From positions 1,703,483 to 1,767,482 of the forward strand of contig OZ247428.1 of NCBI GenBank assembly GCA_965232845.1: 64,000 nt of DNA. The letters run 5' to 3'. The notes under the pieces are model-generated. The model was not told the origin of the DNA and did not search any database. It saw only the letters and a list, made by a program, of their open reading frames with translations. Made by a program: the position numbers and the translations under genes. This document shows positions 1-64,000 of this stretch, one piece after another (position 1 is the first letter of the stretch; the number at the start of each line of letters is the position of its first letter). This DNA is from Dehalococcoidia bacterium (GTDB taxonomy: Bacteria; Chloroflexota; Dehalococcoidia; Lucifugimonadales; UBA3495).

Positions 1-380
1 GCCACGTCTGCGAGGGTTCCGGTGAAAACCTGTTCGTAGTATCTGAAGGCAGGATGATAACCCCAAGCCTGGAGGACAATGTGCTGCCCGGCATCACCCG
101 GGACACCGTAATCCAGTTGGCGCAGAGTGAATTGGGGTTGGACGTGCTGGAGCGAAGCATCGACCGCAGCGAGCTATACCTGGCCGATGAGGTCTTCCTT
201 ACCGGCACTGCGGCCCACCTCACGCCTGTAGTGGAACTGGACCACCGCCCCATAGCAGACGGCAAGGCCGGTCCCATTTCCAGCAAGCTGCAAAAAATGT
301 ACTTCGACATCGTTGTCGGCCGCACTGAAAAGTACCGACACTGGTGCACTCCGGCTTCCCCTCGCCTGGTGACAGTTTAG
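1..380 (+). CDS. ilvE: Branched-chain amino acid aminotransferase, C-terminal part (5' end outside window)
   Basis: ORF open to the window edge in frame 3. EGSGENLFVVSEGRMITP...LPGITRDTVIQLA...EVFLTGTAAHLTPVVELD matches the conserved C-terminal half of class IV (IlvE-type) aminotransferases. Confidence 0.8.
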   Translation, partial: HVCEGSGENLFVVSEGRMITPSLEDNVLPGITRDTVIQLAQSELGLDVLERSIDRSELYLADEVFLTGTAAHLTPVVELDHRPIADGKAGPISSKLQKMYFDIVVGRTEKYRHWCTPASPRLVTV

Positions 381-450
381 CGGCGGTTAGCCCCCACTCC
401 GGCACAGCTGATTCTCGTCCATCCCCACTTTTCTGAGGTGAAGAGAGCCA

Positions 451-1137
451 GTGGTGCAGCCCGGCTCGATTTCCAGCTTTCTGGCAATAGCATTGACCCT
501 TGTGGTCATTGGCTATTTGCTGGGCAGCGTTTCCCCTTCCTACATGCTTGTGCGCCGGCGTCTGGGAAGAGACATCAGGCAACTGGGAGATGGGAACGCC
601 GGGGCCGAGAATGTCTCACGGCTGGTGGGGCTGAGGCCGGCCATTGCCGTCGCGGCTTTCGACATTTCAAAGGGCCTGGCAGTGGTACTGGTCGCCCGAG
701 GCATAACGCCCGCGACTCAGGCTGACAGTCCTTGGGAAACGCAGATTTCCTGGGAAGGCCTCCGATGCGGGCTCATGGTGGCGGCGGGTGCCGCGGCAAT
801 CATCGGTCATAGTTGGTCGGTTTACTTGAAGGGCACGGGAGGCCGGGGAGCAGCCACCGCAGTAGGCGCGTTGTTCGGCATGATAACGCTTCCGGCTCTC
901 CTGGTAATGTTTCCCGCTTTTGTCTTGATGTGGCACTATCGAAGCACCACCTGGGGACTGGCCAGCTTCTTTGTTGGGACTGTCTCGCTAGCTGTCTTCC
1001 TGGGATACTTTAGCCTGTTGGGGTATTCTCTGACGTGGGTTCCCTACGTTGTCACTCTGCCTGCCCTTGTAGGAGTGATCCATGTATTTAGCCTCAAGCG
1101 GTCGCTGGCAAGGGCCGTTGCCTTCACCGAAGATTGA
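451..1137 (+). CDS. plsY: Glycerol-3-phosphate acyltransferase PlsY
   Basis: 228-aa polytopic membrane ORF with a GTG start. Blocks GSVSPSYML, GDGNAGAENV, ISKGLAVV and GHSWSVYLKGTGGRGAATAVG resemble PlsY/YgiH family signatures. Confidence 0.75.
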   Translation: MVQPGSISSFLAIALTLVVIGYLLGSVSPSYMLVRRRLGRDIRQLGDGNAGAENVSRLVGLRPAIAVAAFDISKGLAVVLVARGITPATQADSPWETQISWEGLRCGLMVAAGAAAIIGHSWSVYLKGTGGRGAATAVGALFGMITLPALLVMFPAFVLMWHYRSTTWGLASFFVGTVSLAVFLGYFSLLGYSLTWVPYVVTLPALVGVIHVFSLKRSLARAVAFTED

Positions 1138-1266
1138 GTGAGGCAAACGGCGTTTGATTAGAGTATGGTATTCTGGCGGCTGTGGCTCTTTTCCGGTAGG
1201 GAATGGAAATCCCTGGCTGACTATTAGCGACTATCTTTCGCGGCGCTTCATTAGGACCTTAGCTGA

Positions 1267-2169
1267 ATGTGGATCCTCGTTGCCCTGGTTTCGGCCTCTA
1301 CTCTGGCAGTGGTAAACCTGACGGATAAACGCCTGCTCGACCGCCACCTGCCAAACCTCTCCACTCTGTATGCCTGGGTAGCCTTTGGCCTGGTCGTCTA
1401 TATCCTGGGCGCAATGGCGATTTTTGGCATCCCTAACGATACCTCACTAGCCTACATAGTAGCAGCGATTGCCTCGGGCCTTGCCCTGGGCATCGGTTAT
1501 GCGCTCCTGTTCGTTGGCCTCAAGGTAGGCGAAGCCTCCCGAGCCGTTGCCATAGCCCAAATTTATCCCATCTTCGTTGCCATGCTCGCCGTCTTGCTAT
1601 TGGGTGAACGCCTCAGTCTGATGCAGTGGGCATCTATCGTCCTGGTGGTGCTGGGCACGATGAGCATCTCTCTGCCCTACTTTCCCCGAGGTCTGGAGGG
1701 GCTCAAACCCTCCCGGGGAGTCCCAGTATTGATTGCCAGCGGACTGTTTCTCGGAGTGGGATTCTTCACCGCCAAGCTGGCCCTGCAGGAAAGTTCATTC
1801 CCTACGGTGTTCATCTATCAGCAGTTCGGCACTCTTGTGGCCTTTATGCCCTTTTGCCGACCCGCAGTTTTCCGCCAACTCCTGGGCGCTATGAAAAACC
1901 CCAAGACAGTCGGCCTGTTAGTAGTGGGAGAAGGAATACTGCCCCTGGTAGTGGTGGCCGGCGCGTTGCAGGCAACAAACCTGGGTCCAGTCTCCCTGGT
2001 CTCCGCTTTTCTGGCGACCACCCCTCTCTTCGTATTCGTCCTGGCCACTCTGCTGAGCCACGCCCGCTGGCAGGTAATGGAGGAAGCAATCAATCGGCGG
2101 GCCCTCACGTTCAAGTTCGCATCGATTTCCATGATCATAATTGGCGTAAGCGCGCTGGGCCTCTTCTGA
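1267..2169 (+). CDS. EamA/DMT-superfamily membrane transporter
   Basis: 300-aa ORF, about 10 hydrophobic helices arranged as two similar halves, typical of EamA-domain permeases. No substrate can be inferred. Confidence 0.6.
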   Translation: MWILVALVSASTLAVVNLTDKRLLDRHLPNLSTLYAWVAFGLVVYILGAMAIFGIPNDTSLAYIVAAIASGLALGIGYALLFVGLKVGEASRAVAIAQIYPIFVAMLAVLLLGERLSLMQWASIVLVVLGTMSISLPYFPRGLEGLKPSRGVPVLIASGLFLGVGFFTAKLALQESSFPTVFIYQQFGTLVAFMPFCRPAVFRQLLGAMKNPKTVGLLVVGEGILPLVVVAGALQATNLGPVSLVSAFLATTPLFVFVLATLLSHARWQVMEEAINRRALTFKFASISMIIIGVSALGLF

Positions 2170-2333
2170 ACCTCTTCCAACTTCTCCAAGCCGCCAGGCC
2201 AGGTTATTTCCCTTCGCCAGACAGGTCGGGCCACAGCAAGCATTCATGGCCGGAGCAGGTTTGACACTTCAGCCCAACTGACCGACAATCCACGAAAATC
2301 TCGCGACACCCTGCTACAGCATAGGAGGACAAC

Positions 2334-3458
2334 ATGGGCTGGTCCAGCCATCACCAAAGCGGGCTGATCTACTACAACCCCCAGCAAAGTTATCGGGGTT
2401 ACACGCTGGTGGCAACCAACCGCGGCGGTACCTACGCCAACCTGATAGACATGGAAGGCCGAATCTGCCACCGATGGTATCACCCGGAAGAAATCGTTTA
2501 CGGCTACCTGCTTCCCAACGGGAACCTGCTCTTTCGCAGCCGTACCGCCCGAAACGAGAGTGAAGGGCCAACTTTCGGGGGTCGGTCAATGTCCCTGATC
2601 GAGCTGGACTGGAACAGCAACGTGGTTTGGAAATACGAGAGCCCCGATATGTTCCTGCACCATGACTTCGAGCGGCTAGTGAACGGAAACACGCTGGTCC
2701 TGCTATGGGCGCCGGTTCCGGCAGATCTGTCCGCCCAGATCAAGGGAGGTTTCGTGGCCGACGACGACCCCGAACAGAGTTGGGGTGATGTGGTCCAGGA
2801 AATTACTGCTGACGGCGAAGTGGTCTACGAGTGGAAGTCTTGGGAGTTTCTCAACGTGGACGAAGACGTCATCTGTCCCCTGGAAGGGCGGAAGGAGTGG
2901 TCACACCAGAACGCCTTGAACGTCACTCCGGATGGGGACCTTATAGTCAGCTACCGTCAAACCAGCACGGTGGGGATTGTAGACAAGGCCAGCGGCCAGT
3001 TCCGGTGGAAGTGGGGGCCAGGCGAAGTGTACCACCAGCACCATCCTACCTGGCTGCCTAACGGTCGGGTGATGATGTTCGATAATGGTTCACACCGGCG
3101 CGGGGCCAGTCGTTCTCGAATCATCGAAGTGGACCCGGAAACCAACGAGATTGGCTGGGAGTACACCGGCACTCCCGACATATCTTTCTTCAGCTACAAC
3201 ATCAGCAGCGCGGAACGCCAGCCCAACGGCAACACGGTAATCTGCGAAGGGGCGCCGGGTCGCATCTTCGAGGTGACCCAGGCAAAGGAAATAGTGTGGG
3301 AGTATGTCAGCCCCTTCTATGGGGAATCGGGAGGTGGTCCGCCTCAGAACGGAGTATTCCGCGCCCACCGCTACGGTCCCGACCATCCTGCACTGATTGG
3401 AAAAGACCTGGATCCGAGCCGGTATTCCAACTTGAACCGGCTTTACGCTGCAGGCTGA
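2334..3458 (+). CDS. Arylsulfotransferase (ASST)-family beta-propeller protein
   Basis: 374 aa with an AGGAGG RBS upstream. N-terminal YNPQQSYRGYTLVA...NLIDMEGRICHRW and recurring W-containing blades resemble ASST-family proteins. This is recognition by eye only. Confidence 0.5.
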   Translation: MGWSSHHQSGLIYYNPQQSYRGYTLVATNRGGTYANLIDMEGRICHRWYHPEEIVYGYLLPNGNLLFRSRTARNESEGPTFGGRSMSLIELDWNSNVVWKYESPDMFLHHDFERLVNGNTLVLLWAPVPADLSAQIKGGFVADDDPEQSWGDVVQEITADGEVVYEWKSWEFLNVDEDVICPLEGRKEWSHQNALNVTPDGDLIVSYRQTSTVGIVDKASGQFRWKWGPGEVYHQHHPTWLPNGRVMMFDNGSHRRGASRSRIIEVDPETNEIGWEYTGTPDISFFSYNISSAERQPNGNTVICEGAPGRIFEVTQAKEIVWEYVSPFYGESGGGPPQNGVFRAHRYGPDHPALIGKDLDPSRYSNLNRLYAAG

Positions 3459-3557
3459 TTTTCCCGTAGCTCACAGGTTTTGACGCGTCAACGACCGACC
3501 GCAATTGATGAAGTTAAGCTTTTTGAGACTCCAGAGTAACAAGGGGAGAGAAATATT

Positions 3558-4310
3558 ATGGGAAAGCTGGACGACAAAGTAGCGCTGATAACCGGCTCGG
3601 GCCGGAATATTGGGAGAGCCACCGCCCTCAAATTCGCCGAAGAGGGCGCTGACATCATTGTTAATGCCCGCAGCAACCGCGAGGAGGCCGAGTCGGTGGC
3701 CGAAGAGATACGGGCTTTGGGCCGCCGAGCCCTGCCTGTCCTGGCCGACGTGTCCAACAAGGAGCAGGTGGACACCATGGTCAAGATGGGCCTGGACGAA
3801 TTTGGCCGGATTGACATCCTCCTGAACAATGCCGCTATCCGCCCCCACAAGCCGTTTCTGGAATTGACCCTGGAGGACTGGGAATACGTGAGAGGGGTGG
3901 TCCTGGACGGCGCCTTTTACTGCACCCACGCGGTAATGCCCTCGATGGTAGAGAACAACTTTGGTAGGGTGCTCTTCTTCACCGGCGATGGCGCCTGGGC
4001 CGGAGGGGCCCAGCGGGGGCACGTCTCCGCTGCCAAAATGGGACTGGTGGGATTTTCGCGGAGCCTGGCCACCGAGTTTGCTCCCAACAACGTGCGGGTA
4101 AACGTAGTATCCCCGGGCAGCATTGACACAAGCCGAGCCAACCCCGACTGGTACCCCGATAGCCGACCTCCCAACGCCTCCGGAATACCCCTGGGCCGCC
4201 AGGGCAAAACCGACGAAGTCGCCGCCGCCTGCCTGTTCCTGGTAAGCGACGACGGGGGATTCATTACCGGCCAAACCCTGCACGTAAACGGCGGGTCGGC
4301 GTTTTTCTAG
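3558..4310 (+). CDS. SDR-family oxidoreductase (atypical active site)
   Basis: TGSGRNIGRA Rossmann motif, NNAA and the PG motif are present. The position of the catalytic YxxxK reads VSAAK. It is a paralog of 21066..21833. Confidence 0.8.
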   Translation: MGKLDDKVALITGSGRNIGRATALKFAEEGADIIVNARSNREEAESVAEEIRALGRRALPVLADVSNKEQVDTMVKMGLDEFGRIDILLNNAAIRPHKPFLELTLEDWEYVRGVVLDGAFYCTHAVMPSMVENNFGRVLFFTGDGAWAGGAQRGHVSAAKMGLVGFSRSLATEFAPNNVRVNVVSPGSIDTSRANPDWYPDSRPPNASGIPLGRQGKTDEVAAACLFLVSDDGGFITGQTLHVNGGSAFF

Positions 4311-4434
4311 AGCAGAACCAAATCCTGCCTGACAAGAATGCCAAAGGGATAAAAGATAAGTGGCGGGTCTGAAACCCGCCCCATAATTGCTGTAGAAATC
4401 TTCTGTTCCCGACCTTATCTTCCCGACAAGCCCT

Positions 4435-5112
4435 CTAATCTCTGAACCGAAACTCCTTCAAGTCCGGCGCAATTATCAGTTCGGCTTCCGTCAGCTCCTG
4501 AATTTCTTCGGGAGACCAGCCAGGGGCGTTTTCGCGGAGTTCGAAGCCCTGAGGAGTCACCTTGAACAAGCCAAGGTCGGTTGCCACCAGGGTCACCACT
4601 CCGGGAGCGGTAATGGGCAGGGCGCAGCGTTTCAGCATCCTGGGATTGCCTTCCCGCGTCGTGTGTTCCATGGCAATAAAAACCTGCTTGGCACAGGCCG
4701 CCAGGTCCATGGCGCCACCGATGCCGCCGCCCTTGCGATTTGGAATGCGCCAATTGGCAAAATCGCCATTCTCAGCCACCTCGTAAGCCCCCATAACCGT
4801 CACGTCCACCATTCCGCTGCGGATCAGGGCAAAAGAATCGGCGTGATGCACAATAGCCATTCCGGGCAAGGCCACTACGTTCTGCCCACCGGCGTTGACC
4901 AGATGTTTGTCCTCTTCTCCCGGCGGGGCCAGGGGGCCGTAGCCAATAACCCCGTTCTCGGAGTGAAAGATAAGGTCTTTAGAGGGATCAACGTAGTTGG
5001 AGCACAGAGTGGGCATTCCTACGCCAAGATTCACAATCCAGTCGTCCTGAAACTCCATGGCCAAGCGGTCGCACATAGCCTGGCGCTGCAGCTTGGGCTT
5101 CTCTGTTGCCAT
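4435..5112 (-). CDS. 3-oxoacid CoA-transferase family, subunit B
   Basis: 225 aa. NLGVGMPT...SENGV (catalytic-Glu block)...GGAMDL are hallmarks of class I CoA-transferase beta subunits. It lies directly downstream of the subunit A gene. Confidence 0.85.
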   Translation of the reverse strand: MATEKPKLQRQAMCDRLAMEFQDDWIVNLGVGMPTLCSNYVDPSKDLIFHSENGVIGYGPLAPPGEEDKHLVNAGGQNVVALPGMAIVHHADSFALIRSGMVDVTVMGAYEVAENGDFANWRIPNRKGGGIGGAMDLAACAKQVFIAMEHTTREGNPRMLKRCALPITAPGVVTLVATDLGLFKVTPQGFELRENAPGWSPEEIQELTEAELIIAPDLKEFRFRD

Positions 5113-5159
5113 AACGGTTCCTCCTTGAGGCAGTCTCGATAAGGGGCTAGGAGTCTTAC

Positions 5160-5858
5160 CTAGTCAAAAATACCGTCGGGCGGAATCTTGACCAGCCTGT
5201 TAACGTATACGCCGGGAACGTGAACCTTGTCAGGGTCAAGTTCCCCAACCGGGACAATATCATCCTCCACTTCAACAATCGTGACCCGCGCCGCCATGGC
5301 CATAATTGGGTTGAAGTTCCGCTGGGTCAGCCGGAATTGTAAATTGCCGAATGTATCTGCCCTGAACGCCCGGATTAATGCATAATCGGCATGGAGAGGG
5401 GTCTCGAGAACGTAGTTGCGGCCGTTAATCTCCCGATGTTCCTTCCCTTCTGCCAATTCAGTCCCCACGCTGGCCGGTGTGTAAAAGGCGCCAATACCGG
5501 AGGCGGCAGCCCGGATGCGCTCAGCCAGGGTCCCCTGGGGGACCGTTTCAGCGTCGATTTCCCCATCGTTGAACATGCGCACAAACGGACTTATCTGCGA
5601 GGGATGCGTCGGAGACGTGAAGGCCGCATACATTTTCTTGACCTGGCCTGCCTCGATCAACGTGCCCACGTCAACTTTCTCGTCAAGGCTCCCGCAATTA
5701 TTGGAAATGCCGGTAAGTCCCTTGGCACCCTGGCGGTGCAAGGCTGCCAGCAAGTTGCGGGGAACGCCAACTCCACTGAACCCTGGAGACATGAATGCTG
5801 AGCCGTCGGGAACGTCGGCCACTGCTTCGTCAAAAGTCTGATATATCTTGTTCTTCAT
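5160..5858 (-). CDS. 3-oxoacid CoA-transferase family, subunit A
   Basis: 232 aa. The blocks DGSAFMSPGFSGVGVPRNLL...GISNN...ETVPQGTLAERIRAA...GNL are typical of class I CoA-transferase alpha subunits. Confidence 0.85.
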   Translation of the reverse strand: MKNKIYQTFDEAVADVPDGSAFMSPGFSGVGVPRNLLAALHRQGAKGLTGISNNCGSLDEKVDVGTLIEAGQVKKMYAAFTSPTHPSQISPFVRMFNDGEIDAETVPQGTLAERIRAAASGIGAFYTPASVGTELAEGKEHREINGRNYVLETPLHADYALIRAFRADTFGNLQFRLTQRNFNPIMAMAARVTIVEVEDDIVPVGELDPDKVHVPGVYVNRLVKIPPDGIFD

Positions 5859-6048
5859 CTGGGTTTGCTCCTGGAAGACAATCTGCCCTACATACTAACG
5901 CAGACCGCCGTCAGTTGCCACACCTCTTGACAAGGAAGGCGATTAGCAGAACAATCCATTGGGATAATACGCGCCATTGCCAAGGGGTGACCCCATGAAA
6001 ATGAGGTCGCCAAATCGAATAAACGGAAGAGAAAAGGGGAGGGCCAGC

Positions 6049-7128
6049 ATGACTACCGAGAAGCATCGAACCCACCTGTATGTAGGCATAGCCGGAGAGG
6101 GTCCGCTGATTGCGGGCATCGGCGAGCCAAGACCTTTGGGCGGCGGCGGACTGTACCGCCAGGCTGAGGACGAAGACGGCTGGGAAAGCGTTACCAAGGG
6201 ATTGCCCGAAGATCCGCAAATACGGGCGTTGCTCGTCCACCCGGAGAATCCATCCGTGGTATTTGCCGGCACCCAGGCAGGAGTTTACCGCAGCGACGAC
6301 CGGGGCGAACACTGGGAAGCCACCGGTTCTCCTGAGGGTGACGTCTGGTCATTGGCAGTTGACCCCCAGAACTCAAACGTCATGTACGCCGGGTACGACG
6401 GATGCACAATTTGCCGCTCCGATGACGGTGGCGCCACCTGGAAGAAGGGCAACACCAAGGGCATCAACTTCCCCCACATTACTATGAACCCGTACCAGAT
6501 CTGCAAGCGTGTCATCGGCCTGGCCATAGACGCTCATAATCCCCAGGACGTGTATGGGGCCATTGAAGTGGGCGGCCTGGTTGCCAGCCGGGATGGCGGC
6601 GAAAACTGGGAGTCCATCACTGACGGTCACTACACCCGCACCGGGCCCGTGGATTTGCATGGTGTGCAGGTTAACCCCAAGGCTCCCGGACTGGTTTACA
6701 TCATTACCCAGCTGGCCATGTTCCGCAGCCGCAACTCGGGGAGCAACTGGGAGTTTGTCGATATTGACGAGATGTTCCCCGGCGGCAGTTATTGCCGGGA
6801 CCTGGTAGTAGCGCCCGACGACCCCAATACCATGTACCTGGCCGCTGGCGCCGGTGGCGGCAGCGCCCCCCAGGGCACCGTAGAAGCCGGAGTATTGGTC
6901 CGCAGCCGCGACGCCGGCGAGACCTGGGAAAGGGTTGACCTGGGCGAAATGGCCCCCAGCCGGATGTTCCAGATCGCCATAGACCCCAAGGCGCCATCCA
7001 ATGTTTACTGCACCGACCGGGACGGCCTGGTGTTCCGAAGCAACGACGGTGGCGAGACCTGGAGCAAGAGCCAGGTCCCCGGTGAAATGTCCCGTGGCCG
7101 CCACGTATATCCCATGGTTTGCGGCTAA
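6049..7128 (+). CDS. BNR/Asp-box repeat (sialidase/sortilin-like beta-propeller) protein
   Basis: Six Asp-box motifs are present: RSDDRGEHWE, RSDDGGATWK, SRDGGENWE, RSRNSGSNWE, RSRDAGETWE, RSNDGGETWS. The start was moved from the TTG at 5977 to the ATG at 6049, which has a GGGGAGGG RBS. Confidence 0.65.
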   Translation: MTTEKHRTHLYVGIAGEGPLIAGIGEPRPLGGGGLYRQAEDEDGWESVTKGLPEDPQIRALLVHPENPSVVFAGTQAGVYRSDDRGEHWEATGSPEGDVWSLAVDPQNSNVMYAGYDGCTICRSDDGGATWKKGNTKGINFPHITMNPYQICKRVIGLAIDAHNPQDVYGAIEVGGLVASRDGGENWESITDGHYTRTGPVDLHGVQVNPKAPGLVYIITQLAMFRSRNSGSNWEFVDIDEMFPGGSYCRDLVVAPDDPNTMYLAAGAGGGSAPQGTVEAGVLVRSRDAGETWERVDLGEMAPSRMFQIAIDPKAPSNVYCTDRDGLVFRSNDGGETWSKSQVPGEMSRGRHVYPMVCG

Positions 7129-7250
7129 ACAGCAACGTAACTTTATTGAAGAGCGCGAAACGGGGACGAAGGCGATTCACAATTCTGAATCGCCCGTCCT
7201 GTTGAGCGCTCTTCGTGGAAACCAACTCCTAGAGAAAAGCGAGGTCCCCA

Positions 7251-7874
7251 TTGACATCCGCAGCATTGGAACGCGCCACTTATCGAGTTTCGGACCAGGA
7301 CTTGGAGTACATGGTCCTTGACAAGGTAGATTTACCGCCAGAATTTGCGGACTATCAACAGGTAAGGGTGGGCGTTCTGGATAACGAGAACATGGCAGCC
7401 CATGGCTTTTCGGGCAGCACCGCCGCGCGATTTCGCGAAGCAGGGCGAATAACCGGCTACATGCGCGAATTCGGGCCAACGTCGGACATGAATGTCTTCG
7501 ATGGCTTCAATTTTGTGGGCTCCACCGTGGCCCACCTTTTTGACACTTCGGAGTCGGTGTCGGGCTGGATGCGCGACGTCTTTTTGAAGGACTTTGAAAG
7601 CAATGTCGGGGAGAGCGTCGGGGAAGGCCACCAGCTTATTTCCGTAGACCACCTGCAACCACAGGGCCTGTTCGACGAGGCCGTGGCGCTAAAGGCGGTG
7701 CAGGGTGGCCCGCAGGGGGTGGTTTCTTCCACGGTCATTGACTTCAGGGTCGGGCGTATCCTGGGCGTGGCCTTCGTGGGTTCAGTAGGCAACCACGACC
7801 GCCTGGACTTGACCGGGCAACTTGCCCTGGCCCTGGAAAAGAAGATAGTGCAGGTGGTGCTGGGTTCGGTTTAG
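7251..7874 (+). CDS. Hypothetical protein
   Basis: 207-aa ORF with a TTG start and coding-like composition, followed by a strong terminator. No recognisable motif. Confidence 0.4.
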   Translation: MTSAALERATYRVSDQDLEYMVLDKVDLPPEFADYQQVRVGVLDNENMAAHGFSGSTAARFREAGRITGYMREFGPTSDMNVFDGFNFVGSTVAHLFDTSESVSGWMRDVFLKDFESNVGESVGEGHQLISVDHLQPQGLFDEAVALKAVQGGPQGVVSSTVIDFRVGRILGVAFVGSVGNHDRLDLTGQLALALEKKIVQVVLGSV

Positions 7875-7885
7875 GGATACAAAAA

Positions 7886-7920
7886 GAAAGGGGCCCATAT
7901 GAGGGCCCCTTTCTCATTTA
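7886..7920 (+). terminator. Rho-independent terminator
   Basis: Perfect 11-bp stem GAAAGGGGCCC (7886-7896) / GGGCCCCTTTC (7903-7913) with a 6-nt loop, followed by a T-rich tail. Confidence 0.75.
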
Positions 7921-8083
7921 AGTCCTAACGGCTTTTGTAACCTGCAATCCAATAACTCTTTCCTCTTTTCCAGCCTTCTCCATCGATATATAACAGGCCA
8001 TTCATAGCCCGGTTTGTTTTTCAGCAATTCAACTTCTTCAACTGTGCCGCAAGAACAAAGAACCAACCTGCCTGAGCTTCCTC

Positions 8084-9157
8084 CTACTCCTCCCCCAACA
8101 ACCTGACCACCTCATCCCCCACCTGCGATGTTGTGGCTGTTCCGCCCAAGTCCGGGGTCATTACCTTGCGCTCCTGGAGGCTGCGGACTACTGCGGCATC
8201 TACTTTCCTTGAGGCTTTAGCTTCGCCCAGGTGGTCCAGCATCATGGCCACCGCTGAGATGGTGGCCAGGGGATTGGCTATTCCCTTACCGGTAATGTCG
8301 AAGGCGGCGCCGTGCACCGGCTCGAACATGGAGGGATACTCGCGCTCCGGGTTAATGTTAGCACTGGGCGCCAGGCCCATGCTGCCGGTTACAACTGCGG
8401 CAATGTCCGAAATGATGTCTGCGAAAAGGTTGGAGGCCACCATCACGTCGAAGTCCTCGGGCCAGCGCACTAGGTCCATCGCAACTCGGTCAACCAACAG
8501 TGATTCGGTTTCCACCTGCGGGTAGTCGGCGGAAACGACCTGAAATACCTCATCCCAGAAGACCATGCCGAATGCCTGGGCGTTGGACTTGGTAACCGAA
8601 GTTACTTTCATCCGCCGGTTGCGACGTACGCAATACTCGAAAGCGGCCCGGATGATGCGCTCGGTGCCACGTCGGGTGAATACGTTGGTCTGCATTACGG
8701 TCTCGTGAGGCGTGCCCGGATACAGGCGACCTCCCACGGGAGCGTATTCGCCCTCGGTGTTCTCGCGGAAGATGACCAGGTCGATTTCGCCAGCACTCTT
8801 GCCGGCCAGGGGAGAAGTTACCCCCGGGTGAAGGTAAGCTGGCCGGACGCAGACCCCCTGGTCATAAGCCCGGCGCATCGGCAGCAGCAACCCCTGCAGG
8901 GTGATATGGTCTGGAATATCCGGGTCTCCCACGGCGCCGAACAGGATAGCCTCATTCGCAGCGACCTGGTCCAACCCGTCTTCGGGCATCATTCGCCCAG
9001 TCTCACGGTAATAGGCAGAACCCCAGGGGAACTCTGTGTAATTGAAGGTAAGTCCAGGCGTATTTGCGGCCAGGTAGTCCAGCACTTTCTTGCCCTCGTC
9101 AATTACCTCCGGGCCAATACCGTCGCCGCCGATGATTGCCAGGTTATGCTCAGCCAT
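8084..9157 (-). CDS. Isocitrate/isopropylmalate dehydrogenase family, tartrate dehydrogenase/D-malate dehydrogenase-like
   Basis: 357 aa. IGGDGIGPEV, RENTEGEY, ASNLFADIISD and FEPVHGAAFDITGKGIANP are present. Overall similarity by eye is closer to TtuC-type than to LeuB-type enzymes. Confidence 0.7.
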   Translation of the reverse strand: MAEHNLAIIGGDGIGPEVIDEGKKVLDYLAANTPGLTFNYTEFPWGSAYYRETGRMMPEDGLDQVAANEAILFGAVGDPDIPDHITLQGLLLPMRRAYDQGVCVRPAYLHPGVTSPLAGKSAGEIDLVIFRENTEGEYAPVGGRLYPGTPHETVMQTNVFTRRGTERIIRAAFEYCVRRNRRMKVTSVTKSNAQAFGMVFWDEVFQVVSADYPQVETESLLVDRVAMDLVRWPEDFDVMVASNLFADIISDIAAVVTGSMGLAPSANINPEREYPSMFEPVHGAAFDITGKGIANPLATISAVAMMLDHLGEAKASRKVDAAVVRSLQERKVMTPDLGGTATTSQVGDEVVRLLGEE

Positions 9158-9253
9158 AGCTAATGATTCCTCCGCTGGTTATTGTTCCTTCCGTGAATCA
9201 GATGTCAAAAGGATACTCCGGATAATTCGCAGTTAATCGCTAATCTACGCCGG

Positions 9254-10192
9254 TCAAACTGCCTGGACTCCGCCGCCAAGCAGACGCAAGTGATGGATAG
9301 CCTCGGCATCAGGAAACGCTTGTCGTGCCTGCCGGAAAACCGACTTTCCTCGCCGCTCGGTGGCATCCAGCAGCACGCCGATAATCGCTCCGCTGTGGGC
9401 TACGTTGACCCCAACCGCGCCAGCCTCAAGGGCAAAGGCTTTGACGTCGGGGAGACGCGGCTTGAAAAGCACCTGCTGGGCCGCTTCCGCACTCAGTGAA
9501 GCACCCTTTCCCAAAAGACGGACGTCTCGCTGTTGCAGGCCTTGCCGCACCATTTCCAATGCCTCATCAGTCTCCGCTTGGACAGCCTTCCATTGATGCC
9601 GCCGGTCCGTTTGATTGAAGTCCAGCGTGTCAACCTCCCCACCAAAGTCCAGAGCTACGATTTCCATGGGAAGAGGGAAGCCCAGTTCTTCCGTCAAAGT
9701 ACCATCGCGATGGTCGAAAAGGGTAATGCCCGGGAACATGACACCGTCGCTGGGTTCCACCTTAAGAGCCAGGGCGCCAATTTGGGAAGGAGTCAATTCT
9801 TTGCCAAGAGCCAGGCCGGTGGCGGATATGGCAGCGGCCAAATCGGCGCTGCTGCTGCCGAACCCCTTGCTGCGAGGAATGGGATTACTTACGGCAGCCC
9901 TCGCCCCCAGTTCTGAACAACCCAGGAATGCGAGGGTATTGGCTATCGCAGAGGCAGTCTTGGGGCAATCGGAGGGGGCGTCTATCCCGGTAGAGTCGCT
10001 GTATAACTCCACGCGAACTCGGGAGAAAAAGTCAACCGGGCAGGTCACCAGGAAGTATGAGTCGCCCAGCATCCCCTGGGCCAGTTCGCCGCACACCCCG
10101 GGTGCGCGCACCGTGGCTGCGCCGACGGGGGTTGGCTTCACGGCGTGGTCGAGTGGCGGAGTGTTACGGGAGAGTGGCAGGCTATCAGTCAA
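9254..10192 (-). CDS. GHMP-family kinase, PduX-like (putative L-threonine kinase)
   Basis: GHMP motif GFGSSSADLAA and N-terminal GVCGELAQG as in PduX. It is the last gene of the corrinoid operon. Confidence 0.55.
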   Translation of the reverse strand: MTDSLPLSRNTPPLDHAVKPTPVGAATVRAPGVCGELAQGMLGDSYFLVTCPVDFFSRVRVELYSDSTGIDAPSDCPKTASAIANTLAFLGCSELGARAAVSNPIPRSKGFGSSSADLAAAISATGLALGKELTPSQIGALALKVEPSDGVMFPGITLFDHRDGTLTEELGFPLPMEIVALDFGGEVDTLDFNQTDRRHQWKAVQAETDEALEMVRQGLQQRDVRLLGKGASLSAEAAQQVLFKPRLPDVKAFALEAGAVGVNVAHSGAIIGVLLDATERRGKSVFRQARQAFPDAEAIHHLRLLGGGVQAV

Positions 10193-10282
10193 AACATTTC
10201 CGGCAATCTGACCATCTTTGGAACTTTCTACTGTCTGTCCGGAACCAGTTGGAATTATAACGCAATCTCTGGATCGCCAATT

Positions 10283-10873
10283 TCACTCCGGCTTTACGCG
10301 AACCGGTATGCCTGCCACGACCAGGTACACGAAGTCCGCGTAGGAGGCTGCCTGCTGGTTAACCGTCCCCAGCAGGTCCTGGAATTGACGGCCCAACCGG
10401 TTAGGCGAAACCGGACTGAGACCTACTTCGCTGCTGACTACGACAGCGCGTGCGCCGGTTTCTCTAATGGTCTCCAATAGCCTTTCCAGTTCCGACAAGG
10501 CGATAGCCTCTATCGCTGTAGTGTCTTTCCCTTCATGGGTCAAAAGCAGGTTGGCAACCCAAACATCCAGGGAGTCCAGCAAGATTAAGGTGCTTGAAGA
10601 GCCGGCCTCAAGCGCTTTGGACAATGCCACAGACGGTTTCAACGGTTCTTCAAGGGTTCGCCAACTGGGTGGACGGCGCTCTCTATGGAGGCGGATGCGC
10701 TCGGCCATCTCGCCATCGGTCACCTGGCCCGTGGCCAGGTACAGGACCGTGGTATCCACCGGGGCGTCCATTTGCGCGATCAATCTCTCCGCAAAGGCGC
10801 TCTTTCCCGAACGAACTCCACCCAGGACCAGAGTAAGTTGAGACACCACCGAACTAGATACCGGCCCGGTCAA
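10283..10873 (-). CDS. cobU: Adenosylcobinamide kinase / adenosylcobinamide-phosphate guanylyltransferase
   Basis: 196 aa with P-loop GGVRSGKS and CobU-like length. It overlaps cobQ by 20 nt. Confidence 0.85.
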   Translation of the reverse strand: MTGPVSSSVVSQLTLVLGGVRSGKSAFAERLIAQMDAPVDTTVLYLATGQVTDGEMAERIRLHRERRPPSWRTLEEPLKPSVALSKALEAGSSSTLILLDSLDVWVANLLLTHEGKDTTAIEAIALSELERLLETIRETGARAVVVSSEVGLSPVSPNRLGRQFQDLLGTVNQQAASYADFVYLVVAGIPVRVKPE

Positions 10874-12431
10874 AGTCTCGGTCCAGGCCGGTCACGGCGT
10901 AGATGAGGTCCATATCCAGGCTGCCCCTCACCCAGTCGGCCAGCTTGTCAAACTCGCCGTCCATCGCCCCCAGCTGCGCCGCGTCAGGAAGGCTAATTCC
11001 CTTGCGACGGGCAAGTTCCCCCAGCATGGCCCGGCGGATAACGCCGTTGTGAAAAAGGCCATGAATGTAGGTGCCAAGAACTCGACCTTCGGCATCCATT
11101 GCACCATCACGGGAAGTCGCCGAAGTGACCGGGACATCGCTCCGGTCATCGATTCGGAATGGCGGTATCAGCTCCTCTCCGAAGGTCCTTCCCATGTGGA
11201 TTTCGTATCCGGTAAGCGGCGCACCGGTGGCACCCTTCAGCAATCCGGTGCCCTCAGACACTTCGCCGCGGATCCGGTGAGTTTCTTTCGAACCGGCGAA
11301 GACCGTAGTCAGAGGGAGCAGGCCCAGACCTTCCATTTCAGGAAGAGTTGACTCTATGCCTTCCGGGTCGTAAAGGTGAGTCCCCAGCATTTGGTATCCG
11401 CCGCAAATACCAATGATTGATGCCCCCTCCTGATGCCTGCGGTGTATCTCACCGGATAACCCCTGAGCTTCCAGCCAGGCCAGGTCTGGAATTGTGGTCT
11501 TGCAGCCGGGAAGGATAACGAGGTCTGGGCGGCCAAATTCTGCGGCGCTGCTCACATACCGCAGTCTTACTCCAGGTTCGCGGGCCAGCGGGTCGAAATC
11601 GTCGAAATTTGATATGTGGGGCAATTGGACTACTGCGACGTCCAATGCGGGATCGTTGCCTGCGGCGTTTGAACGAACGGGAATATCCAGTGCCACCGAG
11701 TCTTCCTCTGGAATGTGAATGTCCCGGTAGTGGTGGACCACGCCGGCTACGGGCACCCCGGTTCGTTCTTCCAACATCGTTAGCCCATCGGTGAGGAGAC
11801 TGGCGTCACCGCGAAACTTGTTGATGATAAAAGCCTTGATTATTTCCCTTTCTTCCGGCTCCAGGAGCGCCAGGGTTCCTACCAGGGCAGCGAAAACTCC
11901 TCCCCGGTCGATATCGCCGCAAAGCAGCACCGGGGCGCCCGCGTATAAAGCGACCCGCATATTAACGATTTCGGTGGCCTTGAGGTTAATTTCCGCCGGG
12001 CTGCCGGCCCCCTCGATAACCACGATGTCGTACTCGGCGCGAAGTGCGTCCAGCGAAGTATGCACCGATTCCCAGAGTTGGGCTTTAAGGGCGAAGTAGT
12101 CCCGCACCCTGGCGGAAACCATCGGCCGACCCATGCGCACAACCTGGGCGATGTGGTCAGCCTCAGGCTTTAGCAGGACGGGATTCATCTCCACCCGCGC
12201 CTCAACTCCGGCAGCTTCGGCCTGCACTGCCTGGGCCCGTCCAATTTCCCCCCCGTCTCTGGTTACGTAAGAATTATTGGACATATTCTGAGCCTTGAAT
12301 GGCGCGACTCGGAACCCGTCCTGGCGGAAAATCCGACAAAGCGCCGACACCAGAACACTCTTTCCAACATGGGATGCAGTGCCCTGGATCATGAGGACTT
12401 TGCCCAGAGGGTTAGCAGGATGGCTGGTCAA
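10854..12431 (-). CDS. cobQ: Cobyric acid synthase
   Basis: 525 aa. An N-terminal CobQ/MinD-like ATPase (GTASHVGKS) is joined to a C-terminal GATase1 domain (ICGGYQMLG...YIHG). Confidence 0.9.
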   Translation of the reverse strand: MTSHPANPLGKVLMIQGTASHVGKSVLVSALCRIFRQDGFRVAPFKAQNMSNNSYVTRDGGEIGRAQAVQAEAAGVEARVEMNPVLLKPEADHIAQVVRMGRPMVSARVRDYFALKAQLWESVHTSLDALRAEYDIVVIEGAGSPAEINLKATEIVNMRVALYAGAPVLLCGDIDRGGVFAALVGTLALLEPEEREIIKAFIINKFRGDASLLTDGLTMLEERTGVPVAGVVHHYRDIHIPEEDSVALDIPVRSNAAGNDPALDVAVVQLPHISNFDDFDPLAREPGVRLRYVSSAAEFGRPDLVILPGCKTTIPDLAWLEAQGLSGEIHRRHQEGASIIGICGGYQMLGTHLYDPEGIESTLPEMEGLGLLPLTTVFAGSKETHRIRGEVSEGTGLLKGATGAPLTGYEIHMGRTFGEELIPPFRIDDRSDVPVTSATSRDGAMDAEGRVLGTYIHGLFHNGVIRRAMLGELARRKGISLPDAAQLGAMDGEFDKLADWVRGSLDMDLIYAVTGLDRDFDRAGI

Positions 12432-12502
12432 TGATTACTCCATTGCATTCGAGAGCATCAACTACTTCTTGTGTCGCAGGCGGGATTGATTTCGGGCCGC
12501 AA

Positions 12503-12724
12503 CTAGAGCCTGAGAAACTCTTCCATGGATAGACCGGCTTGCTTGATGATGGACCGGATGGTACTCGGAGAAAACCCTCGGCCCTGGGGTGGGATTACGA
12601 GACGCCGGTCATTCATGGGGTGTACCCAAATCTCGTAGCTGCCCCTGGCCTTTCGGCTGTAAACGAAGCCCGCCCTTTTCAGTTTCCGAAGCACTTCTGT
12701 GGGATCCAAGTCGGATAACATCAC
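12503..12724 (-). CDS. HicA-like (YcfA family) small protein, no adjacent HicB
   Basis: 73 aa. The LRKLKRAGFVYSRKARGSYEIWVHP...IKQAGL layout matches HicA toxins, but the usual GSH reads GSY. Confidence 0.55.
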   Translation of the reverse strand: MMLSDLDPTEVLRKLKRAGFVYSRKARGSYEIWVHPMNDRRLVIPPQGRGFSPSTIRSIIKQAGLSMEEFLRL

Positions 12725-12801
12725 AATCGGCCGCCGCCAAAACTAAACGTTATCTTGGAATAACTCTATTGGTTCCCTTTACGCCTGGTTAATTGGGACG
12801 C

Positions 12802-13416
12802 TTAAGCGATACCTCCCAAGTGGGAAGTATCGTTATATAGATGCATTACCGCATTGTCCTCGTAGGTACGGATCATTGACAAGGCACAGTTGTGCATCAC
12901 GAACTTCCAGTTGGCCTCCAACGGCAAATCCAGCATTGCCACAATGCCGCTGCGCAGGGAACCGCCATGCCCTACGATCAATATGCTGCCTTCCGGATGA
13001 CTGCTCTTTAAAGTTCTGATGAAGCCCGACAAACGAGCCTGGCACTGGCGTATCGTTTCGCCGCCGTGAGGGGCAAAGTCGGGATCGTTAACCAGGGAAG
13101 CCTCAAACAGGTGGGGGTACTTTCCCCGGAATTGTTCGGGCGTCAAGCCCTCAAATACGCCCTTATTATACTCCCGCAACTCGGGAACAGAGTTAAGGGG
13201 TGTTACCCGCTCACCCAAAATGGTCAGCGCGGTGTCCCTCGTCCGGCTCATATCACTGGAATAAGCAACATCAAAGTGGGTTCCCGATAGCCGGCGGGCT
13301 ACGGCCCTCGCTTGCTCCCGACCACGGTCGGACAGTTCAATGTCGGTGTGGCCCTGGATGCGGCCTTCGGCATTCCACTTCGTCTCGCCATGCCGCACGA
13401 TGTAGATGGTTGCCAT
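12802..13416 (-). CDS. cobC: Histidine-phosphatase family, alpha-ribazole phosphatase-like
   Basis: IVRHGETKWN catalytic motif plus a downstream GHGG. The operon context is corrinoid nucleotide-loop assembly. Confidence 0.7.
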   Translation of the reverse strand: MATIYIVRHGETKWNAEGRIQGHTDIELSDRGREQARAVARRLSGTHFDVAYSSDMSRTRDTALTILGERVTPLNSVPELREYNKGVFEGLTPEQFRGKYPHLFEASLVNDPDFAPHGGETIRQCQARLSGFIRTLKSSHPEGSILIVGHGGSLRSGIVAMLDLPLEANWKFVMHNCALSMIRTYEDNAVMHLYNDTSHLGGIA

Positions 13417-13532
13417 TGGTATCAGTCCTCTCGTAACTGCCGTACCTAAAATTACGGGTAATCGAAGTGAGTTGGTGTTGTCTTAGACAACAGCAACATC
13501 CCTGAACATTCTATCCTGCGACGTTGAAATTC

Positions 13533-14645
13533 CTATTCCGCAAGGCCCTTCGCCGCTGCCACCAACCTTCGACAGTCGGGCATGGCCCGGATGCCTATGC
13601 GTATGCAGTCGGGTAAACCAAAAGAAGTACAGTCGCGAACAAAGATTCCTTGCTGCATCAGCCGGTCACGCCACGAAGAGGCATCGCCAACCGATATCAG
13701 AAGGAAATTGGCCGCAGACGGAAGAACTTCCAACCCCAACCCCGTAAACTCTCTGGTCAAATAGGCTTTGGCCTCCTGTACTGCCTTTCGGGCAGCAGGC
13801 AGATAGTCGTTGTCAGCCATTGCCACCAGACCGGCTGCCTGGGCCAGACCATTGACGCTCCAGTCCGGTTGAAGGGCCGCCAGCGAGGCGGTAACCTCGG
13901 GACTTGCCAGGCAGTAACCTAACCTGAGGCTGGTCAGGGCGAAGTCTTTAGTCATCGACCGAAGCAGGACCACATTCTTTCCCGCTTCCCCATCCAACAA
14001 GAAACCGGCATCCCACCGCTTTTCCACGAAGTTCAGGTAAGCCTCGTCCAGCACCAGGATGCTGCTCGCTTTCGTTGCAGCCTGAGCCAGCCCATATACT
14101 TCTTCTTCCTGAAGGTATAAGCCCGTGGGGTTGTTGGGATTGCAGGCAAATACCAGCGCCGGTCGCCTTGAGAGTATGACCGCCTCGGCTTCAGGCAGAT
14201 TCCAGGCAAAGCCGGACTCTCGCTGGGCTACGATTTCCAGTATTTCAGCCCCACCCAGTTTGCAGGCCCCGGCATATTCGCCGTAGGTGGGGGTTAGCAG
14301 CAGGCAGGAGTCTGACTGTCCCTGCCCAGGCGGGGGAATAAATGCCCTGGCTAGCAAATGGATCAACTCGGTGGAGCCATTACCCACCAGGATCTGGTCA
14401 GTATCTATTTGGTGATAGTTGGCCAGTGCCTCCCGAAGCTCCAAGCATTCCGGATCCGGATAGGCAGTCAGATCGACTTGCTGCAGGGCTTCCCACAATC
14501 CGGCAGGAGGCCCAAGGGGGCTGACGCTGGCGCTAAAGTCCACCACATCCCCGAGGTCCAGGCCCAGGGCCCGCAGTTGTGCCGGGCGAATACCGCCATG
14601 GACCGGCCTGGCAGACAATTGCATTTGCGTGGAGCTTTGACTCAT
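13533..14645 (-). CDS. cobD: L-threonine-O-3-phosphate decarboxylase (class I/II aminotransferase fold)
   Basis: 370 aa with the PLP-lysine block SMTKDFALTSLRLGY and NPNNPTG. Its start abuts the cbiB stop. Confidence 0.75.
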   Translation of the reverse strand: MSQSSTQMQLSARPVHGGIRPAQLRALGLDLGDVVDFSASVSPLGPPAGLWEALQQVDLTAYPDPECLELREALANYHQIDTDQILVGNGSTELIHLLARAFIPPPGQGQSDSCLLLTPTYGEYAGACKLGGAEILEIVAQRESGFAWNLPEAEAVILSRRPALVFACNPNNPTGLYLQEEEVYGLAQAATKASSILVLDEAYLNFVEKRWDAGFLLDGEAGKNVVLLRSMTKDFALTSLRLGYCLASPEVTASLAALQPDWSVNGLAQAAGLVAMADNDYLPAARKAVQEAKAYLTREFTGLGLEVLPSAANFLLISVGDASSWRDRLMQQGIFVRDCTSFGLPDCIRIGIRAMPDCRRLVAAAKGLAE

Positions 14646-15611
14646 TTAACGAAGAATACCGAAGGTCAATAGAATTATGGCTGCGGCAATCAATAGTCCG
14701 AGGCCCGCCACCAGGTACATGGACTGAACGGCCCGGGAGATGTCAGCCGACTCCAGGGATCGTGAGGAGTCACCCAACCGGTAATGCCCTTCCTTTTCCA
14801 GTTCAACTCCCAGCGCACCGGCCATGCCGCTCATGGTCCAGCCTGCGTTCGGGCTGGCGGTACGGGAGTGGTGGCGCCACATGATGCGCCAGGCTCGTAC
14901 GGGGCTCTGATTCGGCAAGACGGCGCTGCCCATGATTACTAACAGGCCCGTCAACCGAGCCGGCACCAGGTTGATCAAATCGTCGATGCGGGCGGCCACC
15001 TTGCCCAGGTACTCGTACTCGCCGTGATAGCCTATCATACTATCCAGGGTGTTGACAGCACGGTATGCGAAAGCCCCGGGCAGTCCAAACAGGGCAAAAG
15101 CAAGCCAGGGGCCAATGAAGCTGTCGGTGGTATTCTCCGACACCGATTCCACAGTCGCCGCAATGGCCTGACCGGTCGTCATGGTTGACACATCGCGGCT
15201 GACCAACGACCGCATATTCTCGCGAAGGGCGGGCAAATCGTCAGCAATAACAAGCTTGCGAGTTTCGGCAGCCACCCGGTGAAGCATCCCGACAGCAAAG
15301 GTTGTCTTGAGCAGGACCGCGCCTCCGACCAGGTATGCCACCGGATGTATTTCCTCAAGTCCCCAAGCAGTAAACCAGGCGGCGGCGGCCCAGGCGGCGG
15401 GAATCACCAACGCGATCAATGTTCCAACTGCCAGCCCGCCGACCTTCGTCCGGGGCGCCTTCCGTTGCGCCCAATAAACCGTGCGGCCAATCCACACGGT
15501 GGGGTGAAGCGGGGTAGGCAACTCCCGCCCCACCAGATCCAGAGCGACCGCCAGGATGAGTACCCAGAGGTCCAATGGTACATCAGTCAAGAATGCGGGA
15601 AGTTGGGGCAT
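14646..15611 (-). CDS. cbiB: Adenosylcobinamide-phosphate synthase
   Basis: 321-aa membrane protein of the CbiB/CobD family (blocks SENTTDSFIGPW and MIGYHGEYEYLG). Confidence 0.85.
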   Translation of the reverse strand: MPQLPAFLTDVPLDLWVLILAVALDLVGRELPTPLHPTVWIGRTVYWAQRKAPRTKVGGLAVGTLIALVIPAAWAAAAWFTAWGLEEIHPVAYLVGGAVLLKTTFAVGMLHRVAAETRKLVIADDLPALRENMRSLVSRDVSTMTTGQAIAATVESVSENTTDSFIGPWLAFALFGLPGAFAYRAVNTLDSMIGYHGEYEYLGKVAARIDDLINLVPARLTGLLVIMGSAVLPNQSPVRAWRIMWRHHSRTASPNAGWTMSGMAGALGVELEKEGHYRLGDSSRSLESADISRAVQSMYLVAGLGLLIAAAIILLTFGILR

Positions 15612-15642
15612 GGTTCAAAGTTCTTGCAGCGATACCTGGGTA

Positions 15643-16434
15643 TCACAAATGCGGGAGAATCCACCACGTAACCGGTCCCAGCAGCCCGAATGGCAATACA
15701 GCTACCGAGGCCATCAGCGCAACCACCTCTGACACCTCGTTCGTCGCGCCGTAGGTATCCCCGGTCATTCCCCCAGCCATCCTGACTATCCCTTGACCCA
15801 ACAACAACGCCAACAGGCAAACTCCTGCCAGTATGAGCATCCCGCCTATGCCTCCCAACGCTAGGGCCGCAGCAACCGCTATTATTGCCGCCACGGCGGA
15901 GGGCAACCGGGCATCGCCGTCGTGAAAAGGAGACCCCAGGCCAGGGGCACGAACGTAGTGAAAAACCAGGAGTTGCAACACCATGGTGTATCTGGAAAAC
16001 ACGGGGAACAGCAGTAACGCCCATTCTTTTCCTGGCAGGTTCAGGGACAGCAGGGAAAGTATAGCTCCGTACTTGAGGAGCAAAATGCCGCCGGCGCCGG
16101 CAACGGCAAAGGCCCCCACGTGGGAGTCCCGCATGATTTCCCGCCGCCTCTCCGGCGTGTCCCCCCCAAACAGGCCGTCGCACGTGTCCATCAGGCCGTC
16201 AAGGTGGAAGCCACGAGTTATAACGATAGGAAGGACCGCGAGGACCGCGGCAGTAAGGTAGATAGGAAAGGCGAAACTGAGTACCCATTCCGTCGCGACC
16301 AGTACCAGCCCCAACAACAGGCCGACCAGCGGAAACCAGGCCCGAGAGTTGCTGATAATCTGCTGGGTCACGTCCGCCCTCCGGCGGGCGGGGAAAATGG
16401 TCAGGAAACTCAGGGCCGCCAATAAGGACGCCAA
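15643..16434 (-). CDS. cobS: Adenosylcobinamide-GDP ribazoletransferase (cobalamin synthase)
   Basis: 263-aa polytopic membrane protein. FLTIFP...GLMDTCDGLFGG is the CobS signature. Confidence 0.85.
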   Translation of the reverse strand: MASLLAALSFLTIFPARRRADVTQQIISNSRAWFPLVGLLLGLVLVATEWVLSFAFPIYLTAAVLAVLPIVITRGFHLDGLMDTCDGLFGGDTPERRREIMRDSHVGAFAVAGAGGILLLKYGAILSLLSLNLPGKEWALLLFPVFSRYTMVLQLLVFHYVRAPGLGSPFHDGDARLPSAVAAIIAVAAALALGGIGGMLILAGVCLLALLLGQGIVRMAGGMTGDTYGATNEVSEVVALMASVAVLPFGLLGPVTWWILPHL

Positions 16435-16537
16435 CTATTCCTACCTTAATCTCGCTGGATGGGCAGTAAAGGCCGAGAACTTAAGCTACATGAAGCCTGG
16501 TCTTGCCAACCTGGCAGGCACTCCCAGCCCAAACCCC

Positions 16538-17614
16538 CTACTCTTCATCCTCGCTGCGTTCCGAAACGCCGGCTTCAGCGAAGGTAGCCATTTCCGCCAG
16601 GCAGAGAGCAGACGCCTCGATCAAGTGCATGGCCAACGCTGCGCCGGTACCCTCGCCCAGTCTCATTCCCATGTCCAGCAACGGCGTCAGACCCATGGCA
16701 TCCAGACCTACCCGGTGGCCCGGCTCAACTGACTGGTGGGCGGCAATGAAGTAGTCCCTCGCCGCCGGAGAGATTAGCCATGCAATCAGGGCCGCGGCCC
16801 CGGATATGAACCCGTCCACTACTACCGGGCGATGGCTGGCCGCCGTTCCCAGCATGGCTCCGGCCAGAACCCCGATCTCCAGGCCGCCTACCTTGGTCAA
16901 CACATCCAAACCGTCGCGAGGGTCCGGTTTATTGACTTCTATGGCTCTCCGGATCACTTCTACCTTGTGAGCCAGGCCGGGGTCGTCAAGGCCGGTTCCC
17001 CTGCCGGTAGTAATTGAAGGGTCGGCGCCGGTAGCGACCGAAGTAATGGCGCTGGAGGCAGTGGTGTTTCCGATTCCCATATCGCCGCATGCAATGAGGT
17101 CGGCTCCCTCGCCGATTTGTTCCCTGGCGGCTTCGATTCCAATCTCCAGGCAACGGATAGCCTGTTCATTGGTCATGGCCGGACCCACCGCCATGTTTGC
17201 GGTGCCATAAGCCACCTTTACCGACCGGAGCAAAGGATGGGGTTCCAGGTCGGCGGCCACACCGGCATCGAGAATCACGATCTCTGCGCCGGCCTGCCGG
17301 GCCAGCACATTTATGCCAGCCCCGCCCCTAAGAAAGTTGAAGACCATTTGCGGTGTGACTTCCTGCGGATAGGCGCTGACCCCTTCGGCTACCACGCCAT
17401 GATCGCCGGCGGCCAGAATCACGGATTTACGGTTAATTCTGGGGATTGGGTCGCCGAACATGCCGGCCAGCATTATGGAAAGGTCTTCCAGCCGACCCAG
17501 GCTGCCCAGGGGCTTGGTCAGGGTGTCCTGACGGGCCCGGGCAGCAGCCATCGCCTCCTCGTCCAGGGGAGCGATGCTCTCTACAGTCATGTCTACCAGT
17601 GGGGATATGGTCAT
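16538..17614 (-). CDS. cobT: Nicotinate-nucleotide--dimethylbenzimidazole phosphoribosyltransferase
   Basis: 358 aa with ACGDMGIGNTT and the C-terminal LGEGTGAALA motifs of CobT. Confidence 0.9.
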   Translation of the reverse strand: MTISPLVDMTVESIAPLDEEAMAAARARQDTLTKPLGSLGRLEDLSIMLAGMFGDPIPRINRKSVILAAGDHGVVAEGVSAYPQEVTPQMVFNFLRGGAGINVLARQAGAEIVILDAGVAADLEPHPLLRSVKVAYGTANMAVGPAMTNEQAIRCLEIGIEAAREQIGEGADLIACGDMGIGNTTASSAITSVATGADPSITTGRGTGLDDPGLAHKVEVIRRAIEVNKPDPRDGLDVLTKVGGLEIGVLAGAMLGTAASHRPVVVDGFISGAAALIAWLISPAARDYFIAAHQSVEPGHRVGLDAMGLTPLLDMGMRLGEGTGAALAMHLIEASALCLAEMATFAEAGVSERSEDEE

Positions 17615-17677
17615 GGCCCTCCTTCTGAATGCTTGCCGATCGACGGGGAAACCACAAAAATATTTTCTCCAGGAGCC

Positions 17678-18283
17678 TTAAAACTCGATTCCGGGTTGGG
17701 CCTTAATGCCGCTCTGATACGGATGCTTGACCACGTTCATTTCGGTTACCAGGTCTGCATATTCGACCAGGGCCTCAGGAGCATGGCGGCCGGTGATGAT
17801 GACGTGCATCATTTCTGGCCGGTTCTTAAGTACTTCTATAACCTCTTCCGTGGGAATCCAGCCGTAGTGCATGGTATAGGTAAATTCGTCAAGGACAACC
17901 AGGTCATGCTCCTCGGAAGCAATGACCTCCTTGGCATCTTCCCACAAAGCTCGGGCCAGATCGGCGCTTTGGTCCAGGTCCCTCGAGCGCCACGTAAAAC
18001 CGTCACCCATTGCCCGCATGCTCACGCCTATCTTCTGGGCGGCTCTCTGTTCACCAAAGTTGGCGGTGGTGTGCTTGATGAACTGGAGCATGATCACTCG
18101 CATGTCCCGGCCCCAGGCTCGGAACAGTACGCCCATGGCGGCGGTGGTTTTGCCTTTGCCATTGCCGGTGTTGACGATCACCAGCCCCTTGTTAATACGC
18201 GGGCCCTTTACAGACTGGGGTCCCTCGCGGCTTTCTTGCTCGGTACTCATGCTGGAATTATCCTCCCGGTGGTCTTTCCACAA
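17678..18283 (-). CDS. cobO: Cob(I)yrinic acid a,c-diamide adenosyltransferase
   Basis: P-loop [14 protein letters not shown] and a DEFTY block typical of CobO/BtuR. The true start may be the internal ATG (MSTEQ...). Confidence 0.85.
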
Positions 18284-18322
18284 ATAAGCGGTGCGGCCCG
18301 GGGAAATTCCCAGGGCGCGTGC

Positions 18323-19684
18323 CTATTCTAACACGCAGGAATCAACAAATCGCCGGGCCAGACCTGGCGCGCTTCCCAGGTGAATGTGTATGTACGAGGC
18401 CCAAATGCTGCCAATGCGAAACCCCTCCGGCCTGTTTTCCTGGTCCACCACGCGGTAAACGGCCTGCCCGGGGTCGGGCGTTTCTTCCAGCACGGACCAG
18501 TGAAACTCGTGGCCGCGAATTCTTTGCCCGCTTTCCAGCAGGGGAGTGTCGGCGCAGGCCTCAACCTCACGATAACCCAGAGTCAATCGGCTGTTGGACA
18601 TGGATGAGACCACTGGAATGGCCCCCACCATGGGGAAGTCGGCCCCGTCCAGGTCGGACAGGCTCTGCCCCAGGTACATCAGCCCACCGCACTCGGCATA
18701 GACGGGCAAGTCACGGCCCAACGCCTGCCGGACGGACTCCAGCATGGGCCGATTCTCGGCCAGCTCACGGGCGAACATCTCAGGGAAACCGCCGCCAATG
18801 TAAACGCCTCCCACCTGCGGGGGCAGCGACTCATCATCCAAAGGACTGAAGGGCACAAGCTCGGCTCCCCAGGCCTCAAGCAGATCCAGGGAGTCCTGGT
18901 AATAGAAACTGAAGGCCTTGTCCTGGGCTATGGCAATACGGGCACGCCTGGGCTGGGGTTCAGCCGGATATACCTGCGGAGCGCCCTCCGGCGGATTGGC
19001 GGTGGCGGCCAGCCTCAGGACGGCGTCCAGGTCAATTGTTTCTTCAACCTGGGCAATCAGGGCGTCGTACCATTCCCGTACCACGGTGCCTTCCACGGTG
19101 GGTATCAGTCCCAGGTGGCGTTCCGGTTGCACAAACTGCTCCCGCCGCGGCAGGTAGCCCAGCACCGGCAGTCCGGTGGTCGCCTCAATCTGCGGCTGGC
19201 AGAACTCCAGGTGGCGAGGCCCCCCAACTCCGTTCAATATGACACCAGCTATGCGGAGGTCCGGGTCGAACTGCTGGTACCCCAACACCTCGGCGGCAAC
19301 GCTGCGGGCCACCTTGGCGGCATCGGCGACCAGAATCACCGGCGCATCCAGCAGCTTGGCCAGTTGGGCAGTGGAACCTTCTTCGGTCAGGCTGGAGTGA
19401 CCGTCGTATACCCCCATTACTCCTTCCACCACGCAGACTTTGTCGGGTCCACCGGCGCGGCGAAAAAGCTCGGTAACAGTAGGATGGGGCAGAAGCCAGG
19501 TATCAAGGTTACGGGAGGGCACGCCGCAGGCCAGCTGATGGTAGGACGGATCAATGTAGTCCGGGCCGGCCTTGAAGGGCTGGACACTGTGGCCACGGCG
19601 AGTCAGCGCTCCCATGATGCCGGTGGCAATGGTGGTCTTTCCCACCCCGCTGCGAACACCGGCAATTACAATGGCACTGGTCAT
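18323..19684 (-). CDS. cbiA: Cobyrinate a,c-diamide synthase
   Basis: 453 aa. An N-terminal GVGKTTIATGIMGAL ATPase domain is joined to a C-terminal GATase (AECGGLMYLG...HEFHWS). Confidence 0.9.
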   Translation of the reverse strand: MTSAIVIAGVRSGVGKTTIATGIMGALTRRGHSVQPFKAGPDYIDPSYHQLACGVPSRNLDTWLLPHPTVTELFRRAGGPDKVCVVEGVMGVYDGHSSLTEEGSTAQLAKLLDAPVILVADAAKVARSVAAEVLGYQQFDPDLRIAGVILNGVGGPRHLEFCQPQIEATTGLPVLGYLPRREQFVQPERHLGLIPTVEGTVVREWYDALIAQVEETIDLDAVLRLAATANPPEGAPQVYPAEPQPRRARIAIAQDKAFSFYYQDSLDLLEAWGAELVPFSPLDDESLPPQVGGVYIGGGFPEMFARELAENRPMLESVRQALGRDLPVYAECGGLMYLGQSLSDLDGADFPMVGAIPVVSSMSNSRLTLGYREVEACADTPLLESGQRIRGHEFHWSVLEETPDPGQAVYRVVDQENRPEGFRIGSIWASYIHIHLGSAPGLARRFVDSCVLE

Positions 19685-19797
19685 CTATACTCCCGTATCG
19701 CATGTTTCCGGGCGCCACTTTCAAGTTTCGATACCTTCATATCCAATCTCTTCAAGAGGGCGCCTGAGATGCCACCGACCCCGGAAAAGGGAAGGCA

Positions 19798-20193
19798 CTA
19801 CTTCGTGCTCAATGTCGTCCCGTACTTGTCCAGCAGTGCCATGAACAGATCGTGGCGCGGCTGGTTCGTTTCATCCTCCTCGGACTTGCGAAGGTATATT
19901 CGCAGGACCGGGTCCAGATTTTCGTCCATGAACCATACCGAATAGCTGGGAAGCCCCTCATCGTTCATGCGGTGTATAAGGCGGATTTCTTCAACCTTAT
20001 CCAGGTACATGTGAAGGTGAGTACCTTCCTGGGCCATGAAGGTAACAATGTTCCCGTCTTCAGAAAACCGGAGGTCGTCCAGCATCATGTAGACTTCGGA
20101 GGTCGCGGCGGTGTTGGATAACATGAGGACTACTTCATTGAAACCTACCTCGTGGAATCCTTGCTGGCACTCTTCAAGAATTTGGCGTAACAT
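19798..20193 (-). CDS. Small cytosolic protein, possibly ChuX/HemS-like tetrapyrrole-binding fold
   Basis: 131 aa with RBS GGAGGG 5 nt upstream. The C-terminal pattern HLHMYLDKVEEIRLIHR...SYSVWFMDENLDPVLRIYLRK resembles the repeated HemS/ChuX motif. This is a by-eye call only. It is the first ORF of the B12-riboswitch operon. Confidence 0.35.
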   Translation of the reverse strand: MLRQILEECQQGFHEVGFNEVVLMLSNTAATSEVYMMLDDLRFSEDGNIVTFMAQEGTHLHMYLDKVEEIRLIHRMNDEGLPSYSVWFMDENLDPVLRIYLRKSEEDETNQPRHDLFMALLDKYGTTLSTK

Positions 20194-20302
20194 GCAACCC
20201 TCCGAACCGGGACGTGATGCGCACCATTATGCTGTCTTGGGCCGGATAAATCCACCGAATGTCCCGCCAGGTTTCCTGGACCGGAAAGCGGGGACTCGAA
20301 TA

Positions 20303-20406
20303 GAGAGACGACTGGATGGTCTGCCAAGGCACAGTTGCCTGCGCCTGTCGGCCAAGAGGGGAGGAGGTCCTGCTAGGCCTGTTTGGAAACCATCCAGTCG
20401 TCTCTC
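20303..20406 (-). repeat. Perfect 18-bp inverted repeat (long hairpin) inside the cob operon leader
   Basis: GAGAGACGACTGGATGGT (20303-20320) is the exact reverse complement of 20389-20406. The arms are separated by a 68-nt loop that has internal pairing. Confidence 0.8.
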
Positions 20407-20495
20407 AACTGTTGAGTCCAACGATTCTCTCGTTGAACGGGCAAATTGCAATGGGCTCCTGATGGGCTGGGTATAAATTCTCATCTCTACCTGGC

Positions 20496-20528
20496 AAACA
20501 AAAAAAGCCTGACCTTCGTGGTCAGGCT
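20496..20528 (-). terminator. Intrinsic terminator (expression platform of the cobalamin riboswitch)
   Basis: 9-bp stem AGCCTGACC/GGTCAGGCT (20506-20514 / 20520-20528). On the minus strand it is followed by TTTTTTTGTTT. Confidence 0.75.
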
Positions 20529-20539
20529 TTAAATTTCAT

Positions 20540-20790
20540 TCACTCATACACCTTTCCGCGAAGCGTATCCAGTCCAGGCCCGAGGGCAGGTCTCCTGGCT
20601 TCTGGCTGTTAACGAGCTACTCCACCTTCCCAGTCCTACCTCAGGACCAGTGGTCTGCTAAAGCATGCTAGGAGCAGTTCTCGCCAGTTACAGTGGCGCG
20701 ACCACGCCGGATTCTCACCGGCTTCCCTTTTCAACCCCACTAACGCGGGGCCACCATCAGGCTCTCTTAAATTGTTAAGCGCCAAACCGG
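20540..20790 (-). promoter_or_regulatory. Cobalamin (AdoCbl) riboswitch
   Basis: The minus strand reads ...AAAAGGGAAGCCGGTGAGAATCCGGCGTGGTCGCGCCACTGTAA...CCACTGGTCCTGAGGTAGGACTGGGAAGGTGG...AGCCAGGAGACCTGCC. The last element is the B12 box at 20585-20600. The outer boundaries are approximate. Confidence 0.9.
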
Positions 20791-20804
20791 GGTTCGACAC
20801 AACC

Positions 20805-20833
20805 ACTGTATAACACGGGAAGCCCTGAGTCAA
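20805..20833 (-). promoter_or_regulatory. Sigma70-like promoter of the riboswitch/cob operon
   Basis: The minus strand carries TTGACT (20833-20828), a 17-nt spacer and TACAGT (20810-20805), placed just upstream of the riboswitch. Confidence 0.5.
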
Positions 20834-21065
20834 GGAAAACAGGATAGTTAGCTTCTGTAAGAGTGGTCGGCGCAATTGGAGTCCCCGCGATGGAACGCCG
20901 GATTTACTACGGGATTGTTGAGGCTGGTCAAAACTTGTTCAACCGAACGTGACTGCCCTTGGGCAATTGCGCCCGTTTTCGCCATGTGTTAATTTCCTCG
21001 CACCTGTTCAATTGACGGAAAGAATGCACCCTGACTATCCCTCAAGGGCGCAGTTTGGAGGAAGG

Positions 21066-21833
21066 ATGAGACTGGAAGGAAAGACGGCGTTAATTACCGG
21101 CGCCAGCCGGAACATTGGCCGCGAGGTAGCGTTGACCTTTGCCCGGGAGGGCGCTGACCTGGTACTGAATACCCGGCAAAGCCGTCAGGAACTGGAGGAA
21201 GTTGCGGCAGAATGCCGGGAGCTTGGCGTCAATACCCACCTGGCCATGGGCGATGTATCAGAACCGGACACCGCTGCCGGTATCGTCGAGGAGGGTATCG
21301 AAGCGCTCGGCAAAGTCGATGTCCTGGTCAGCAACGTGGCCATCCGTCCGCATAAACCTATTCTGGACATTTCCAACGAGGAATGGCGGCAGGTGATGGA
21401 AATCAACCTGTTCCCCGCCTTCTATCTGATAAAGGCGGCGCTTCCCGGGATGATGGAGCGGCGCAACGGCAGCATCATCGCACTGGGAGGCCAATCGGCA
21501 ATCACCGGGCGGCCGGAGACATCCCTGGTAACCACTGCCAAGACCGGTTTGCTGGGGCTTATCCGTGCGGTGGCGGCGGAAATGGCTCCCTATAACATTC
21601 GCGCAAACATGGTCAACCCCGGTTCAACGGACACTTCCCGCGCCCACCCCGAGTGGTATCCCGAGTTCCAGGAAGTGGACCGGGGTTCCAACGAGCACTT
21701 GTCCGGTTTACCCATGCTCCGGCAAGCCACCGTGAGAGACATAGCGGAAGCTTGCCTTTTCTTCGCATCCGACGAGTCGGGCTACATTACAGGTGACAGG
21801 CTCAACGTTATGGGAGGCCGCTACATCTTCTAG
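21066..21833 (+). CDS. SDR-family oxidoreductase (atypical active site), paralog of 3558..4310
   Basis: TGASRNIGRE Rossmann motif. The start was set at ATG 21066 (GGAGGAAGG RBS) rather than the GTG at 20949. The YxxxK position reads VTTAK. Confidence 0.8.
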   Translation: MRLEGKTALITGASRNIGREVALTFAREGADLVLNTRQSRQELEEVAAECRELGVNTHLAMGDVSEPDTAAGIVEEGIEALGKVDVLVSNVAIRPHKPILDISNEEWRQVMEINLFPAFYLIKAALPGMMERRNGSIIALGGQSAITGRPETSLVTTAKTGLLGLIRAVAAEMAPYNIRANMVNPGSTDTSRAHPEWYPEFQEVDRGSNEHLSGLPMLRQATVRDIAEACLFFASDESGYITGDRLNVMGGRYIF

Positions 21834-22016
21834 ACGGGCTACCAGTCAGACGGGCTACCAGTGGTGTAAACGTGGCGCCAGCGGCGGCGCTGGCTGAGGC
21901 ACTGCCGCCGCCGGACTTTGCCGGGATTTAAGAGGACTAGAGCCCGCGCACACCTGTCTTCAACAGGCAAAGGGTGAAAACCCTGTCGGCGCTGCGACTT
22001 TGGGCCGGTATTCCGC

Positions 22017-23021
22017 CTATTTCCCCGGTTGGGACCAGACCAGGCAGGCGGCGCCCATCATTCCCGGGGCGTCACCCAGGCGGCTCGGGATAAGCCTGAA
22101 GTCCTTGTGGCCTTCAGTCATTGCGCGCTGCTGCATCTGGCTGTAGATGCGGGGAAGCAGACCCATGCCCACCAGGCCGAAGGTAACACCACCGCCCATC
22201 ACCAGCAGATTGGGGTTATAAAGACTGAGCAGATTGGTCAGGCCCACGGCCAGGCTGTCGATAACATCGTTGAGAATAGTCCAGGCCAGCGTATCCCCTT
22301 GTGCGGCAGCGTCAAACACCCGCTCCGCCGATATCAGGGCAGGCTCCAATTCCGACAAGACGCTGTCCTTGTGCTCCGGTTCCGTTGCCAACTGTCGCGC
22401 AACACGGGCGATGGAAGTGCCCGACGCCAACGCTTCCAGGCAACCGGTATTTCCGCACTGGCATAACGGGGCATCGGGCCGGCGATCGATGACCATGTGC
22501 CCGACCTCCGCAGCCAGCCCATGCGTGCCCAGGAGCATTCTTCCCCGATCAATAACTCCGCCGCCGACGCCGGTGCTTACGGTCACGTAAACGAGACTGT
22601 TGGTATCCTGCCTGCTGTGGCGAGCCTCCAAACCGGCGCCGTAAACGAACTCACCCAGGGCAGCCAGGTTGGCGTCATTGCCGACGTGGACCGGCAGTTC
22701 CAGTTTGGGCTCCCAAAGGGCCTTCAGGGAAACACCGTTCAAGGGAGCCAGGTTCGGTGGCTCGCGGAGCGTTCCCGTATCCGAGTCAACGGGGCCCGCG
22801 GCAGCTATTCCCAGACCTGCAACCGAACGTCCCGTCCCACACCAGTCCTTCGCCTGCTGGACCAATGCCTCGGTGTCGGCCAGCAACTGGTCCTTGCCGG
22901 CCCCGGCGGCGTTCCGTACCCGGGACTGCCAGAGAATTTCACCTTCCCGGTTGACCACCGCAATGCGGCTCCAGGTCCCGCCCCAGTCCATAGCCAGGGC
23001 AACATCAGCTTCCTGGGTCAT
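22017..23021 (-). CDS. ROK-family sugar kinase
   Basis: 334 aa with an N-terminal DWGGT ATPase motif and the ROK zinc motif CQCGNTGCLEALASG. There is no N-terminal HTH, so it is kinase-type rather than repressor-type. Confidence 0.8.
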   Translation of the reverse strand: MTQEADVALAMDWGGTWSRIAVVNREGEILWQSRVRNAAGAGKDQLLADTEALVQQAKDWCGTGRSVAGLGIAAAGPVDSDTGTLREPPNLAPLNGVSLKALWEPKLELPVHVGNDANLAALGEFVYGAGLEARHSRQDTNSLVYVTVSTGVGGGVIDRGRMLLGTHGLAAEVGHMVIDRRPDAPLCQCGNTGCLEALASGTSIARVARQLATEPEHKDSVLSELEPALISAERVFDAAAQGDTLAWTILNDVIDSLAVGLTNLLSLYNPNLLVMGGGVTFGLVGMGLLPRIYSQMQQRAMTEGHKDFRLIPSRLGDAPGMMGAACLVWSQPGK

Positions 23022-23292
23022 AGTCCACTACCCTTCCTCTCCCGTAATCTGGCTCTCCGCGCCAGTTCTGTGCTACGCAATTGTCGCCCAATCTTATACT
23101 GCCTTAACCAAAATGAGAACTGGAATTGAAGGGCTGGAGAACAATCCCACTGTCCGGCAGTACCAGGAATTCTGAGTCCCCGCCGCATCCTTTCGAGGAG
23201 TGGCGGAACTTTCCAGCTTGACATCATACCAAGAGAAGCAGCGGGCCAAGAGAAGCAGCGGGCGGGTTCCGCATCTACAAGCCAGTCCTGCG

Positions 23293-23850
23293 CTATTCAA
23301 CCAGGAGTTGGTCCAGAGTCTCCTTCAACTTATCGGGCCGAATGGGGCCAACGAACTTTTGCCTCACCACACCATCACGGTCAATGAAAAACTTTTCCGG
23401 TATGCCTTTGACGCCGTAATCTATCGCGATAATGCCGTCCGCGTCCACGCCGTTGGGATAGCTTATTCCAAAGTCCTCGACGTAAGTCGCAGCGTTGTCT
23501 GGCAGGTCCCAGATGTTCACCCCGACAAACTCCACATCCGCGTCAGCGTATTCCTGGTAGCTCTGTTCCAGGACAGGCGCCTCCTGCCGGCACGGGGCGC
23601 ACCAGGAGGCCCAGAAATCCACCAGCACCACCTTCCCCCTCAAATCCGACAGCGCAATCGCGCCGCCATCGTGAAGAGCGAGGGTGAAATCCCGGGCAGG
23701 CTCGGACTCAACTTCTTCCACCCCGAACTGGGTGTTAACTCCCAGTCCTCCCGCTTGCCCACCGGTCTGAAGCGAGGCCCAGACCAGTATGCCCAGAAAG
23801 GCGACAATCGGCACACCCGTGGCCAGCAATATCCAAACGCGCCTGCTCAC
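23293..23850 (-). CDS. TlpA/ResA/CcmG-like membrane-anchored thiol:disulfide oxidoreductase
   Basis: An N-terminal TM helix is followed by a thioredoxin fold with a WCAPC active site. GTGA start/stop overlap with the upstream ORF. Confidence 0.8.
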   Translation of the reverse strand: MSRRVWILLATGVPIVAFLGILVWASLQTGGQAGGLGVNTQFGVEEVESEPARDFTLALHDGGAIALSDLRGKVVLVDFWASWCAPCRQEAPVLEQSYQEYADADVEFVGVNIWDLPDNAATYVEDFGISYPNGVDADGIIAIDYGVKGIPEKFFIDRDGVVRQKFVGPIRPDKLKETLDQLLVE

Positions 23851-25115
23851 GGACCGGTTTGCCCACCGTTGATATCAGGCGAGGCCTGACGAAGTTGGGT
23901 CATCAGTTCTTCCCGGCGAGGCCGATATTCCTCATTCTCCACTTGCCCCCGTTCATACCTCTCGTCCAGGACAGCGATGGCCTGAACTGCAGACTGTCGG
24001 CGTGATTGCTGCAGACCGTCGGCGGTGAACTCCGCGGCAGCGCCAGCAGTCCTCGGCGCGCGAAACCAGGCCCAGAACAGAACGGCAGCCAGGGCGACTC
24101 CCAGCATGACAGGGATGGCACCCAGCCAAATATCGCCATCCTTCACCTGGTTCAAGAACCTGCTCCAAATTCCGGGCTGCGGTAACTGGGTAATCTGTAG
24201 CGAAACACCGCGGCCGGGAGGAACTTCAGTGGCCTCCCAAACAAGATAGGCCGTCCCACTAACGTCGATGCGAGGTTTGGGCTCCAGGGGTAGCACCTGA
24301 ATTTGGGACAAGGAAGCCGGGGCCAGGACCTGGTATTGTTCAGCTCCCTGGATCAGGCGCTGGTTGAAGGTGACACTGTCCCCCGCATAGGGGAACTTGT
24401 AGGTGTAGGTTATTTCGTGCTCACCCGGCAGAACAGGGGAGGTTACCGCAAATCCCGTTCCCATGGGAATGATGTCGCCGCCGGGCAAGGTTGACTGTAC
24501 AGACAGTTCAATGGCATCAACCGGCAGCGAAAAGCGCAGGAAGTTAATGTCGGCGGGATTGGTGATGTTGGTCAACTCTGGAAGCAGGGTCCTGTCGCTG
24601 GTGTTGCTGACGCCAAGCACTTCCAGGGCCCTTACCTCTCGGTCGGTCTCATTAATGTCGGCAATAATCATGGCCTGGCGGTCAACGCGAATCACCCCGA
24701 TATCTCCGGTAGTCTCATATACCGTCAATTCAGCTGGTTCAGCCAGGGCGTCGGAGTCCAGGAGTTCGCTGTAGCGCATGTCGGCATAATCCATCACGAG
24801 GACGTAGCTGCCGTCACTGCCCAAGGGGGTAATCGCCTCAAAGGTGAACTCGCCCTCCTCGTCGGTGGCAGTGTTGTACGTTGCCACGCGACCGGCATCC
24901 TGGGCGATGGCATGAAGGGTTACCGGCAGGTTGGAGGGTACTTGCCCCCCAATCGTGCCGTTGCTTACCTTGCCCACTACTGGAAATGTATCCGGGGCCT
25001 GGGCGGCAATCGGAGCCGCACCGTGCATGACCAAACTGATCAGCAAGAGACAGAGTACCAGGGGAAAGGCCAGGGGCAGTACCAGGGCCGGATGAAGAAA
25101 GCTATGTAAGTTCAT
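23847..25115 (-). CDS. Membrane-associated protein of the cytochrome c maturation cluster (function unknown)
   Basis: 422 aa. It has a signal/TM at the N-terminus, a large extracytoplasmic region, one C-terminal TM, and then a helical tail AVLDERYERGQVENEEYRPRREELMTQL. Confidence 0.5.
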   Translation of the reverse strand: MNLHSFLHPALVLPLAFPLVLCLLLISLVMHGAAPIAAQAPDTFPVVGKVSNGTIGGQVPSNLPVTLHAIAQDAGRVATYNTATDEEGEFTFEAITPLGSDGSYVLVMDYADMRYSELLDSDALAEPAELTVYETTGDIGVIRVDRQAMIIADINETDREVRALEVLGVSNTSDRTLLPELTNITNPADINFLRFSLPVDAIELSVQSTLPGGDIIPMGTGFAVTSPVLPGEHEITYTYKFPYAGDSVTFNQRLIQGAEQYQVLAPASLSQIQVLPLEPKPRIDVSGTAYLVWEATEVPPGRGVSLQITQLPQPGIWSRFLNQVKDGDIWLGAIPVMLGVALAAVLFWAWFRAPRTAGAAAEFTADGLQQSRRQSAVQAIAVLDERYERGQVENEEYRPRREELMTQLRQASPDINGGQTGP

Positions 25116-25142
25116 ATCTTGAGTATTTTACTCACAACGAAA

Positions 25143-25269
25143 TTATGGGGAGTTGTCCTTGGTTTGCGAGGACACCACTACGCCGCATTCCGGGCAGTTG
25201 TCATTATTAAGGGGCGTTGTCCCCGGTTTGCGGGGACACCGCCACGCCGCACTCCGGGCAGTTGTCATT
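25143..25269 (-). repeat. Tandem duplication of the 3' end of the zinc-ribbon gene
   Basis: Two 63-nt units (25143-25205 and 25207-25269) differ at 7 positions by my count. The second copy lies after a triple stop and is out of frame. Confidence 0.85.
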
Positions 25270-25701
25270 TCCCACGGGAACGGGGCGGGCGCAATTGGAA
25301 CAGGAAAAACCGCCGCCGCTGGGGCTATACAGCCCTGCACGGGCCAACTTGATCTCTTCCTCCAGGGACGGGTCAGTCTCCAGGGACGGGTCCGTGTCTC
25401 CGCTTCGGAAACCATCCCGGTCTCTCAATACCAGGGCAGCCTGCATTCGATAACCGTTAAGTTGCTCCCGATACAACCCTTCCGGGATGTTTCCCAACTC
25501 ACGCTCCAATTGCAAAGTGCGAATGGCATCGTAAATTGACTCCAGGTCGTCGGAAAGCACAGGAGTTTCCCCGCCACCTTCTTTGCCGGACGCGTCGCGC
25601 ATTTCGCTGGCGGAGGTACCGAAAAAGCGTCGCTGCAGAAATGGATAGACCGCAACGGCAACGCTCAACAGGGCCAGAATTGCCCCGAGGGTTATCGCCA
25701 T
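25207..25701 (-). CDS. Small membrane protein with CcmI-N-terminal-like helix and C-terminal zinc ribbon
   Basis: An N-terminal TM (MAITLGAILALLSVAVAVYPF) is followed by IYDAIRTLQLERELGNIPEGLYREQL and a C-terminal CSNC...CPEC. The ATG at 25701 is preferred over the start at 25734. Confidence 0.5.
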   Translation of the reverse strand: MAITLGAILALLSVAVAVYPFLQRRFFGTSASEMRDASGKEGGGETPVLSDDLESIYDAIRTLQLERELGNIPEGLYREQLNGYRMQAALVLRDRDGFRSGDTDPSLETDPSLEEEIKLARAGLYSPSGGGFSCSNCARPVPVGNDNCPECGVAVSPQTGDNAP

Positions 25702-25756
25702 GGAGTCGCCCCGGCCAACGAATTGGGGCCACATTCCGAGATTGAGAACAAGGAGT

Positions 25757-27772
25757 TCATACCGCTGTTGGTCGGGTTTCGCCCGAGTTGGCCGCCACCG
25801 CCGCCGGCCTGAAAACCCTTACCGGTTCCCTGACCCTTTCCGGCCACAGCGACACCACCGTGCCCAGGATCAGCACCGGACCGGCTACCCACATCCACCA
25901 GATGAGCGGATTAACCAGTATGCGAAAGCCCACCGAGCCGTCGGGCAGGTTCTCGCTGGGAACCGCGTAAAAATCCTCTACCGGCGTGGACCGGATTGCC
26001 GCCAGCGTTGAGGCCATGTTGAACGAGGGGTAGAAACTCCGGCGAGCCTGCATCTCTTCCAGCAGCGCCCCGTCGCGGTACAACTCAAGGGTGGATATGT
26101 ACTCGGTACGGTCGGACTTTATGGCCTGGGAAGTCTCAAGATAGCGCAACTCGTACCCGGCGATCTCATAGCTGTCGCCCGGGGCCAGCACCACGTCGCG
26201 TTGAAGGTCAAAAAGCGAGCCACCCAATACTCCCAACGCCACCATCACCACCGCCAGGTGAACAATGTACCCGCCATAACGAGGGCGGTTTCCCGCAATC
26301 AGGCGAAGTAGAGCCACCGGATAGATCTCTCCCGAGTTGCGGTGCCGGGCCCGCATTCCGCGCCACCACTCCAGAAGAATTCCAGAGGATACCAGCGCGC
26401 AAAGCCCGAATCCGATGAGCGCAAAGGGCTGACGCGTAACCAGCGCTGCCAAAAAGACTGTCACTATGACCGCCGCGGAGGCCGGAATCAGCAGTGCCCG
26501 ACGCAGGCTGGCCCAGTTAGCCCGACGCCAGGGCAGCAGCGGGCCCACCCCCATCAAGAGGACCAGGACCAGCAGCAGTGGGCCGTTGACCTGATCGTAG
26601 AAGGGGCGGGCAATAGTGATCTGCTCTCCTCCACCCAGTTGCGCGAACAAGGGGTACACCGTTCCCCAGAGGGTAACGAAGGCAACGCCCAGGAGCAGAA
26701 TGTTATTCACCAGAAAAGCGGCCTCGCGGGACAGCATGGAATCCAGGTTTTGCGCGCTCTTCAGCAGGTTGTACCGCCAGATAAATATGGCAAAGGGAAT
26801 TATCACGCCCGCCGCAAGGAAGAGGAGGAAGACCCAGCCGAGGTTGGAAGCGCCAAAGGAGTGGACCGAGGGTACCGGCCCGCCCCGGTTCATAAACATT
26901 CCATAGAGAGCCAGTCCAAAGGCAACGTTTATCAGAACTATATTCCACATCCGGAACATACCCCGCCGTTTCTGTACCATGATGGAATGCACGAAGGCGG
27001 TCAAAGCCAGCCAGGGCATAAAGGCGGCGTTTTCCACCGGATCCCAGAACCAGAAGCCTCCCCAGCCCAGTATGGTGTAAGCCCACCAGGAGCCCAGCAG
27101 CAAGCCGCTGGCCAGCAAGGCCCAGGTGACTATCCCCCACATACGCCCCGTATCCGCCCACTCGTCCCTGGTCTTGCCACCCAGAAGTGCAGCCAGGGCA
27201 AAAGCGAAGGGGATACTCATCCCAATCAGGCCGGCCATCAGCGCCGGCGGGTGAAAGAACATGCCGAAGTGCGTCAGCAAGGGGTTTATGCCCTCGCCAT
27301 CAAGTGGGATAAAGGGGAGCTTGGCAAAGGGGTTAGCCATAAATGCCATTACGGCAATAAAGAAGGTTTGCACCACCATCAAGGTGGCGGTGGTGTAGGG
27401 CAAAACGTCTCGAACTCGCTCGGGAGCCCAGCGGATAGCCACGGCTGCCATCGCGGACAGGACGAAAGCAATGTAGAGCAGGGAGCCTTCGTTGCCAGCG
27501 TAGAAGGCCACCCAAGTGTAAATGTCGGCCATGGCGTTATTGCTGTGGGCGGCCACGTAGGCAACTTCGTAGTCACGGTTGATGAAGGAGCCTATCAGGC
27601 TAAGGGTGGCGACCAGCAGTACCAGCGCCAGGACGTAGACAGACCGCCGGGCGCTATCCACCAGTGAGGGAATCCCTTGTACCTTGCCTATCACTGAGCC
27701 AAAGAAGGCATAACAGGAAAGCGCCAGGGCAATCCAGAGGGAAATTTGACCCAAGTCAACCATAGCGGACAC
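25757..27772 (-). CDS. ccmF: Cytochrome c-type biogenesis protein CcmF (heme lyase)
   Basis: 671 aa with many TM helices and the WWD heme-handling motif WGGFWFWDPVENAAFMPWL. Confidence 0.9.
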   Translation of the reverse strand: MSAMVDLGQISLWIALALSCYAFFGSVIGKVQGIPSLVDSARRSVYVLALVLLVATLSLIGSFINRDYEVAYVAAHSNNAMADIYTWVAFYAGNEGSLLYIAFVLSAMAAVAIRWAPERVRDVLPYTTATLMVVQTFFIAVMAFMANPFAKLPFIPLDGEGINPLLTHFGMFFHPPALMAGLIGMSIPFAFALAALLGGKTRDEWADTGRMWGIVTWALLASGLLLGSWWAYTILGWGGFWFWDPVENAAFMPWLALTAFVHSIMVQKRRGMFRMWNIVLINVAFGLALYGMFMNRGGPVPSVHSFGASNLGWVFLLFLAAGVIIPFAIFIWRYNLLKSAQNLDSMLSREAAFLVNNILLLGVAFVTLWGTVYPLFAQLGGGEQITIARPFYDQVNGPLLLVLVLLMGVGPLLPWRRANWASLRRALLIPASAAVIVTVFLAALVTRQPFALIGFGLCALVSSGILLEWWRGMRARHRNSGEIYPVALLRLIAGNRPRYGGYIVHLAVVMVALGVLGGSLFDLQRDVVLAPGDSYEIAGYELRYLETSQAIKSDRTEYISTLELYRDGALLEEMQARRSFYPSFNMASTLAAIRSTPVEDFYAVPSENLPDGSVGFRILVNPLIWWMWVAGPVLILGTVVSLWPERVREPVRVFRPAAVAANSGETRPTAV

Positions 27773-27929
27773 TAGCTCTCTCTTAGAGTTGCGGGTGCAA
27801 AGTTAATAGAATATGGACACCGCATAATAGTATCACCTACTGTTATTACTGTAAATGTTGCGAAATTCGGTAATGCTTTGCGGATTCTGACAATACTCTT
27901 GTCGCCGAAAAGCTGTTAAGCCTCGTCTG

Positions 27930-28500
27930 GCGCATGCCATTGCGCCAGACCTTGATGGCGGGGTTGTGCCCAATGCTCACGGGCCCAGAGATACAGTGCA
28001 TCACGAGTCTTCAGGCAATAACGGCGACGAGTTTTACTGCCCCACTTGCGTTCCGTTGCTCCAGCGTTTCTTGACCTCCATTCTACCGATCATAGCGAGT
28101 TAATGTCCCAGGACAATGGACCCTGTACATACCGTTTATACCTCAACAGTGATTTACGATTTGCATCGATATATCAGGCACAAACATTGACATGCTTCGT
28201 AACACCCCAATATACTTGCCGATAATTTAGAGGATGCCCGCTTAACCAGCGATTTTTGCGTTGAGGGATCAGTTCCCTGCCAACCAGTTCTTTGCCGTCC
28301 CTTGCCCCGGTTTCGGGTAGGAGACCAACCCTCAACTCCACCATTCTTTAGCAAAGGAGGTGCCATCAAAGAAATTCCCACTGACAGCACATATTGTTTG
28401 AAGGAAAACCGGACCCAATTCACCGTATTCCTGTTGACCCACGACACGGCGGTATCTTTGACACAGATGTGATATCCGACCCATCGTAGCGCTCGCATCT
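27930..28500 (-). pseudogene. Highly degraded IS630/Tc1-mariner-like transposase remnant (tentative)
   Basis: There is no long ORF. Fragments spread over three minus-strand frames include ELRVGLLPETGARDGKELVGRELIPQ, which is comparable to the IS630 block IELxxLPPYSPELNPxExxWxxLK. A C-terminal-like tail ...RYCLKTRDALYLWAREHW is also present. Confidence 0.3.
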
Positions 28501-28556
28501 AAGTAACTCTCTTGGCAATGGAACCACTGGCACGGAACCACCATTCGGGAGGAATA

Positions 28557-30545
28557 ATGATGAGCAAGTACAGGAAATGGAAGCTATGGCGCCTTTTTGT
28601 GGCCGGCGGCCTGATGGGCGCAATGCTTATAGTGGCCTGCGGCACAGCAGAGCCAACCGACGTACAAACCGACGTACAACCCATCGCCGAACCGGCGGCA
28701 AGCCAGCAGCAAGCTGCTCCGGCCCAACCGGCGTCACAACCTGCCGGCGCGCCAGCAGCGCAACAGCAGTCTGGCTCCGGTTCTACGGGTTCGTCGGAAG
28801 CCCCGGCACAGGAACCGGCGGGTCAGCCGGCGCCTACCCCTACAACCGTGGCCCAGGCAGCTTTGGCTCCTGCGTCTGAGTCGGTGATGGGGCCCAGGGA
28901 AGCTCCCTCATTTGCTTCATACTGGACGCCACCGACCGCCTTTTACGGCGACCCGGTTTATGGCGGAACCCTGCGCATCAACTACGAGGACCCCCTGGAG
29001 CACGCCAACGTTTGGGGCGCTCGTAGCGGGACCACCATCCGCTACCGGGTTCCGACTCACGATACCCTGATCCAGGACAACCCTTACGATCCAGGGGCCC
29101 CTTTCATTCCCGGCCTGGCCCATGGCTGGACCGTCGACGATGACCTGAAAGGGGTAACTTTCTTCCTCAAGGACAACGTTCTGTGGCACAACGGCGAGCC
29201 GATGACCTGTGAGGACGCCCGCTACAGTTACGAAATCATGATTACGGAAGAGGGCATTACCGGTTCCTACATGAAGAACCGGCTAACCGACGTGGACCTG
29301 AACCAGATGCAGTGCGTGGATGAGTCCGCTCTGAAGTTCAGATTTACCGCTCCGTCGGCAGTACCGCTGCTCAGCTTTGGCAACCCGGCGGCCATGATCT
29401 TCAACAAGCAGTGGTTCCTGGACGGTGGCGAAGATGCCATGTTCCAGGACGTCTCGCTGGGAACTGGACCATTCATCTGGGGCGCGGGCCAGCAGGTCGG
29501 CGTGGATGAGCAGACTTTCGAGAGGAATCCCAACTACCACGTTGACGGGTTGCCGTATGTAAACGAGGTAACGGTATTCGGCATCCTGGATGAGTCGGCG
29601 CAGCAGGCAGCGATGCTGGCGCACCAGACCGACTGGCACTGGGTCCGCAACTTCGGCCAATACGACCAGTATGTGAAGCACGACCAGATCCAGACGGTGA
29701 TCCGCGCCACCCGGAGCAGCGAAAACCTGTGGATCAACACGCGGAATGAACCCTTCGACAACGTGCGAATCCGGCAGGCCATCGCCATGGGATTCGACAA
29801 GGTGACCGGTATCAAGGTAACCCTGTCCGGTTACGGTTCGGTTGGTTTGGGGCTCATGCCTCCCGGCAGTCCCTGGGCCCTGTCAGAAGAGGCGGCCTGC
29901 GGCGTCCCGGGCTGGTGCCCACCCGCCGATATGGAGGCACAGAGGGCCGCGGCCATCCAGATACTGAATGAGGAGGGTTTCAACTTCGACAAGACATACG
30001 TCCTGACGGTAGAAAGCGATAACCAGCGGGTCAACCGCGCCACCTATATGCAAGAGCAGCTTCGGTTGCTGGGCATAGAGACCGACTTCGACACCGTCGA
30101 GACTATCGCATACCGGAAGACCAGGCAGGCCGGTGACTGGGGTGACTTCATGGCATCCACCGGCGGGGTAGCCGGCGTGGACGATCCCTTCCTGGGACTG
30201 GGCCATTATCACCGGTGTGCCAGCCTGTACAACTTCCAGACGCCCGGTTCCGCTTGCGATGCCCAGTCAGAGGCTATGTTTGAGGAGCTGGGCCAGATGA
30301 CCGCGTTCGAAGACCGGTTGAAGTTGGGGCAGGAAATCCAGCTGCACCTCATGGCGCAATACTGGAACTTCCCCTCCTTCTGGGAACAGGAAGCCGTCGC
30401 CTTCTGGCCGGAAGTCCGCGGTTATGTCCACTTCCCTGGCCCCACCTCCAGCCATTTGCGGTGGGCCCACATGTGGATAGATCCTAACCATCTCAACGAC
30501 TCGGGCTTCTCGGGCCAGACCCAGGGAGTGCCCGGCGGCGAATAA
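28557..30545 (+). CDS. ABC transporter substrate-binding lipoprotein, family 5 (peptide/nickel type)
   Basis: The start is at 28557 or 28560, after a GGGAGGA RBS. It has a signal peptide with lipobox LIVAC and a Q/A/P/S-rich linker. A DppA/OppA-like body follows. Confidence 0.8.
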   Translation: MMSKYRKWKLWRLFVAGGLMGAMLIVACGTAEPTDVQTDVQPIAEPAASQQQAAPAQPASQPAGAPAAQQQSGSGSTGSSEAPAQEPAGQPAPTPTTVAQAALAPASESVMGPREAPSFASYWTPPTAFYGDPVYGGTLRINYEDPLEHANVWGARSGTTIRYRVPTHDTLIQDNPYDPGAPFIPGLAHGWTVDDDLKGVTFFLKDNVLWHNGEPMTCEDARYSYEIMITEEGITGSYMKNRLTDVDLNQMQCVDESALKFRFTAPSAVPLLSFGNPAAMIFNKQWFLDGGEDAMFQDVSLGTGPFIWGAGQQVGVDEQTFERNPNYHVDGLPYVNEVTVFGILDESAQQAAMLAHQTDWHWVRNFGQYDQYVKHDQIQTVIRATRSSENLWINTRNEPFDNVRIRQAIAMGFDKVTGIKVTLSGYGSVGLGLMPPGSPWALSEEAACGVPGWCPPADMEAQRAAAIQILNEEGFNFDKTYVLTVESDNQRVNRATYMQEQLRLLGIETDFDTVETIAYRKTRQAGDWGDFMASTGGVAGVDDPFLGLGHYHRCASLYNFQTPGSACDAQSEAMFEELGQMTAFEDRLKLGQEIQLHLMAQYWNFPSFWEQEAVAFWPEVRGYVHFPGPTSSHLRWAHMWIDPNHLNDSGFSGQTQGVPGGE

Positions 30546-30572
30546 ACCGGACCTGAACAAGGGGATAATTTT

Positions 30573-30609
30573 GGGCCACCCAATCCCGGTTGGGTGGCCC
30601 TGGTTTTTC
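30573..30609 (+). terminator. Rho-independent terminator
   Basis: 11-bp stem GGGCCACCCAA/TTGGGTGGCCC with a 6-nt loop, followed by TGGTTTTT. Confidence 0.75.
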
Positions 30610-30961
30610 TTCGTTGAAGGTTGACTGACGGCTTCGGTTGATTGACGGCCTGAGGCAAGGCGACCAAAGTTCCTCTGCTGCTATTTGCTACGGGGTGCTC
30701 CTATGTGCTGCAAAGTGCTGCAAAGCTCCCAAACCTCCCCGCTATTCTTGACCCCAAGTTTGCCATGTGATTAACTTTAGCGCACTGTCATTACCTACGA
30801 GCCGTACCCATCTATCGTCCCTTCCTCTCACGCTTGTTCTAACCACACTTGCGATGGTTTTTGCAGGGAGAGGCGCCGTTGGTAAATGCGGAATGGGTGT
30901 CGCAGGCCACTACCCGGGCACCAACCGGACACCAGATTGAGAACAACAGAGGGGAGAGACT

Positions 30962-32041
30962 ATGGATTTTGGGATTTTCATGCAGTTCGAGCGCCGCGAC
31001 GGCGGCAGTCAGGCCGACGCCTTTCAGGAGGGGTTTGCCCTGGTGGATGCCGCCGAGGCGTGGGGCCTGGACGAAGCCTGGCTATCCGAAGTCCACTTTG
31101 CTCCCACCCGTACCGTCCTGTCCTCGCCGGCAGTCATTGCAAGTTCCATAGCCACCCGCACCGAACGCCTTCGAGTGGGCACCGCAGTCTCGGTGCTGCC
31201 CCTGGGCAATCCCCTGCGAATTGCCGAGGAAATGGCCACTGTTGACCAGATAGCCGAGGGCCGGTTTGACTTCGGCATTGGCCGCAGCGCCTTCCCCCGA
31301 GCTTACGACGTTTACGGGATTCCCTACGAGGAAAGCCGGGGCCGCTTTGAAGAGGCGCTGGAGATTATTCTGGAAGCCTGGAAGGGAGACGCTTTTTCCT
31401 ATCACGGCGAATACTTCCAAATTGAAAACGCTCACATTTCCCCTACTCCCTACACTCTCCCGCACCCACCCCTGCGGGTCGCCGCAACCACCGAGGAAAC
31501 TTTCCCCCGCATGGGGCAACAGGGAATGCCAATCTTTGTTGGCCTGCGGGGCATGGACCTCAACGACCTGCAGGTTAACCTGGCAAAGTACCGGGAAGCC
31601 TGGCACGCCGCCGGTCACCCAAGAAACGACAACCCACGAACGGAGGCAGGCACGTACGGCGATGTATCCCTGCGAATCCCGATATATGCTGGAGACACCG
31701 AGCAGGCAGCGCTAGAAGAACCCTCGGAGAGCATCCACTCCTACTTCAGTCGCATGAGTTCCCTTTATCGGGATTCGGCCGGCAGCGCGGGCACCGAGGC
31801 CACGGAACTCCGACAAGGCCGTGGCGACCGCCTCGCCAGCATGACGTTTGAAAATATGCTGGAGACCAAGGTGGCTTTTGGCTCCGCCGAGGGTCTGGTT
31901 ACCCGCCTTTCCCAGTTGGAAGAAGACTTGGGCCTCAAGAGCGTCATCGCTGAACTCAACCCGGGCGGCCTGATACCTCCGGAGCGGGTGATGCACAGCA
32001 TGGAAATCCTGGCCAAGGATGTGGCGCCCCGCTTCAAATAA
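30962..32041 (+). CDS. LLM-class (luciferase-like) flavin-dependent oxidoreductase
   Basis: 359 aa. MDFGIFMQFE...GLDEAWLSEVHF...RLRVGTAVSVLPLGNPLRIAEE is typical of the bacterial luciferase-like TIM barrel family. Confidence 0.8.
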   Translation: MDFGIFMQFERRDGGSQADAFQEGFALVDAAEAWGLDEAWLSEVHFAPTRTVLSSPAVIASSIATRTERLRVGTAVSVLPLGNPLRIAEEMATVDQIAEGRFDFGIGRSAFPRAYDVYGIPYEESRGRFEEALEIILEAWKGDAFSYHGEYFQIENAHISPTPYTLPHPPLRVAATTEETFPRMGQQGMPIFVGLRGMDLNDLQVNLAKYREAWHAAGHPRNDNPRTEAGTYGDVSLRIPIYAGDTEQAALEEPSESIHSYFSRMSSLYRDSAGSAGTEATELRQGRGDRLASMTFENMLETKVAFGSAEGLVTRLSQLEEDLGLKSVIAELNPGGLIPPERVMHSMEILAKDVAPRFK

Positions 32042-32061
32042 GCCCTCAGGAGAAGTCCCCC

Positions 32062-33048
32062 TTGAAAGTAGCAGTACTGGATGATTACCAGGACGTGGCC
32101 CTGAGCATGGCAGACTGGTCTGCCCTGCCTGAAGGATCGGAAGTCGAGGTTTTCCGTAACCACCTGGCGGAAGAAGAACCCCTGGTCGAGCGACTGCAGG
32201 GCTTTGACGCGGTAGTTGGAATGCGGGAACGCACCGCCTTCCCCAGGTCAGTCCTGGCGCGCCTGCCCGACCTGCGCCTCTTGATAACCACCGGCGGACG
32301 CAACGCCTCGTTCGACGTTGAAGCCGCCACCGAACTGGGCATCGTGGTCTGCGGCACCGGTGGGGCCGGAGAAGGGCCCACCGAGCTGACCTGGGGCCTG
32401 ATTATCGGCCTCCTGCGCAAGATACCCCAGGAAGACCGGCTAACCCGTGAGGGCCACTGGCAGACCACCATCGGAGTAGGACTGAAAGACCAGACCCTGG
32501 GACTTATCGGGCTGGGCCACATCGGCGGCCTGATGGCAAGGGTCGGCAACGCCTTCCAGATGAACGTAATCGCCTGGAGCCAGAACCTGACCGCAGAGCG
32601 CGCCGCCGAGTGCGACGCCACCCTGGTGGACAAGGATACCCTGTTCCGGGAATCGGAAATCGCCTCGGTGCATCTGCGCCTGAGCGACCGCACGCTGGGC
32701 CTGGTGGGGGCGCGGGAAATCGCACTGATGAAGTCCACCGCTTACCTGGTAAACATCTCCCGTGGGCCCATCGTGGATGAGGCCGCGCTGGTGGACGCGT
32801 TGCAGCGCAAGGCTATTGCTGGCGCCGCCCTGGACACCTTTGACGTAGAACCGCTTCCCAGGAATCATCCATTCCTGCAGCTGGACAACACCATCATCGC
32901 TCCCCACCTCGGTTACGTGACTGAGGTAGGCTACCGGGCCTTCTATGCCGGGGCCATCGAGGATGTACGAGCCTACGCTGCCGGTGAACCCGTCCGAGTG
33001 ATCAACCAGGAAGTTTTGGATGCCCCCCAATTGCGTGCCCAACCCTGA
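32062..33048 (+). CDS. D-isomer-specific 2-hydroxyacid dehydrogenase family protein
   Basis: 328 aa with a TTG start. It has the NAD-binding motif GLIGLGHIGG, the RGPIVDEAAL block and a catalytic His within APHLGY. Confidence 0.8.
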   Translation: MKVAVLDDYQDVALSMADWSALPEGSEVEVFRNHLAEEEPLVERLQGFDAVVGMRERTAFPRSVLARLPDLRLLITTGGRNASFDVEAATELGIVVCGTGGAGEGPTELTWGLIIGLLRKIPQEDRLTREGHWQTTIGVGLKDQTLGLIGLGHIGGLMARVGNAFQMNVIAWSQNLTAERAAECDATLVDKDTLFRESEIASVHLRLSDRTLGLVGAREIALMKSTAYLVNISRGPIVDEAALVDALQRKAIAGAALDTFDVEPLPRNHPFLQLDNTIIAPHLGYVTEVGYRAFYAGAIEDVRAYAAGEPVRVINQEVLDAPQLRAQP

Positions 33049-33167
33049 GTTGTTTGCAATAATAAGGGGGCACACCTGGGTCTTATACCATTCCCTGTTT
33101 TCGCTAACCCAGGCATGAAGGCGGCATTCCTTGATTTCCGCTTAGCCAACCAAATACGGAGCAAACC

Positions 33168-34133
33168 ATGAAAGCAGTAAGAATCGAGGAATTCGGCGGG
33201 CTTGAAGTCCTCCAATGGAAGGATGTCTCCGAGCCGAGCATTCGGCCAGGCCAGGTGATTATCAAGGTGGACTCCTCAGGGGTTAACTACGCCGACATCA
33301 TGCGGCGGCAGGGCAATTACCCCGGGCCGGACCTGCCCTCTACCCTGGGACTGGAAGCTGCCGGCACGATCACCGAAGTCGGCGAAGGGGTAACCGGCCT
33401 CAGTGTGGGGCAGAGGGTGCTGGGCATGGGACCCCAGGGCAATGCCGAGTACGTCTCCATCAACGCCAATTACGTTTTCCCCTACCCGGAAACCGTTGAC
33501 CCGGTCCACGCCGGCGGTATGCCCATTGTGTTTCTCACGGCCTACCACCTGCTGAAGACCCGGGGACAGGTACAGCCCGGCGACACGGTGCTCATTCAGG
33601 CCGGGGCATCCGGTGTGGGAACCGTGGCCATCCAGTTGGCCAAAGCCGGGGGCGCTCGAGTCATCACCACGGCATCTTCCGCAGAAAAACTGGACCTTAC
33701 CCGCTCCCTGGGGGCCGACGAGACCATCAACTATGTTGCGCAGGACTTTGAGGAAGAAGTCCGCCAGATGACCAACGGCAACGGCGTGGAGTTGGTGCTG
33801 GAGTGCGTCGGCGGCCCCGTTCTGGAAAAGAGCGTCAGGTGCGTCGCTTCATACGGCAAACTGATCTCCTATGGCAACGCCTCGGGAACCGCGGCTTCGC
33901 TGGCAGGAGGGGACATCTTCGGCGCCAATCGCACCGTTATCGGCTTCAGCATGGGCCGGTCGCCCGCCGGACGCCTGGACCACCCGGCAGCCATGGCTGA
34001 GCTTTTCCCCATGCTGGCCGATGGCAGGGTTCGCCTTGTGGTGGACCGGGTGCTGCCCATGTCCGAAGTTGCCCAGGCGCACCAACATCTCTCAAACCGG
34101 GGAACCCACGGCAAGGTAATTCTTACTCCTTAA
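33168..34133 (+). CDS. NADPH:quinone oxidoreductase / zinc-independent MDR family
   Basis: 321 aa with an MDR fold, cofactor motif GASGVGTVAIQLAK and C-terminal GKVILTP. Confidence 0.8.
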   Translation: MKAVRIEEFGGLEVLQWKDVSEPSIRPGQVIIKVDSSGVNYADIMRRQGNYPGPDLPSTLGLEAAGTITEVGEGVTGLSVGQRVLGMGPQGNAEYVSINANYVFPYPETVDPVHAGGMPIVFLTAYHLLKTRGQVQPGDTVLIQAGASGVGTVAIQLAKAGGARVITTASSAEKLDLTRSLGADETINYVAQDFEEEVRQMTNGNGVELVLECVGGPVLEKSVRCVASYGKLISYGNASGTAASLAGGDIFGANRTVIGFSMGRSPAGRLDHPAAMAELFPMLADGRVRLVVDRVLPMSEVAQAHQHLSNRGTHGKVILTP

Positions 34134-34182
34134 ATGCCAGAATAGCTGCCCAAAAGCAGCCGCAATTAAGGAGAAGTTGGAC

Positions 34183-35411
34183 ATGACCGAGCCAGTTCCC
34201 GCACGTACCGGCGACATGTTGGTGCTGGTGGGTACACGCAAGGGCGGTTTTATCCTGTCAGGCGATCAGTCCCGAAACAAGTGGCCCGAAGCAAGTGGAA
34301 GGTTTTGAGCCCATTCAGCCCGGGCAGCGACTTCTATCACCTTATCTAAGGGCACCTGATCTACGATGCTCGCACCGGTGGGAAGCTTATCGCCGCCAGC
34401 AACAGCATGTGGTATGGCCCCCAGGTGGAGTACAGCTGCAACCTGGGACAGACCTGGCAGCAAGCTACTTCTCAGCCTCGATTCAAGTCAATTCAATTAA
34501 GAAGCCGAATGTGCCGAGCACGACGGGCCAACCGTCAGCCGCATCTGGCACATAGAGCCCGCGAGGCCGATGAACCTGATGCCTATTACGCCGGCGTTCA
34601 GCCCGCTGCATTGTTCAAGTCCACTGACGGAGGGTCAATTTCGCTGACGGCGGGGGCACGAAGTCGAAGGGCTGGGCTACTATTTGACCAAGGGCAGGCG
34701 ACCAGGGCCGAGTGGATGCCCGGGTTCGGTGGCCTCTGCCTCCACAGCATCGCCCTGGATCTGGTACAGGCGAACCGACAGCCGAACCGGATGTGGACAG
34801 GGATTTCCGCCGCCGGGGTGTTTCGCACCGCTGATGGAGGCGAGAAGTGGAAGCCCACCAACCGGGGTGTCCGAGCCGACTTCAACCCGGCAGACCCTCT
34901 GCCCGAATGGGGCCAGTGCCCCCAAAAGCTGCTCCCCCAGCCTGCCAGGCCGGGCCTGCTTTACCAGCAAAACCACTGCGGGGTGTACCGCACTGGCAAC
35001 TATGGCGACGAATGGACCGACATCACCGAGGGTCTTCCATCCCGCTTCGGCTTCGTGGTTGGCCTGCATCCAAGAGAGCCGGACACGCTGTTTGTGTTGC
35101 CCGAGGACGAGGCGCTGGGCACCGACGTTGGCGGCGGAATTCGCTACATATCCGGGGCCAGGTTCCGTGTCTTCCGGAGCCGGACTGGCGGCCAGGACTG
35201 GGAACCGTTGACCAACGGCCTGCCCCAGCAACACGCCTACGTTCTTGTGCTGCGAGAGGGCATGGCAACGGACTCCCTTGACCCGGTGGGAGTTTACGTA
35301 GGTACCGTGAACGGCCAGATATTCTACAGCCGGGACGAGGGCGACCACAGGGAGTTGATGATTGAAAACCTGCCTCCAATCAATTCGGTGGAGGTTGCGG
35401 TGGCAGTGTAG
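34183..35411 (+). pseudogene. Decayed BNR/sialidase-like (glycosyl hydrolase BNR repeat family) gene
   Basis: A good RBS and ATG are present at 34183. The first ~550 nt is broken by several stops and frameshifts: a stop near 34306, TAA near 34348, and shifts around 34480-34560 and 34630-34700. The 3' ~700 nt reads through intact (RTADGGEKW...LYQQNHCGVYRTGNYGDEW...RSRTGGQDW...SRDEGDH). Confidence 0.7.
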
Positions 35412-35446
35412 GCATCTCTAGCAAGGCCCACACTTTTTTCAGACCT

Positions 35447-35485
35447 TGAATCAGAAAGAACAGGGCGATGCAGTCATCGCCCCTG
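35447..35485 (-). terminator. Rho-independent terminator of the thi operon
   Basis: The stem is GGGCGATG/CATCGCCC inside CAGGGCGATGCAGTCATCGCCCCTG (35461-35485). On the minus strand it is followed by a T-rich tract. Confidence 0.6.
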
Positions 35486-35517
35486 TAACTTACGTGAGTC
35501 CGGTGACTTCCTGTCGT

Positions 35518-35754
35518 TCACTCAATTGTTTTCTCTTTCAACACAGTCAACAACTGCCAGAGTCGGTGCCAGACCAGCCGTCGTTCCTCGTCAGTTAATG
35601 ATTCTCCCTTATGTTCCCTGCAGACCCTCACCGCCTTGCCGGCCAGGAAGCCCCAGCTTCCCGGCTCCTCCTTAATCCAACCCGCCACTTTCTCCCGGTT
35701 TTCCTTGAGTACGGAAACCAGCAGAGTGTCCAGGCTTTCCTGCGAAGTGCTCAC
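35518..35754 (-). CDS. Small protein with GatB/YqeY-like C-terminal domain (tentative)
   Basis: 78 aa. Its GTG start overlaps the thiS stop (GTGA). VLKENREKVAGWIKEEPGSWGFLAGKAVRV resembles the GatB_YqeY motif (..enp..v..y..g...alGfLvGqvm). Confidence 0.4.
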   Translation of the reverse strand: MSTSQESLDTLLVSVLKENREKVAGWIKEEPGSWGFLAGKAVRVCREHKGESLTDEERRLVWHRLWQLLTVLKEKTIE

Positions 35755-35963
35755 CCTCCGCCCACAGGCCGTACAATTTCCAGGCTGTCGCCATTCTGCA
35801 GGACAACCTCGGCAAAGGACTCTTTCTTGATAACTTCGCCGTTGTATCCCACCGCGACAAACTTCAGGTCGAGGCCAAAGGCCGTAAGGTAAGCTTCCAG
35901 GTTGGTGGATTCCTCCACCTCCCTGGTCTTTCCGTTCACCATCAGGTTTATCATGTCAGACAT
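35751..35963 (-). CDS. thiS: Thiamine biosynthesis sulfur-carrier protein ThiS
   Basis: 70 aa ending in ...LEIVRPVGGG (C-terminal Gly-Gly), with an AAAGGA RBS. The longer 145-aa ORF extension was rejected. Confidence 0.8.
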   Translation of the reverse strand: MSDMINLMVNGKTREVEESTNLEAYLTAFGLDLKFVAVGYNGEVIKKESFAEVVLQNGDSLEIVRPVGGG

Positions 35964-36016
35964 TCCTTTCTTGACCCCCAAAAGGGACTGACCACCATAG
36001 TAACAGCGTGGCTGAC

Positions 36017-36679
36017 TTAACGGGCAAGGGCAGACACTAACGTTTCCTTCAGGCGGCGGGCCGCCTCTCCGGGCTGGGGATGGGCCAGTATCCCTGTAAT
36101 GACAGCCACGCCCATGGCCCCGGCGGAAATCACCTCTCCGCAATTGTCTGAGGTTATGCCACCAATCCCGACCACCGGCACCGAACACTCTGGGACAATC
36201 CTGCTGATCAATTGGGGACCGGCAGGTTCCTCACCCGGGTGGGAACGGCTGGCAAACATTGTGCCCGCCACCAGAAAATCGGCTCCATCGGCCACCGCCT
36301 GTTTCGACCCCTCCACCGAATGGACAGAGCGCCCAATCAGCAATTCCGGACCCAGCAGCCTGCGGGCGGCCCCTACAGGTATGGCATCCTCACCCAACTG
36401 TACCCCGTTGGCGACCATGTTGGGGGCGAGGGCAGCGGCCACATCCACTCGTTCGTTGACCAGGAGCAGCGCCCTGTCACCCACGGCCTCGCGGAGACGG
36501 CAGGCCCATTCCAGCAGTTGGGCGCCGTGCAGGTCCTTTTCCCGCAACTGCACCAGGTCAACTCCACCATCCACGGCCTGCGCAACCCGGGCAACCAGGG
36601 TGGCTTCATCGCCCACACGACGGTCGGTTACCAGGCAAAGGCAGGGCTCGGGCAAACGATTTACCAGACGGTGCACCAA
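36017..36679 (-). CDS. thiE: Thiamine-phosphate synthase
   Basis: 220 aa. The blocks LCLVTDRR...VDLVQLREKD...LLVNERVDVA...GVQLGEDA...GGI follow the ThiE pattern. Confidence 0.85.
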   Translation of the reverse strand: MVHRLVNRLPEPCLCLVTDRRVGDEATLVARVAQAVDGGVDLVQLREKDLHGAQLLEWACRLREAVGDRALLLVNERVDVAAALAPNMVANGVQLGEDAIPVGAARRLLGPELLIGRSVHSVEGSKQAVADGADFLVAGTMFASRSHPGEEPAGPQLISRIVPECSVPVVGIGGITSDNCGEVISAGAMGVAVITGILAHPQPGEAARRLKETLVSALAR

Positions 36680-36806
36680 AACACTATCTCAAGAATCCCT
36701 TCCCCCTTCGACGGGGGAAGGTCAGGATGGAAGTGACAAAGCGTGACAGGTCATCCCTGTGCGAGACAACAAGTTTCATCGCCGGTCTCGAGACATTTTC
36801 CAAGTC

Positions 36807-37598
36807 CTAGCTACCTGCGGTAACCGGCTGGGGAACTTCGTCGGTCGGGCTGCTGGCCGAAGCATAGGCCCGCGTCGGTATCCGGCCCGCCAGGTAAGCC
36901 TTGCGTCCGCCTTCCACGCCATGTTTGAAGGCTTCGGCCATCTGGGCAGGATTGGCGGCCTGGGCAATAGCGGTATTGACCAATACGGCGGAAGCGCCCA
37001 TCTCCAGGGCCCTGGAGGCATCGGACGGGACCGCCAGACCGGCATCCACCACTACGGGAACATTGGCCTGCTCAATGATTATGCGCACCTCTTCTGCGGT
37101 GTGAATGCCCTGACCGGAACCTATGGCAGAGCCGAGGGGCATGACCGTGGCGCAGCCCACCTCTTCCAGGCGCCGTGCCAGCACCGGATCAGCGTGGATG
37201 TATGGCAGAACTATAAACCCCTCTTTCACCAGCAAACGTGCCGCTTCCAGGGTGCCCACCGGATCAGGGAAGAGGTACTTGGCATCTGGGATCACTTCCA
37301 GCTTAACGAAGTCCGTCTTGGCTACTTCGCGCCCGAGGCGGGCTACAAACAACGCTTCTTCAACAGTGGCACAGCCGGCGGTGTTCGGCAGAATGTTATA
37401 TTTGGTCCAGTCGATATAGTCGAGAATGGTTTTTTCCGTAGGATCGTCCAGGTTAAGACGGCGGATCGCCACGGTAACCATCTCAGTGCCGGAAGCGGCG
37501 ATAGCATCCACCATGTCCTCGTTAGTGCGGTACCGGCCAGTGCCGACGATTAGTCGGGAATTGAATTGTTTGCCACCAATTACCAAGTCATCCGACAT
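36807..37598 (-). CDS. thiG: Thiazole synthase
   Basis: The start was set at the ATG at 37598 (AAGGAG RBS). [19 protein letters not shown]...TVAIRR...NTAGC...KLEVI...[13 protein letters not shown] is the ThiG signature. Confidence 0.9.
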
Positions 37599-37622
37599 CG
37601 CTGCAACTCCTTCTATATCCCC

Positions 37623-37661
37623 AAAATAAAACAAAAACCGCCGTTAAATTATATCGGCGGT
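37623..37661 (-). terminator. Intrinsic terminator (TPP riboswitch expression platform)
   Basis: 7-bp stem ACCGCCG/CGGCGGT (37637-37643 / 37655-37661). On the minus strand it is followed by TTTTTGTTTTATTTT. Confidence 0.7.
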
Positions 37662-37780
37662 TGCTTAATCTCCGGCGTCTCATCCCTGCGCCGGCATTAC
37701 CCGGATCAGGTACAGACGGTCGGTAGCGACTCCCGGCTACCCTCTCAGCCTGGCTTACCCAAGCTCCCGCCAGAACAACT
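37662..37780 (-). promoter_or_regulatory. TPP (THI-box) riboswitch
   Basis: The minus strand reads ...GGGAGCTTGGGTAAGCCAGGCTGAGAGGGTAGCC...TACCTGATCCGGGTAATGCCGGCGCAGGGA. The CTGAGA and ACCTGATCCGG.TAATGCCGGCG cores are both conserved. Confidence 0.9.
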
Positions 37781-37800
37781 CTTATTCGGTTTGTCAGCGA

Positions 37801-37829
37801 ACTTTAACACGCAGAAAAGCCATAGTCAA
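37801..37829 (-). promoter_or_regulatory. Sigma70-like promoter of the thi operon
   Basis: The minus strand carries TTGACT (37829-37824), a 17-nt spacer and TAAAGT (37806-37801), about 25 nt upstream of the riboswitch. Confidence 0.45.
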
Positions 37830-38183
37830 ACGAAGAGGGAAGAGCAAAACACCCCCCGCAGGAAGGCCCTCAATCCTGCGTGCTGTGGCCCCAAGCTGCC
37901 AGCTTTACGCCAACGACCGATGCCTGAGCTTTGTCTAATGCGGCAGTGAAAACTATTGTCTTGCCTTGGGCGCTGTGCTTACACTTCAACATCAATTGGG
38001 CGTATTCCGGTTTTTCTACTACTGCGGCCTCTAAACAGGTCCACGAGGCGTCTTCTATATAATCTTCAAGGTCGGCCATTGTTCTCTCCTAGCGAATTGG
38101 TCTTACTCCCCAGCATTATCACTCGCCTATTGGGTGGGCGGGAGCATTATAACAGCACAAACTCTTTCCAGAGGTACGACCAT

Positions 38184-38438
38184 ATGACCACTCTCAGAGG
38201 GTGCCTGATTAGCCTCGGTATTCTGTTAATGTTGGCCGCTGGGTTGGGTTGTGGCACCAACCAAGAGGCAGTTAATGAAGCTGCCCTTGCGGAAGCTTGT
38301 GGGGCCATAGAGGATGCCAATGCGCTACAACGTCAGCAAATGGCGTGGGAAATTGTACGACACCAAAATATAAGCTCGTTATGGAGCAGTGAACAAATCA
38401 TTGCTGAAGTGGAAAAGGTCGCAGAACTGCTTGAATGA
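38184..38438 (+). CDS. Small putative lipoprotein
   Basis: 84 aa starting from the ATG at 38184. Its signal peptide ends in lipobox-like LAAGLGCG. The longer 160-aa ORF extension is not supported. Confidence 0.4.
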   Translation: MTTLRGCLISLGILLMLAAGLGCGTNQEAVNEAALAEACGAIEDANALQRQQMAWEIVRHQNISSLWSSEQIIAEVEKVAELLE

Positions 38439-38623
38439 GCCTTCAATCGGGGAGTTTTGCACTTTCCTCAAACAAAAACCTTGGTCAAACAGGGCAATCC
38501 CGTCTCAACCCATTCTATCCTCAACCTACATGAATGTTAGCATCGGCTGAGAATTCGGAAAGTGCTTTACCAAGCGGCCCGTGGTGTATGGCGGCAACGC
38601 GTTCCAGCCGTTAATATATTGCC

Positions 38624-41600
38624 ATGACGGCTTACTCCACCTCCCATCAGCCGCCGTACCTTGGACACCTCATTTCTAGCCCGCAATCGCCAGCGCTCCG
38701 GCAAGTCCTGTGGAGCGTTGTGCGCGATGCCAAGCAGGCTGACCTGATGGCCCCGGTAACGGTAGTTTCCCCATCCCGCTACGCCAGCTTGAGCCTGCGC
38801 CAGGAATTGGGGCAGCGCGGTTTCGTCAATGTCCGGTTCATTCAATTGCCGGTGCTGGCGGAACTGCTGGGCGGTGCGGCCTTGGCTGCCGAGGGTCGCA
38901 AACCGTTGACCTCCGCGTTGCAAAGCATTTCCCTCCGTAGGGCCCTGACCCAGGCCGAGGGGGCTCTGAGTCCGGTCCGGACCCACCCCAAGACCCAGGC
39001 CAGTGTGCGTGCCTCTTTCAATGAATTGCGCCGGCTGGATGATGCCGCCCGAGAAGAGTTGGCAAGCCAGGGCGGAGTTGGCGCCGAAGTTGTTGGCCTC
39101 TACCGGAAGTTCCGGCAAGATATTGGGCAAAACTGGTTCGACGCGGAGGACCTGACCACGAAAGCGGCTGAAGTTGTCACTCAGGGACGGGCCGCAGCCC
39201 TGAATGACCTGGGGCACATTGTCTTTTACCTGCCTCGCTCTCCGAGTCCCGCGGAGACGGCCCTGATGCAAGCGCTGGCGCAACGAGGTCTATGCTCGGC
39301 AATACTGGGAACTACCGACGATTCCGACGCAAATGAACCCATTGCTGCCTTGGCCAGGGCACTTGAACCCTCGCTGGGACCTGCGCTGGCCGAGGAGAAT
39401 ACTGACTCGGCCAATCCACCTTTGGCCGGGCAAGTCCACCTCCATGTAGCCGCCAACACCCACGAAGAACTGCGGTGGGTAATCCGCCAAATCGTCGGGG
39501 AGGCGGGCAGCAATAGCGCTCCCTTTCACCGCATGGCCGTCCTGTACCGCATGGAAAACCCCTACGGCACCCTGATTCGCGATGAACTGGCCCTCGCCGG
39601 CATTCCCATGGCCGGCCCCGGCCGGGACAGCCTGGCCGACACGCCGGCGGGGCGCACCCTTCTGGGATTGCTGAATTTGGCCGGAAACGACTTTCGCCGC
39701 GACGAAGTTATGGCGTGGCTTACCGGTTGTCCAGTCCGCCCACTCGGGGGCAAGGAGTCCAATTTCAGCCCCAGCCAATGGGATGCCATCAGCCGCCAGG
39801 CCGGAATCGTCGGTGGCCTGGACCAATGGCAGACGAGACTTGAAGCCTTTGAACTTCAGACTATCGAAAAGGCCGATAGTGGGGAAGCTGCGGAGGAACT
39901 TTCCGAAGGCCGGGCTGCCGCAATGCGGGCCAGCGCGGGTATCGCCAGCGACCTCCGGGAGTTCATCCAGGACTTGTCCGTAGCGGTTACTGCCCCGCCG
40001 CCCGGCAGTTCTTGGTCCACTTTCTGCAAGTGGGCATCCCAACTCCTGGAAAGCTACATTTACCATTTTCCTTCAACGGGTGACAGCGCCGAACGGGCCG
40101 GTCTGGATCAGGACAAGGAACGTATCGCGCAGATTCTGGATGACCTGCGCGCCGCCGACAGCATTAACCCCTCGGCCTCGGAGGAAGAGTTCAAGCAGGT
40201 CTTGACGGACTCCATGCAGGTTCAGCAGGGGCACCTCGGTCCCACCGGGCAGGGCGTCTTCGTGTCATCCTTTGCCTCAGCCACGGGAATGAGTTTTGAC
40301 GTAATCTGGATGGTGGGAATGATCGAAGGCGGGGCCCCGCCGGCTATCCGCCCCGATCCCCTATTGCCCGAGCATTCCTTGCGTAACCGGGGCATACCCA
40401 CACGGGCAGAGCAGCGTATCGCGAGGGAGCGTTACGACTACCTGTCAGCGCTGGCTACCGCGCCTCGACGTGTCCTCTCATTTCCAGTGGCCGAAACGGC
40501 TTCCCGGCGTGAGGCCCATCCGTCGCGCTGGTTCCTCGAGCAAGCGACCGCCCTTGCTGGGAAGCAGGTCCACAGCAGCACCCTTCCTTCCCTTGCCGGC
40601 CTCCCGTGGCTGACCGTTTCCGAGTCAGCGGAACACGCCTTGGCCGACCTGAATGACGCCGGTTTGGCCGATGCCCTGGACTACAATCTGCACCGGTTGC
40701 TCCACTGGAAAAAGCTCGGACGCCCCGTTACCCAGCATCCCATAGCCGCCCAGGGAACCCTGGCAAATTCCAGCCGCCTGGGCCGCAGCCGCAATTCGGC
40801 CCGGTTTACGGAGTTTGACGGCAACCTGGCGCCGGTGGCGGGCGGAGCCAGGTTCGGTCGAAACCTGCATCAACAGGTAATGTCTGCCACCCGCCTGGAG
40901 GCCTGGGCCGGCTGTCCTTTCCGCTACTTCCTCGGCAATGTGCTGCGGCTGGGCGCCCTTCCGACCCCCGAAGATACCAACACCATCAGCGCCCTGGACC
41001 GGGGTTCGCTTATCCACAAAATCCTCGAACTGTTCATTATCCGGACCAACGATAGCGGCGCCCTGCCCCTGCCAGGCCAGCGGTGGGGTGACACCGACCG
41101 GTCAAGGCTGATGCAGATTGCTGAAACAGAGTTCCAGGCCGCCGAGGCTCAGGGAATTACCGGAAAATATCTGCTCTGGGAACTGGCCAAGCAGAACATT
41201 CTTGACGACCTGGAAACTTTCCTGGTTGAGGAAAGCAAGCTGCGGACACGCAACGAGACCGGCCAGGTCCTGGTTGAAGCAAGCTTCGGCTGGGAAAAGG
41301 ACACTCCGGAAGTGGTTGACCCCGCCACCGGACTAAGGTTCCGTGGCTATATTGACCGCGTGGACGTTAGCTCGGACGGGGCCACGGCGCTGGTCATTGA
41401 CTACAAGAGCGGCTCAGCCAGACCCTACTCTGACCTCAAGAACGACGCCATCGATCACGGCAAGCGGCTCCAGTTGGGCATCTATTCCCTGGCGGCCCAG
41501 CAGTTGGTCCCCGGCGCATCGCGTTTCCAGGCGGCCTACTGGTTCACTTCAGGAGGAGGCGGCTTTCAGTTTGCCCCTCCCGACTTTTTCGACATTAGCG

Positions 41601-41854
41601 ACGAGGACACGGCCAAGCGCTTCAGAGAGGGAGCGCTGCAGATAGTTTCCGGTATCGAGGCCGGCGTGTTTCCAGCCAATCCAGGGCCCTTTTCCAATGG
41701 ACATTTCACTAACTGTCACTATTGTGACTTTGAGCGGCTGTGTCCCTCCCGGCGGGGAGATACCTGGGACCGCAAGAAGCATGACCCCAAGATAGCCTCG
41801 TATCGGGAACTGGCCGAGGATGGCGTGCAGACCGAGTCGGACGGGGAGGCGTAA
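38624..41854 (+). CDS. addB: AddB-like helicase-nuclease subunit B (PD-(D/E)XK nuclease, inactive helicase scaffold)
   Basis: 1076 aa with no Walker A motif. The C-terminal nuclease GYIDRVD...LVIDYKSG is bracketed by cysteines CPFRYF ... CHYCDFERLC, resembling the AddB Fe-S staple. The addA-like gene starts 3 nt downstream. Confidence 0.75.
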   Translation: MTAYSTSHQPPYLGHLISSPQSPALRQVLWSVVRDAKQADLMAPVTVVSPSRYASLSLRQELGQRGFVNVRFIQLPVLAELLGGAALAAEGRKPLTSALQSISLRRALTQAEGALSPVRTHPKTQASVRASFNELRRLDDAAREELASQGGVGAEVVGLYRKFRQDIGQNWFDAEDLTTKAAEVVTQGRAAALNDLGHIVFYLPRSPSPAETALMQALAQRGLCSAILGTTDDSDANEPIAALARALEPSLGPALAEENTDSANPPLAGQVHLHVAANTHEELRWVIRQIVGEAGSNSAPFHRMAVLYRMENPYGTLIRDELALAGIPMAGPGRDSLADTPAGRTLLGLLNLAGNDFRRDEVMAWLTGCPVRPLGGKESNFSPSQWDAISRQAGIVGGLDQWQTRLEAFELQTIEKADSGEAAEELSEGRAAAMRASAGIASDLREFIQDLSVAVTAPPPGSSWSTFCKWASQLLESYIYHFPSTGDSAERAGLDQDKERIAQILDDLRAADSINPSASEEEFKQVLTDSMQVQQGHLGPTGQGVFVSSFASATGMSFDVIWMVGMIEGGAPPAIRPDPLLPEHSLRNRGIPTRAEQRIARERYDYLSALATAPRRVLSFPVAETASRREAHPSRWFLEQATALAGKQVHSSTLPSLAGLPWLTVSESAEHALADLNDAGLADALDYNLHRLLHWKKLGRPVTQHPIAAQGTLANSSRLGRSRNSARFTEFDGNLAPVAGGARFGRNLHQQVMSATRLEAWAGCPFRYFLGNVLRLGALPTPEDTNTISALDRGSLIHKILELFIIRTNDSGALPLPGQRWGDTDRSRLMQIAETEFQAAEAQGITGKYLLWELAKQNILDDLETFLVEESKLRTRNETGQVLVEASFGWEKDTPEVVDPATGLRFRGYIDRVDVSSDGATALVIDYKSGSARPYSDLKNDAIDHGKRLQLGIYSLAAQQLVPGASRFQAAYWFTSGGGGFQFAPPDFFDISDEDTAKRFREGALQIVSGIEAGVFPANPGPFSNGHFTNCHYCDFERLCPSRRGDTWDRKKHDPKIASYRELAEDGVQTESDGEA

Positions 41855-41857
41855 ATA

Positions 41858-44800
41858 ATGGCCCAAGAAACCTCAACCACCGCTTCCCCGAGGAACACCT
41901 TCACGCCCACAGATGAGTCGGTGCGCCAGGCCATCCGCCAACAACTGGACGAGACCCTCTTCGTCGAGGCCAGCGCCGGCACGGGTAAGACTTCCAGCCT
42001 GGTCGAGCGAATGGTAAACCTGGTTGCCACCGGCCGGACCACCCTGGACCGGATAGCCGCCATCACCTTCACTGAAGCCGCCGCTGCCGAACTGCGAGAC
42101 CGGGTGCGCCAAAGGCTGGAAGAGGTGGCCGTTGATGAATCACGACCCGTCGAAGAGCGTGAACTTTGCCGCCAGGGTATATCCGACCTCGACCAGGCCG
42201 CGGTCCGGACCCTCCATTCTTTCGCCGCCCAACTGCTTCACGAGCGGCCGCTGGAAGCCGGTCTGCCTCCCGGCTTTGACACCTCCGATGAAGTCGTCAC
42301 TGGCATCAGGTTTGACGAGGAGTGGGAAAAATGGCTGGACCTCGTCCTGGAGCGGGAATCGCCCATCGCAGAGCATCTTTCCCTGGCCTTTTCGTTTAAC
42401 GTAACACTGGAGAACCTGAGGAAGCTGGCCCTAGAGTTTAATGCCAACTACGCCGATTTGGAGGGCGTCGATTTCACGTCAACCAGGCCCGACGTAGGCG
42501 CTGCCGCACGAGCCTTTGACGAACTTTGGCCCGAGGTGGGCCGGCTGTCCCAGTTTTGCAAGAACGAACAGGACCTGCTGTACAACCATATTCAGAGTCG
42601 CAAGACGCATGTGCAAAAGCTGCAAGAGCCCCAGTCCTCCTCACTAGCCTACTACCGACAACTTCACCGCCTGCCAGGGTTCTCCTTCAAGAATGGAAGC
42701 CAAAGGAATTGGGACAGCGACCCCTTGAGCAAGAATAATGCTTGCGTCACAATCAGAAACTTACTGCCCCAACTTGACGAAGTTGTAGCTGAGGAACTGG
42801 AAGCCGCCAAGGGTTTCGCGTTAGGCCACATCCTCAATGCGCTGAGTGGGTTCGTCCTTGAATATGCCCGGCATCGAAAGGCGGAAGGCCGTGCCGAATT
42901 CCACGATCTGCTGGTCTGGGCGCGGGATATGCTGCGCGATCGTCTCGACGTCAGGGAGTATTTTCGCTTTCGCTTCTCCCACCTGTTGATTGACGAGTCA
43001 CAGGACACCGACCCCATCCAGGCCGAAATTGCCATGTTCCTGGCCGAGGCGGTACCCGAAGGGACACCGGATGAAGACCGTCCCCGTACCTGGCGCCAGG
43101 TTTTGCCCGAAACCGGCAAGCTATTTGTGGTGGGGGACCCCAAGCAATCCATATACCGGTTCCGCCGCGCCGATGTCGAACAAATGCGGTTGCTCCAGGA
43201 GAGAATGGAACAAGCCGGCGGCCGCAATGTCCATTTGGTACAAAACTTCCGTTCCCAGGAGCCAATCATTTCCTGGGTAAACCACCTGTTCCAACAGTGG
43301 ATGGGGTCGGGCAGCGACGAAGGCAACGGCGAAAAACCAGGACAGGACGGACAGGAAGCCTATGCCCAGGCGGCATACGACTCAATGGACTACCTGGGGT
43401 CGGGCAACGGCGAAGGCAACGGCGAAGGCAACGGCGAAGGCAGCGACGAAGGCAGCGAAGAAGGCAGCGAAGAAAGCCAAGGCAAAAAACAGGGACAGGA
43501 CGGACAGGAAGCCTATATCCAGGCGGCATACGACTCAATGGACTACCTGGGGTCGGGCAGCGACGAAGGCAACGGCGAAAAACAGGGACAGGACGGACAG
43601 GAAGTCTATGTCCAGGCGGCATACGATTCAATGGACTACCGGTGGTCGGGTAACGCCGGGGGCCCCTTTGGCCCCGGGGTGTGGGCGCTGGCCGACGAAG
43701 AAATGGACGGTGGCGTCTCGGGAGTCCGCCGCCAGGAAGCCGAGGACATTGCCAGCCTCCTTCGACAGATAGTGGAGCAGCAGTGGCAAAAGCTGGACCG
43801 GGAGGCTACGGATGCCACCGGCCAGGAAACCTTTAAACCGGTCGGCTATTCGGACATCTGCATCCTTATCCGTTCCCGCACTTCACTGCCGGAACTGGAA
43901 CGTGGGCTGGAAGCGGCCAACATTCCCTACCGGCTGGAAAGCGCCTCCCTGATATTTGAGACCCAGGAAGTCCGGGACCTGTTGAATTGCCTGCGGGCCA
44001 TCGACAATCCTGTTGACCGGATCGCCACCGTTGCAGCCCTTCGCTTTCCTGCTTTCGCCTGCAGTGACATTGACCTGCTCCAGTACTTCGAGAGGGGCGG
44101 GCAGTTCGACTATCTGGCCGCTCCGCTGCGCGGTGAATGCAGCATCGTCGGCGAGGCGCTTGCAGTCTTGAAACGCTTCCACGAGGAACGGCTTTGGGAA
44201 TGGCCCGCCGTCTTGATTGAGCGATTCATGAGGGACCGCCAACTGTTGGAGGCGGCAACGACCCATCCACGGATGCGCGAGCAGTGGCGGCGCTACCGAT
44301 TCATGGTAGAGCGAGCCTGGCAGTTCGCCGAGGCTGGAGGAAATTCCTTGCGGGCCTTCGTCGGCTGGATTGATGATCAGATAAGCGAGCGGGTACAGGT
44401 AGTCGAGACGCCGGTGCCCGAGTCCGACGAAGAAGCGGTAAGGGTAATGACTATCCACGCCGCCAAGGGGCTGGAATTTCCGGTTGTAATCCTGACCGGC
44501 ATCAATTCCGGTTCGGGGAGCAACAATCCACCAAGTTCCCTTTATGACCGGCAGCGGAATGCCGTCGAAGTCAACCTGGGCTCGAGAAAAAACAGTTTCA
44601 AGACCAGCGGTTACGACGGCCTGAAAGCCCGTGAAGACGAAATGTCCGTCGCTGAGCGGGTCCGCCTCATGTACGTGGCCACCACCCGAGCCCGGGACCA
44701 CCTGGTGCTCAGCCTCAGGAGACCGGCAAGCCGTTACGGGACCAACTCCGCAGCCGCGGCGATGTCCACGTACCTGGCCGACCGCCCCGAACTTTGGCAG

Positions 44801-45595
44801 CCGGTTATCCTGCAGGGCGCGACCCCTGGCGCCGACCCTGATATCGTTGCAGACGCAGGCCGCGAAAACCTGGCTAACGTCCCCGCTGAACACTCCCTGG
44901 AGTACCGGGAGTCCTGGCTAGGGGAACGACAAGCGCTAATCGAAAACCTCAGCAGGCCCGCTTTCACCTCCGCAACCGCGCTGGGCCATCCTGACAGCGA
45001 AGAAAAACCGGAGCAGGAAAGAGACCAGACCGGCGAGCCCTGGCGTCGCGGTCGGGGCGCCACACAAGTGGGGCGGGCCGTCCACGCTGTCCTGCAATCC
45101 ATTGACCTGGCAACCGGCGAAGGCCTGGCGGACCGGGCCAGGGCCCAGGCCACCGCCGAGGGCATACCGGAAAGGGAAGTGGAAGTCGCCGAACTGGCCC
45201 AGGTTGCAGTCGATAGCGAAATCGTGCACCGCGCCGTGGCTTCCGGTCGGCTCTGGCGGGAGGTACCGGTGGCCGCGCCGGTGGGCGACGGCTTTATGCA
45301 CGGCTTTCTGCACGGCTTTATTGACTTGCTGTTTGAGGAACAGGACGGGCTGGTCATAGTGGACTACAAGACCGATTCGGTTGACGCAAAGGAAACTCAA
45401 GAGGCCGTGGAGCGCTACCGATTGCAGGGCGGCGCCTATGCCTACGCCATCGGCAGGGCCACGGGCAAACCGGTCAAGGAAGTGCTGTTCCTGTACTTGA
45501 AGCCTAAACGAGAAGAAGCGTTGCCAGACCTGAAGCGAGCCACCCTGGAGGCTGAAGAGCGGGCAAGAGAACAGTTGGGAGCAGGCAGCGCTTAG
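41858..45595 (+). CDS. addA: AddA/UvrD-like SF1 helicase with C-terminal RecB-type nuclease
   Basis: SF1 helicase motifs present: ASAGTGKTSSLV (Walker A), LLIDESQDTDP, VGDPKQSIYRFRRAD, QNFRS, TIHAAKGLEFPVV and YVATTRARDHL. The C-terminal nuclease reads GFIDLLFEE...VIVDYKTD. Confidence 0.85.
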   Translation: MAQETSTTASPRNTFTPTDESVRQAIRQQLDETLFVEASAGTGKTSSLVERMVNLVATGRTTLDRIAAITFTEAAAAELRDRVRQRLEEVAVDESRPVEERELCRQGISDLDQAAVRTLHSFAAQLLHERPLEAGLPPGFDTSDEVVTGIRFDEEWEKWLDLVLERESPIAEHLSLAFSFNVTLENLRKLALEFNANYADLEGVDFTSTRPDVGAAARAFDELWPEVGRLSQFCKNEQDLLYNHIQSRKTHVQKLQEPQSSSLAYYRQLHRLPGFSFKNGSQRNWDSDPLSKNNACVTIRNLLPQLDEVVAEELEAAKGFALGHILNALSGFVLEYARHRKAEGRAEFHDLLVWARDMLRDRLDVREYFRFRFSHLLIDESQDTDPIQAEIAMFLAEAVPEGTPDEDRPRTWRQVLPETGKLFVVGDPKQSIYRFRRADVEQMRLLQERMEQAGGRNVHLVQNFRSQEPIISWVNHLFQQWMGSGSDEGNGEKPGQDGQEAYAQAAYDSMDYLGSGNGEGNGEGNGEGSDEGSEEGSEESQGKKQGQDGQEAYIQAAYDSMDYLGSGSDEGNGEKQGQDGQEVYVQAAYDSMDYRWSGNAGGPFGPGVWALADEEMDGGVSGVRRQEAEDIASLLRQIVEQQWQKLDREATDATGQETFKPVGYSDICILIRSRTSLPELERGLEAANIPYRLESASLIFETQEVRDLLNCLRAIDNPVDRIATVAALRFPAFACSDIDLLQYFERGGQFDYLAAPLRGECSIVGEALAVLKRFHEERLWEWPAVLIERFMRDRQLLEAATTHPRMREQWRRYRFMVERAWQFAEAGGNSLRAFVGWIDDQISERVQVVETPVPESDEEAVRVMTIHAAKGLEFPVVILTGINSGSGSNNPPSSLYDRQRNAVEVNLGSRKNSFKTSGYDGLKAREDEMSVAERVRLMYVATTRARDHLVLSLRRPASRYGTNSAAAAMSTYLADRPELWQPVILQGATPGADPDIVADAGRENLANVPAEHSLEYRESWLGERQALIENLSRPAFTSATALGHPDSEEKPEQERDQTGEPWRRGRGATQVGRAVHAVLQSIDLATGEGLADRARAQATAEGIPEREVEVAELAQVAVDSEIVHRAVASGRLWREVPVAAPVGDGFMHGFLHGFIDLLFEEQDGLVIVDYKTDSVDAKETQEAVERYRLQGGAYAYAIGRATGKPVKEVLFLYLKPKREEALPDLKRATLEAEERAREQLGAGSA
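43304..43660 (+). repeat. In-frame tandem repeat expansion inside addA
   Basis: Three units of 93, 153 and 93 nt start at 43304, 43397 and 43550. Units 1 and 3 differ at about 6 positions. Unit 2 carries internal 12-nt microrepeats (GGCAACGGCGAA x3, GGCAGCGA(C/A)GAA x3). Confidence 0.9.
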
Positions 45596-45678
45596 CTTCT
45601 CTCCCAAACCGAATTTAGCGGCGAGGAGATCGGCAACTGCAGCTATTATATTCCAGGCTGCCTTTCCAGGCTGCTTAT

Positions 45679-45917
45679 CAGGGCAATCGCGTTATAAACG
45701 ATTGTCATGCTGAGCGAAGCCGAAGCATCTAAGCTCCAACCCAGCAACCTTGTTTCGGGCCTTGAGCCTGACTCCTGTCAGGGACTTTAGACCCTTCGGC
45801 AAGCTCAGGGTGACATGTTTTATGCTCAGGGTGACATGTTTTAAGCTCAGGGTGACATGTTTTCCCATCAGAAAGAACTTGCACATATCAACATGAACTT
45901 AAAACGCGATTGCCTTG
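45679..45917 (-). mobile_element. MITE-like element, copy A (3 internal 21-nt repeats)
   Basis: Terminal inverted repeats are CAGGGCAATCGCGTTATAA... / ...TTAAAACGCGATTGCCTTG. The core is the reverse complement of copies B, C and D. The internal 21-nt repeat block spans 45802-45863. Confidence 0.8.
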
Positions 45918-45989
45918 GGTCAGGGACTGAGGCCGGTTATCGGCAGAGGTTGCTTTCTGAATCGCATGGTTGTGGCAGGCATGCAAGAG

Positions 45990-46020
45990 GGGCCGGTTGA
46001 ACAGACCGGCCCTTTGTTTG
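45990..46020. terminator. Hairpin terminator between MITE copy A and the convergent LLM gene
   Basis: 8-bp stem GGGCCGGT/ACCGGCCC with a 7-nt loop, followed on the plus strand by TTTGTTT. Confidence 0.55.
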
Positions 46021-46056
46021 CCCTGGCGGACTATTCGGTACTTGCTGAAGTTTGTC

Positions 46057-47199
46057 TTAGTCTTCCTTCAAGGCGGGAATTACCTTGGTTCCCAGCAGTT
46101 CTACCGAGCGCATCACGTCTTCGTGGGGCATGTCGCCCTCGTTGCCGTAGATGAGCATGTAGCCGGGGTCCAGTGATTCCTTGATGTAACGCAGCTTCTT
46201 AATGACCGTCTCGGGACTGCCCACGATGATATTGTGAGCGTCCTGCAGTTCTTCGTAACTCATCCGGCGACCGATGGTGCCGGTGCCGATGGTGGGACGG
46301 GACATCTTGATTCGCAGCGCTTCGCGGGACTGGTAGCCTGGCGGGTCGTTGAATTCCACCGGGCCCCTCTGGCGGTGGGCTTCGGTCCAAAGGAAGGTGC
46401 GGCCCACTTCCTGGGCCCGCTCATCCGTGTCCGCTACGAGGCAGCGAATCAGGTAGCCGAAGTGCTCGGGCCCCGGCTCGTAGCCCTCTTCGCGGGCGGT
46501 CTCGAAGTAAATGTCCTTTAGCTGCTTGGTCAGGTCCAGCAGCGACCCCAGGTTCATGTAGGGGTACATCCGCTTGGCGGCCCAGATTACGCTTTCGGGG
46601 CTGCCGGTACCGGGGAACCAGACCTCGGGATGGGGCTTCTGAATAGGCACCACCCAAGGGTTTACCATTCGGTGGGGGAAGTAGCGTCCCTCCCAGCGAA
46701 ACGGGCCGGGAGTGGTCCAGCACTTGACTATCAGGTCGTGGGCCTCTTCAAACCGGTCCCGGTTTTCGGTGGGGCTGATGCCGGCGTGGAGGGTTTCCAC
46801 CGCGGTGCCCCGCACGAATCCGGAGATGATGCGGCCGCCGGAAATGCAGTCCAGCATGGCGATTTCCTCGGCCATCTTCACCGGATCATTCAGGGCGATT
46901 ACGTTGCCGAGCATGGCAATCTTGACTTTCTTGGTAACCTTGGCGATTACCGCCGCGTCCACGTTGACCGAGGGTTTCATGCACCAGTAGGACGAGTGGT
47001 GCTCATTGGACATGATGCCGTCGAACCCGACTTCATCGGCCAGGGTGTACTGGTCGTGATAATTGTTGTAGAGAACATGTGCCCTTTCGGGGTCAAAGTA
47101 GGTATTGGGAAAGTGCATCCGACCTGACTCATAGGGGGCCAGGTCTTCATCCGATACGTGCCCATAAGGCTGTTCGGAGAACCAGAATACTTCCGTCAT
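46057..47199 (-). CDS. LLM-class (luciferase-like) flavin-dependent monooxygenase
   Basis: 380 aa. FWFSEQPYGHV...GFDGIMSNEHHSS...ISGGRIISGFVRG is typical of the luciferase-like family. Confidence 0.8.
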   Translation of the reverse strand: MTEVFWFSEQPYGHVSDEDLAPYESGRMHFPNTYFDPERAHVLYNNYHDQYTLADEVGFDGIMSNEHHSSYWCMKPSVNVDAAVIAKVTKKVKIAMLGNVIALNDPVKMAEEIAMLDCISGGRIISGFVRGTAVETLHAGISPTENRDRFEEAHDLIVKCWTTPGPFRWEGRYFPHRMVNPWVVPIQKPHPEVWFPGTGSPESVIWAAKRMYPYMNLGSLLDLTKQLKDIYFETAREEGYEPGPEHFGYLIRCLVADTDERAQEVGRTFLWTEAHRQRGPVEFNDPPGYQSREALRIKMSRPTIGTGTIGRRMSYEELQDAHNIIVGSPETVIKKLRYIKESLDPGYMLIYGNEGDMPHEDVMRSVELLGTKVIPALKED

Positions 47200-47296
47200 C
47201 GCTTGCTCCTCTTCTTTCGTGCCGCTGAACCTTTGGCTTACAAAGATTGGCCGGGAAACTCTGTTGCGGCTTATGCTTCCGTCTTCACTGCGCCTT

Positions 47297-48091
47297 TTAA
47301 ACTGTCGCCAGGAATTCGTTGACCGCCGCCAGGAATTCCGCCGGCTTCTCCAGAGCGGGGGAATGGCCGCAGTTGTCGATCACCTTGAGTTGAGCGTTGG
47401 GCATGACTGACTCGAACATCTGGCCGCATTCCAGCGGGATAATGGCGTCCTGCCGTCCCCAGACCAGTAAGGTTGGAGTATCTACCTTGGGCAGATAGTG
47501 GGGCAGACTGGGATTATGGAGGTAGGGTCGCCAGCACAGCCGCGAGGCCATTTCCTGGTTGGAATGGGCTACCAACTGTTCTTCTGCGGTGGGTTCTCTC
47601 TCGTAATCCTCCCGATTGGGCACCTGGGAAATGTCGTGGAATCGCTGTGCCGTGCGAGTCTGGGCCGACACCATAAATATCTCGGCTATTTCGCTGTTCG
47701 CCGGCTTGATACCGGCTGCGCCCACGAGAATCAACGCCTTCACATTTGTCCGGCTCATGGCCGCCATCTCGGCGGCTACCCAGCCGCCCATGGAAGAACC
47801 CATCAGGATATAGTCTTGCAGGCCCAGGGCTTCAACCATTGCCTGGTTGAAGTGGCACAAGTCGGTGATGGTATAGAGCCACTCCGGCCTTTCAGTACCG
47901 TTAAAGCCGGCTTGAGACGGCACATACACGGTATAGCTCTTGGCCAGTTCTTCGTGGTAGGCCTGCCAGCCTGCGTTGCCGCCGGCCCCGTGCAGAAAGA
48001 GCAATGGCGGGCCGCTGCCGCCCGAAAACATCTCAACTTGAGTGCCGGCAACTTCTATCGTAGTGCGATTGGAACTTTGTGTGGTGGTCAT
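47297..48091 (-). CDS. Alpha/beta-fold hydrolase
   Basis: The start is set at the ATG at 48091 (AGGGAG RBS). It has oxyanion LLFLHGAGG, nucleophile elbow GSSMGG and a C-terminal catalytic His in DNCGHSP. Confidence 0.8.
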   Translation of the reverse strand: MTTTQSSNRTTIEVAGTQVEMFSGGSGPPLLFLHGAGGNAGWQAYHEELAKSYTVYVPSQAGFNGTERPEWLYTITDLCHFNQAMVEALGLQDYILMGSSMGGWVAAEMAAMSRTNVKALILVGAAGIKPANSEIAEIFMVSAQTRTAQRFHDISQVPNREDYEREPTAEEQLVAHSNQEMASRLCWRPYLHNPSLPHYLPKVDTPTLLVWGRQDAIIPLECGQMFESVMPNAQLKVIDNCGHSPALEKPAEFLAAVNEFLATV

Positions 48092-48346
48092 AGGCAATCT
48101 CCCTTTTCTCGCGTTTAGTGGGGTCGGATATGTTGGGCAGGCTGTGTCGGCAAATTGGCCTGCCCCGCCAATCAACTAAAAGGACACGAACCGTGCCGAT
48201 TATGACCGATAGCTCAACAAAGAGGTGGGGAATTGCCTGCATTCTGTTACAAACCGCCTTTAGTGTCAAGGTTGATATCGACGCCCGCGCCGGTCCGTGA
48301 CGATGCATAAATCGCGCAGGAAACGCTGTCATCCTTCTTGTCTGGG

Positions 48347-48772
48347 CAGGGCAATCGCGTTTTAAGTTCGTGTTGATATGTGCAAGTTCTTTCTGATGGG
48401 AAAACATGTCACCCTGAGCTTGCCGAAGGGTCCAAAGTCCCGGCCAGGAGTCAGGCTCAAGACCCGAAACAAGGTTGCTGGGCTGGAGTTTAGATGCTTC
48501 GGCTTCGCTCAGCATGACAATCGTTTATGACGCGATTGCCTTGACAGGGCTAGCAGGGCAATCGCGTTTTAAGTTCGTGTTGATATGTGCAAGTTCTTTC
48601 TGATGGGAAAACATGTCACCCTGAGCATAAAACATGTCACCCTGAGCTTGCCGAAGGGTCTAAAGTCCCTGACAGGAGTCAGGCTCAAGGCCCGAAATCA
48701 GGTTGCTGGGATGGAGTTTAGATGCTTCGGCTTCGCTCAGCATGACAATCGTTTATAACGCGATTGCCTTGG
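48347..48772 (+). mobile_element. MITE-like element, copies B and C in tandem, flanked by a 9-10 bp direct repeat
   Basis: Unit B spans 48347-48543 (1 internal repeat) and unit C spans 48555-48772 (2 internal repeats). They are joined by the 11-nt spacer ACAGGGCTAGC. TTGTCTGGG occurs at 48338-48346 and again at 48773-48781. Confidence 0.85.
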
Positions 48773-48935
48773 TTGTCTGGGCGGCCCTGGTTAAAGCTCC
48801 GCCAGCTTGACGACTCTTGGGGGCAATGCTAGAATTCCGCTACGATTTCTGCTCATTTCTCATACGAATTTTTGGTCCGGGTAGTTCCTTGCGCGGCAGT
48901 ATTTTGAGCCGGAACACTCGGAAGGAGGATAGTTA

Positions 48936-50069
48936 ATGGCCCCGGAGATTATGAAAGGACTTAAGGACGTTTATCTCGATACCACCAAGTCCAGTTTCAT
49001 TGACGGTGAGGTGGGAAAGCTCCTGTATCGGGGCTACAACATTCACGACCTGGCGGAGAAATCCACCTTTGAAGAGGTCATCTACCTTCTTCTTTACGGT
49101 GATTTGCCCAGTCAGCAGCAATTAGCCGAGTTTGACAACCTCCTTCGTGCAAACAGGCGCATTCCTGACGAAGTTATCCAGGTCCTTGATCTGGTCAAGG
49201 GCAGCCACCCGATGGACGCCCTCCGCACCGGCCTCTCCGCCCTTTCGGCATTTGATCCTGAAGTAAACGACAATTCCGTGGAAGCCACTATCCGCAAGGG
49301 CATCCGCTTGACGGCCATGGGGCCGACCATCGTTGCTGCCCACCACAGGCTGCGCCAGGGACTGGAGCCTGTCGCTCCCAACCCGGACCTGAACCACGCT
49401 GGCAACTTCCTGTACATGCTGTTTGGCGAACTGCCCGATGAGGAAACAACGCGATTGCTGGATGTGGACTTCATCCTTCACGCGGAGCATGGCGCCAACG
49501 CGTCAGCATTCGCCGCCCGCGTGACTGCCTCCACCATCGCCGACCTTCACTCGGCCGTGGTCTCCGGAGTGGGAACCCTGAAGGGGCCCGCCCACGGTGG
49601 CGCCGCGGAAGAAGTGATGAAGATGTCGCTGGAGATCGGCCAGCCCGAGAACGCAGAGGAATACTGCCGGGCCAGGCTGGAAAGCGGGGGCCGGATTATG
49701 GGATTCGGCCACCGGGTTTACCGCGCCGAAGACCCCCGGGCCAGGCACCTGCGCGAGCGGGCACGGGCCCTCAGCGAAAAGATGGGCCAGCCCCACTGGT
49801 TCCAGATTCTCACCTACGTGGAAGAGGAAGCGATGGTGCCCTACCGGTCCCGGGGAATCCACGTCAACGTGGACTTCTTCGCCGGTTGCATCTACTACCT
49901 GCTGGGTATTACCGATGACCTGTTTATATCGATATTCGCCCTTGGCCGCATTCCAGGCTGGACGCTGCAATGCGTTGAGCAGTTTGACGACAATATCCTG
50001 ATCCGGCCGCTGCTTGAGTACACCGGCGAGATGGACCTGGAATATGTGCCGATAGAGCAGAGAGCCTAA
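48936..50069 (+). CDS. gltA: Citrate synthase (small, Gram-positive/archaeal type)
   Basis: 377 aa with the citrate synthase signatures LHAEHGANAS, GPAHGGAAEE and GFGHRVYRAEDPR. Confidence 0.9.
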   Translation: MAPEIMKGLKDVYLDTTKSSFIDGEVGKLLYRGYNIHDLAEKSTFEEVIYLLLYGDLPSQQQLAEFDNLLRANRRIPDEVIQVLDLVKGSHPMDALRTGLSALSAFDPEVNDNSVEATIRKGIRLTAMGPTIVAAHHRLRQGLEPVAPNPDLNHAGNFLYMLFGELPDEETTRLLDVDFILHAEHGANASAFAARVTASTIADLHSAVVSGVGTLKGPAHGGAAEEVMKMSLEIGQPENAEEYCRARLESGGRIMGFGHRVYRAEDPRARHLRERARALSEKMGQPHWFQILTYVEEEAMVPYRSRGIHVNVDFFAGCIYYLLGITDDLFISIFALGRIPGWTLQCVEQFDDNILIRPLLEYTGEMDLEYVPIEQRA

Positions 50070-50097
50070 AGGCCAAAGTTACCACCGGGCAAAAATG

Positions 50098-50130
50098 CAG
50101 GGCAGGCTTTTCGCCTGCCCTGTTTCTTTT
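50098..50130 (+). terminator. Rho-independent terminator of citrate synthase
   Basis: 10-bp stem CAGGGCAGGC/GCCTGCCCTG with a 5-nt loop, followed by TTTCTTTT. Confidence 0.8.
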
Positions 50131-50165
50131 GGGAATAATATACAATTTTACCCAAACCCCGACGT

Positions 50166-50438
50166 TCAGGTAGCGACAGGGTGGCAGGTGTCGGACCGGC
50201 CATCATAGTGCAGAACCTCCGGGTAACTGACTTCCTTATCGCAATCCACACAACGATATGGCGACCCGTCATATTCAGCGGGCTTTTCCTTCACGTACTT
50301 CCATTCGTGGTCCGGCGGCATGGCAAAGAACGCCTCGGCTATTTCGTCAGCCGTTGCGTCAATGCGCGGCGGCAACTGTTCGGGAACTGGTTTATCGCCC
50401 TGTCGGTTTCTCCTGCGTGGCAGCACGGCTATTCTCAT
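50166..50438 (-). CDS. Hypothetical small protein with Cys-x2-Cys...Cys-His knuckle (passenger gene 4)
   Basis: 90 aa with RCVDCDKEVSYPEVLHYDGRSDTCH. ATGA start/stop overlap with the upstream ORF. Its stop codon is 10 nt from the transposon IR. Confidence 0.5.
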   Translation of the reverse strand: MRIAVLPRRRNRQGDKPVPEQLPPRIDATADEIAEAFFAMPPDHEWKYVKEKPAEYDGSPYRCVDCDKEVSYPEVLHYDGRSDTCHPVAT

Positions 50439-50692
50439 TCTTCTTCGTCCAGAATTTCGACGAGCCTTTGTAGTTGGTCCTGGGTGTAGGTAGCTTTCAG
50501 GGTGGAGGCGACTTGGTGCAGGTTCTCACCCAGCACCATGCGCCGCCTCAAGTCTGCCGCCTTGATACCGGCTTCACGGGCGGCCGCGCTTACGCTGGGG
50601 AACTCCCCAGCCTGGACCCTCTCGAATATAGCCGGATGGTCCCGCTTTAGAATGCCCAATAAGTAGTCACTGCTTGTTCCTCGCGGTGCCAT
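50435..50692 (-). CDS. Hypothetical small protein, paralog of the C-terminal domain of the 211-aa ORF (passenger gene 3)
   Basis: 85 aa. GTSSDYLLGILKRDHPAIFERVQAGEFPSVSAAAREAGIK aligns with residues ~130-211 of the upstream ORF. The pattern looks like a helix-turn-helix. Confidence 0.5.
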   Translation of the reverse strand: MAPRGTSSDYLLGILKRDHPAIFERVQAGEFPSVSAAAREAGIKAADLRRRMVLGENLHQVASTLKATYTQDQLQRLVEILDEEE

Positions 50693-50694
50693 AG

Positions 50695-51330
50695 CTACTC
50701 ACCTTCCTCCGTCAAGACCTGGACGATCTCCTGCACCTGCTCCCGCGAGTAGTTGTCTTTCAGAGTCGCGGCTACCCGTTTGACGTTGTTCCCCAAGCTG
50801 ATAGTCTTTGGACCAGCCTTGACGATCCCGGCGTCCAGAGCGGCCTTCCTGACGGACTCATACTCACCGGCCAGCAACTTCTCAAAGACTTCCGGGGCGT
50901 CCCGCTGTATGCGTCCAGCCAAGTATTCCTCAGCAGTCCCGCCTTTCAGTTTTTCAAATTTATCATTATCAACTTGAAAGTCTGTGCTCCGGCGGTTCCC
51001 TCCGTGATCTCGAATCTTCCTGGCCGTCGCCGCCACTCGCTGGACCTGCATACGCTTCTGCGCCATCTTTGCGTCCCCGACTTCTAGGGCCTCCAGCATG
51101 GCCTCTTTGGAGCCGTAGGGGTTATCGTAGGGGATTTTCTCCCAAACCCGGAATTCCTCGGCGTCGGTCCACGTTCTGATATAAGTGTCGTAGCTCGTCT
51201 CCAAGCTCAACCACATCGTCTGAAGGGCGCTTATGGTCTGCCAGCACCAATCCGGTTCCCCCTTCTCCTTGAATCCCCTGGGGCCGCTGAAGCTGGCTTC
51301 GTCTTGCTCGGTGTATTGTCCGTTAAGCAT
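50695..51330 (-). CDS. Hypothetical protein with C-terminal HTH-like domain (passenger gene 2)
   Basis: 211 aa, overlapping the helicase ORF by 8 nt. Its C-terminus reads GGTAEEYLAGRIQRDAPEVFEKLLAGEYESVRKAALDAGIVK. Confidence 0.5.
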   Translation of the reverse strand: MLNGQYTEQDEASFSGPRGFKEKGEPDWCWQTISALQTMWLSLETSYDTYIRTWTDAEEFRVWEKIPYDNPYGSKEAMLEALEVGDAKMAQKRMQVQRVAATARKIRDHGGNRRSTDFQVDNDKFEKLKGGTAEEYLAGRIQRDAPEVFEKLLAGEYESVRKAALDAGIVKAGPKTISLGNNVKRVAATLKDNYSREQVQEIVQVLTEEGE

Positions 51331-53575
51331 TATCGAACCTCCCCTGTTCGCCTTCGGGTCGTGGCCCTATCGCCTTCCAGTGTTGTTCCATGTTGGCTTT
51401 CATCCAGTTCATTTCTTCCGGCGTTAGTGTTTGAATCAGGGTTTCAAACTGGGTTCCATTGCGCTTCCCTATCCTTCTGTAATGGTGGCCCCAAACGTCA
51501 TGGGTCATCACTCGCTGAAAATTGCGCCTATTCTCTTCGGATCCAGGTACATAGCGCCCATGTTTCTCTGCAAATATCACATTGCCAATCTTTTTTGCAA
51601 GTTCGGTAATATCCTTCTGCAAAGCCGACAGTTCTGCTTCCAAATTCCGGTGTGTTGTTCCTGCCGTATCGGGAGCAGGTTCCCTAACATCTTCTAGTTT
51701 TGGGACTAACCCTTTACGAAGCGCGTTCTCAACAGTCTGGGCAAAGCGCGGCTTGGTTATGGCGTTGTAAAGGTCTGGGTCCTGTCCAAATACATAGTCC
51801 GTGAAATCCACCATGTCGCCAGAGGCTTTGTTGTCGTCGCTGTCTTGGAGAATAGTAGGCGGCATTATGTCCTCCGCCTCCAGCGACGTATGGGGCGGCG
51901 GCGGATTGTGTTCTGGCTCAAAGGTCCGAAGTAGGGTTTCATCCCCTCTCTCCATGACCAAATACTCCCCACCTTGTTCCTTTATGAGGTCGTCGAACAG
52001 TTCTGTAGATAGGTAGTCCTCGGGGCTGATGTAGGTGCAATATTGTGCCAAGTCAGTAGGCTCGGGGCCATACTTCCACATTGTGCAGGGTCGAGTGATT
52101 CGCTGAATAAAGGCGTTGGCCGTCCTGATGTTGGACAAGTCCAGCTCCACTTTTAAGCTGGGAACGTCCAGGCCGCGGCCGGCCATCTGTTTCACGATGA
52201 TGACGTCGTGGTCGCCACCCACGAAAGAGTCTATGGTCCTAATGGCGTCTTCGTCATCGGAGGTAGCTATTGCGGCATTCAACCGACCATTGGACAGCCT
52301 TCGCACCGCAGATAGCACATCTTGAGCGTGTTGATTCTCCCAGGTATCCAGTTCTTGATTGTTGCTTCCCACGAAAATGATTCCTTGAGTCGCGCTGGTT
52401 CCCTCCGCCATCCGACGTTCAACCATTTCGTCAATAAAGATTCGCACGCTCCTCTCGATGATGTGGCCTTTTCGCAGTTCAGTCCGTAATACTTGACGCA
52501 CTCCGTCCTCATCGCTTTCGTCTAGCTCTGACAATTTCATTGCCCCCACAGGGTCGTCGGTGGCCTCCAAGCGTTCAGTCAGAAGTATGTCGAATTTCCG
52601 ATGGTATATCTTACAGAGAATAGGGGGGTCAGCTTCGTCCCAAACTGTCCGGAACTCTGTTAGATGGTCCGGCTGCATTTGTAGCCACTGTCGGGTCTCT
52701 TCAAACTCGCCCATCAGCCCGTTGCCCACGGGCCGGTAATATTTGCTGTCCCATGAATCGCCAAGTGGATAGACATGGAAGTTCGGTATCTGTTGGCGGT
52801 CTGTTCTAAACGGGGTAGCCGTCACCATCACCACGATGCAACCCTCTTCCTGTAGAGCAGCCAGGGTCTTCCCCCAAACACTACTCACGCTGACCGTATG
52901 ACACTCATCGAAGAAAACAACGGGTGGCACCCCGTGTATTCGCGTCATGTGTCTAACCCACTCGGAAATTGGTGAAAGACGGTTAGTAGCCATTTGAATT
53001 GTCATGCCAACCAAGTCAACATTCCGTATCGCATACGGACGGAACGGACCTGTCATAGGATATATGGCTGGTGAGTAGTCCACTACTCCGTAGCGGTCGA
53101 AAGACTCTTGCGCCTTGCCCGGGTCGAAGGCTTGGTGGAGCAGTATTCGGTCTGGCACCAATATCAGAGCAGCACTAGCCCATTTATCCCGAATCAACCG
53201 GAGGCCGCCGATCCGCATTACGTCGGTCTTGCCGACCCGTGGAGGTAGAACGAGGGACACCCCTTTTGCTCCCTCTCGGACCTTTTCGACCAATTTGTTG
53301 TAGGCTTGAAGCTGATATGTACGAAAAGCGGTTTCGTCAATATTGAAATCGTGCCGGTCGCTCATTTTGACTTCCTTTCGTAGATTGCATTTGGGACAGA
53401 GAGCTTGCATTTCAAACAGGTTTGTTCTCTGCGAAACTGACCAGGGCACGATATGGTCAGCGTGCCAATTATCGGGCAGGTCCTCGCCGCAGTGAGGACA
53501 TACCCCGTCGTTCTCGAAATACAGGTAAGCCCGCAGGTCTGGATTTCTCAAGAATCGTCCTTGTGGGCCGGCCAC
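51323..53575 (-). CDS. HNH endonuclease - SF2 (DExH) helicase fusion protein (passenger gene 1)
   Basis: 750 aa. The HNH domain reads CPHCGEDLPDNWHADHIVPWS...N...LCPKCNLRK. Helicase motifs are PPRVGKT (I), FFDECH (II), VTATP (III) and QMAGRGLD (VI). A ~250-aa C-terminal region has no recognisable motif. Confidence 0.75.
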   Translation of the reverse strand: MAGPQGRFLRNPDLRAYLYFENDGVCPHCGEDLPDNWHADHIVPWSVSQRTNLFEMQALCPKCNLRKEVKMSDRHDFNIDETAFRTYQLQAYNKLVEKVREGAKGVSLVLPPRVGKTDVMRIGGLRLIRDKWASAALILVPDRILLHQAFDPGKAQESFDRYGVVDYSPAIYPMTGPFRPYAIRNVDLVGMTIQMATNRLSPISEWVRHMTRIHGVPPVVFFDECHTVSVSSVWGKTLAALQEEGCIVVMVTATPFRTDRQQIPNFHVYPLGDSWDSKYYRPVGNGLMGEFEETRQWLQMQPDHLTEFRTVWDEADPPILCKIYHRKFDILLTERLEATDDPVGAMKLSELDESDEDGVRQVLRTELRKGHIIERSVRIFIDEMVERRMAEGTSATQGIIFVGSNNQELDTWENQHAQDVLSAVRRLSNGRLNAAIATSDDEDAIRTIDSFVGGDHDVIIVKQMAGRGLDVPSLKVELDLSNIRTANAFIQRITRPCTMWKYGPEPTDLAQYCTYISPEDYLSTELFDDLIKEQGGEYLVMERGDETLLRTFEPEHNPPPPHTSLEAEDIMPPTILQDSDDNKASGDMVDFTDYVFGQDPDLYNAITKPRFAQTVENALRKGLVPKLEDVREPAPDTAGTTHRNLEAELSALQKDITELAKKIGNVIFAEKHGRYVPGSEENRRNFQRVMTHDVWGHHYRRIGKRNGTQFETLIQTLTPEEMNWMKANMEQHWKAIGPRPEGEQGRFDNA

Positions 53576-54543
53576 TATGCCGTCCTCCCCAACCTGGTTT
53601 CTTTGGGGCCAATCAGGTCCTCGAACCGCAGTTGCTTTCCATCCCCGCCGGCCACCATAGACTCCTTCTGGTCAGCGGTGTCCAGCGGACGGCGATTGTG
53701 GCGCCCCTTAAACTCGTCAACATAGCGATGCAAGTGCTTGGGACTCATCTTGTGATAGGTTCCTGTTTGGCCCCGTTTCAGCATTGAACAAAAGCTCTCC
53801 ATCCCGTTGGTGAAGACCTGTTCTCGGACATATTCACCGATGCTATGGCGGACGGCCTCATGGCGGCGATTTAACCCGCGATAAGCGGACGCTTCATCCG
53901 TGTACACGGTTGCCCCAAACTCCGTCCCCATGTGAACAAACCCTTGGAGCGTGGAGGGTCGGCTGACTCCACTACCTCGGCCATGACCCGGTTGGTGGGC
54001 TTGTCCTTCATCCCGATTACTGCTTTCTTCCCCAAGCCCCGCGCCCAGCTCACAATTTCTGATCTGAATGCTTGTTCTTCTCCAAACCTCCCATGTAGGT
54101 TTCATCGGCCTCGACAGGCCCCGCGAAGCGGTCCGCAGTCTCGTTCCACGACTCGCGGATCCGGTGAGCCATGTGCCAAGCGGCCTTTTGAGTAATGCCA
54201 AAATCCCTGTGGAGTTTCATCGAAGAGACTCCCTTGAGACTGGTGCTATACAGGAAGAAGGCTATCGCCCACTTGGAGAGGGGAATATTGGAACTGTGCA
54301 GGAGAGAACCCGTTTTGACAGAGAAGTCCTTCCGGCAATCCCTGCAGCGGAAGGGTTATGGTTTGCGGGTGGGGTGAGCCTAGATGTTCTGGCTCTTGCA
54401 CTTTGGGCACGTTATCCCGTTGCGCCAGCGTTTCTCTATAAACCAAGCCTTGGCCTGTTCCTCGGTGCTGATGCGTTGAACAGCTTCTACGAGAGTGATA
54501 CCCTTGGGAAAGCCTTACCTGGGGCCCTTCCGGTAGAGGACAT
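53575..54543 (-). pseudogene. IS1595-family (ISXO2-like) transposase, inactivated
   Basis: Zinc ribbon CPKCKSQNI...FRCRDCRKDF, the HTH-like block KLHRDFGITQKAAWHMAHRIRE, DDE block VEADETYMGG, and a C-terminal ISXO2-like region are all recognisable. I saw in-frame TAG and TAA near 54380-54355, a TGA near 54060, and frameshifts near 54500, 54040 and 53930. Confidence 0.75.
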
Positions 54544-54731
54544 CAAAACCACCGTGTGAGTATAGTTATGCCTATAACTATACCCTTTGCCAGCTACCGG
54601 GTCAAGTAGAAAATGTCAGTGTTGGGTAAAATTGTATATAATTCCTTTTCTTCTGCTGTTCGAATCCAGTGGGAGAGAAGCCTCCAACTGGGGATTGTCC
54701 TCTCTGTATTTGGGCCCATCAGGGCTGATGC

Positions 54732-55238
54732 TTACTCTTCAGATTTCAGCTGCTCCATTCGGTCCTGATGGACGCCGTCCCAATACCCGGCCCACTCTAC
54801 CCGCGTGTCCGTTTCGGTCTTGCCGGGCACATAGGCGGGGGAGACCAGCGGCAGTGCCCGTTCAACCTTGACAAGGACGTAGGCCCGGGCCGGCAGCCGC
54901 ACTTGGTGGACGCCCCGGGTGCCGTGTTCGAAGGCTTGGAAGATCTCGTCGAAAAGGGTTTCGTCGGTCTCCTTTTCGATGATCCGGGCGATTCCCTTGA
55001 AGCGGTAACCCTTGCGGGAATAGAGGTCTACCAGGTTTATTTCCACCGCCGGGTTCTGGCGCAGGTTGGCCATAGTTACGGGCGAAGCCAGGTCTGCGAA
55101 GAGCAGGTGATCATCGTCCCACACTGCGGCTGTACCCTTGGGTGAAAGGTTGGGGGTACCATCGGGGCAGACCGTGGCAACGAACCCCAGCCGCTGCTGC
55201 CGGACCACTCGCTTCATGTCTTCGGTTAGAATGCTCAT
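54732..55238 (-). CDS. Pyridoxamine 5'-phosphate oxidase-family (FMN-binding split barrel) protein
   Basis: The start is set at the ATG at 55238 (GGGGAGA RBS). MKRVVRQQRLGFVATVCPDGTPNLSPKG...NLRQNPAVEINLVD is typical of the PNPOx-like family. Confidence 0.7.
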   Translation of the reverse strand: MSILTEDMKRVVRQQRLGFVATVCPDGTPNLSPKGTAAVWDDDHLLFADLASPVTMANLRQNPAVEINLVDLYSRKGYRFKGIARIIEKETDETLFDEIFQAFEHGTRGVHQVRLPARAYVLVKVERALPLVSPAYVPGKTETDTRVEWAGYWDGVHQDRMEQLKSEE

Positions 55239-55296
55239 TTCAGTCTCCCCATCTAAAGTCGGCTTGCCGCCAATGGAAGCGTTTCCATAAGCAGCC

Positions 55297-55481
55297 CAGG
55301 GCAATCGCATCTTAAGCGCTGCTGTCCACTAAAGCTGTAAAACATGTCACCCTGAGCTTGCCGAAGGGTCTAAAGTCCCTGACAGGAGTCAGGCTCAAGA
55401 CCCGAAACAAGGTTGCTGGGTTGGAGTTTAGATGCTTCGGCTTCGCACAGCATGACAATCGTTTATAACGCGATTGCCCTG
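55297..55481 (+). mobile_element. MITE-like element, copy D (divergent left arm)
   Basis: It has the same TIR (CAGGGCAATCGC... / ...AACGCGATTGCCCTG) and the same core as copies B and C. The first ~45 nt differ. It abuts the truncated IS630 transposase fragment. Confidence 0.8.
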
Positions 55482-55488
55482 CTAGGCA

Positions 55489-56134
55489 GTGACCAGAGCT
55501 CGTATCCTGCTGAAGACCGATGAGGGGGGGACCGCTTCCCGGGTAGCGGCTGCTTTTGACGTGTCGGAGCGCACGGTGCGCCGGGCCAAGCGCCGCTACG
55601 CGGAGGAGGAACTGGAGGAGGCGCTGCGGCACCACAACTCGCCCACACCTCACTGCAAGGTGGATGAGAAGGTGGAAGCCCACCTGATCGCCCTGGCCTG
55701 CAGCCCGGCCCCCGAGGGTCACGACCACTGGACCCTGCGGTTGCTGGCGGACAAGACGGTGGAGTTGGGCCTGGTGGAATCCCTTTCGTACGAGACGGTG
55801 CGGCTGCACCTGAAAAAACACGCTCAAGCCGTGGCTCAAGCAGCAGTGGTGCATCCCCAAGGTAGGCGCTGAGTTCGTGGCCAACATGGAGGACGTGCTA
55901 GACCTGTACGCCGAATCCTATGACCCCCAGAGGCCGGTGGTCTGCTTTGATGAGAGTTCCACCCAGTTGCTGGCCGATACCAGGGAGTCGCTACCAGCAG
56001 GGCCTGGGCGACCGAGACGGGAGGACTACGAGTACGTGAGGGCTGGCACCCGCAACCTGTTTCTCACCTGTGAGCCCAAGGCGGGCTGGCGCCACGTGGC
56101 CGTCACCCAGCGGCGAACCATTCAAAGTTTGTAA
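55489..56134 (+). pseudogene. IS630-family transposase fragment (both ends missing, frameshifted)
   Basis: RARILLKTDEGG...HWTLRLLADK...ETVRLHLKK continues in the +1 frame as TLKPWLKQQWCIPKVGAEFVANMEDVLDLY...VCFDESS. The break is at CTGAAAAAAC (~55812). The N-terminal ~40 aa and the whole DDE C-terminal half are absent. Confidence 0.75.
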
Positions 56135-56509
56135 TTCAGTCACGCAAGGCCCGCCGTACTGGACTCGAACTAGCTTCGAAAATCCAGAACTGTCTCATAA
56201 TGCCGGTTATGACCATGGAACATATAGCCCGTGGGCTTTTGCGGCTTGCATGTTGGAAACAATGATAGTGCCGGCTGGATAGGTCCCCGCACTTGGTACG
56301 AGCGCCATCCGTTCACACGAGGAAGTGGGGCACGCCGGATGGGCGCCTGGCAAGACTGAGAAGAGATAAGAAGTGCTACAGCCTTAAAGGACCTGAGACC
56401 GGGCCGGGGGTCGAGGAATGCAGACTTTTTTGCAATCTAAACAATAGTGTTAAACAAAGTAACAACGCCGTGTGGTGCCGGCTGTTTCGTAGCTCAAATA
56501 AGGAGGTCT

Positions 56510-56584
56510 TGGAGCGGCAGATGGGATTCGAACCCACGACCCTCTCCTTGGCAAGGAGATGCTCTACCACTGAGCCACTGCCGC
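56510..56584 (-). tRNA. tRNA-Gly (anticodon GCC)
   Basis: The minus strand reads GCGGCAGTGGCTCAGTGGTAGAGCATCTCCTTGCCAAGGAGAGGGTCGTGGGTTCGAATCCCATCTGCCGCTCCA. It folds as a cloverleaf with a 7-bp acceptor stem and anticodon loop TTGCCAA. The CCA end is encoded. Confidence 0.9.
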
Positions 56585-56674
56585 TCGAAAGTACAGAAAA
56601 TTATATGAAATTTGGGTCGGCGTGTCTATAGGGTGAAAGGCTTTGCCTAGAGTTTGTGCCCTTCTGAATTTGCC

Positions 56675-56702
56675 TTGACCCTTCCCGCTTACCCGCTATA
56701 AT
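56675..56702 (+). promoter_or_regulatory. Sigma70-like promoter of the hotdog dehydratase pair
   Basis: TTGACC (56675-56680), a 16-nt spacer and TATAAT (56697-56702). An AAGGAG RBS and the ATG at 56736 follow. Confidence 0.55.
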
Positions 56703-56735
56703 TGGGGGCACGCAATAGAACAAGGAGCTGGGTTT

Positions 56736-57161
56736 ATGGCCGAAGAGCAGTTGAAACCCTATGTCTACGACGACATTGTAATCGGGGAAGAACTGGGGTC
56801 TTACGAGTATGTGCTGACCCAGGAAATGCTGGACAACTTCCGCGCCTCGGTGCAGGACCCTGATGCCTGCTTCCCGACGCTGGCGGTGAAGCACGACGCC
56901 ACCGCACTGAACATGGTGTACGATGACCAGGTAGGCGGAGTAAACGCCGGTAACGAGGTGGAATTCTTCAATCCGCCCATTGTTGGGAAGAAGGTTTTTG
57001 TTACAGGCAGAATCCACGACAAGTACCTGCGGCGGGACAAGCCCTATATGGTTATAGAAGCTACTGCCGTGGACGAAGACGGGCGCATGCTGGAGAGGCT
57101 GCGCACGTACCAGATGAAAAAACCAGATGAGGTGGGAAAGAAATGGCATCCTCAATCGTAG
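56736..57161 (+). CDS. Hotdog-fold protein, MaoC-N-terminal/FAS1-like dehydratase partner subunit
   Basis: 141 aa with hotdog-like length and pattern. It overlaps the downstream MaoC-like gene by 19 nt, as in two-subunit (HadAB/ChsH-type) hydratases. Confidence 0.55.
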   Translation: MAEEQLKPYVYDDIVIGEELGSYEYVLTQEMLDNFRASVQDPDACFPTLAVKHDATALNMVYDDQVGGVNAGNEVEFFNPPIVGKKVFVTGRIHDKYLRRDKPYMVIEATAVDEDGRMLERLRTYQMKKPDEVGKKWHPQS

Positions 57162-57562
57162 ATAACGCACCTATCCCCACGCTGACCAAGTCCATTACCG
57201 AGGAAAGCATCCTCCAGTTTGAGTCTTGCGGCATTTTGGACCGTCAGAATATCCATAACGATTACGAATTGGCCGCCCGGCGTCTGGGGACTACCTACAC
57301 GCTGGCTTCGGGCCGGATGTCCATCACCTTTGCCTCGGAGGCCTTGCGCCGGTTCTTCGGGCCCGAGGTGTTCAACCACTCCGGCAGCGTGAACCTCAAG
57401 TTCCTGCGTCCGGTCAAAGACGGCGACACTATCACTATTTCGGGTTCGGTAATCCAGCAGGATGAGGTGGAAGACGGCACCCAGGTTGTCGTGCAGGTGC
57501 AGTGCCAGAACCAGAACGGCGATACCACCGCCGTGGGACAGGGCACGGCCATCGTACCCTAA
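57143..57562 (+). CDS. MaoC-like (R)-specific enoyl-CoA hydratase/dehydratase
   Basis: 139 aa. The hydratase motif region is DRQNIHNDYELA (compare the MaoC motif D.NP.H.D), and the C-terminus is a hotdog beta-sheet. Confidence 0.65.
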   Translation: MASSIVDNAPIPTLTKSITEESILQFESCGILDRQNIHNDYELAARRLGTTYTLASGRMSITFASEALRRFFGPEVFNHSGSVNLKFLRPVKDGDTITISGSVIQQDEVEDGTQVVVQVQCQNQNGDTTAVGQGTAIVP

Positions 57563-57581
57563 AGGCCCGTATTCTAAGTTG

Positions 57582-57612
57582 GGGCCGGCCGGATAGAGGC
57601 CGGCCCTTTTTT
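57582..57612 (+). terminator. Rho-independent terminator
   Basis: 9-bp stem GGGCCGGCC/GGCCGGCCC with a 7-nt loop, followed by TTTTTT. Confidence 0.8.
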
Positions 57613-57922
57613 CATGAAGTACGGTCCGCTTTTCCCTTCTTTTCCCACGCTTTCGCGATATCCAGCCACATTCCCACTCTTTCCAAATTGGGATTGCCGA
57701 TTGAAATGGGGCAGGACAGGCATTTAAGGACTTGTTCGAATCTGGCAGTTAAGTTTGTAGTCATGCACAGTGGTGACGTAACGCCATTTCATCACCCCCA
57801 TCCTAGCCTTCCCCCGTCAAGGGGAAAGGAACTATTGTGCCTGCTAACTATCTCCCATGAAGGGGTAAGGCAGCTATTGAAATAGTTTCACAACTTGCAC
57901 TGCTCCGCTCAGATTCTTTCCC

Positions 57923-57951
57923 TTGACAACCCAATCATCCACGAGTTTAAT
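57923..57951 (+). promoter_or_regulatory. Sigma70-like promoter of the peptide ABC operon
   Basis: TTGACA (57923-57928), a 17-nt spacer and TTTAAT (57946-57951), about 60 nt upstream of the TTG start at 58013. Confidence 0.4.
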
Positions 57952-58012
57952 GCGAACAAGGTAATTGCCACTTTTCGACTCTTGCCGACCCTTTTTGGGT
58001 TGTTGACTGATT

Positions 58013-59086
58013 TTGACTTCCACTTCATCTGACGCTGGACATACCGCCGACGCTTCACCCGTTTCAATTACATCGGCGCGCCTGGAAGTGAAGGACCTGC
58101 AAACCTGGTTCTTTACCCGGCGGGGAACGGTCAAGGCGGTGGACGGAGTCAGCTTCTCCCTGGAACCCGGCGAAACCCTGGGACTGGTGGGGGAATCGGG
58201 TTCCGGCAAGAGCATCACTTGTCTTTCCATACTCAGGCTGGTGCCCGAACCGGCCGGACGCATAGTCGGCGGCGAAATCCGGATGGGCGACACCGACCTA
58301 TTGCAGCTATCCCGCCACGAAATGGAGCAGGTACGGGGGCGGCACGTTTCCATGGTCCTGCAAGACCCTATGACCTCCCTCAATCCCGTTTTCAACGTTG
58401 AGAAACAGGTGGGTGAAGGGTCGATGTACCACCTGAATCTGCACGGAACCGGCTTGAAAGACCGGGTGCAGCAACTGCTGCGCTGGGTCCGTATTCCGGC
58501 CCCGGACGTCAGGGCCAATGACTACCCCCACCAGATGAGCGGGGGCATGCGGCAGCGGATTGTGGGCGCCATTGCCCTTTCGTCGGAGCCCTCCGTGCTG
58601 ATTGCCGACGAGCCCACTACCTCGCTGGACGTTACCATTCAGGCCCAGTACCTGAAGCTGCTGAAAGACCTGCAGGAAGAGCACCGCTTTTCCATGATTT
58701 TCGTTACCCACGATTTTGGCATAGTGGCCCGGGTATGCGACCGGGTGGCGGTAATGTACGCCGGCAAAATCGTGGAGATGGCGCCTACAAGAGAGTTGTT
58801 CAGTGCGCCGAAGCACCCTTACGCCAAAGCCCTGATTCAGTCTCTACCCGACCCGGATACAGAGGTTGAATGGCTTACCACCATCCCTGGGCAGCCACCC
58901 TCCCTGCATGACCTGCCGCCCGGCTGTCCCTTTGCGCCCCGATGCGCTGATGCAATGGATATTTGCACCAGGGAATATCCAACCACGTTTGAAACGGGCG
59001 CCGCCTTCACGGGGAGCGGCCAGGCTGGAGAATCTCCTGGCAGCCACACGGCCGCCTGCTGGCTTTACGGGGAGCAGGCAGAATGA
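58013..59086 (+). CDS. Oligopeptide/dipeptide ABC transporter ATP-binding protein (DppD/OppD type)
   Basis: Walker A GESGSGKS, signature MSGGMRQR and Walker [12 protein letters not shown] are present. A C-terminal oligopeptide-ABC extension carries CPFAPRC. Confidence 0.85.
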
Positions 59087-60120
59087 CGACCGGAGCCGCG
59101 ACGGAACAAGCCCTGCTGGACGTGCGTCACGTGCGTAAGTATTTCCCCGTCAATAAAGGGGTTGTGATTCGCCGTCCGGTGGGCTGGATCAAGGCTGTGG
59201 ACGATGTGGCCTTTACCATTTCGCCGGGAGAGACCTTTGGCCTGGTGGGTGAGTCCGGCTGCGGAAAGTCCACTTTGGCCAAACTGATCCTGCTGCTCGA
59301 ACCGCTGACCGAGGGGGAAATTGTTTTTGAGGGCCAGTCGGTAGCCGCGTTTTCGGGAGAGGAACTGAAACAGTACCGGGCTGCAATAGGAGCTGTTTTC
59401 CAGGACCCATTCAGTTCACTGTCGCCGCGCATGAGGGTCAGGGAAATAGTTGGAGACCCTTTGACGGTTACTACAGACACGCCCCGCCGCCAGATTGAGG
59501 ATAGAGTTGCCGAGGTGCTGGAACAGGTGGGGTTGAACCCGGATAGCGGGACAAACTACCCGCATGAATTCAGCGGCGGCCAACGGCAGCGTATCGCCAT
59601 TGCCCGGGCCCTCTCCGCCTCACCTCGGCTGATGATTCTTGATGAGCCGGTTTCGGCCCTGGACGCTTCCATCCGCGCCCAGATTATCAACCTGCTCAAG
59701 TCCCTGCAGCAGGAATTGGGAATTAGCTACCTGCTTATCGCTCACGATCTGGGTACCGTGCGTTTCCTCAGCGACCAGGTAGGTGTGATGTACCTGGGAC
59801 AACTGGTGGAGAAGTCCACCTCCCGTCGGGTTTTTACCAATCCGCTGCACCCTTACACCCGTGCCCTGCTATCGGCGGCGCTTCCGGTCAGACCGGACGC
59901 AAACCGCGAAGAGATAGTAATTTCGGGGGAGGTGCCAAGCCCGCTGGATCCGCCTTCCGGCTGCCGGTTCTATCCGCGCTGTCCGGCGGCCATGCCGGTT
60001 TGCGAGAAGGTGCAACCCGTGTTCGCGGAAGTTGAAGAGGGTCATGAGGTGGCCTGCCACCTTTACCCGACCAGCGCGCCAGTGGAGAGCGTCACTGCCG
60101 CCGGCGGGGCAGGTGACTGA
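59083..60120 (+). CDS. Oligopeptide/dipeptide ABC transporter ATP-binding protein (DppF/OppF type)
   Basis: Walker A GESGCGKS, signature FSGGQRQR, Walker B MILDEPVSALD and C-terminal CRFYPRC are present. ATGA overlap with the upstream ATPase gene. Confidence 0.85.
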   Translation: MTTGAATEQALLDVRHVRKYFPVNKGVVIRRPVGWIKAVDDVAFTISPGETFGLVGESGCGKSTLAKLILLLEPLTEGEIVFEGQSVAAFSGEELKQYRAAIGAVFQDPFSSLSPRMRVREIVGDPLTVTTDTPRRQIEDRVAEVLEQVGLNPDSGTNYPHEFSGGQRQRIAIARALSASPRLMILDEPVSALDASIRAQIINLLKSLQQELGISYLLIAHDLGTVRFLSDQVGVMYLGQLVEKSTSRRVFTNPLHPYTRALLSAALPVRPDANREEIVISGEVPSPLDPPSGCRFYPRCPAAMPVCEKVQPVFAEVEEGHEVACHLYPTSAPVESVTAAGGAGD

Positions 60121-60244
60121 ATCGGGTTATTCCGGCCTCACCTGAGATTGGTTTGCCAACAGATTAACCATGAAAGATGACAGGCAGCTGTACTGCCCGA
60201 CCCCCGGTTTCAAAAGCGGAGGAATTAACTAGAGAGGTTTTATT

Positions 60245-62074
60245 ATGAAAAGACGCAGGTTGCTCAACTCGCTTGCTATCTACCTTTCCCTGGCTTTAGT
60301 TGCTGTGCTGGCCGTCAGCTGCGGCAGTTCGGCAAGCCCTACGGCGGTACCCCAGGCTCAGGAGTCGGCCGCACCGGCGGCGCCCGCGGCTGCCGCGGAA
60401 CCGGCCGCGCCGGCCCAGGAGTCCATGACCCAAGCTGAAACAGCGGCTGAGCCAGCAGCAGATTCCCAGGCTCCCGTGCCTGCGGCGGCGTCACAGCAGG
60501 AGGGCAGCGTAACCGCCGAGCCTACGCCGGTACCCGAACCGGTAGACTCGACTCGTATGCCGGAAGGTACCCTTACCCTGTCAGAGTTTGACTTTGGCAA
60601 CGAGTCCTGGCTGCCCTGGGAAGATGTTACCCAGCGATTTTACTGGGAACGGGTGATGGAGACCCTGTTGCTGCTAGACCCGGTAACGTGGGAGTTCAAG
60701 CCCGGGCTGGCCGAGGAATGGTCCATTTCCGAGGACGGCAAGATCGTAACGTACAACCTGGTGGAAGGCGTTCAGTTCCACGGCGGTTACGGTGAGTTCA
60801 CCGCTTCCGACGCGGCTTACAGCCTGGACCAGTGGCTGTATAACGAGGAATCGACCCACCCGTCCGTGGCGGCCCAGCTTCAGGCCGTTCCGGAGGTCCG
60901 CGCACTGGACACTTATACCGTCCAGGTGGAGTACACTAGGAACCCCTTCCTGACCGCTTTCATGGACCTCTCATCGGGTAACAATGGCACAGGGATGCTG
61001 TCCCGCGCCTATGTGACCGAGGTGGGCCTTGACGAGGCGCGCCGCAAGGCCATTGGCACCGGTCCCTATGAGTTCGTTGAGCACAAGCTGGGCGAATCCA
61101 TGGAAATGGAGGCAACCGAGGGGAGACACTGGCGGATAATACCCCAGTGGCAAACAATGAAGTTCCTGGTAACGCCCGAGGCTTCAACCCGGTTGGCCCA
61201 GGTCTTGAGCGGCGAGGTGGACATTGCCCTGCTGCCCGGCTCCTTCAAACGCCAGACTGAAGCTGCCAATATTCGCACTATCCTGAATCCGGGCGTGGCC
61301 GGCGTGTTCATTGTTCCGGTGGTCTACATTCCCGGCACCACGGGGATAGATGCTCCGGACCCCAATAACCCGAATGCGGACCCCAAATTCCGGGAGGCCT
61401 TGAGCCTGGCCATCAACCGGCAAGAGTTGGCCGACGTTGTGTTTGCCGGCGGGGCAGTGCCCACGGGCATAACCGATCTTTCACCCATATCCCTTGGTTA
61501 CAACGCCAAGTGGGAAGAGCCGGACCCATTCGACCAGGAACGGGCCAAGCAGTTGCTGGCGGAGTCGGGCAAGGCGGGGTTGACCTTTGAGTTCCAGCAG
61601 CGGCCCTTGGGTGGTATTCCCGAGGGGCCGCAATTGGCAGAAGCCATAGCAGGCATGTGGGAGGCGGTGGGTCTTGACGTGGACCTGAAGCTGAATCTGC
61701 AGGGCAGCCCCCACTCGGCCATGCGAAGGGCGAGGCAACTGGAGGGCAAGATCTGGCTGATGCGGCTGGGTCACTTGACCGATACCACCAGGCGTCTCAT
61801 TTCCCAGTATCGCTGCACCGCGGAGCGGACGGCCGTGTTCGCGTGCAATTCCGAGCTGGAAGCCTTAACTCCCATAATAGAGACCTCGACCAACCTGGAG
61901 GAGAAGGACAAACTGATCCGGGAAGCCTACGGGATTATTCTGGATGAGCGGACAGTTATTCCGGTGGTGCAAACTGCCAGCCTATATGCCATTGGACCCC
62001 GGGTGGGCAGCTGGTCGCCCCGATTGGGCGAGCGCTTTACCACGGAGCTGGAAAGCGTAGGCCACGCAAACTAG
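60245..62074 (+). CDS. ABC transporter substrate-binding lipoprotein, family 5
   Basis: Signal peptide with lipobox LAVSCG, an A/P/Q/E-rich linker and a DppA/OppA-like body. Confidence 0.8.
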   Translation: MKRRRLLNSLAIYLSLALVAVLAVSCGSSASPTAVPQAQESAAPAAPAAAAEPAAPAQESMTQAETAAEPAADSQAPVPAAASQQEGSVTAEPTPVPEPVDSTRMPEGTLTLSEFDFGNESWLPWEDVTQRFYWERVMETLLLLDPVTWEFKPGLAEEWSISEDGKIVTYNLVEGVQFHGGYGEFTASDAAYSLDQWLYNEESTHPSVAAQLQAVPEVRALDTYTVQVEYTRNPFLTAFMDLSSGNNGTGMLSRAYVTEVGLDEARRKAIGTGPYEFVEHKLGESMEMEATEGRHWRIIPQWQTMKFLVTPEASTRLAQVLSGEVDIALLPGSFKRQTEAANIRTILNPGVAGVFIVPVVYIPGTTGIDAPDPNNPNADPKFREALSLAINRQELADVVFAGGAVPTGITDLSPISLGYNAKWEEPDPFDQERAKQLLAESGKAGLTFEFQQRPLGGIPEGPQLAEAIAGMWEAVGLDVDLKLNLQGSPHSAMRRARQLEGKIWLMRLGHLTDTTRRLISQYRCTAERTAVFACNSELEALTPIIETSTNLEEKDKLIREAYGIILDERTVIPVVQTASLYAIGPRVGSWSPRLGERFTTELESVGHAN

Positions 62075-62197
62075 ACTTGCATTAGCTTTCAGAATCTAGT
62101 CTTCAGGAACTGGCTTTCATGCACTGCGTCCTTGTGTTTGGAGTTTCTTCAAGCGCCAGGACGCAGGTAGTCCAGGGATTCAGGGAATAGGCCCCAA

Positions 62198-63115
62198 ATG
62201 CGCAGATACATTTTAACCCGGCTCGCACAGGCTTTGGTCAGCATGTTTGCTCTGAGCCTGATAGTTTTTTTCCTGGTTCGCCTTACGGGCGACCCCAGGG
62301 ATGTGCTGCTGGGAGACGACTATTCCCAGGAGCAATGGGAAAAGCTGGGCGAGCTTTGGAGCCTGGACGAGCCCGTCTATGTGCAGTACGCCGTTTTCCT
62401 GCGAAATGCCCTAACCGGAAATTTCGGGGAATCCATATTCTGGAAGGAGCCGGCGGTGGAAATGCTGGCCCGACGGATTCCGGCAACGGTGCAGCTTACC
62501 GTTACCGCCATGTCCCTGAGTGTCCTGGTTGCAATTCCCATGGGGGTGCTGTCGGCGGTAAAGCGGGACACCTGGCTGGACTACGTGGGGAAGACCATCG
62601 CTATGCTGGGACAATCTGTTCCGGCTTTCTGGCTGGGAATCATTCTTATCTGGGTATTTGCCGTAAGTTGGGGATTATTACCGACCTCCGGGCGGGATGG
62701 ACCGCTGCACTACGTCCTTCCCTCAGTGACGCTGGGGTGGTTCACGGTGGCAGGAATTATGCGGATAACCCGCTCGGCCATGCTGGACGTGCTGGACAGT
62801 GAGTACATCAAGCTGGCGCGGGTTAAGGGGGTACCCGAAAACGTGGTCATATGGAACCACGCCCTGCGGAACGCCGCCATTCCCGTGGTTACGTTCCTGG
62901 GCCTGATTCTGGGCAATTTCCTGACCGGTTTCGTGGTGGTAGAAACCATCTTCTCGTGGCCGGGGGTTGGACTGCTGGCCATTCGAGGTATTCAGTCCAA
63001 TGACTTTGCCATTGTGCAAACGGTGGTGATGTTTGGCGGCCTGCTGTTCATCACCATTAACTTCTTGGTGGACATACTGTACGGGTATCTGGACCCCCGC
63101 ATTCGGTACGAGTAA
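62198..63115 (+). CDS. ABC transporter permease (DppB/OppB type)
   Basis: 305 aa with N-terminal MRRYILTRLAQALVSMF and 6 TM helices. The conserved loop is SEYIKLARVKGVPE. Confidence 0.85.
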   Translation: MRRYILTRLAQALVSMFALSLIVFFLVRLTGDPRDVLLGDDYSQEQWEKLGELWSLDEPVYVQYAVFLRNALTGNFGESIFWKEPAVEMLARRIPATVQLTVTAMSLSVLVAIPMGVLSAVKRDTWLDYVGKTIAMLGQSVPAFWLGIILIWVFAVSWGLLPTSGRDGPLHYVLPSVTLGWFTVAGIMRITRSAMLDVLDSEYIKLARVKGVPENVVIWNHALRNAAIPVVTFLGLILGNFLTGFVVVETIFSWPGVGLLAIRGIQSNDFAIVQTVVMFGGLLFITINFLVDILYGYLDPRIRYE

Positions 63116-63219
63116 CTTTCAGGCCATGCTCGCGATTGGGCGTCGGTAGTCAACAGCAAGCAACTTAATTCTTAGACCCCGACGTAGCCTGCGGGGAGGC
63201 CATATTTTCGGGAGCGTAA

Positions 63220-64000
63220 ATTCTGGCTGACACGGGAGTAGAAACACGGCTGGTCAGGGCGCGCACAGGCCGCTGGTCTTGGCGTGTGTTTCGGCGTTTG
63301 CCGATTATTCCTGGCATTATTTTGTCCCTGGTGGTTATCTCTGCCTTGTTTGCCCGCATTCTGGCGCCGGAGGCCCCCACATTCGGCAACCTGGCCGACT
63401 CCTTCATTCCACCTGCCTGGTCGGAAGGGGGCAGTGTGGCCCATTTGCTGGGAACCGACAGCCTGGGGCGAGACGTTTACAGCCGCATCGTTTACGGAGC
63501 CCGGGTATCGCTGATAGTGTCCATATTTGCCATCTTCATAGCGGGCAGCATAGGCACCGTCCTGGGGCTGGCATCGGGTTACTTTGGCGGCCGAATTGAC
63601 GGGTTGATAATGCGGCTGGTGGATATTGCCCTGGCATTGCCGACTATTCTGATGGCCCTGGTTCTGGTCGCGGTGCTGCAACCGGGCATCGTGACGGTAA
63701 TTATAGTAATAGGATGCCTGAGCTGGGCCAACTACGCCCGCCAAATACGGGGCGAGGTTCTATCAGTCAAAGAGCGGGACTTCGTGGTGCTGGCCCGTTC
63801 GATCGGTTCCTCACCGGCGAGAATAATGTCCCGCCACATTCTGCCCAACGTCTTTAACACAATTATCGTGCTGGCAACCCTGCAAGTGGGGTCCGTGATC
63901 CTCTTGGAGGCGACCCTCAGTTTCCTTGGTTTGGGGGTGCCGCCGCCGGAGCCCTCGTGGGGACAAATGGTGGCGGAAGGCCGCGCCTTTATAGTGGTGG
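63220..64000 (+). CDS. ABC transporter permease (DppC/OppC type), 3' end outside window, start uncertain
   Basis: Frame 1 is open from 63220 to the window end. It reads ...FRRLPIIPGIILSLVVISALFARILAP...LGTDSLGRDVYSRIVYGARVSL...VKERDFVVLARSIGSS. There is no ATG. Candidate starts are ATT 63220, CTG 63223 and GTG 63286. Confidence 0.75.
   Translation, partial: MLADTGVETRLVRARTGRWSWRVFRRLPIIPGIILSLVVISALFARILAPEAPTFGNLADSFIPPAWSEGGSVAHLLGTDSLGRDVYSRIVYGARVSLIVSIFAIFIAGSIGTVLGLASGYFGGRIDGLIMRLVDIALALPTILMALVLVAVLQPGIVTVIIVIGCLSWANYARQIRGEVLSVKERDFVVLARSIGSSPARIMSRHILPNVFNTIIVLATLQVGSVILLEATLSFLGLGVPPPEPSWGQMVAEGRAFIVV

Follow-up and report, generated by a model that had tools for sequence, protein, structure and literature searches.

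The traits of the IS1595 family of insertion sequences and the names of its subgroups have been documented (PMC8101967), as has the concept of the tIS, a transposon of this kind that carries passenger genes (PMC7986276). Among the tIS of the IS6 family, the sole member listed with a passenger gene is ISDsp3, and the family forms cointegrates without a known resolvase (PMC7986276). Furuta, Abe and Kobayashi (2010) reported that restriction-modification genes can have IS elements on their flanks, or inverted repeats together with 8-bp duplications; they also described an "insertion with long target duplication", in which direct repeats of more than 30 bp flank the insertions (PMC2853133).

The window analysed here is the whole 64-kb stretch of DNA, and its positions 50131-54646 are, in their anatomy, almost certainly one IS1595-family passenger-carrying transposon of ~4.5 kb (4516 bp). 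The features of the locus are as follows.

50097..50123, plus strand: intrinsic terminator hairpin of the citrate synthase gene (terminator scan, inverted repeat I4; 11-bp stem, 8 GC pairs)
50123..50130, no strand: candidate 8-bp target-site duplication, left copy, TTTCTTTT
50131..50155, no strand: IRR, the right-hand, transposase-distal terminal inverted repeat, GGGAATAATATACAATTTTACCCAA
50166..50438, minus strand: p90, small basic zinc-ribbon protein of 90 aa, accessory ORF adjoining IRR
50435..50692, minus strand: p85, passenger gene of 85 aa, stand-alone paralogue of the p211 C-terminal domain by alignment
50695..51330, minus strand: p211, helicase partner of 211 aa, all-helical with two domains
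51323..53575, minus strand: hel750, 750 aa, N-terminal HNH, SF2 DExH core and C-terminal region
53575..54543, minus strand: IS1595-family transposase pseudogene with 3 in-frame stops and 3 frameshifts, its C-terminus native to the stop codon
54577..54605, minus strand: sigma-70-like promoter inside the left end, TTGACC-17-TATAGT, 10/12
54622..54646, no strand: IRL, the left-hand terminal inverted repeat, adjoining the transposase, outermost base mutated
54647..54654, no strand: candidate 8-bp target-site duplication, right copy, TTTCTTCT

The match of 23/24 positions between 50132-50155 and the reverse complement of 54622-54645, noted in the initial annotation, was reproduced. These two copies are the only ones with up to three mismatches in the 64-kb window (expected 0.00, from 100 shuffles), and with the additional outer base they extend to 50131-50155 and 54622-54646, the terminal inverted repeats being 25-26 nt long. 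The outermost base of IRL is A in the window and G in the relatives, and a 22-mer of the IRR tip is also present in metagenome-assembled genomes of six different lineages. The minus-strand order is IRL, internal promoter, transposase, cargo slot, p90 and IRR. The ORF listing agreed that the repeats enclose five ORFs in the same orientation on this strand, and no disabling lesion was seen in the four that follow the transposase. The coordinates given earlier for the junctions also matched: a TAG and a GTG share the base at 53575, an 8-nt overlap lies at 51323-51330, a 2-nt gap at 50693-50694 and an ATGA at 50435-50438, while the last stop (50166) is 10 nt from the repeat (50155).

The insertion site is the T-tract that follows the terminator hairpin of citrate synthase, as both the terminator scan and the Pfam match of the gene at 48936-50069 (Citrate_synt, E=1.9e-124) indicate. 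The sequences TTTCTTTT and TTTCTTCT match at 7/8 positions directly outside the GGG tip. It had been regarded as a weak target-site duplication in T-rich sequence; the imperfect match and the T-rich setting are as described, but the candidate is better than weak, because it stands in the same register as the perfect 8-bp duplications of 20/29 related elements tested. No empty insertion site that would prove the duplication was recovered.

The transposase was recognised as an IS1595-like protein by Pfam (DDE_Tnp_IS1595, E=1e-21) and by its VEADETYMGG block. From its ATG at 54543 it is interrupted by stops at 54382-54380, 54358-54356 and 54052-54050 and by frameshifts near 54510, near 54030 and at about 53955-53913, so that it is dead, as was first noticed. 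The closest intact relative (P0097, 320 aa) shows 77% identity and an NCBIfam transpos_IS1595 score of 181 bits. Together with the mutated IRL tip and the loss of a zinc-ligand cysteine from p90, these lesions show that the element is no longer mobile. The promoter-like sequence within the left end has a comparable TTGAC..-10 arrangement in two relatives (L014 and L015), and it probably drives the whole operon.

A search for further copies recovered relatives with near-identical ends, including one with an intact transposase (L015), and many more distant ones with perfect 8-bp duplications; this agrees with the view of an IS1595-type transposon with passengers. The search also places the element in a large clade whose members have GGGAATTATATAC ends and normally carry cargo. 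The 31 complete relatives measure 1477-4120 bp, merely 2 of them under 1.6 kb, and 29 carry cargo, mostly DNA methyltransferases and restriction-modification genes; methyltransferase or restriction genes were found in 14/17 relatives tested. L015 has an identical end at 24/26 positions, a transposase of 68% identity, p90 and a different cargo within 3056 bp. One 2624-bp element, with an MT-A70 methyltransferase and a BglII-like endonuclease, was found at two sites (L020, L021) with different duplications. L015, with its near-identical ends, and the many more distant relatives that show perfect 8-bp duplications indicate that units of this kind are mobilised whole. The HNH-SF2 helicase pair was absent as cargo from all 31 complete relatives. 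We presume that the subgroup of the window element is ISNwi1, which has passenger-carrying "ISNwi1+" members; its tip, GGGAATTAT, fits what we take to be the ISNwi1 end, ggnnatTAT, and its size of 4516 bp presumably falls in the range of that subgroup (1750-4750 bp).

The initial annotation counted four passenger genes. Three of them stand; the fourth, the 90-aa ORF, is an accessory gene that this IS1595 clade conserves beside its right end. The p90 family contains 63 cluster representatives (E<=1e-3) with the motif GRP..PPRIDATPE.IA.A.F...CxxC...CxxCH. Its members lie just inside IRR in L014 (49% identity), L015, L058, L076 and L124 (55% identity), or straight after the transposase in L019, L039, L060 and L083, and a role as passenger was rejected on the basis of these positions kept across the clade. 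A related small-ORF motif occurs in at least 15 of 30 elements. The window p90 reads DGRSDTCH where its relatives have DGRCxxCH, one conserved zinc-ligand cysteine being lost. To our knowledge, a conserved p90-family ORF next to IRR has not been described for the IS1595 family.

The real cargo is the HNH-SF2 helicase hel750 with its helical partner p211. In hel750, the HNH nuclease domain (about residues 26-68, CxxC..HADH..N..CxxCN) is intact, and so are the invariant columns of the translocase/helicase core, namely Walker A (GK115-116), DECH (223-226) and motif VI; the C-terminus is a beta-rich plus helical region. Pfam detected HNH (1.8e-8), ResIII (1.1e-10) and Helicase_C (3.9e-4). With the AF2 model (pLDDT 87), Foldseek matched the repair helicases RadD and XPB best, and also the restriction subunits HsdR (TM 0.39-0.40), EcoP15I Res and LlaBIII, while the HNH domain also matched PHROG "endonuclease VII" families. 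No PADLOC family matched the module; the best hit was PbeA (E=1.3e-4), to the generic helicase C-domain only, followed by PtuB (HNH, E=2.5e-3), in line with the earlier statement that no named system could be assigned. No methyltransferase or other self/non-self component was found within the module.

The partner p211 has 21 homologues (alignment A1) with the invariant motifs WCWQT..LQ..W and RI.RD.P..E...GE..S...AA..AGI; it gave no match to Pfam, NCBIfam or PDB folds (AF2 model pLDDT 77). Its gene always lies directly downstream of the helicase gene, even at 28% helicase identity, and the two form an obligate two-gene functional unit. The 45% identity of p85 to residues 131-209 of p211 (35-46% to all family members) indicates that p85 is an old paralogue of the helical, putatively helix-turn-helix-like, C-terminal domain of p211. 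In two other loci, L001 and L002, the helicase is still preceded by the last transposase codons (KETRLG; RYEALVEPKETRL), and the pair is followed by the initial codons of p85. These remnants show that the order transposase-helicase-p211-p85 is ancestral.

The same pair is found on IS6-family transposons, in regions of phages and plasmids devoted to DNA metabolism, and by itself in chromosomes. On the IS6-family elements (L004, L098/L099) it lies upstream of the transposase (125.5-130 bits against an NCBIfam cut-off of 125), between short inverted repeats starting with GG and, in L004 and L098, perfect 8-bp duplications. This carriage is important in that the same cargo rides on two unrelated transposons. 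L002 and L004 adjoin type III-like or type IIG restriction genes and PIN genes. L016 and L017 are intact chromosomal copies that stand alone, away from any mobile-element genes. Replication and recombination genes surround the pair in 17/22 viral contigs, in phage PIS 136 and in L100, its neighbours including RecT, DUF3799/PD-(D/E)xK exonuclease, YqaJ-type "phage type endonuclease", DnaB, a DnaC-like loader, Prim-Pol and VRR-NUC. In L001 a 56-nt stretch of the obg 3' end is directly repeated on either side of the pair, so that IS1595 transposition is not the only way in which the block can move. Both pair genes of L001 show apparent frameshifts, for which long-read errors are a possible cause.

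It had been proposed that cargo which stays intact while the transposase decays is under selection. The dN/dS ratio was 0.07 for hel750 (against L001) and 0.055 for p211, about 0.06 for the pair, although dS is near saturation, so that these values average the whole history and not merely the period after the loss of the transposase. No disabling lesion is present in the 3410 nt of cargo. Compared with 5 lesions in 986 nt of transposase, this has P of about 3e-8 under one decay rate, and the fuller count of 6 in about 970 nt makes P smaller still. Taken together, the ratios and the lesion-free cargo support the proposal, and the sequence comparison places the hel750-p211 pair under strong purifying selection. 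The other outcomes named beforehand as contradicting the initial annotation did not occur either: the genes are not confined to prophage or plasmid replication modules, and the repeats do bound homologous elements elsewhere.

We give a probability of about 0.5 to the whole reading, in which a tIS with a dead transposase holds a conserved nuclease-helicase module for restriction-like defence or exclusion. In this reading the element inserted in the terminator T-tract with an 8-bp duplication and later lost its mobility. Transcription from the IRL promoter may run through the dead transposase, and translational coupling would let hel750 and p211 be made together and act as a complex. In such a complex p211, and perhaps p85, would supply DNA binding or control, the motor would track DNA with ATP and the HNH domain would cut, so that incoming DNA is restricted; a defence benefit or an addictive effect may have kept the genes intact after the death of their vehicle. 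Because the same pair rides a second transposon family, phages and plasmids, it is a candidate new DNA-conflict (defence-like) module, and the use of the cargo slot of the sister elements for conflict genes points in the same direction. Restriction-like defence or exclusion is the most likely function of hel750-p211, if only tentatively and at a little under even odds. The defence flavour first ascribed to these genes may be right, but PADLOC gave no real match and the pair also occurs in phage and plasmid DNA-metabolism regions. For a role in DNA processing, this replication-recombination setting is no worse a fit than for defence.

That role is the main rival, which we consider rather unlikely: the pair would serve the DNA metabolism of the mobile element itself, processing recombination or replication intermediates, with hel750 as a branch-migration motor and endonuclease VII-like HNH junction cutter and p211 as DNA-binding partner. 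It might resolve cointegrates of replicative transposases such as IS6, to which the pair is closely linked, or act at forks of phage recombination-dependent replication, as its RecT-to-VRR-NUC neighbours, the RadD and XPB matches and the endonuclease VII PHROGs suggest. However, the pair is intact and under purifying selection inside an immobile transposon, and it persists in the stand-alone chromosomal copies. Sister IS1595 elements also transpose without it, with methyltransferases in its place, and therefore it is not required for IS1595 transposition.

Quite improbable is a module that serves chiefly for addiction, in the manner of toxin-antitoxin systems, with hel750 as a DNA-damaging toxin restrained by p211 and p85. 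Cells that lost the element would then die, and its persistence would need no benefit to the host. The tight 8-nt gene overlap, the small helix-turn-helix-like partner invariably after the nuclease and p85 as an additional copy of the p211 C-domain are consistent with it, and restriction-modification systems, which occupy the same cargo slot, can behave as addiction modules. Nevertheless, no match was found among known toxin-antitoxin families, both genes are conserved at 28-82% identity with all ATPase motifs kept, a machinery that exceeds the needs of a toxin, and the L001 frameshifts, if real, imply that loss is tolerated. That unrelated IS ends bracket a chromosomal cluster, or that the cargo itself inserted later, is very improbable: the obg repeat around the L001 pair and the imperfect T-rich duplication would fit, but the sole two repeat copies in 64 kb form a correctly oriented inverted pair, the layout of a transposase beside one repeat and the clade-specific p90 beside the other recurs exactly in L014, L015, L058, L076 and L124, the duplication is in the family register, and the L001/L002 remnants preserve the ancestral gene order.

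Compared with known systems, the element resembles the IS1595 tIS of Siguier, Gagnevin and Chandler (2009) in its zinc-ribbon and DDE_Tnp_IS1595 transposase, short repeats starting with GG, 8-bp duplication and internal passengers, and it differs in its transposase pseudogene, in p90 and in an HNH-SF2 pair cargo not seen in the 31 complete relatives. The sister elements, which carry complete or partial restriction-modification systems, and the L001 pair with its 56-nt flanking repeat resemble the units of PMC2853133, whereas in the window the cargo lacks a methyltransferase and, apart from its generic domains, belongs to no recognisable family of restriction enzymes. With type I HsdR, type III Res and type ISP enzymes, hel750 shares the fusion of a nuclease to an SF2 translocase, a C-terminal region and ResIII, and its structural matches among these motors are EcoR124I HsdR, EcoP15I and LlaBIII. 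Single-chain type IV enzymes such as SauUSI likewise combine a nuclease, an SF2 motor and a C-terminal recognition domain. Unlike the restriction motors, hel750 has an N-terminal HNH nuclease, not PD-(D/E)xK or PLD, its partner is a novel helical protein and not Mod, HsdM or HsdS, and it scores 15-17 bits against NCBIfam restriction families, far under the cut-offs of 550-610.

Nuclease-helicase anti-phage systems include Cas3, Druantia DruE, Zorya ZorD, Hachiman, Gabija, Nhi and Hna. The module is similar to them in its ATP motor joined to a nuclease, its carriage by mobile elements and the defence genes near it, and different in its generic-only PADLOC matches and an obligate p211 specific to the hel750 family. 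Phage recombination and repair helicases with junction nucleases, for which T4 UvsW with endonuclease VII is an example, are approached by the RadD/XPB and endonuclease VII matches and the RecT/exonuclease neighbours, but in hel750 the nuclease and motor are fused, and the pair persists outside a phage or an active transposon. The IS6-family tIS are the counterpart of L004 and L098/L099, with their IS6 transposase, GG-starting inverted repeats and perfect 8-bp duplications; these are a different vehicle from the IS1595 element of the window, and their cargo is the helicase-p211 pair.

The transposon at 50131-54646 is bounded by the 24-nt inverted repeat that the initial annotation described. 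Positions 50132-50155 pair with 54622-54645 at 23 of 24 positions (24 of 25 including the outer base), and only these two copies exist in the 64-kb window at ≤3 mismatches, with 0.00 expected from 100 shuffles. The interval between the repeats is filled by five co-oriented minus-strand ORFs, as had been claimed. The ORF adjoining the 54.6-kb end had been read as an IS1595/ISXO2-type transposase, and the longest piece of its frame indeed matches Pfam DDE_Tnp_IS1595 (PF12762) at E=1e-21. Its frame is broken as reported, the four downstream ORFs are all open, and the junctions described between them were recovered exactly.

Features of the window element
50166-50438, minus strand: p90, from a family whose members combine a basic N-terminus with a PPRIDATPE-IA-A-F motif and a zinc ribbon (CxxC...CxxCH)
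50695-51330, minus strand: p211, the helical partner
51323-53575, minus strand: hel750, the HNH-SF2 helicase
53955-53913, near 54030 and near 54510, minus strand: transposase frameshifts
54052-54050, 54358-54356 and 54382-54380: in-frame stops of the transposase
54543, minus strand: start ATG of the transposase pseudogene
Just inside the left end: promoter-like TTGACC-17-TATAGT, a candidate that could drive the operon

The reconstructed transposase shows 77% identity to its closest intact relative (P0097, 320 aa), which scores 181 bits against NCBIfam transpos_IS1595 (cut-off 75). The native C-terminus is kept in the window (...LIGPKETRLGRTA, compared with ...LIGPKETRLPKGA in P0097). A mutation has changed the outermost base at the transposase-side end, and p90 reads DGRSDTCH where its relatives have DGRCxxCH, so that one zinc ligand is gone. 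Taken together, the lost ligand, the dead transposase and the mutated tip suggest that the transposition apparatus has decayed throughout. The element is no longer mobile.

The IS1595 family is characterized by a zinc-finger transposase, GG-tipped repeats and 8-bp duplications, and its subgroups include ISNwi1 (PMC8101967); IS elements carrying passenger genes have been termed tIS (PMC7986276). The vehicle in the window is a member of this known kind, an IS1595 tIS, and it has the features of membership save that its candidate 8-bp duplication (TTTCTTTT / TTTCTTCT, in T-rich DNA and in the same register as in relatives) matches at 7/8. Presumably, the tip GGGAATTAT fits the ISNwi1 end consensus 'ggnnatTAT', and the element size the ISNwi1 / 'ISNwi1+' subgroup.

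The host gene upstream of the element is citrate synthase (Pfam E=1.9e-124), and the insertion lies in the T-tract of its terminator (hairpin at 50097-50123), in agreement with the initial annotation. An empty site was sought for this insertion and none was recovered, the citrate synthase and the helicase having no exact-sequence record. A short repeat of ~150-200 nt, which may be a small non-autonomous repeat element, is present in three copies with 92-100% identity (48346-48548, 48553-48776 and 55339-55486), which flank the citrate synthase/transposon/PNPOx block on both sides. At 55489-56134 (plus strand) and 56510-56584 (minus strand), a fragment of an HTH_32/HTH_29/HTH_23 protein together with the short ORF after it looks like a truncated IS630-type transposase, and a tRNA-Gly(gcc) gene is located just past it. 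The transposon lies within a small mobile-DNA hotspot.

Intact relatives of the reconstructed transposase number in the thousands (310-325 aa). The 22-nt tip GGAATNATATACAATTTTACCC was found at 9 places in a one-genome-per-species collection, in metagenome-assembled hosts from the Dehalococcoidia, Alphaproteobacteria, Binatia, Opitutales and Marinacidobacterales and in one unclassified bacterium. Its occurrence in so many lineages indicates that this element type moves between phyla. Further copies, ideally with an intact transposase, had been suggested as a check; the relative L015 (3056 bp in total) has ends 24/26 identical to those of the window and an intact transposase with 68% identity. 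Its cargo consists of a Dam-like methyltransferase, a 163-aa ORF and then a small last ORF. In the L015 region 2255-7905, this element comes directly after TerB_N/TerB/TerB_C, BrxC/BrxD-like ATPase and DEAD helicase genes, a trio that we take to resemble a Shango-type defence system.

A transposase-profile scan of metagenome contigs yielded 80 further loci, and 31 complete relatives had both ends located at ≤3 mismatches. They range from 1477 to 4120 bp; only 2 are below 1.6 kb, and 29 of the 31 exceed 2 kb. The ends of this clade start with GGG(A/G)ATTATA, and a perfect 8-bp direct repeat lies immediately outside them in 20 of the 29 relatives with enough flank, which supplies the clean duplications that the check asked for. 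An identical 2624-bp element was found at two sites (L020 7909-10532 and L021 242-2865), with two different perfect 8-bp duplications, AAAAATTT and TTAAATTT; this indicates that whole units transpose. The earlier view of the element as an IS with passenger genes was thus confirmed, since the genes inside the repeats move with the element in this clade.

In several loci, the 22-nt tip precedes other small genes and no IS1595 transposase lies nearby (L006 2842-4942, L008 937-960, L011 and L012 6226-6249). In L011, two tips face each other 418 nt apart (7448-7472 and 7891-7915). These tips may belong to transposase-less derivatives, or the 8-kb loci may merely be cut. In L006 2842-4942, a different IS1595 member is inserted beside the shared tip; its weak transposase match was rejected as a relative of the window IS because it has its own 43-nt ends. 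In L010 (1781-3073), the same end sequence precedes a relative of the window's transposase (50% identity across the first 165 residues), which is interrupted by another transposase-like gene, IS256-like by eye.

The larger passenger proteins of 17 relatives were scanned for cargo typing. DNA-methylation or restriction genes were found in 14 of the 17, a KilA-N protein in one, and two gave no match.

Methylation and restriction cargo of the IS1595 clade
Type IIG-like N6_Mtase/Eco57I proteins
N6_Mtase with Methylase_S
N6_N4_Mtase fused to HNH (four cases) or to Mrr_cat
Dam and D12 methyltransferases
MT-A70 methyltransferase with BglII-like endonuclease (the 2624-bp L020 / L021 element)

In L048, L055, L056 and L070, single proteins combine an N6_N4 DNA methyltransferase with a C-terminal HNH nuclease.

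The initial annotation counted four passenger genes. The downstream ORFs are uninterrupted as it stated, but p90 is an accessory ORF of the clade rather than cargo. Its family comprises 63 cluster representatives, and homologues lie just inside the right end in L014 (49% identity), L015, L058, the minimal 1477-bp element L076, and L124 (55%), the element with the closest transposase. In L019, L039, L060 and L083, homologues are located immediately 3' of the transposase. At least 15 of 30 elements have a shorter ORF that bears the core motif [ST]PE.[LI]A[KR]A and terminates beside the right repeat. This placement of the p90 homologues indicates a clade layout of transposase-side repeat, transposase, variable cargo, small accessory ORF and distal repeat.

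The initial annotation also proposed that the cargo is under selection and suggested dN/dS as a check. The helicases of the window and of L001 gave a dN/dS of 0.07 (597 codons; pN 0.106, pS 0.661), which supports the proposal. For p211, the comparison of the window with L002 gave 0.055, with dS near saturation. The transposase carries six disabling lesions in ~970 nt, versus none in 3410 nt of downstream coding sequence. Computed with five lesions in 986 nt of transposase, the same rate predicts ~17 lesions for the cargo (P about 3e-8) and ~15 for its helicase-p211 portion (P about 5e-7). The data show that the cargo is under selection independent of its vehicle.

The hel750 protein combines an HNH domain at its N-terminus with an SF2 core (Pfam HNH, ResIII, Helicase_C). 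Its catalytic motifs are intact and invariant over 42 homologues (GK115-116, DE223-224, T252/T254 and motif VI). The AlphaFold model (pLDDT 87) matched generic SF2 DNA motors in Foldseek (RadD, XPB, Chd1, EcoP15I and LlaBIII), with a TM of 0.39-0.40 against EcoR124I HsdR. Type IV restriction enzymes cut in a modification-dependent way and carry a domain that recognises modified bases; the C-terminal third of hel750 (residues ~500-750) gave no recognisable family. The PDB sequence search returned only a DEAD-box C-domain match (E=0.0045). For p211, with 21 homologues, the model is all-helical with two domains (pLDDT 77); there was no Pfam match, and no PDB match for its profile or by Foldseek of the model. 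In a viral library, the Foldseek matches were limited to three Caudovirales proteins of comparable length, all uncharacterised. Searches of PADLOC, Pfam, NCBIfam and PHROGs gave generic domains only for the helicase and nothing for p211 and p85. p85 is a stand-alone copy of the p211 C-terminal domain; a recent internal duplication was rejected as its origin, because it shows 35-46% identity to every family member.

We defined the module as an HNH-SF2 helicase directly followed by a p211-like gene of ~185-250 aa, usually overlapping. The partner was always directly downstream of the helicase, in the window (8-nt overlap), L001-L004, L016, L017, L098-L101 and phage PIS 136. Partner profile comparison gave E=1.7e-34 for L100 and E=5.7e-60 for L098.

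Copies of the pair, with helicase identity and surroundings
L002/L003: 62%; adjoins a type III-like restriction cluster and a PIN gene
L004: 50%; PIN and type IIG restriction genes nearby
L016, L017: 39%, 34%; alone between metabolic genes
L098/L099: 35%
L100/L101: 28%; behind Prim-Pol, a DnaC-like loader and DnaB

Of 22 IMG/VR viral contigs with a gene for a helicase relative, 17 have the pair, and its neighbours there include RecT, DUF3799 exonuclease, Dam and N6_N4 methyltransferases, MobA relaxase and integrases. The cultured Saccharomonospora phage PIS 136 carries both genes in its DNA-metabolism region, and Streptomyces plasmids carry distant helicase relatives. Several viral contigs (L107, L108, L110, L113, L114, L116, L117 and L121) have the HNH and helicase parts in separate adjacent frames, which could be split genes or sequencing frameshifts.

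The L001 copy has 75% nucleotide identity to the window. The window, L001 and L002/L003 share the pair, the last IS1595 transposase codons upstream (EQRYEALVEPKETRLGPVA* in L002, TKETRLG in L001 and KQLRFEDLIGPKETRLGRTA* in the window) and the first p85 codons downstream (TTVPRGTSTEYL in L001, MVPRRTCCEYLL..LKRDHPDIA in L002 and MAPRGTSSDYLLGILKRDHPAIF in the window). These shared remnants indicate that the order transposase-helicase-p211-p85 was ancestral to all three, and that L001 and L002 are trimmed derivatives. The idea that the L001 and L002 copies are IS-independent was rejected, as they retain the 3' transposase and 5' p85 remnants. Around the L001, L002, L016 and L017 copies, no IS1595 end sequence turned up at ≤8 mismatches, and a search for inverted or direct repeats around them gave only the one at L001. 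The L001 block lies between obg and nadD and is flanked by a 56-nt direct repeat (55/56; 7857-7912 and 10900-10955) of the obg 3' end. This structure is not of the kind that an IS1595 transposase produces, and it resembles the 'insertion with long target duplication' of restriction-modification units (PMC2853133). On this long-read contig, both genes of the pair appear frameshifted.

In L004 and L098/L099, the pair is followed by a co-oriented, overlapping IS6-family transposase. These transposases score 125.5 and 130.2 bits, respectively, with NCBIfam transpos_IS6 (cut-off 125) and are 49% identical to each other. Inverted repeats of 24 nt enclose exactly the pair and the transposase; the ends read GGTTCTC... 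and GGCTTCG..., with perfect 8-bp duplications GGTAGTCC and CATAGCGG.

IS6-family elements with the pair upstream of the transposase
L004 7723-11830
L098 5934-9745
L099 29-3840

The hel750-p211 pair rides two unrelated transposon families. A review of IS6 lists a single passenger-carrying member of that family (PMC7986276), to which these elements, if confirmed, would add.

These results establish a nuclease-motor fusion with intact active sites and an obligate partner, carried on several kinds of mobile element. We favour a restriction-like defence or exclusion role for the pair, with a probability of roughly 0.45, because sister elements use the same slot for restriction and methylation genes, because the chromosomal copies lie among defence genes or alone, and because the genes outlive the transposon. 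In such a role, hel750 and p211 would form a complex whose motor moves along DNA and whose HNH domain cuts it, p211 (and p85) might bind DNA or control the activity, and the target would be foreign or competing DNA. The persistence of the pair in a dead transposon and in stand-alone copies counts against the main rival, that the pair processes recombination intermediates for the mobile element itself. We consider this unlikely, although the phage neighbours, the RadD/XPB-like fold of hel750, the endonuclease VII-like matches of its HNH domain and the link to cointegrate-forming IS6 elements speak for it. An addiction role is a third possibility and appears quite improbable.

A broader reading, rather unlikely as a whole, covers both the pair and the clade. 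The pair would be an undescribed two-component DNA-conflict system specialised for mobile elements, captured independently by IS1595- and IS6-family transposons, phages and plasmids, which either restricts competing DNA or resolves the recombination intermediates of its own element. The GGGAATTATATAC-ended IS1595 clade would be a dedicated cross-phylum restriction/defence shuttle with its own unrecognised p90-family accessory protein.

If this is true, the nuclease-helicase pair, at 2.9 kb small enough to clone readily, is a concrete candidate for a new system of defence or DNA processing, and it offers natural 'experiments': its survival in a dead vehicle, its carriage by two transposon families and its copies in phages. 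Likewise, one IS1595 clade, whose end sequence was found in Dehalococcoidia, Alphaproteobacteria, Binatia, Opitutales and Acidobacteriota genomes, would commonly carry methyltransferases and restriction systems across phyla, with a bearing on the spread of defence and epigenetic genes by routes other than phages or plasmids. The basic concepts are unchanged, as passenger-gene transposons and mobile restriction systems are already known. The main value is a well-defined candidate module and the evidence that IS1595 elements shuttle restriction-type cargo between phyla.

With regard to known systems, the PADLOC check proposed in the initial annotation matched no system in PADLOC-DB v2.0.0. There, hel750 gave weak generic matches only (PbeA 1.3e-4, REase_II 1.2e-3 and PtuB 2.5e-3), and p211, p85 and p90 gave none. 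A literature search for a named defence system with HNH and SF2 helicase returned none that fits. Restriction-modification genes have been reported to be linked to IS elements, or to lie within inverted repeats and 8-bp duplications, a setting for which the IS1595 paper is cited (PMC2853133). A methyltransferase was sought in the window element and none was found, and hel750 scores 15.5 bits with NCBIfam EcoAI R (cut-off 550). The cargo therefore falls outside the type I and type III restriction systems, as no methyltransferase accompanies it and its NCBIfam scores do not come near the cut-offs. The structural likeness of hel750 to those systems is limited to the motor; it is predicted to work like a motor-nuclease restriction subunit, yet it stands outside those families.
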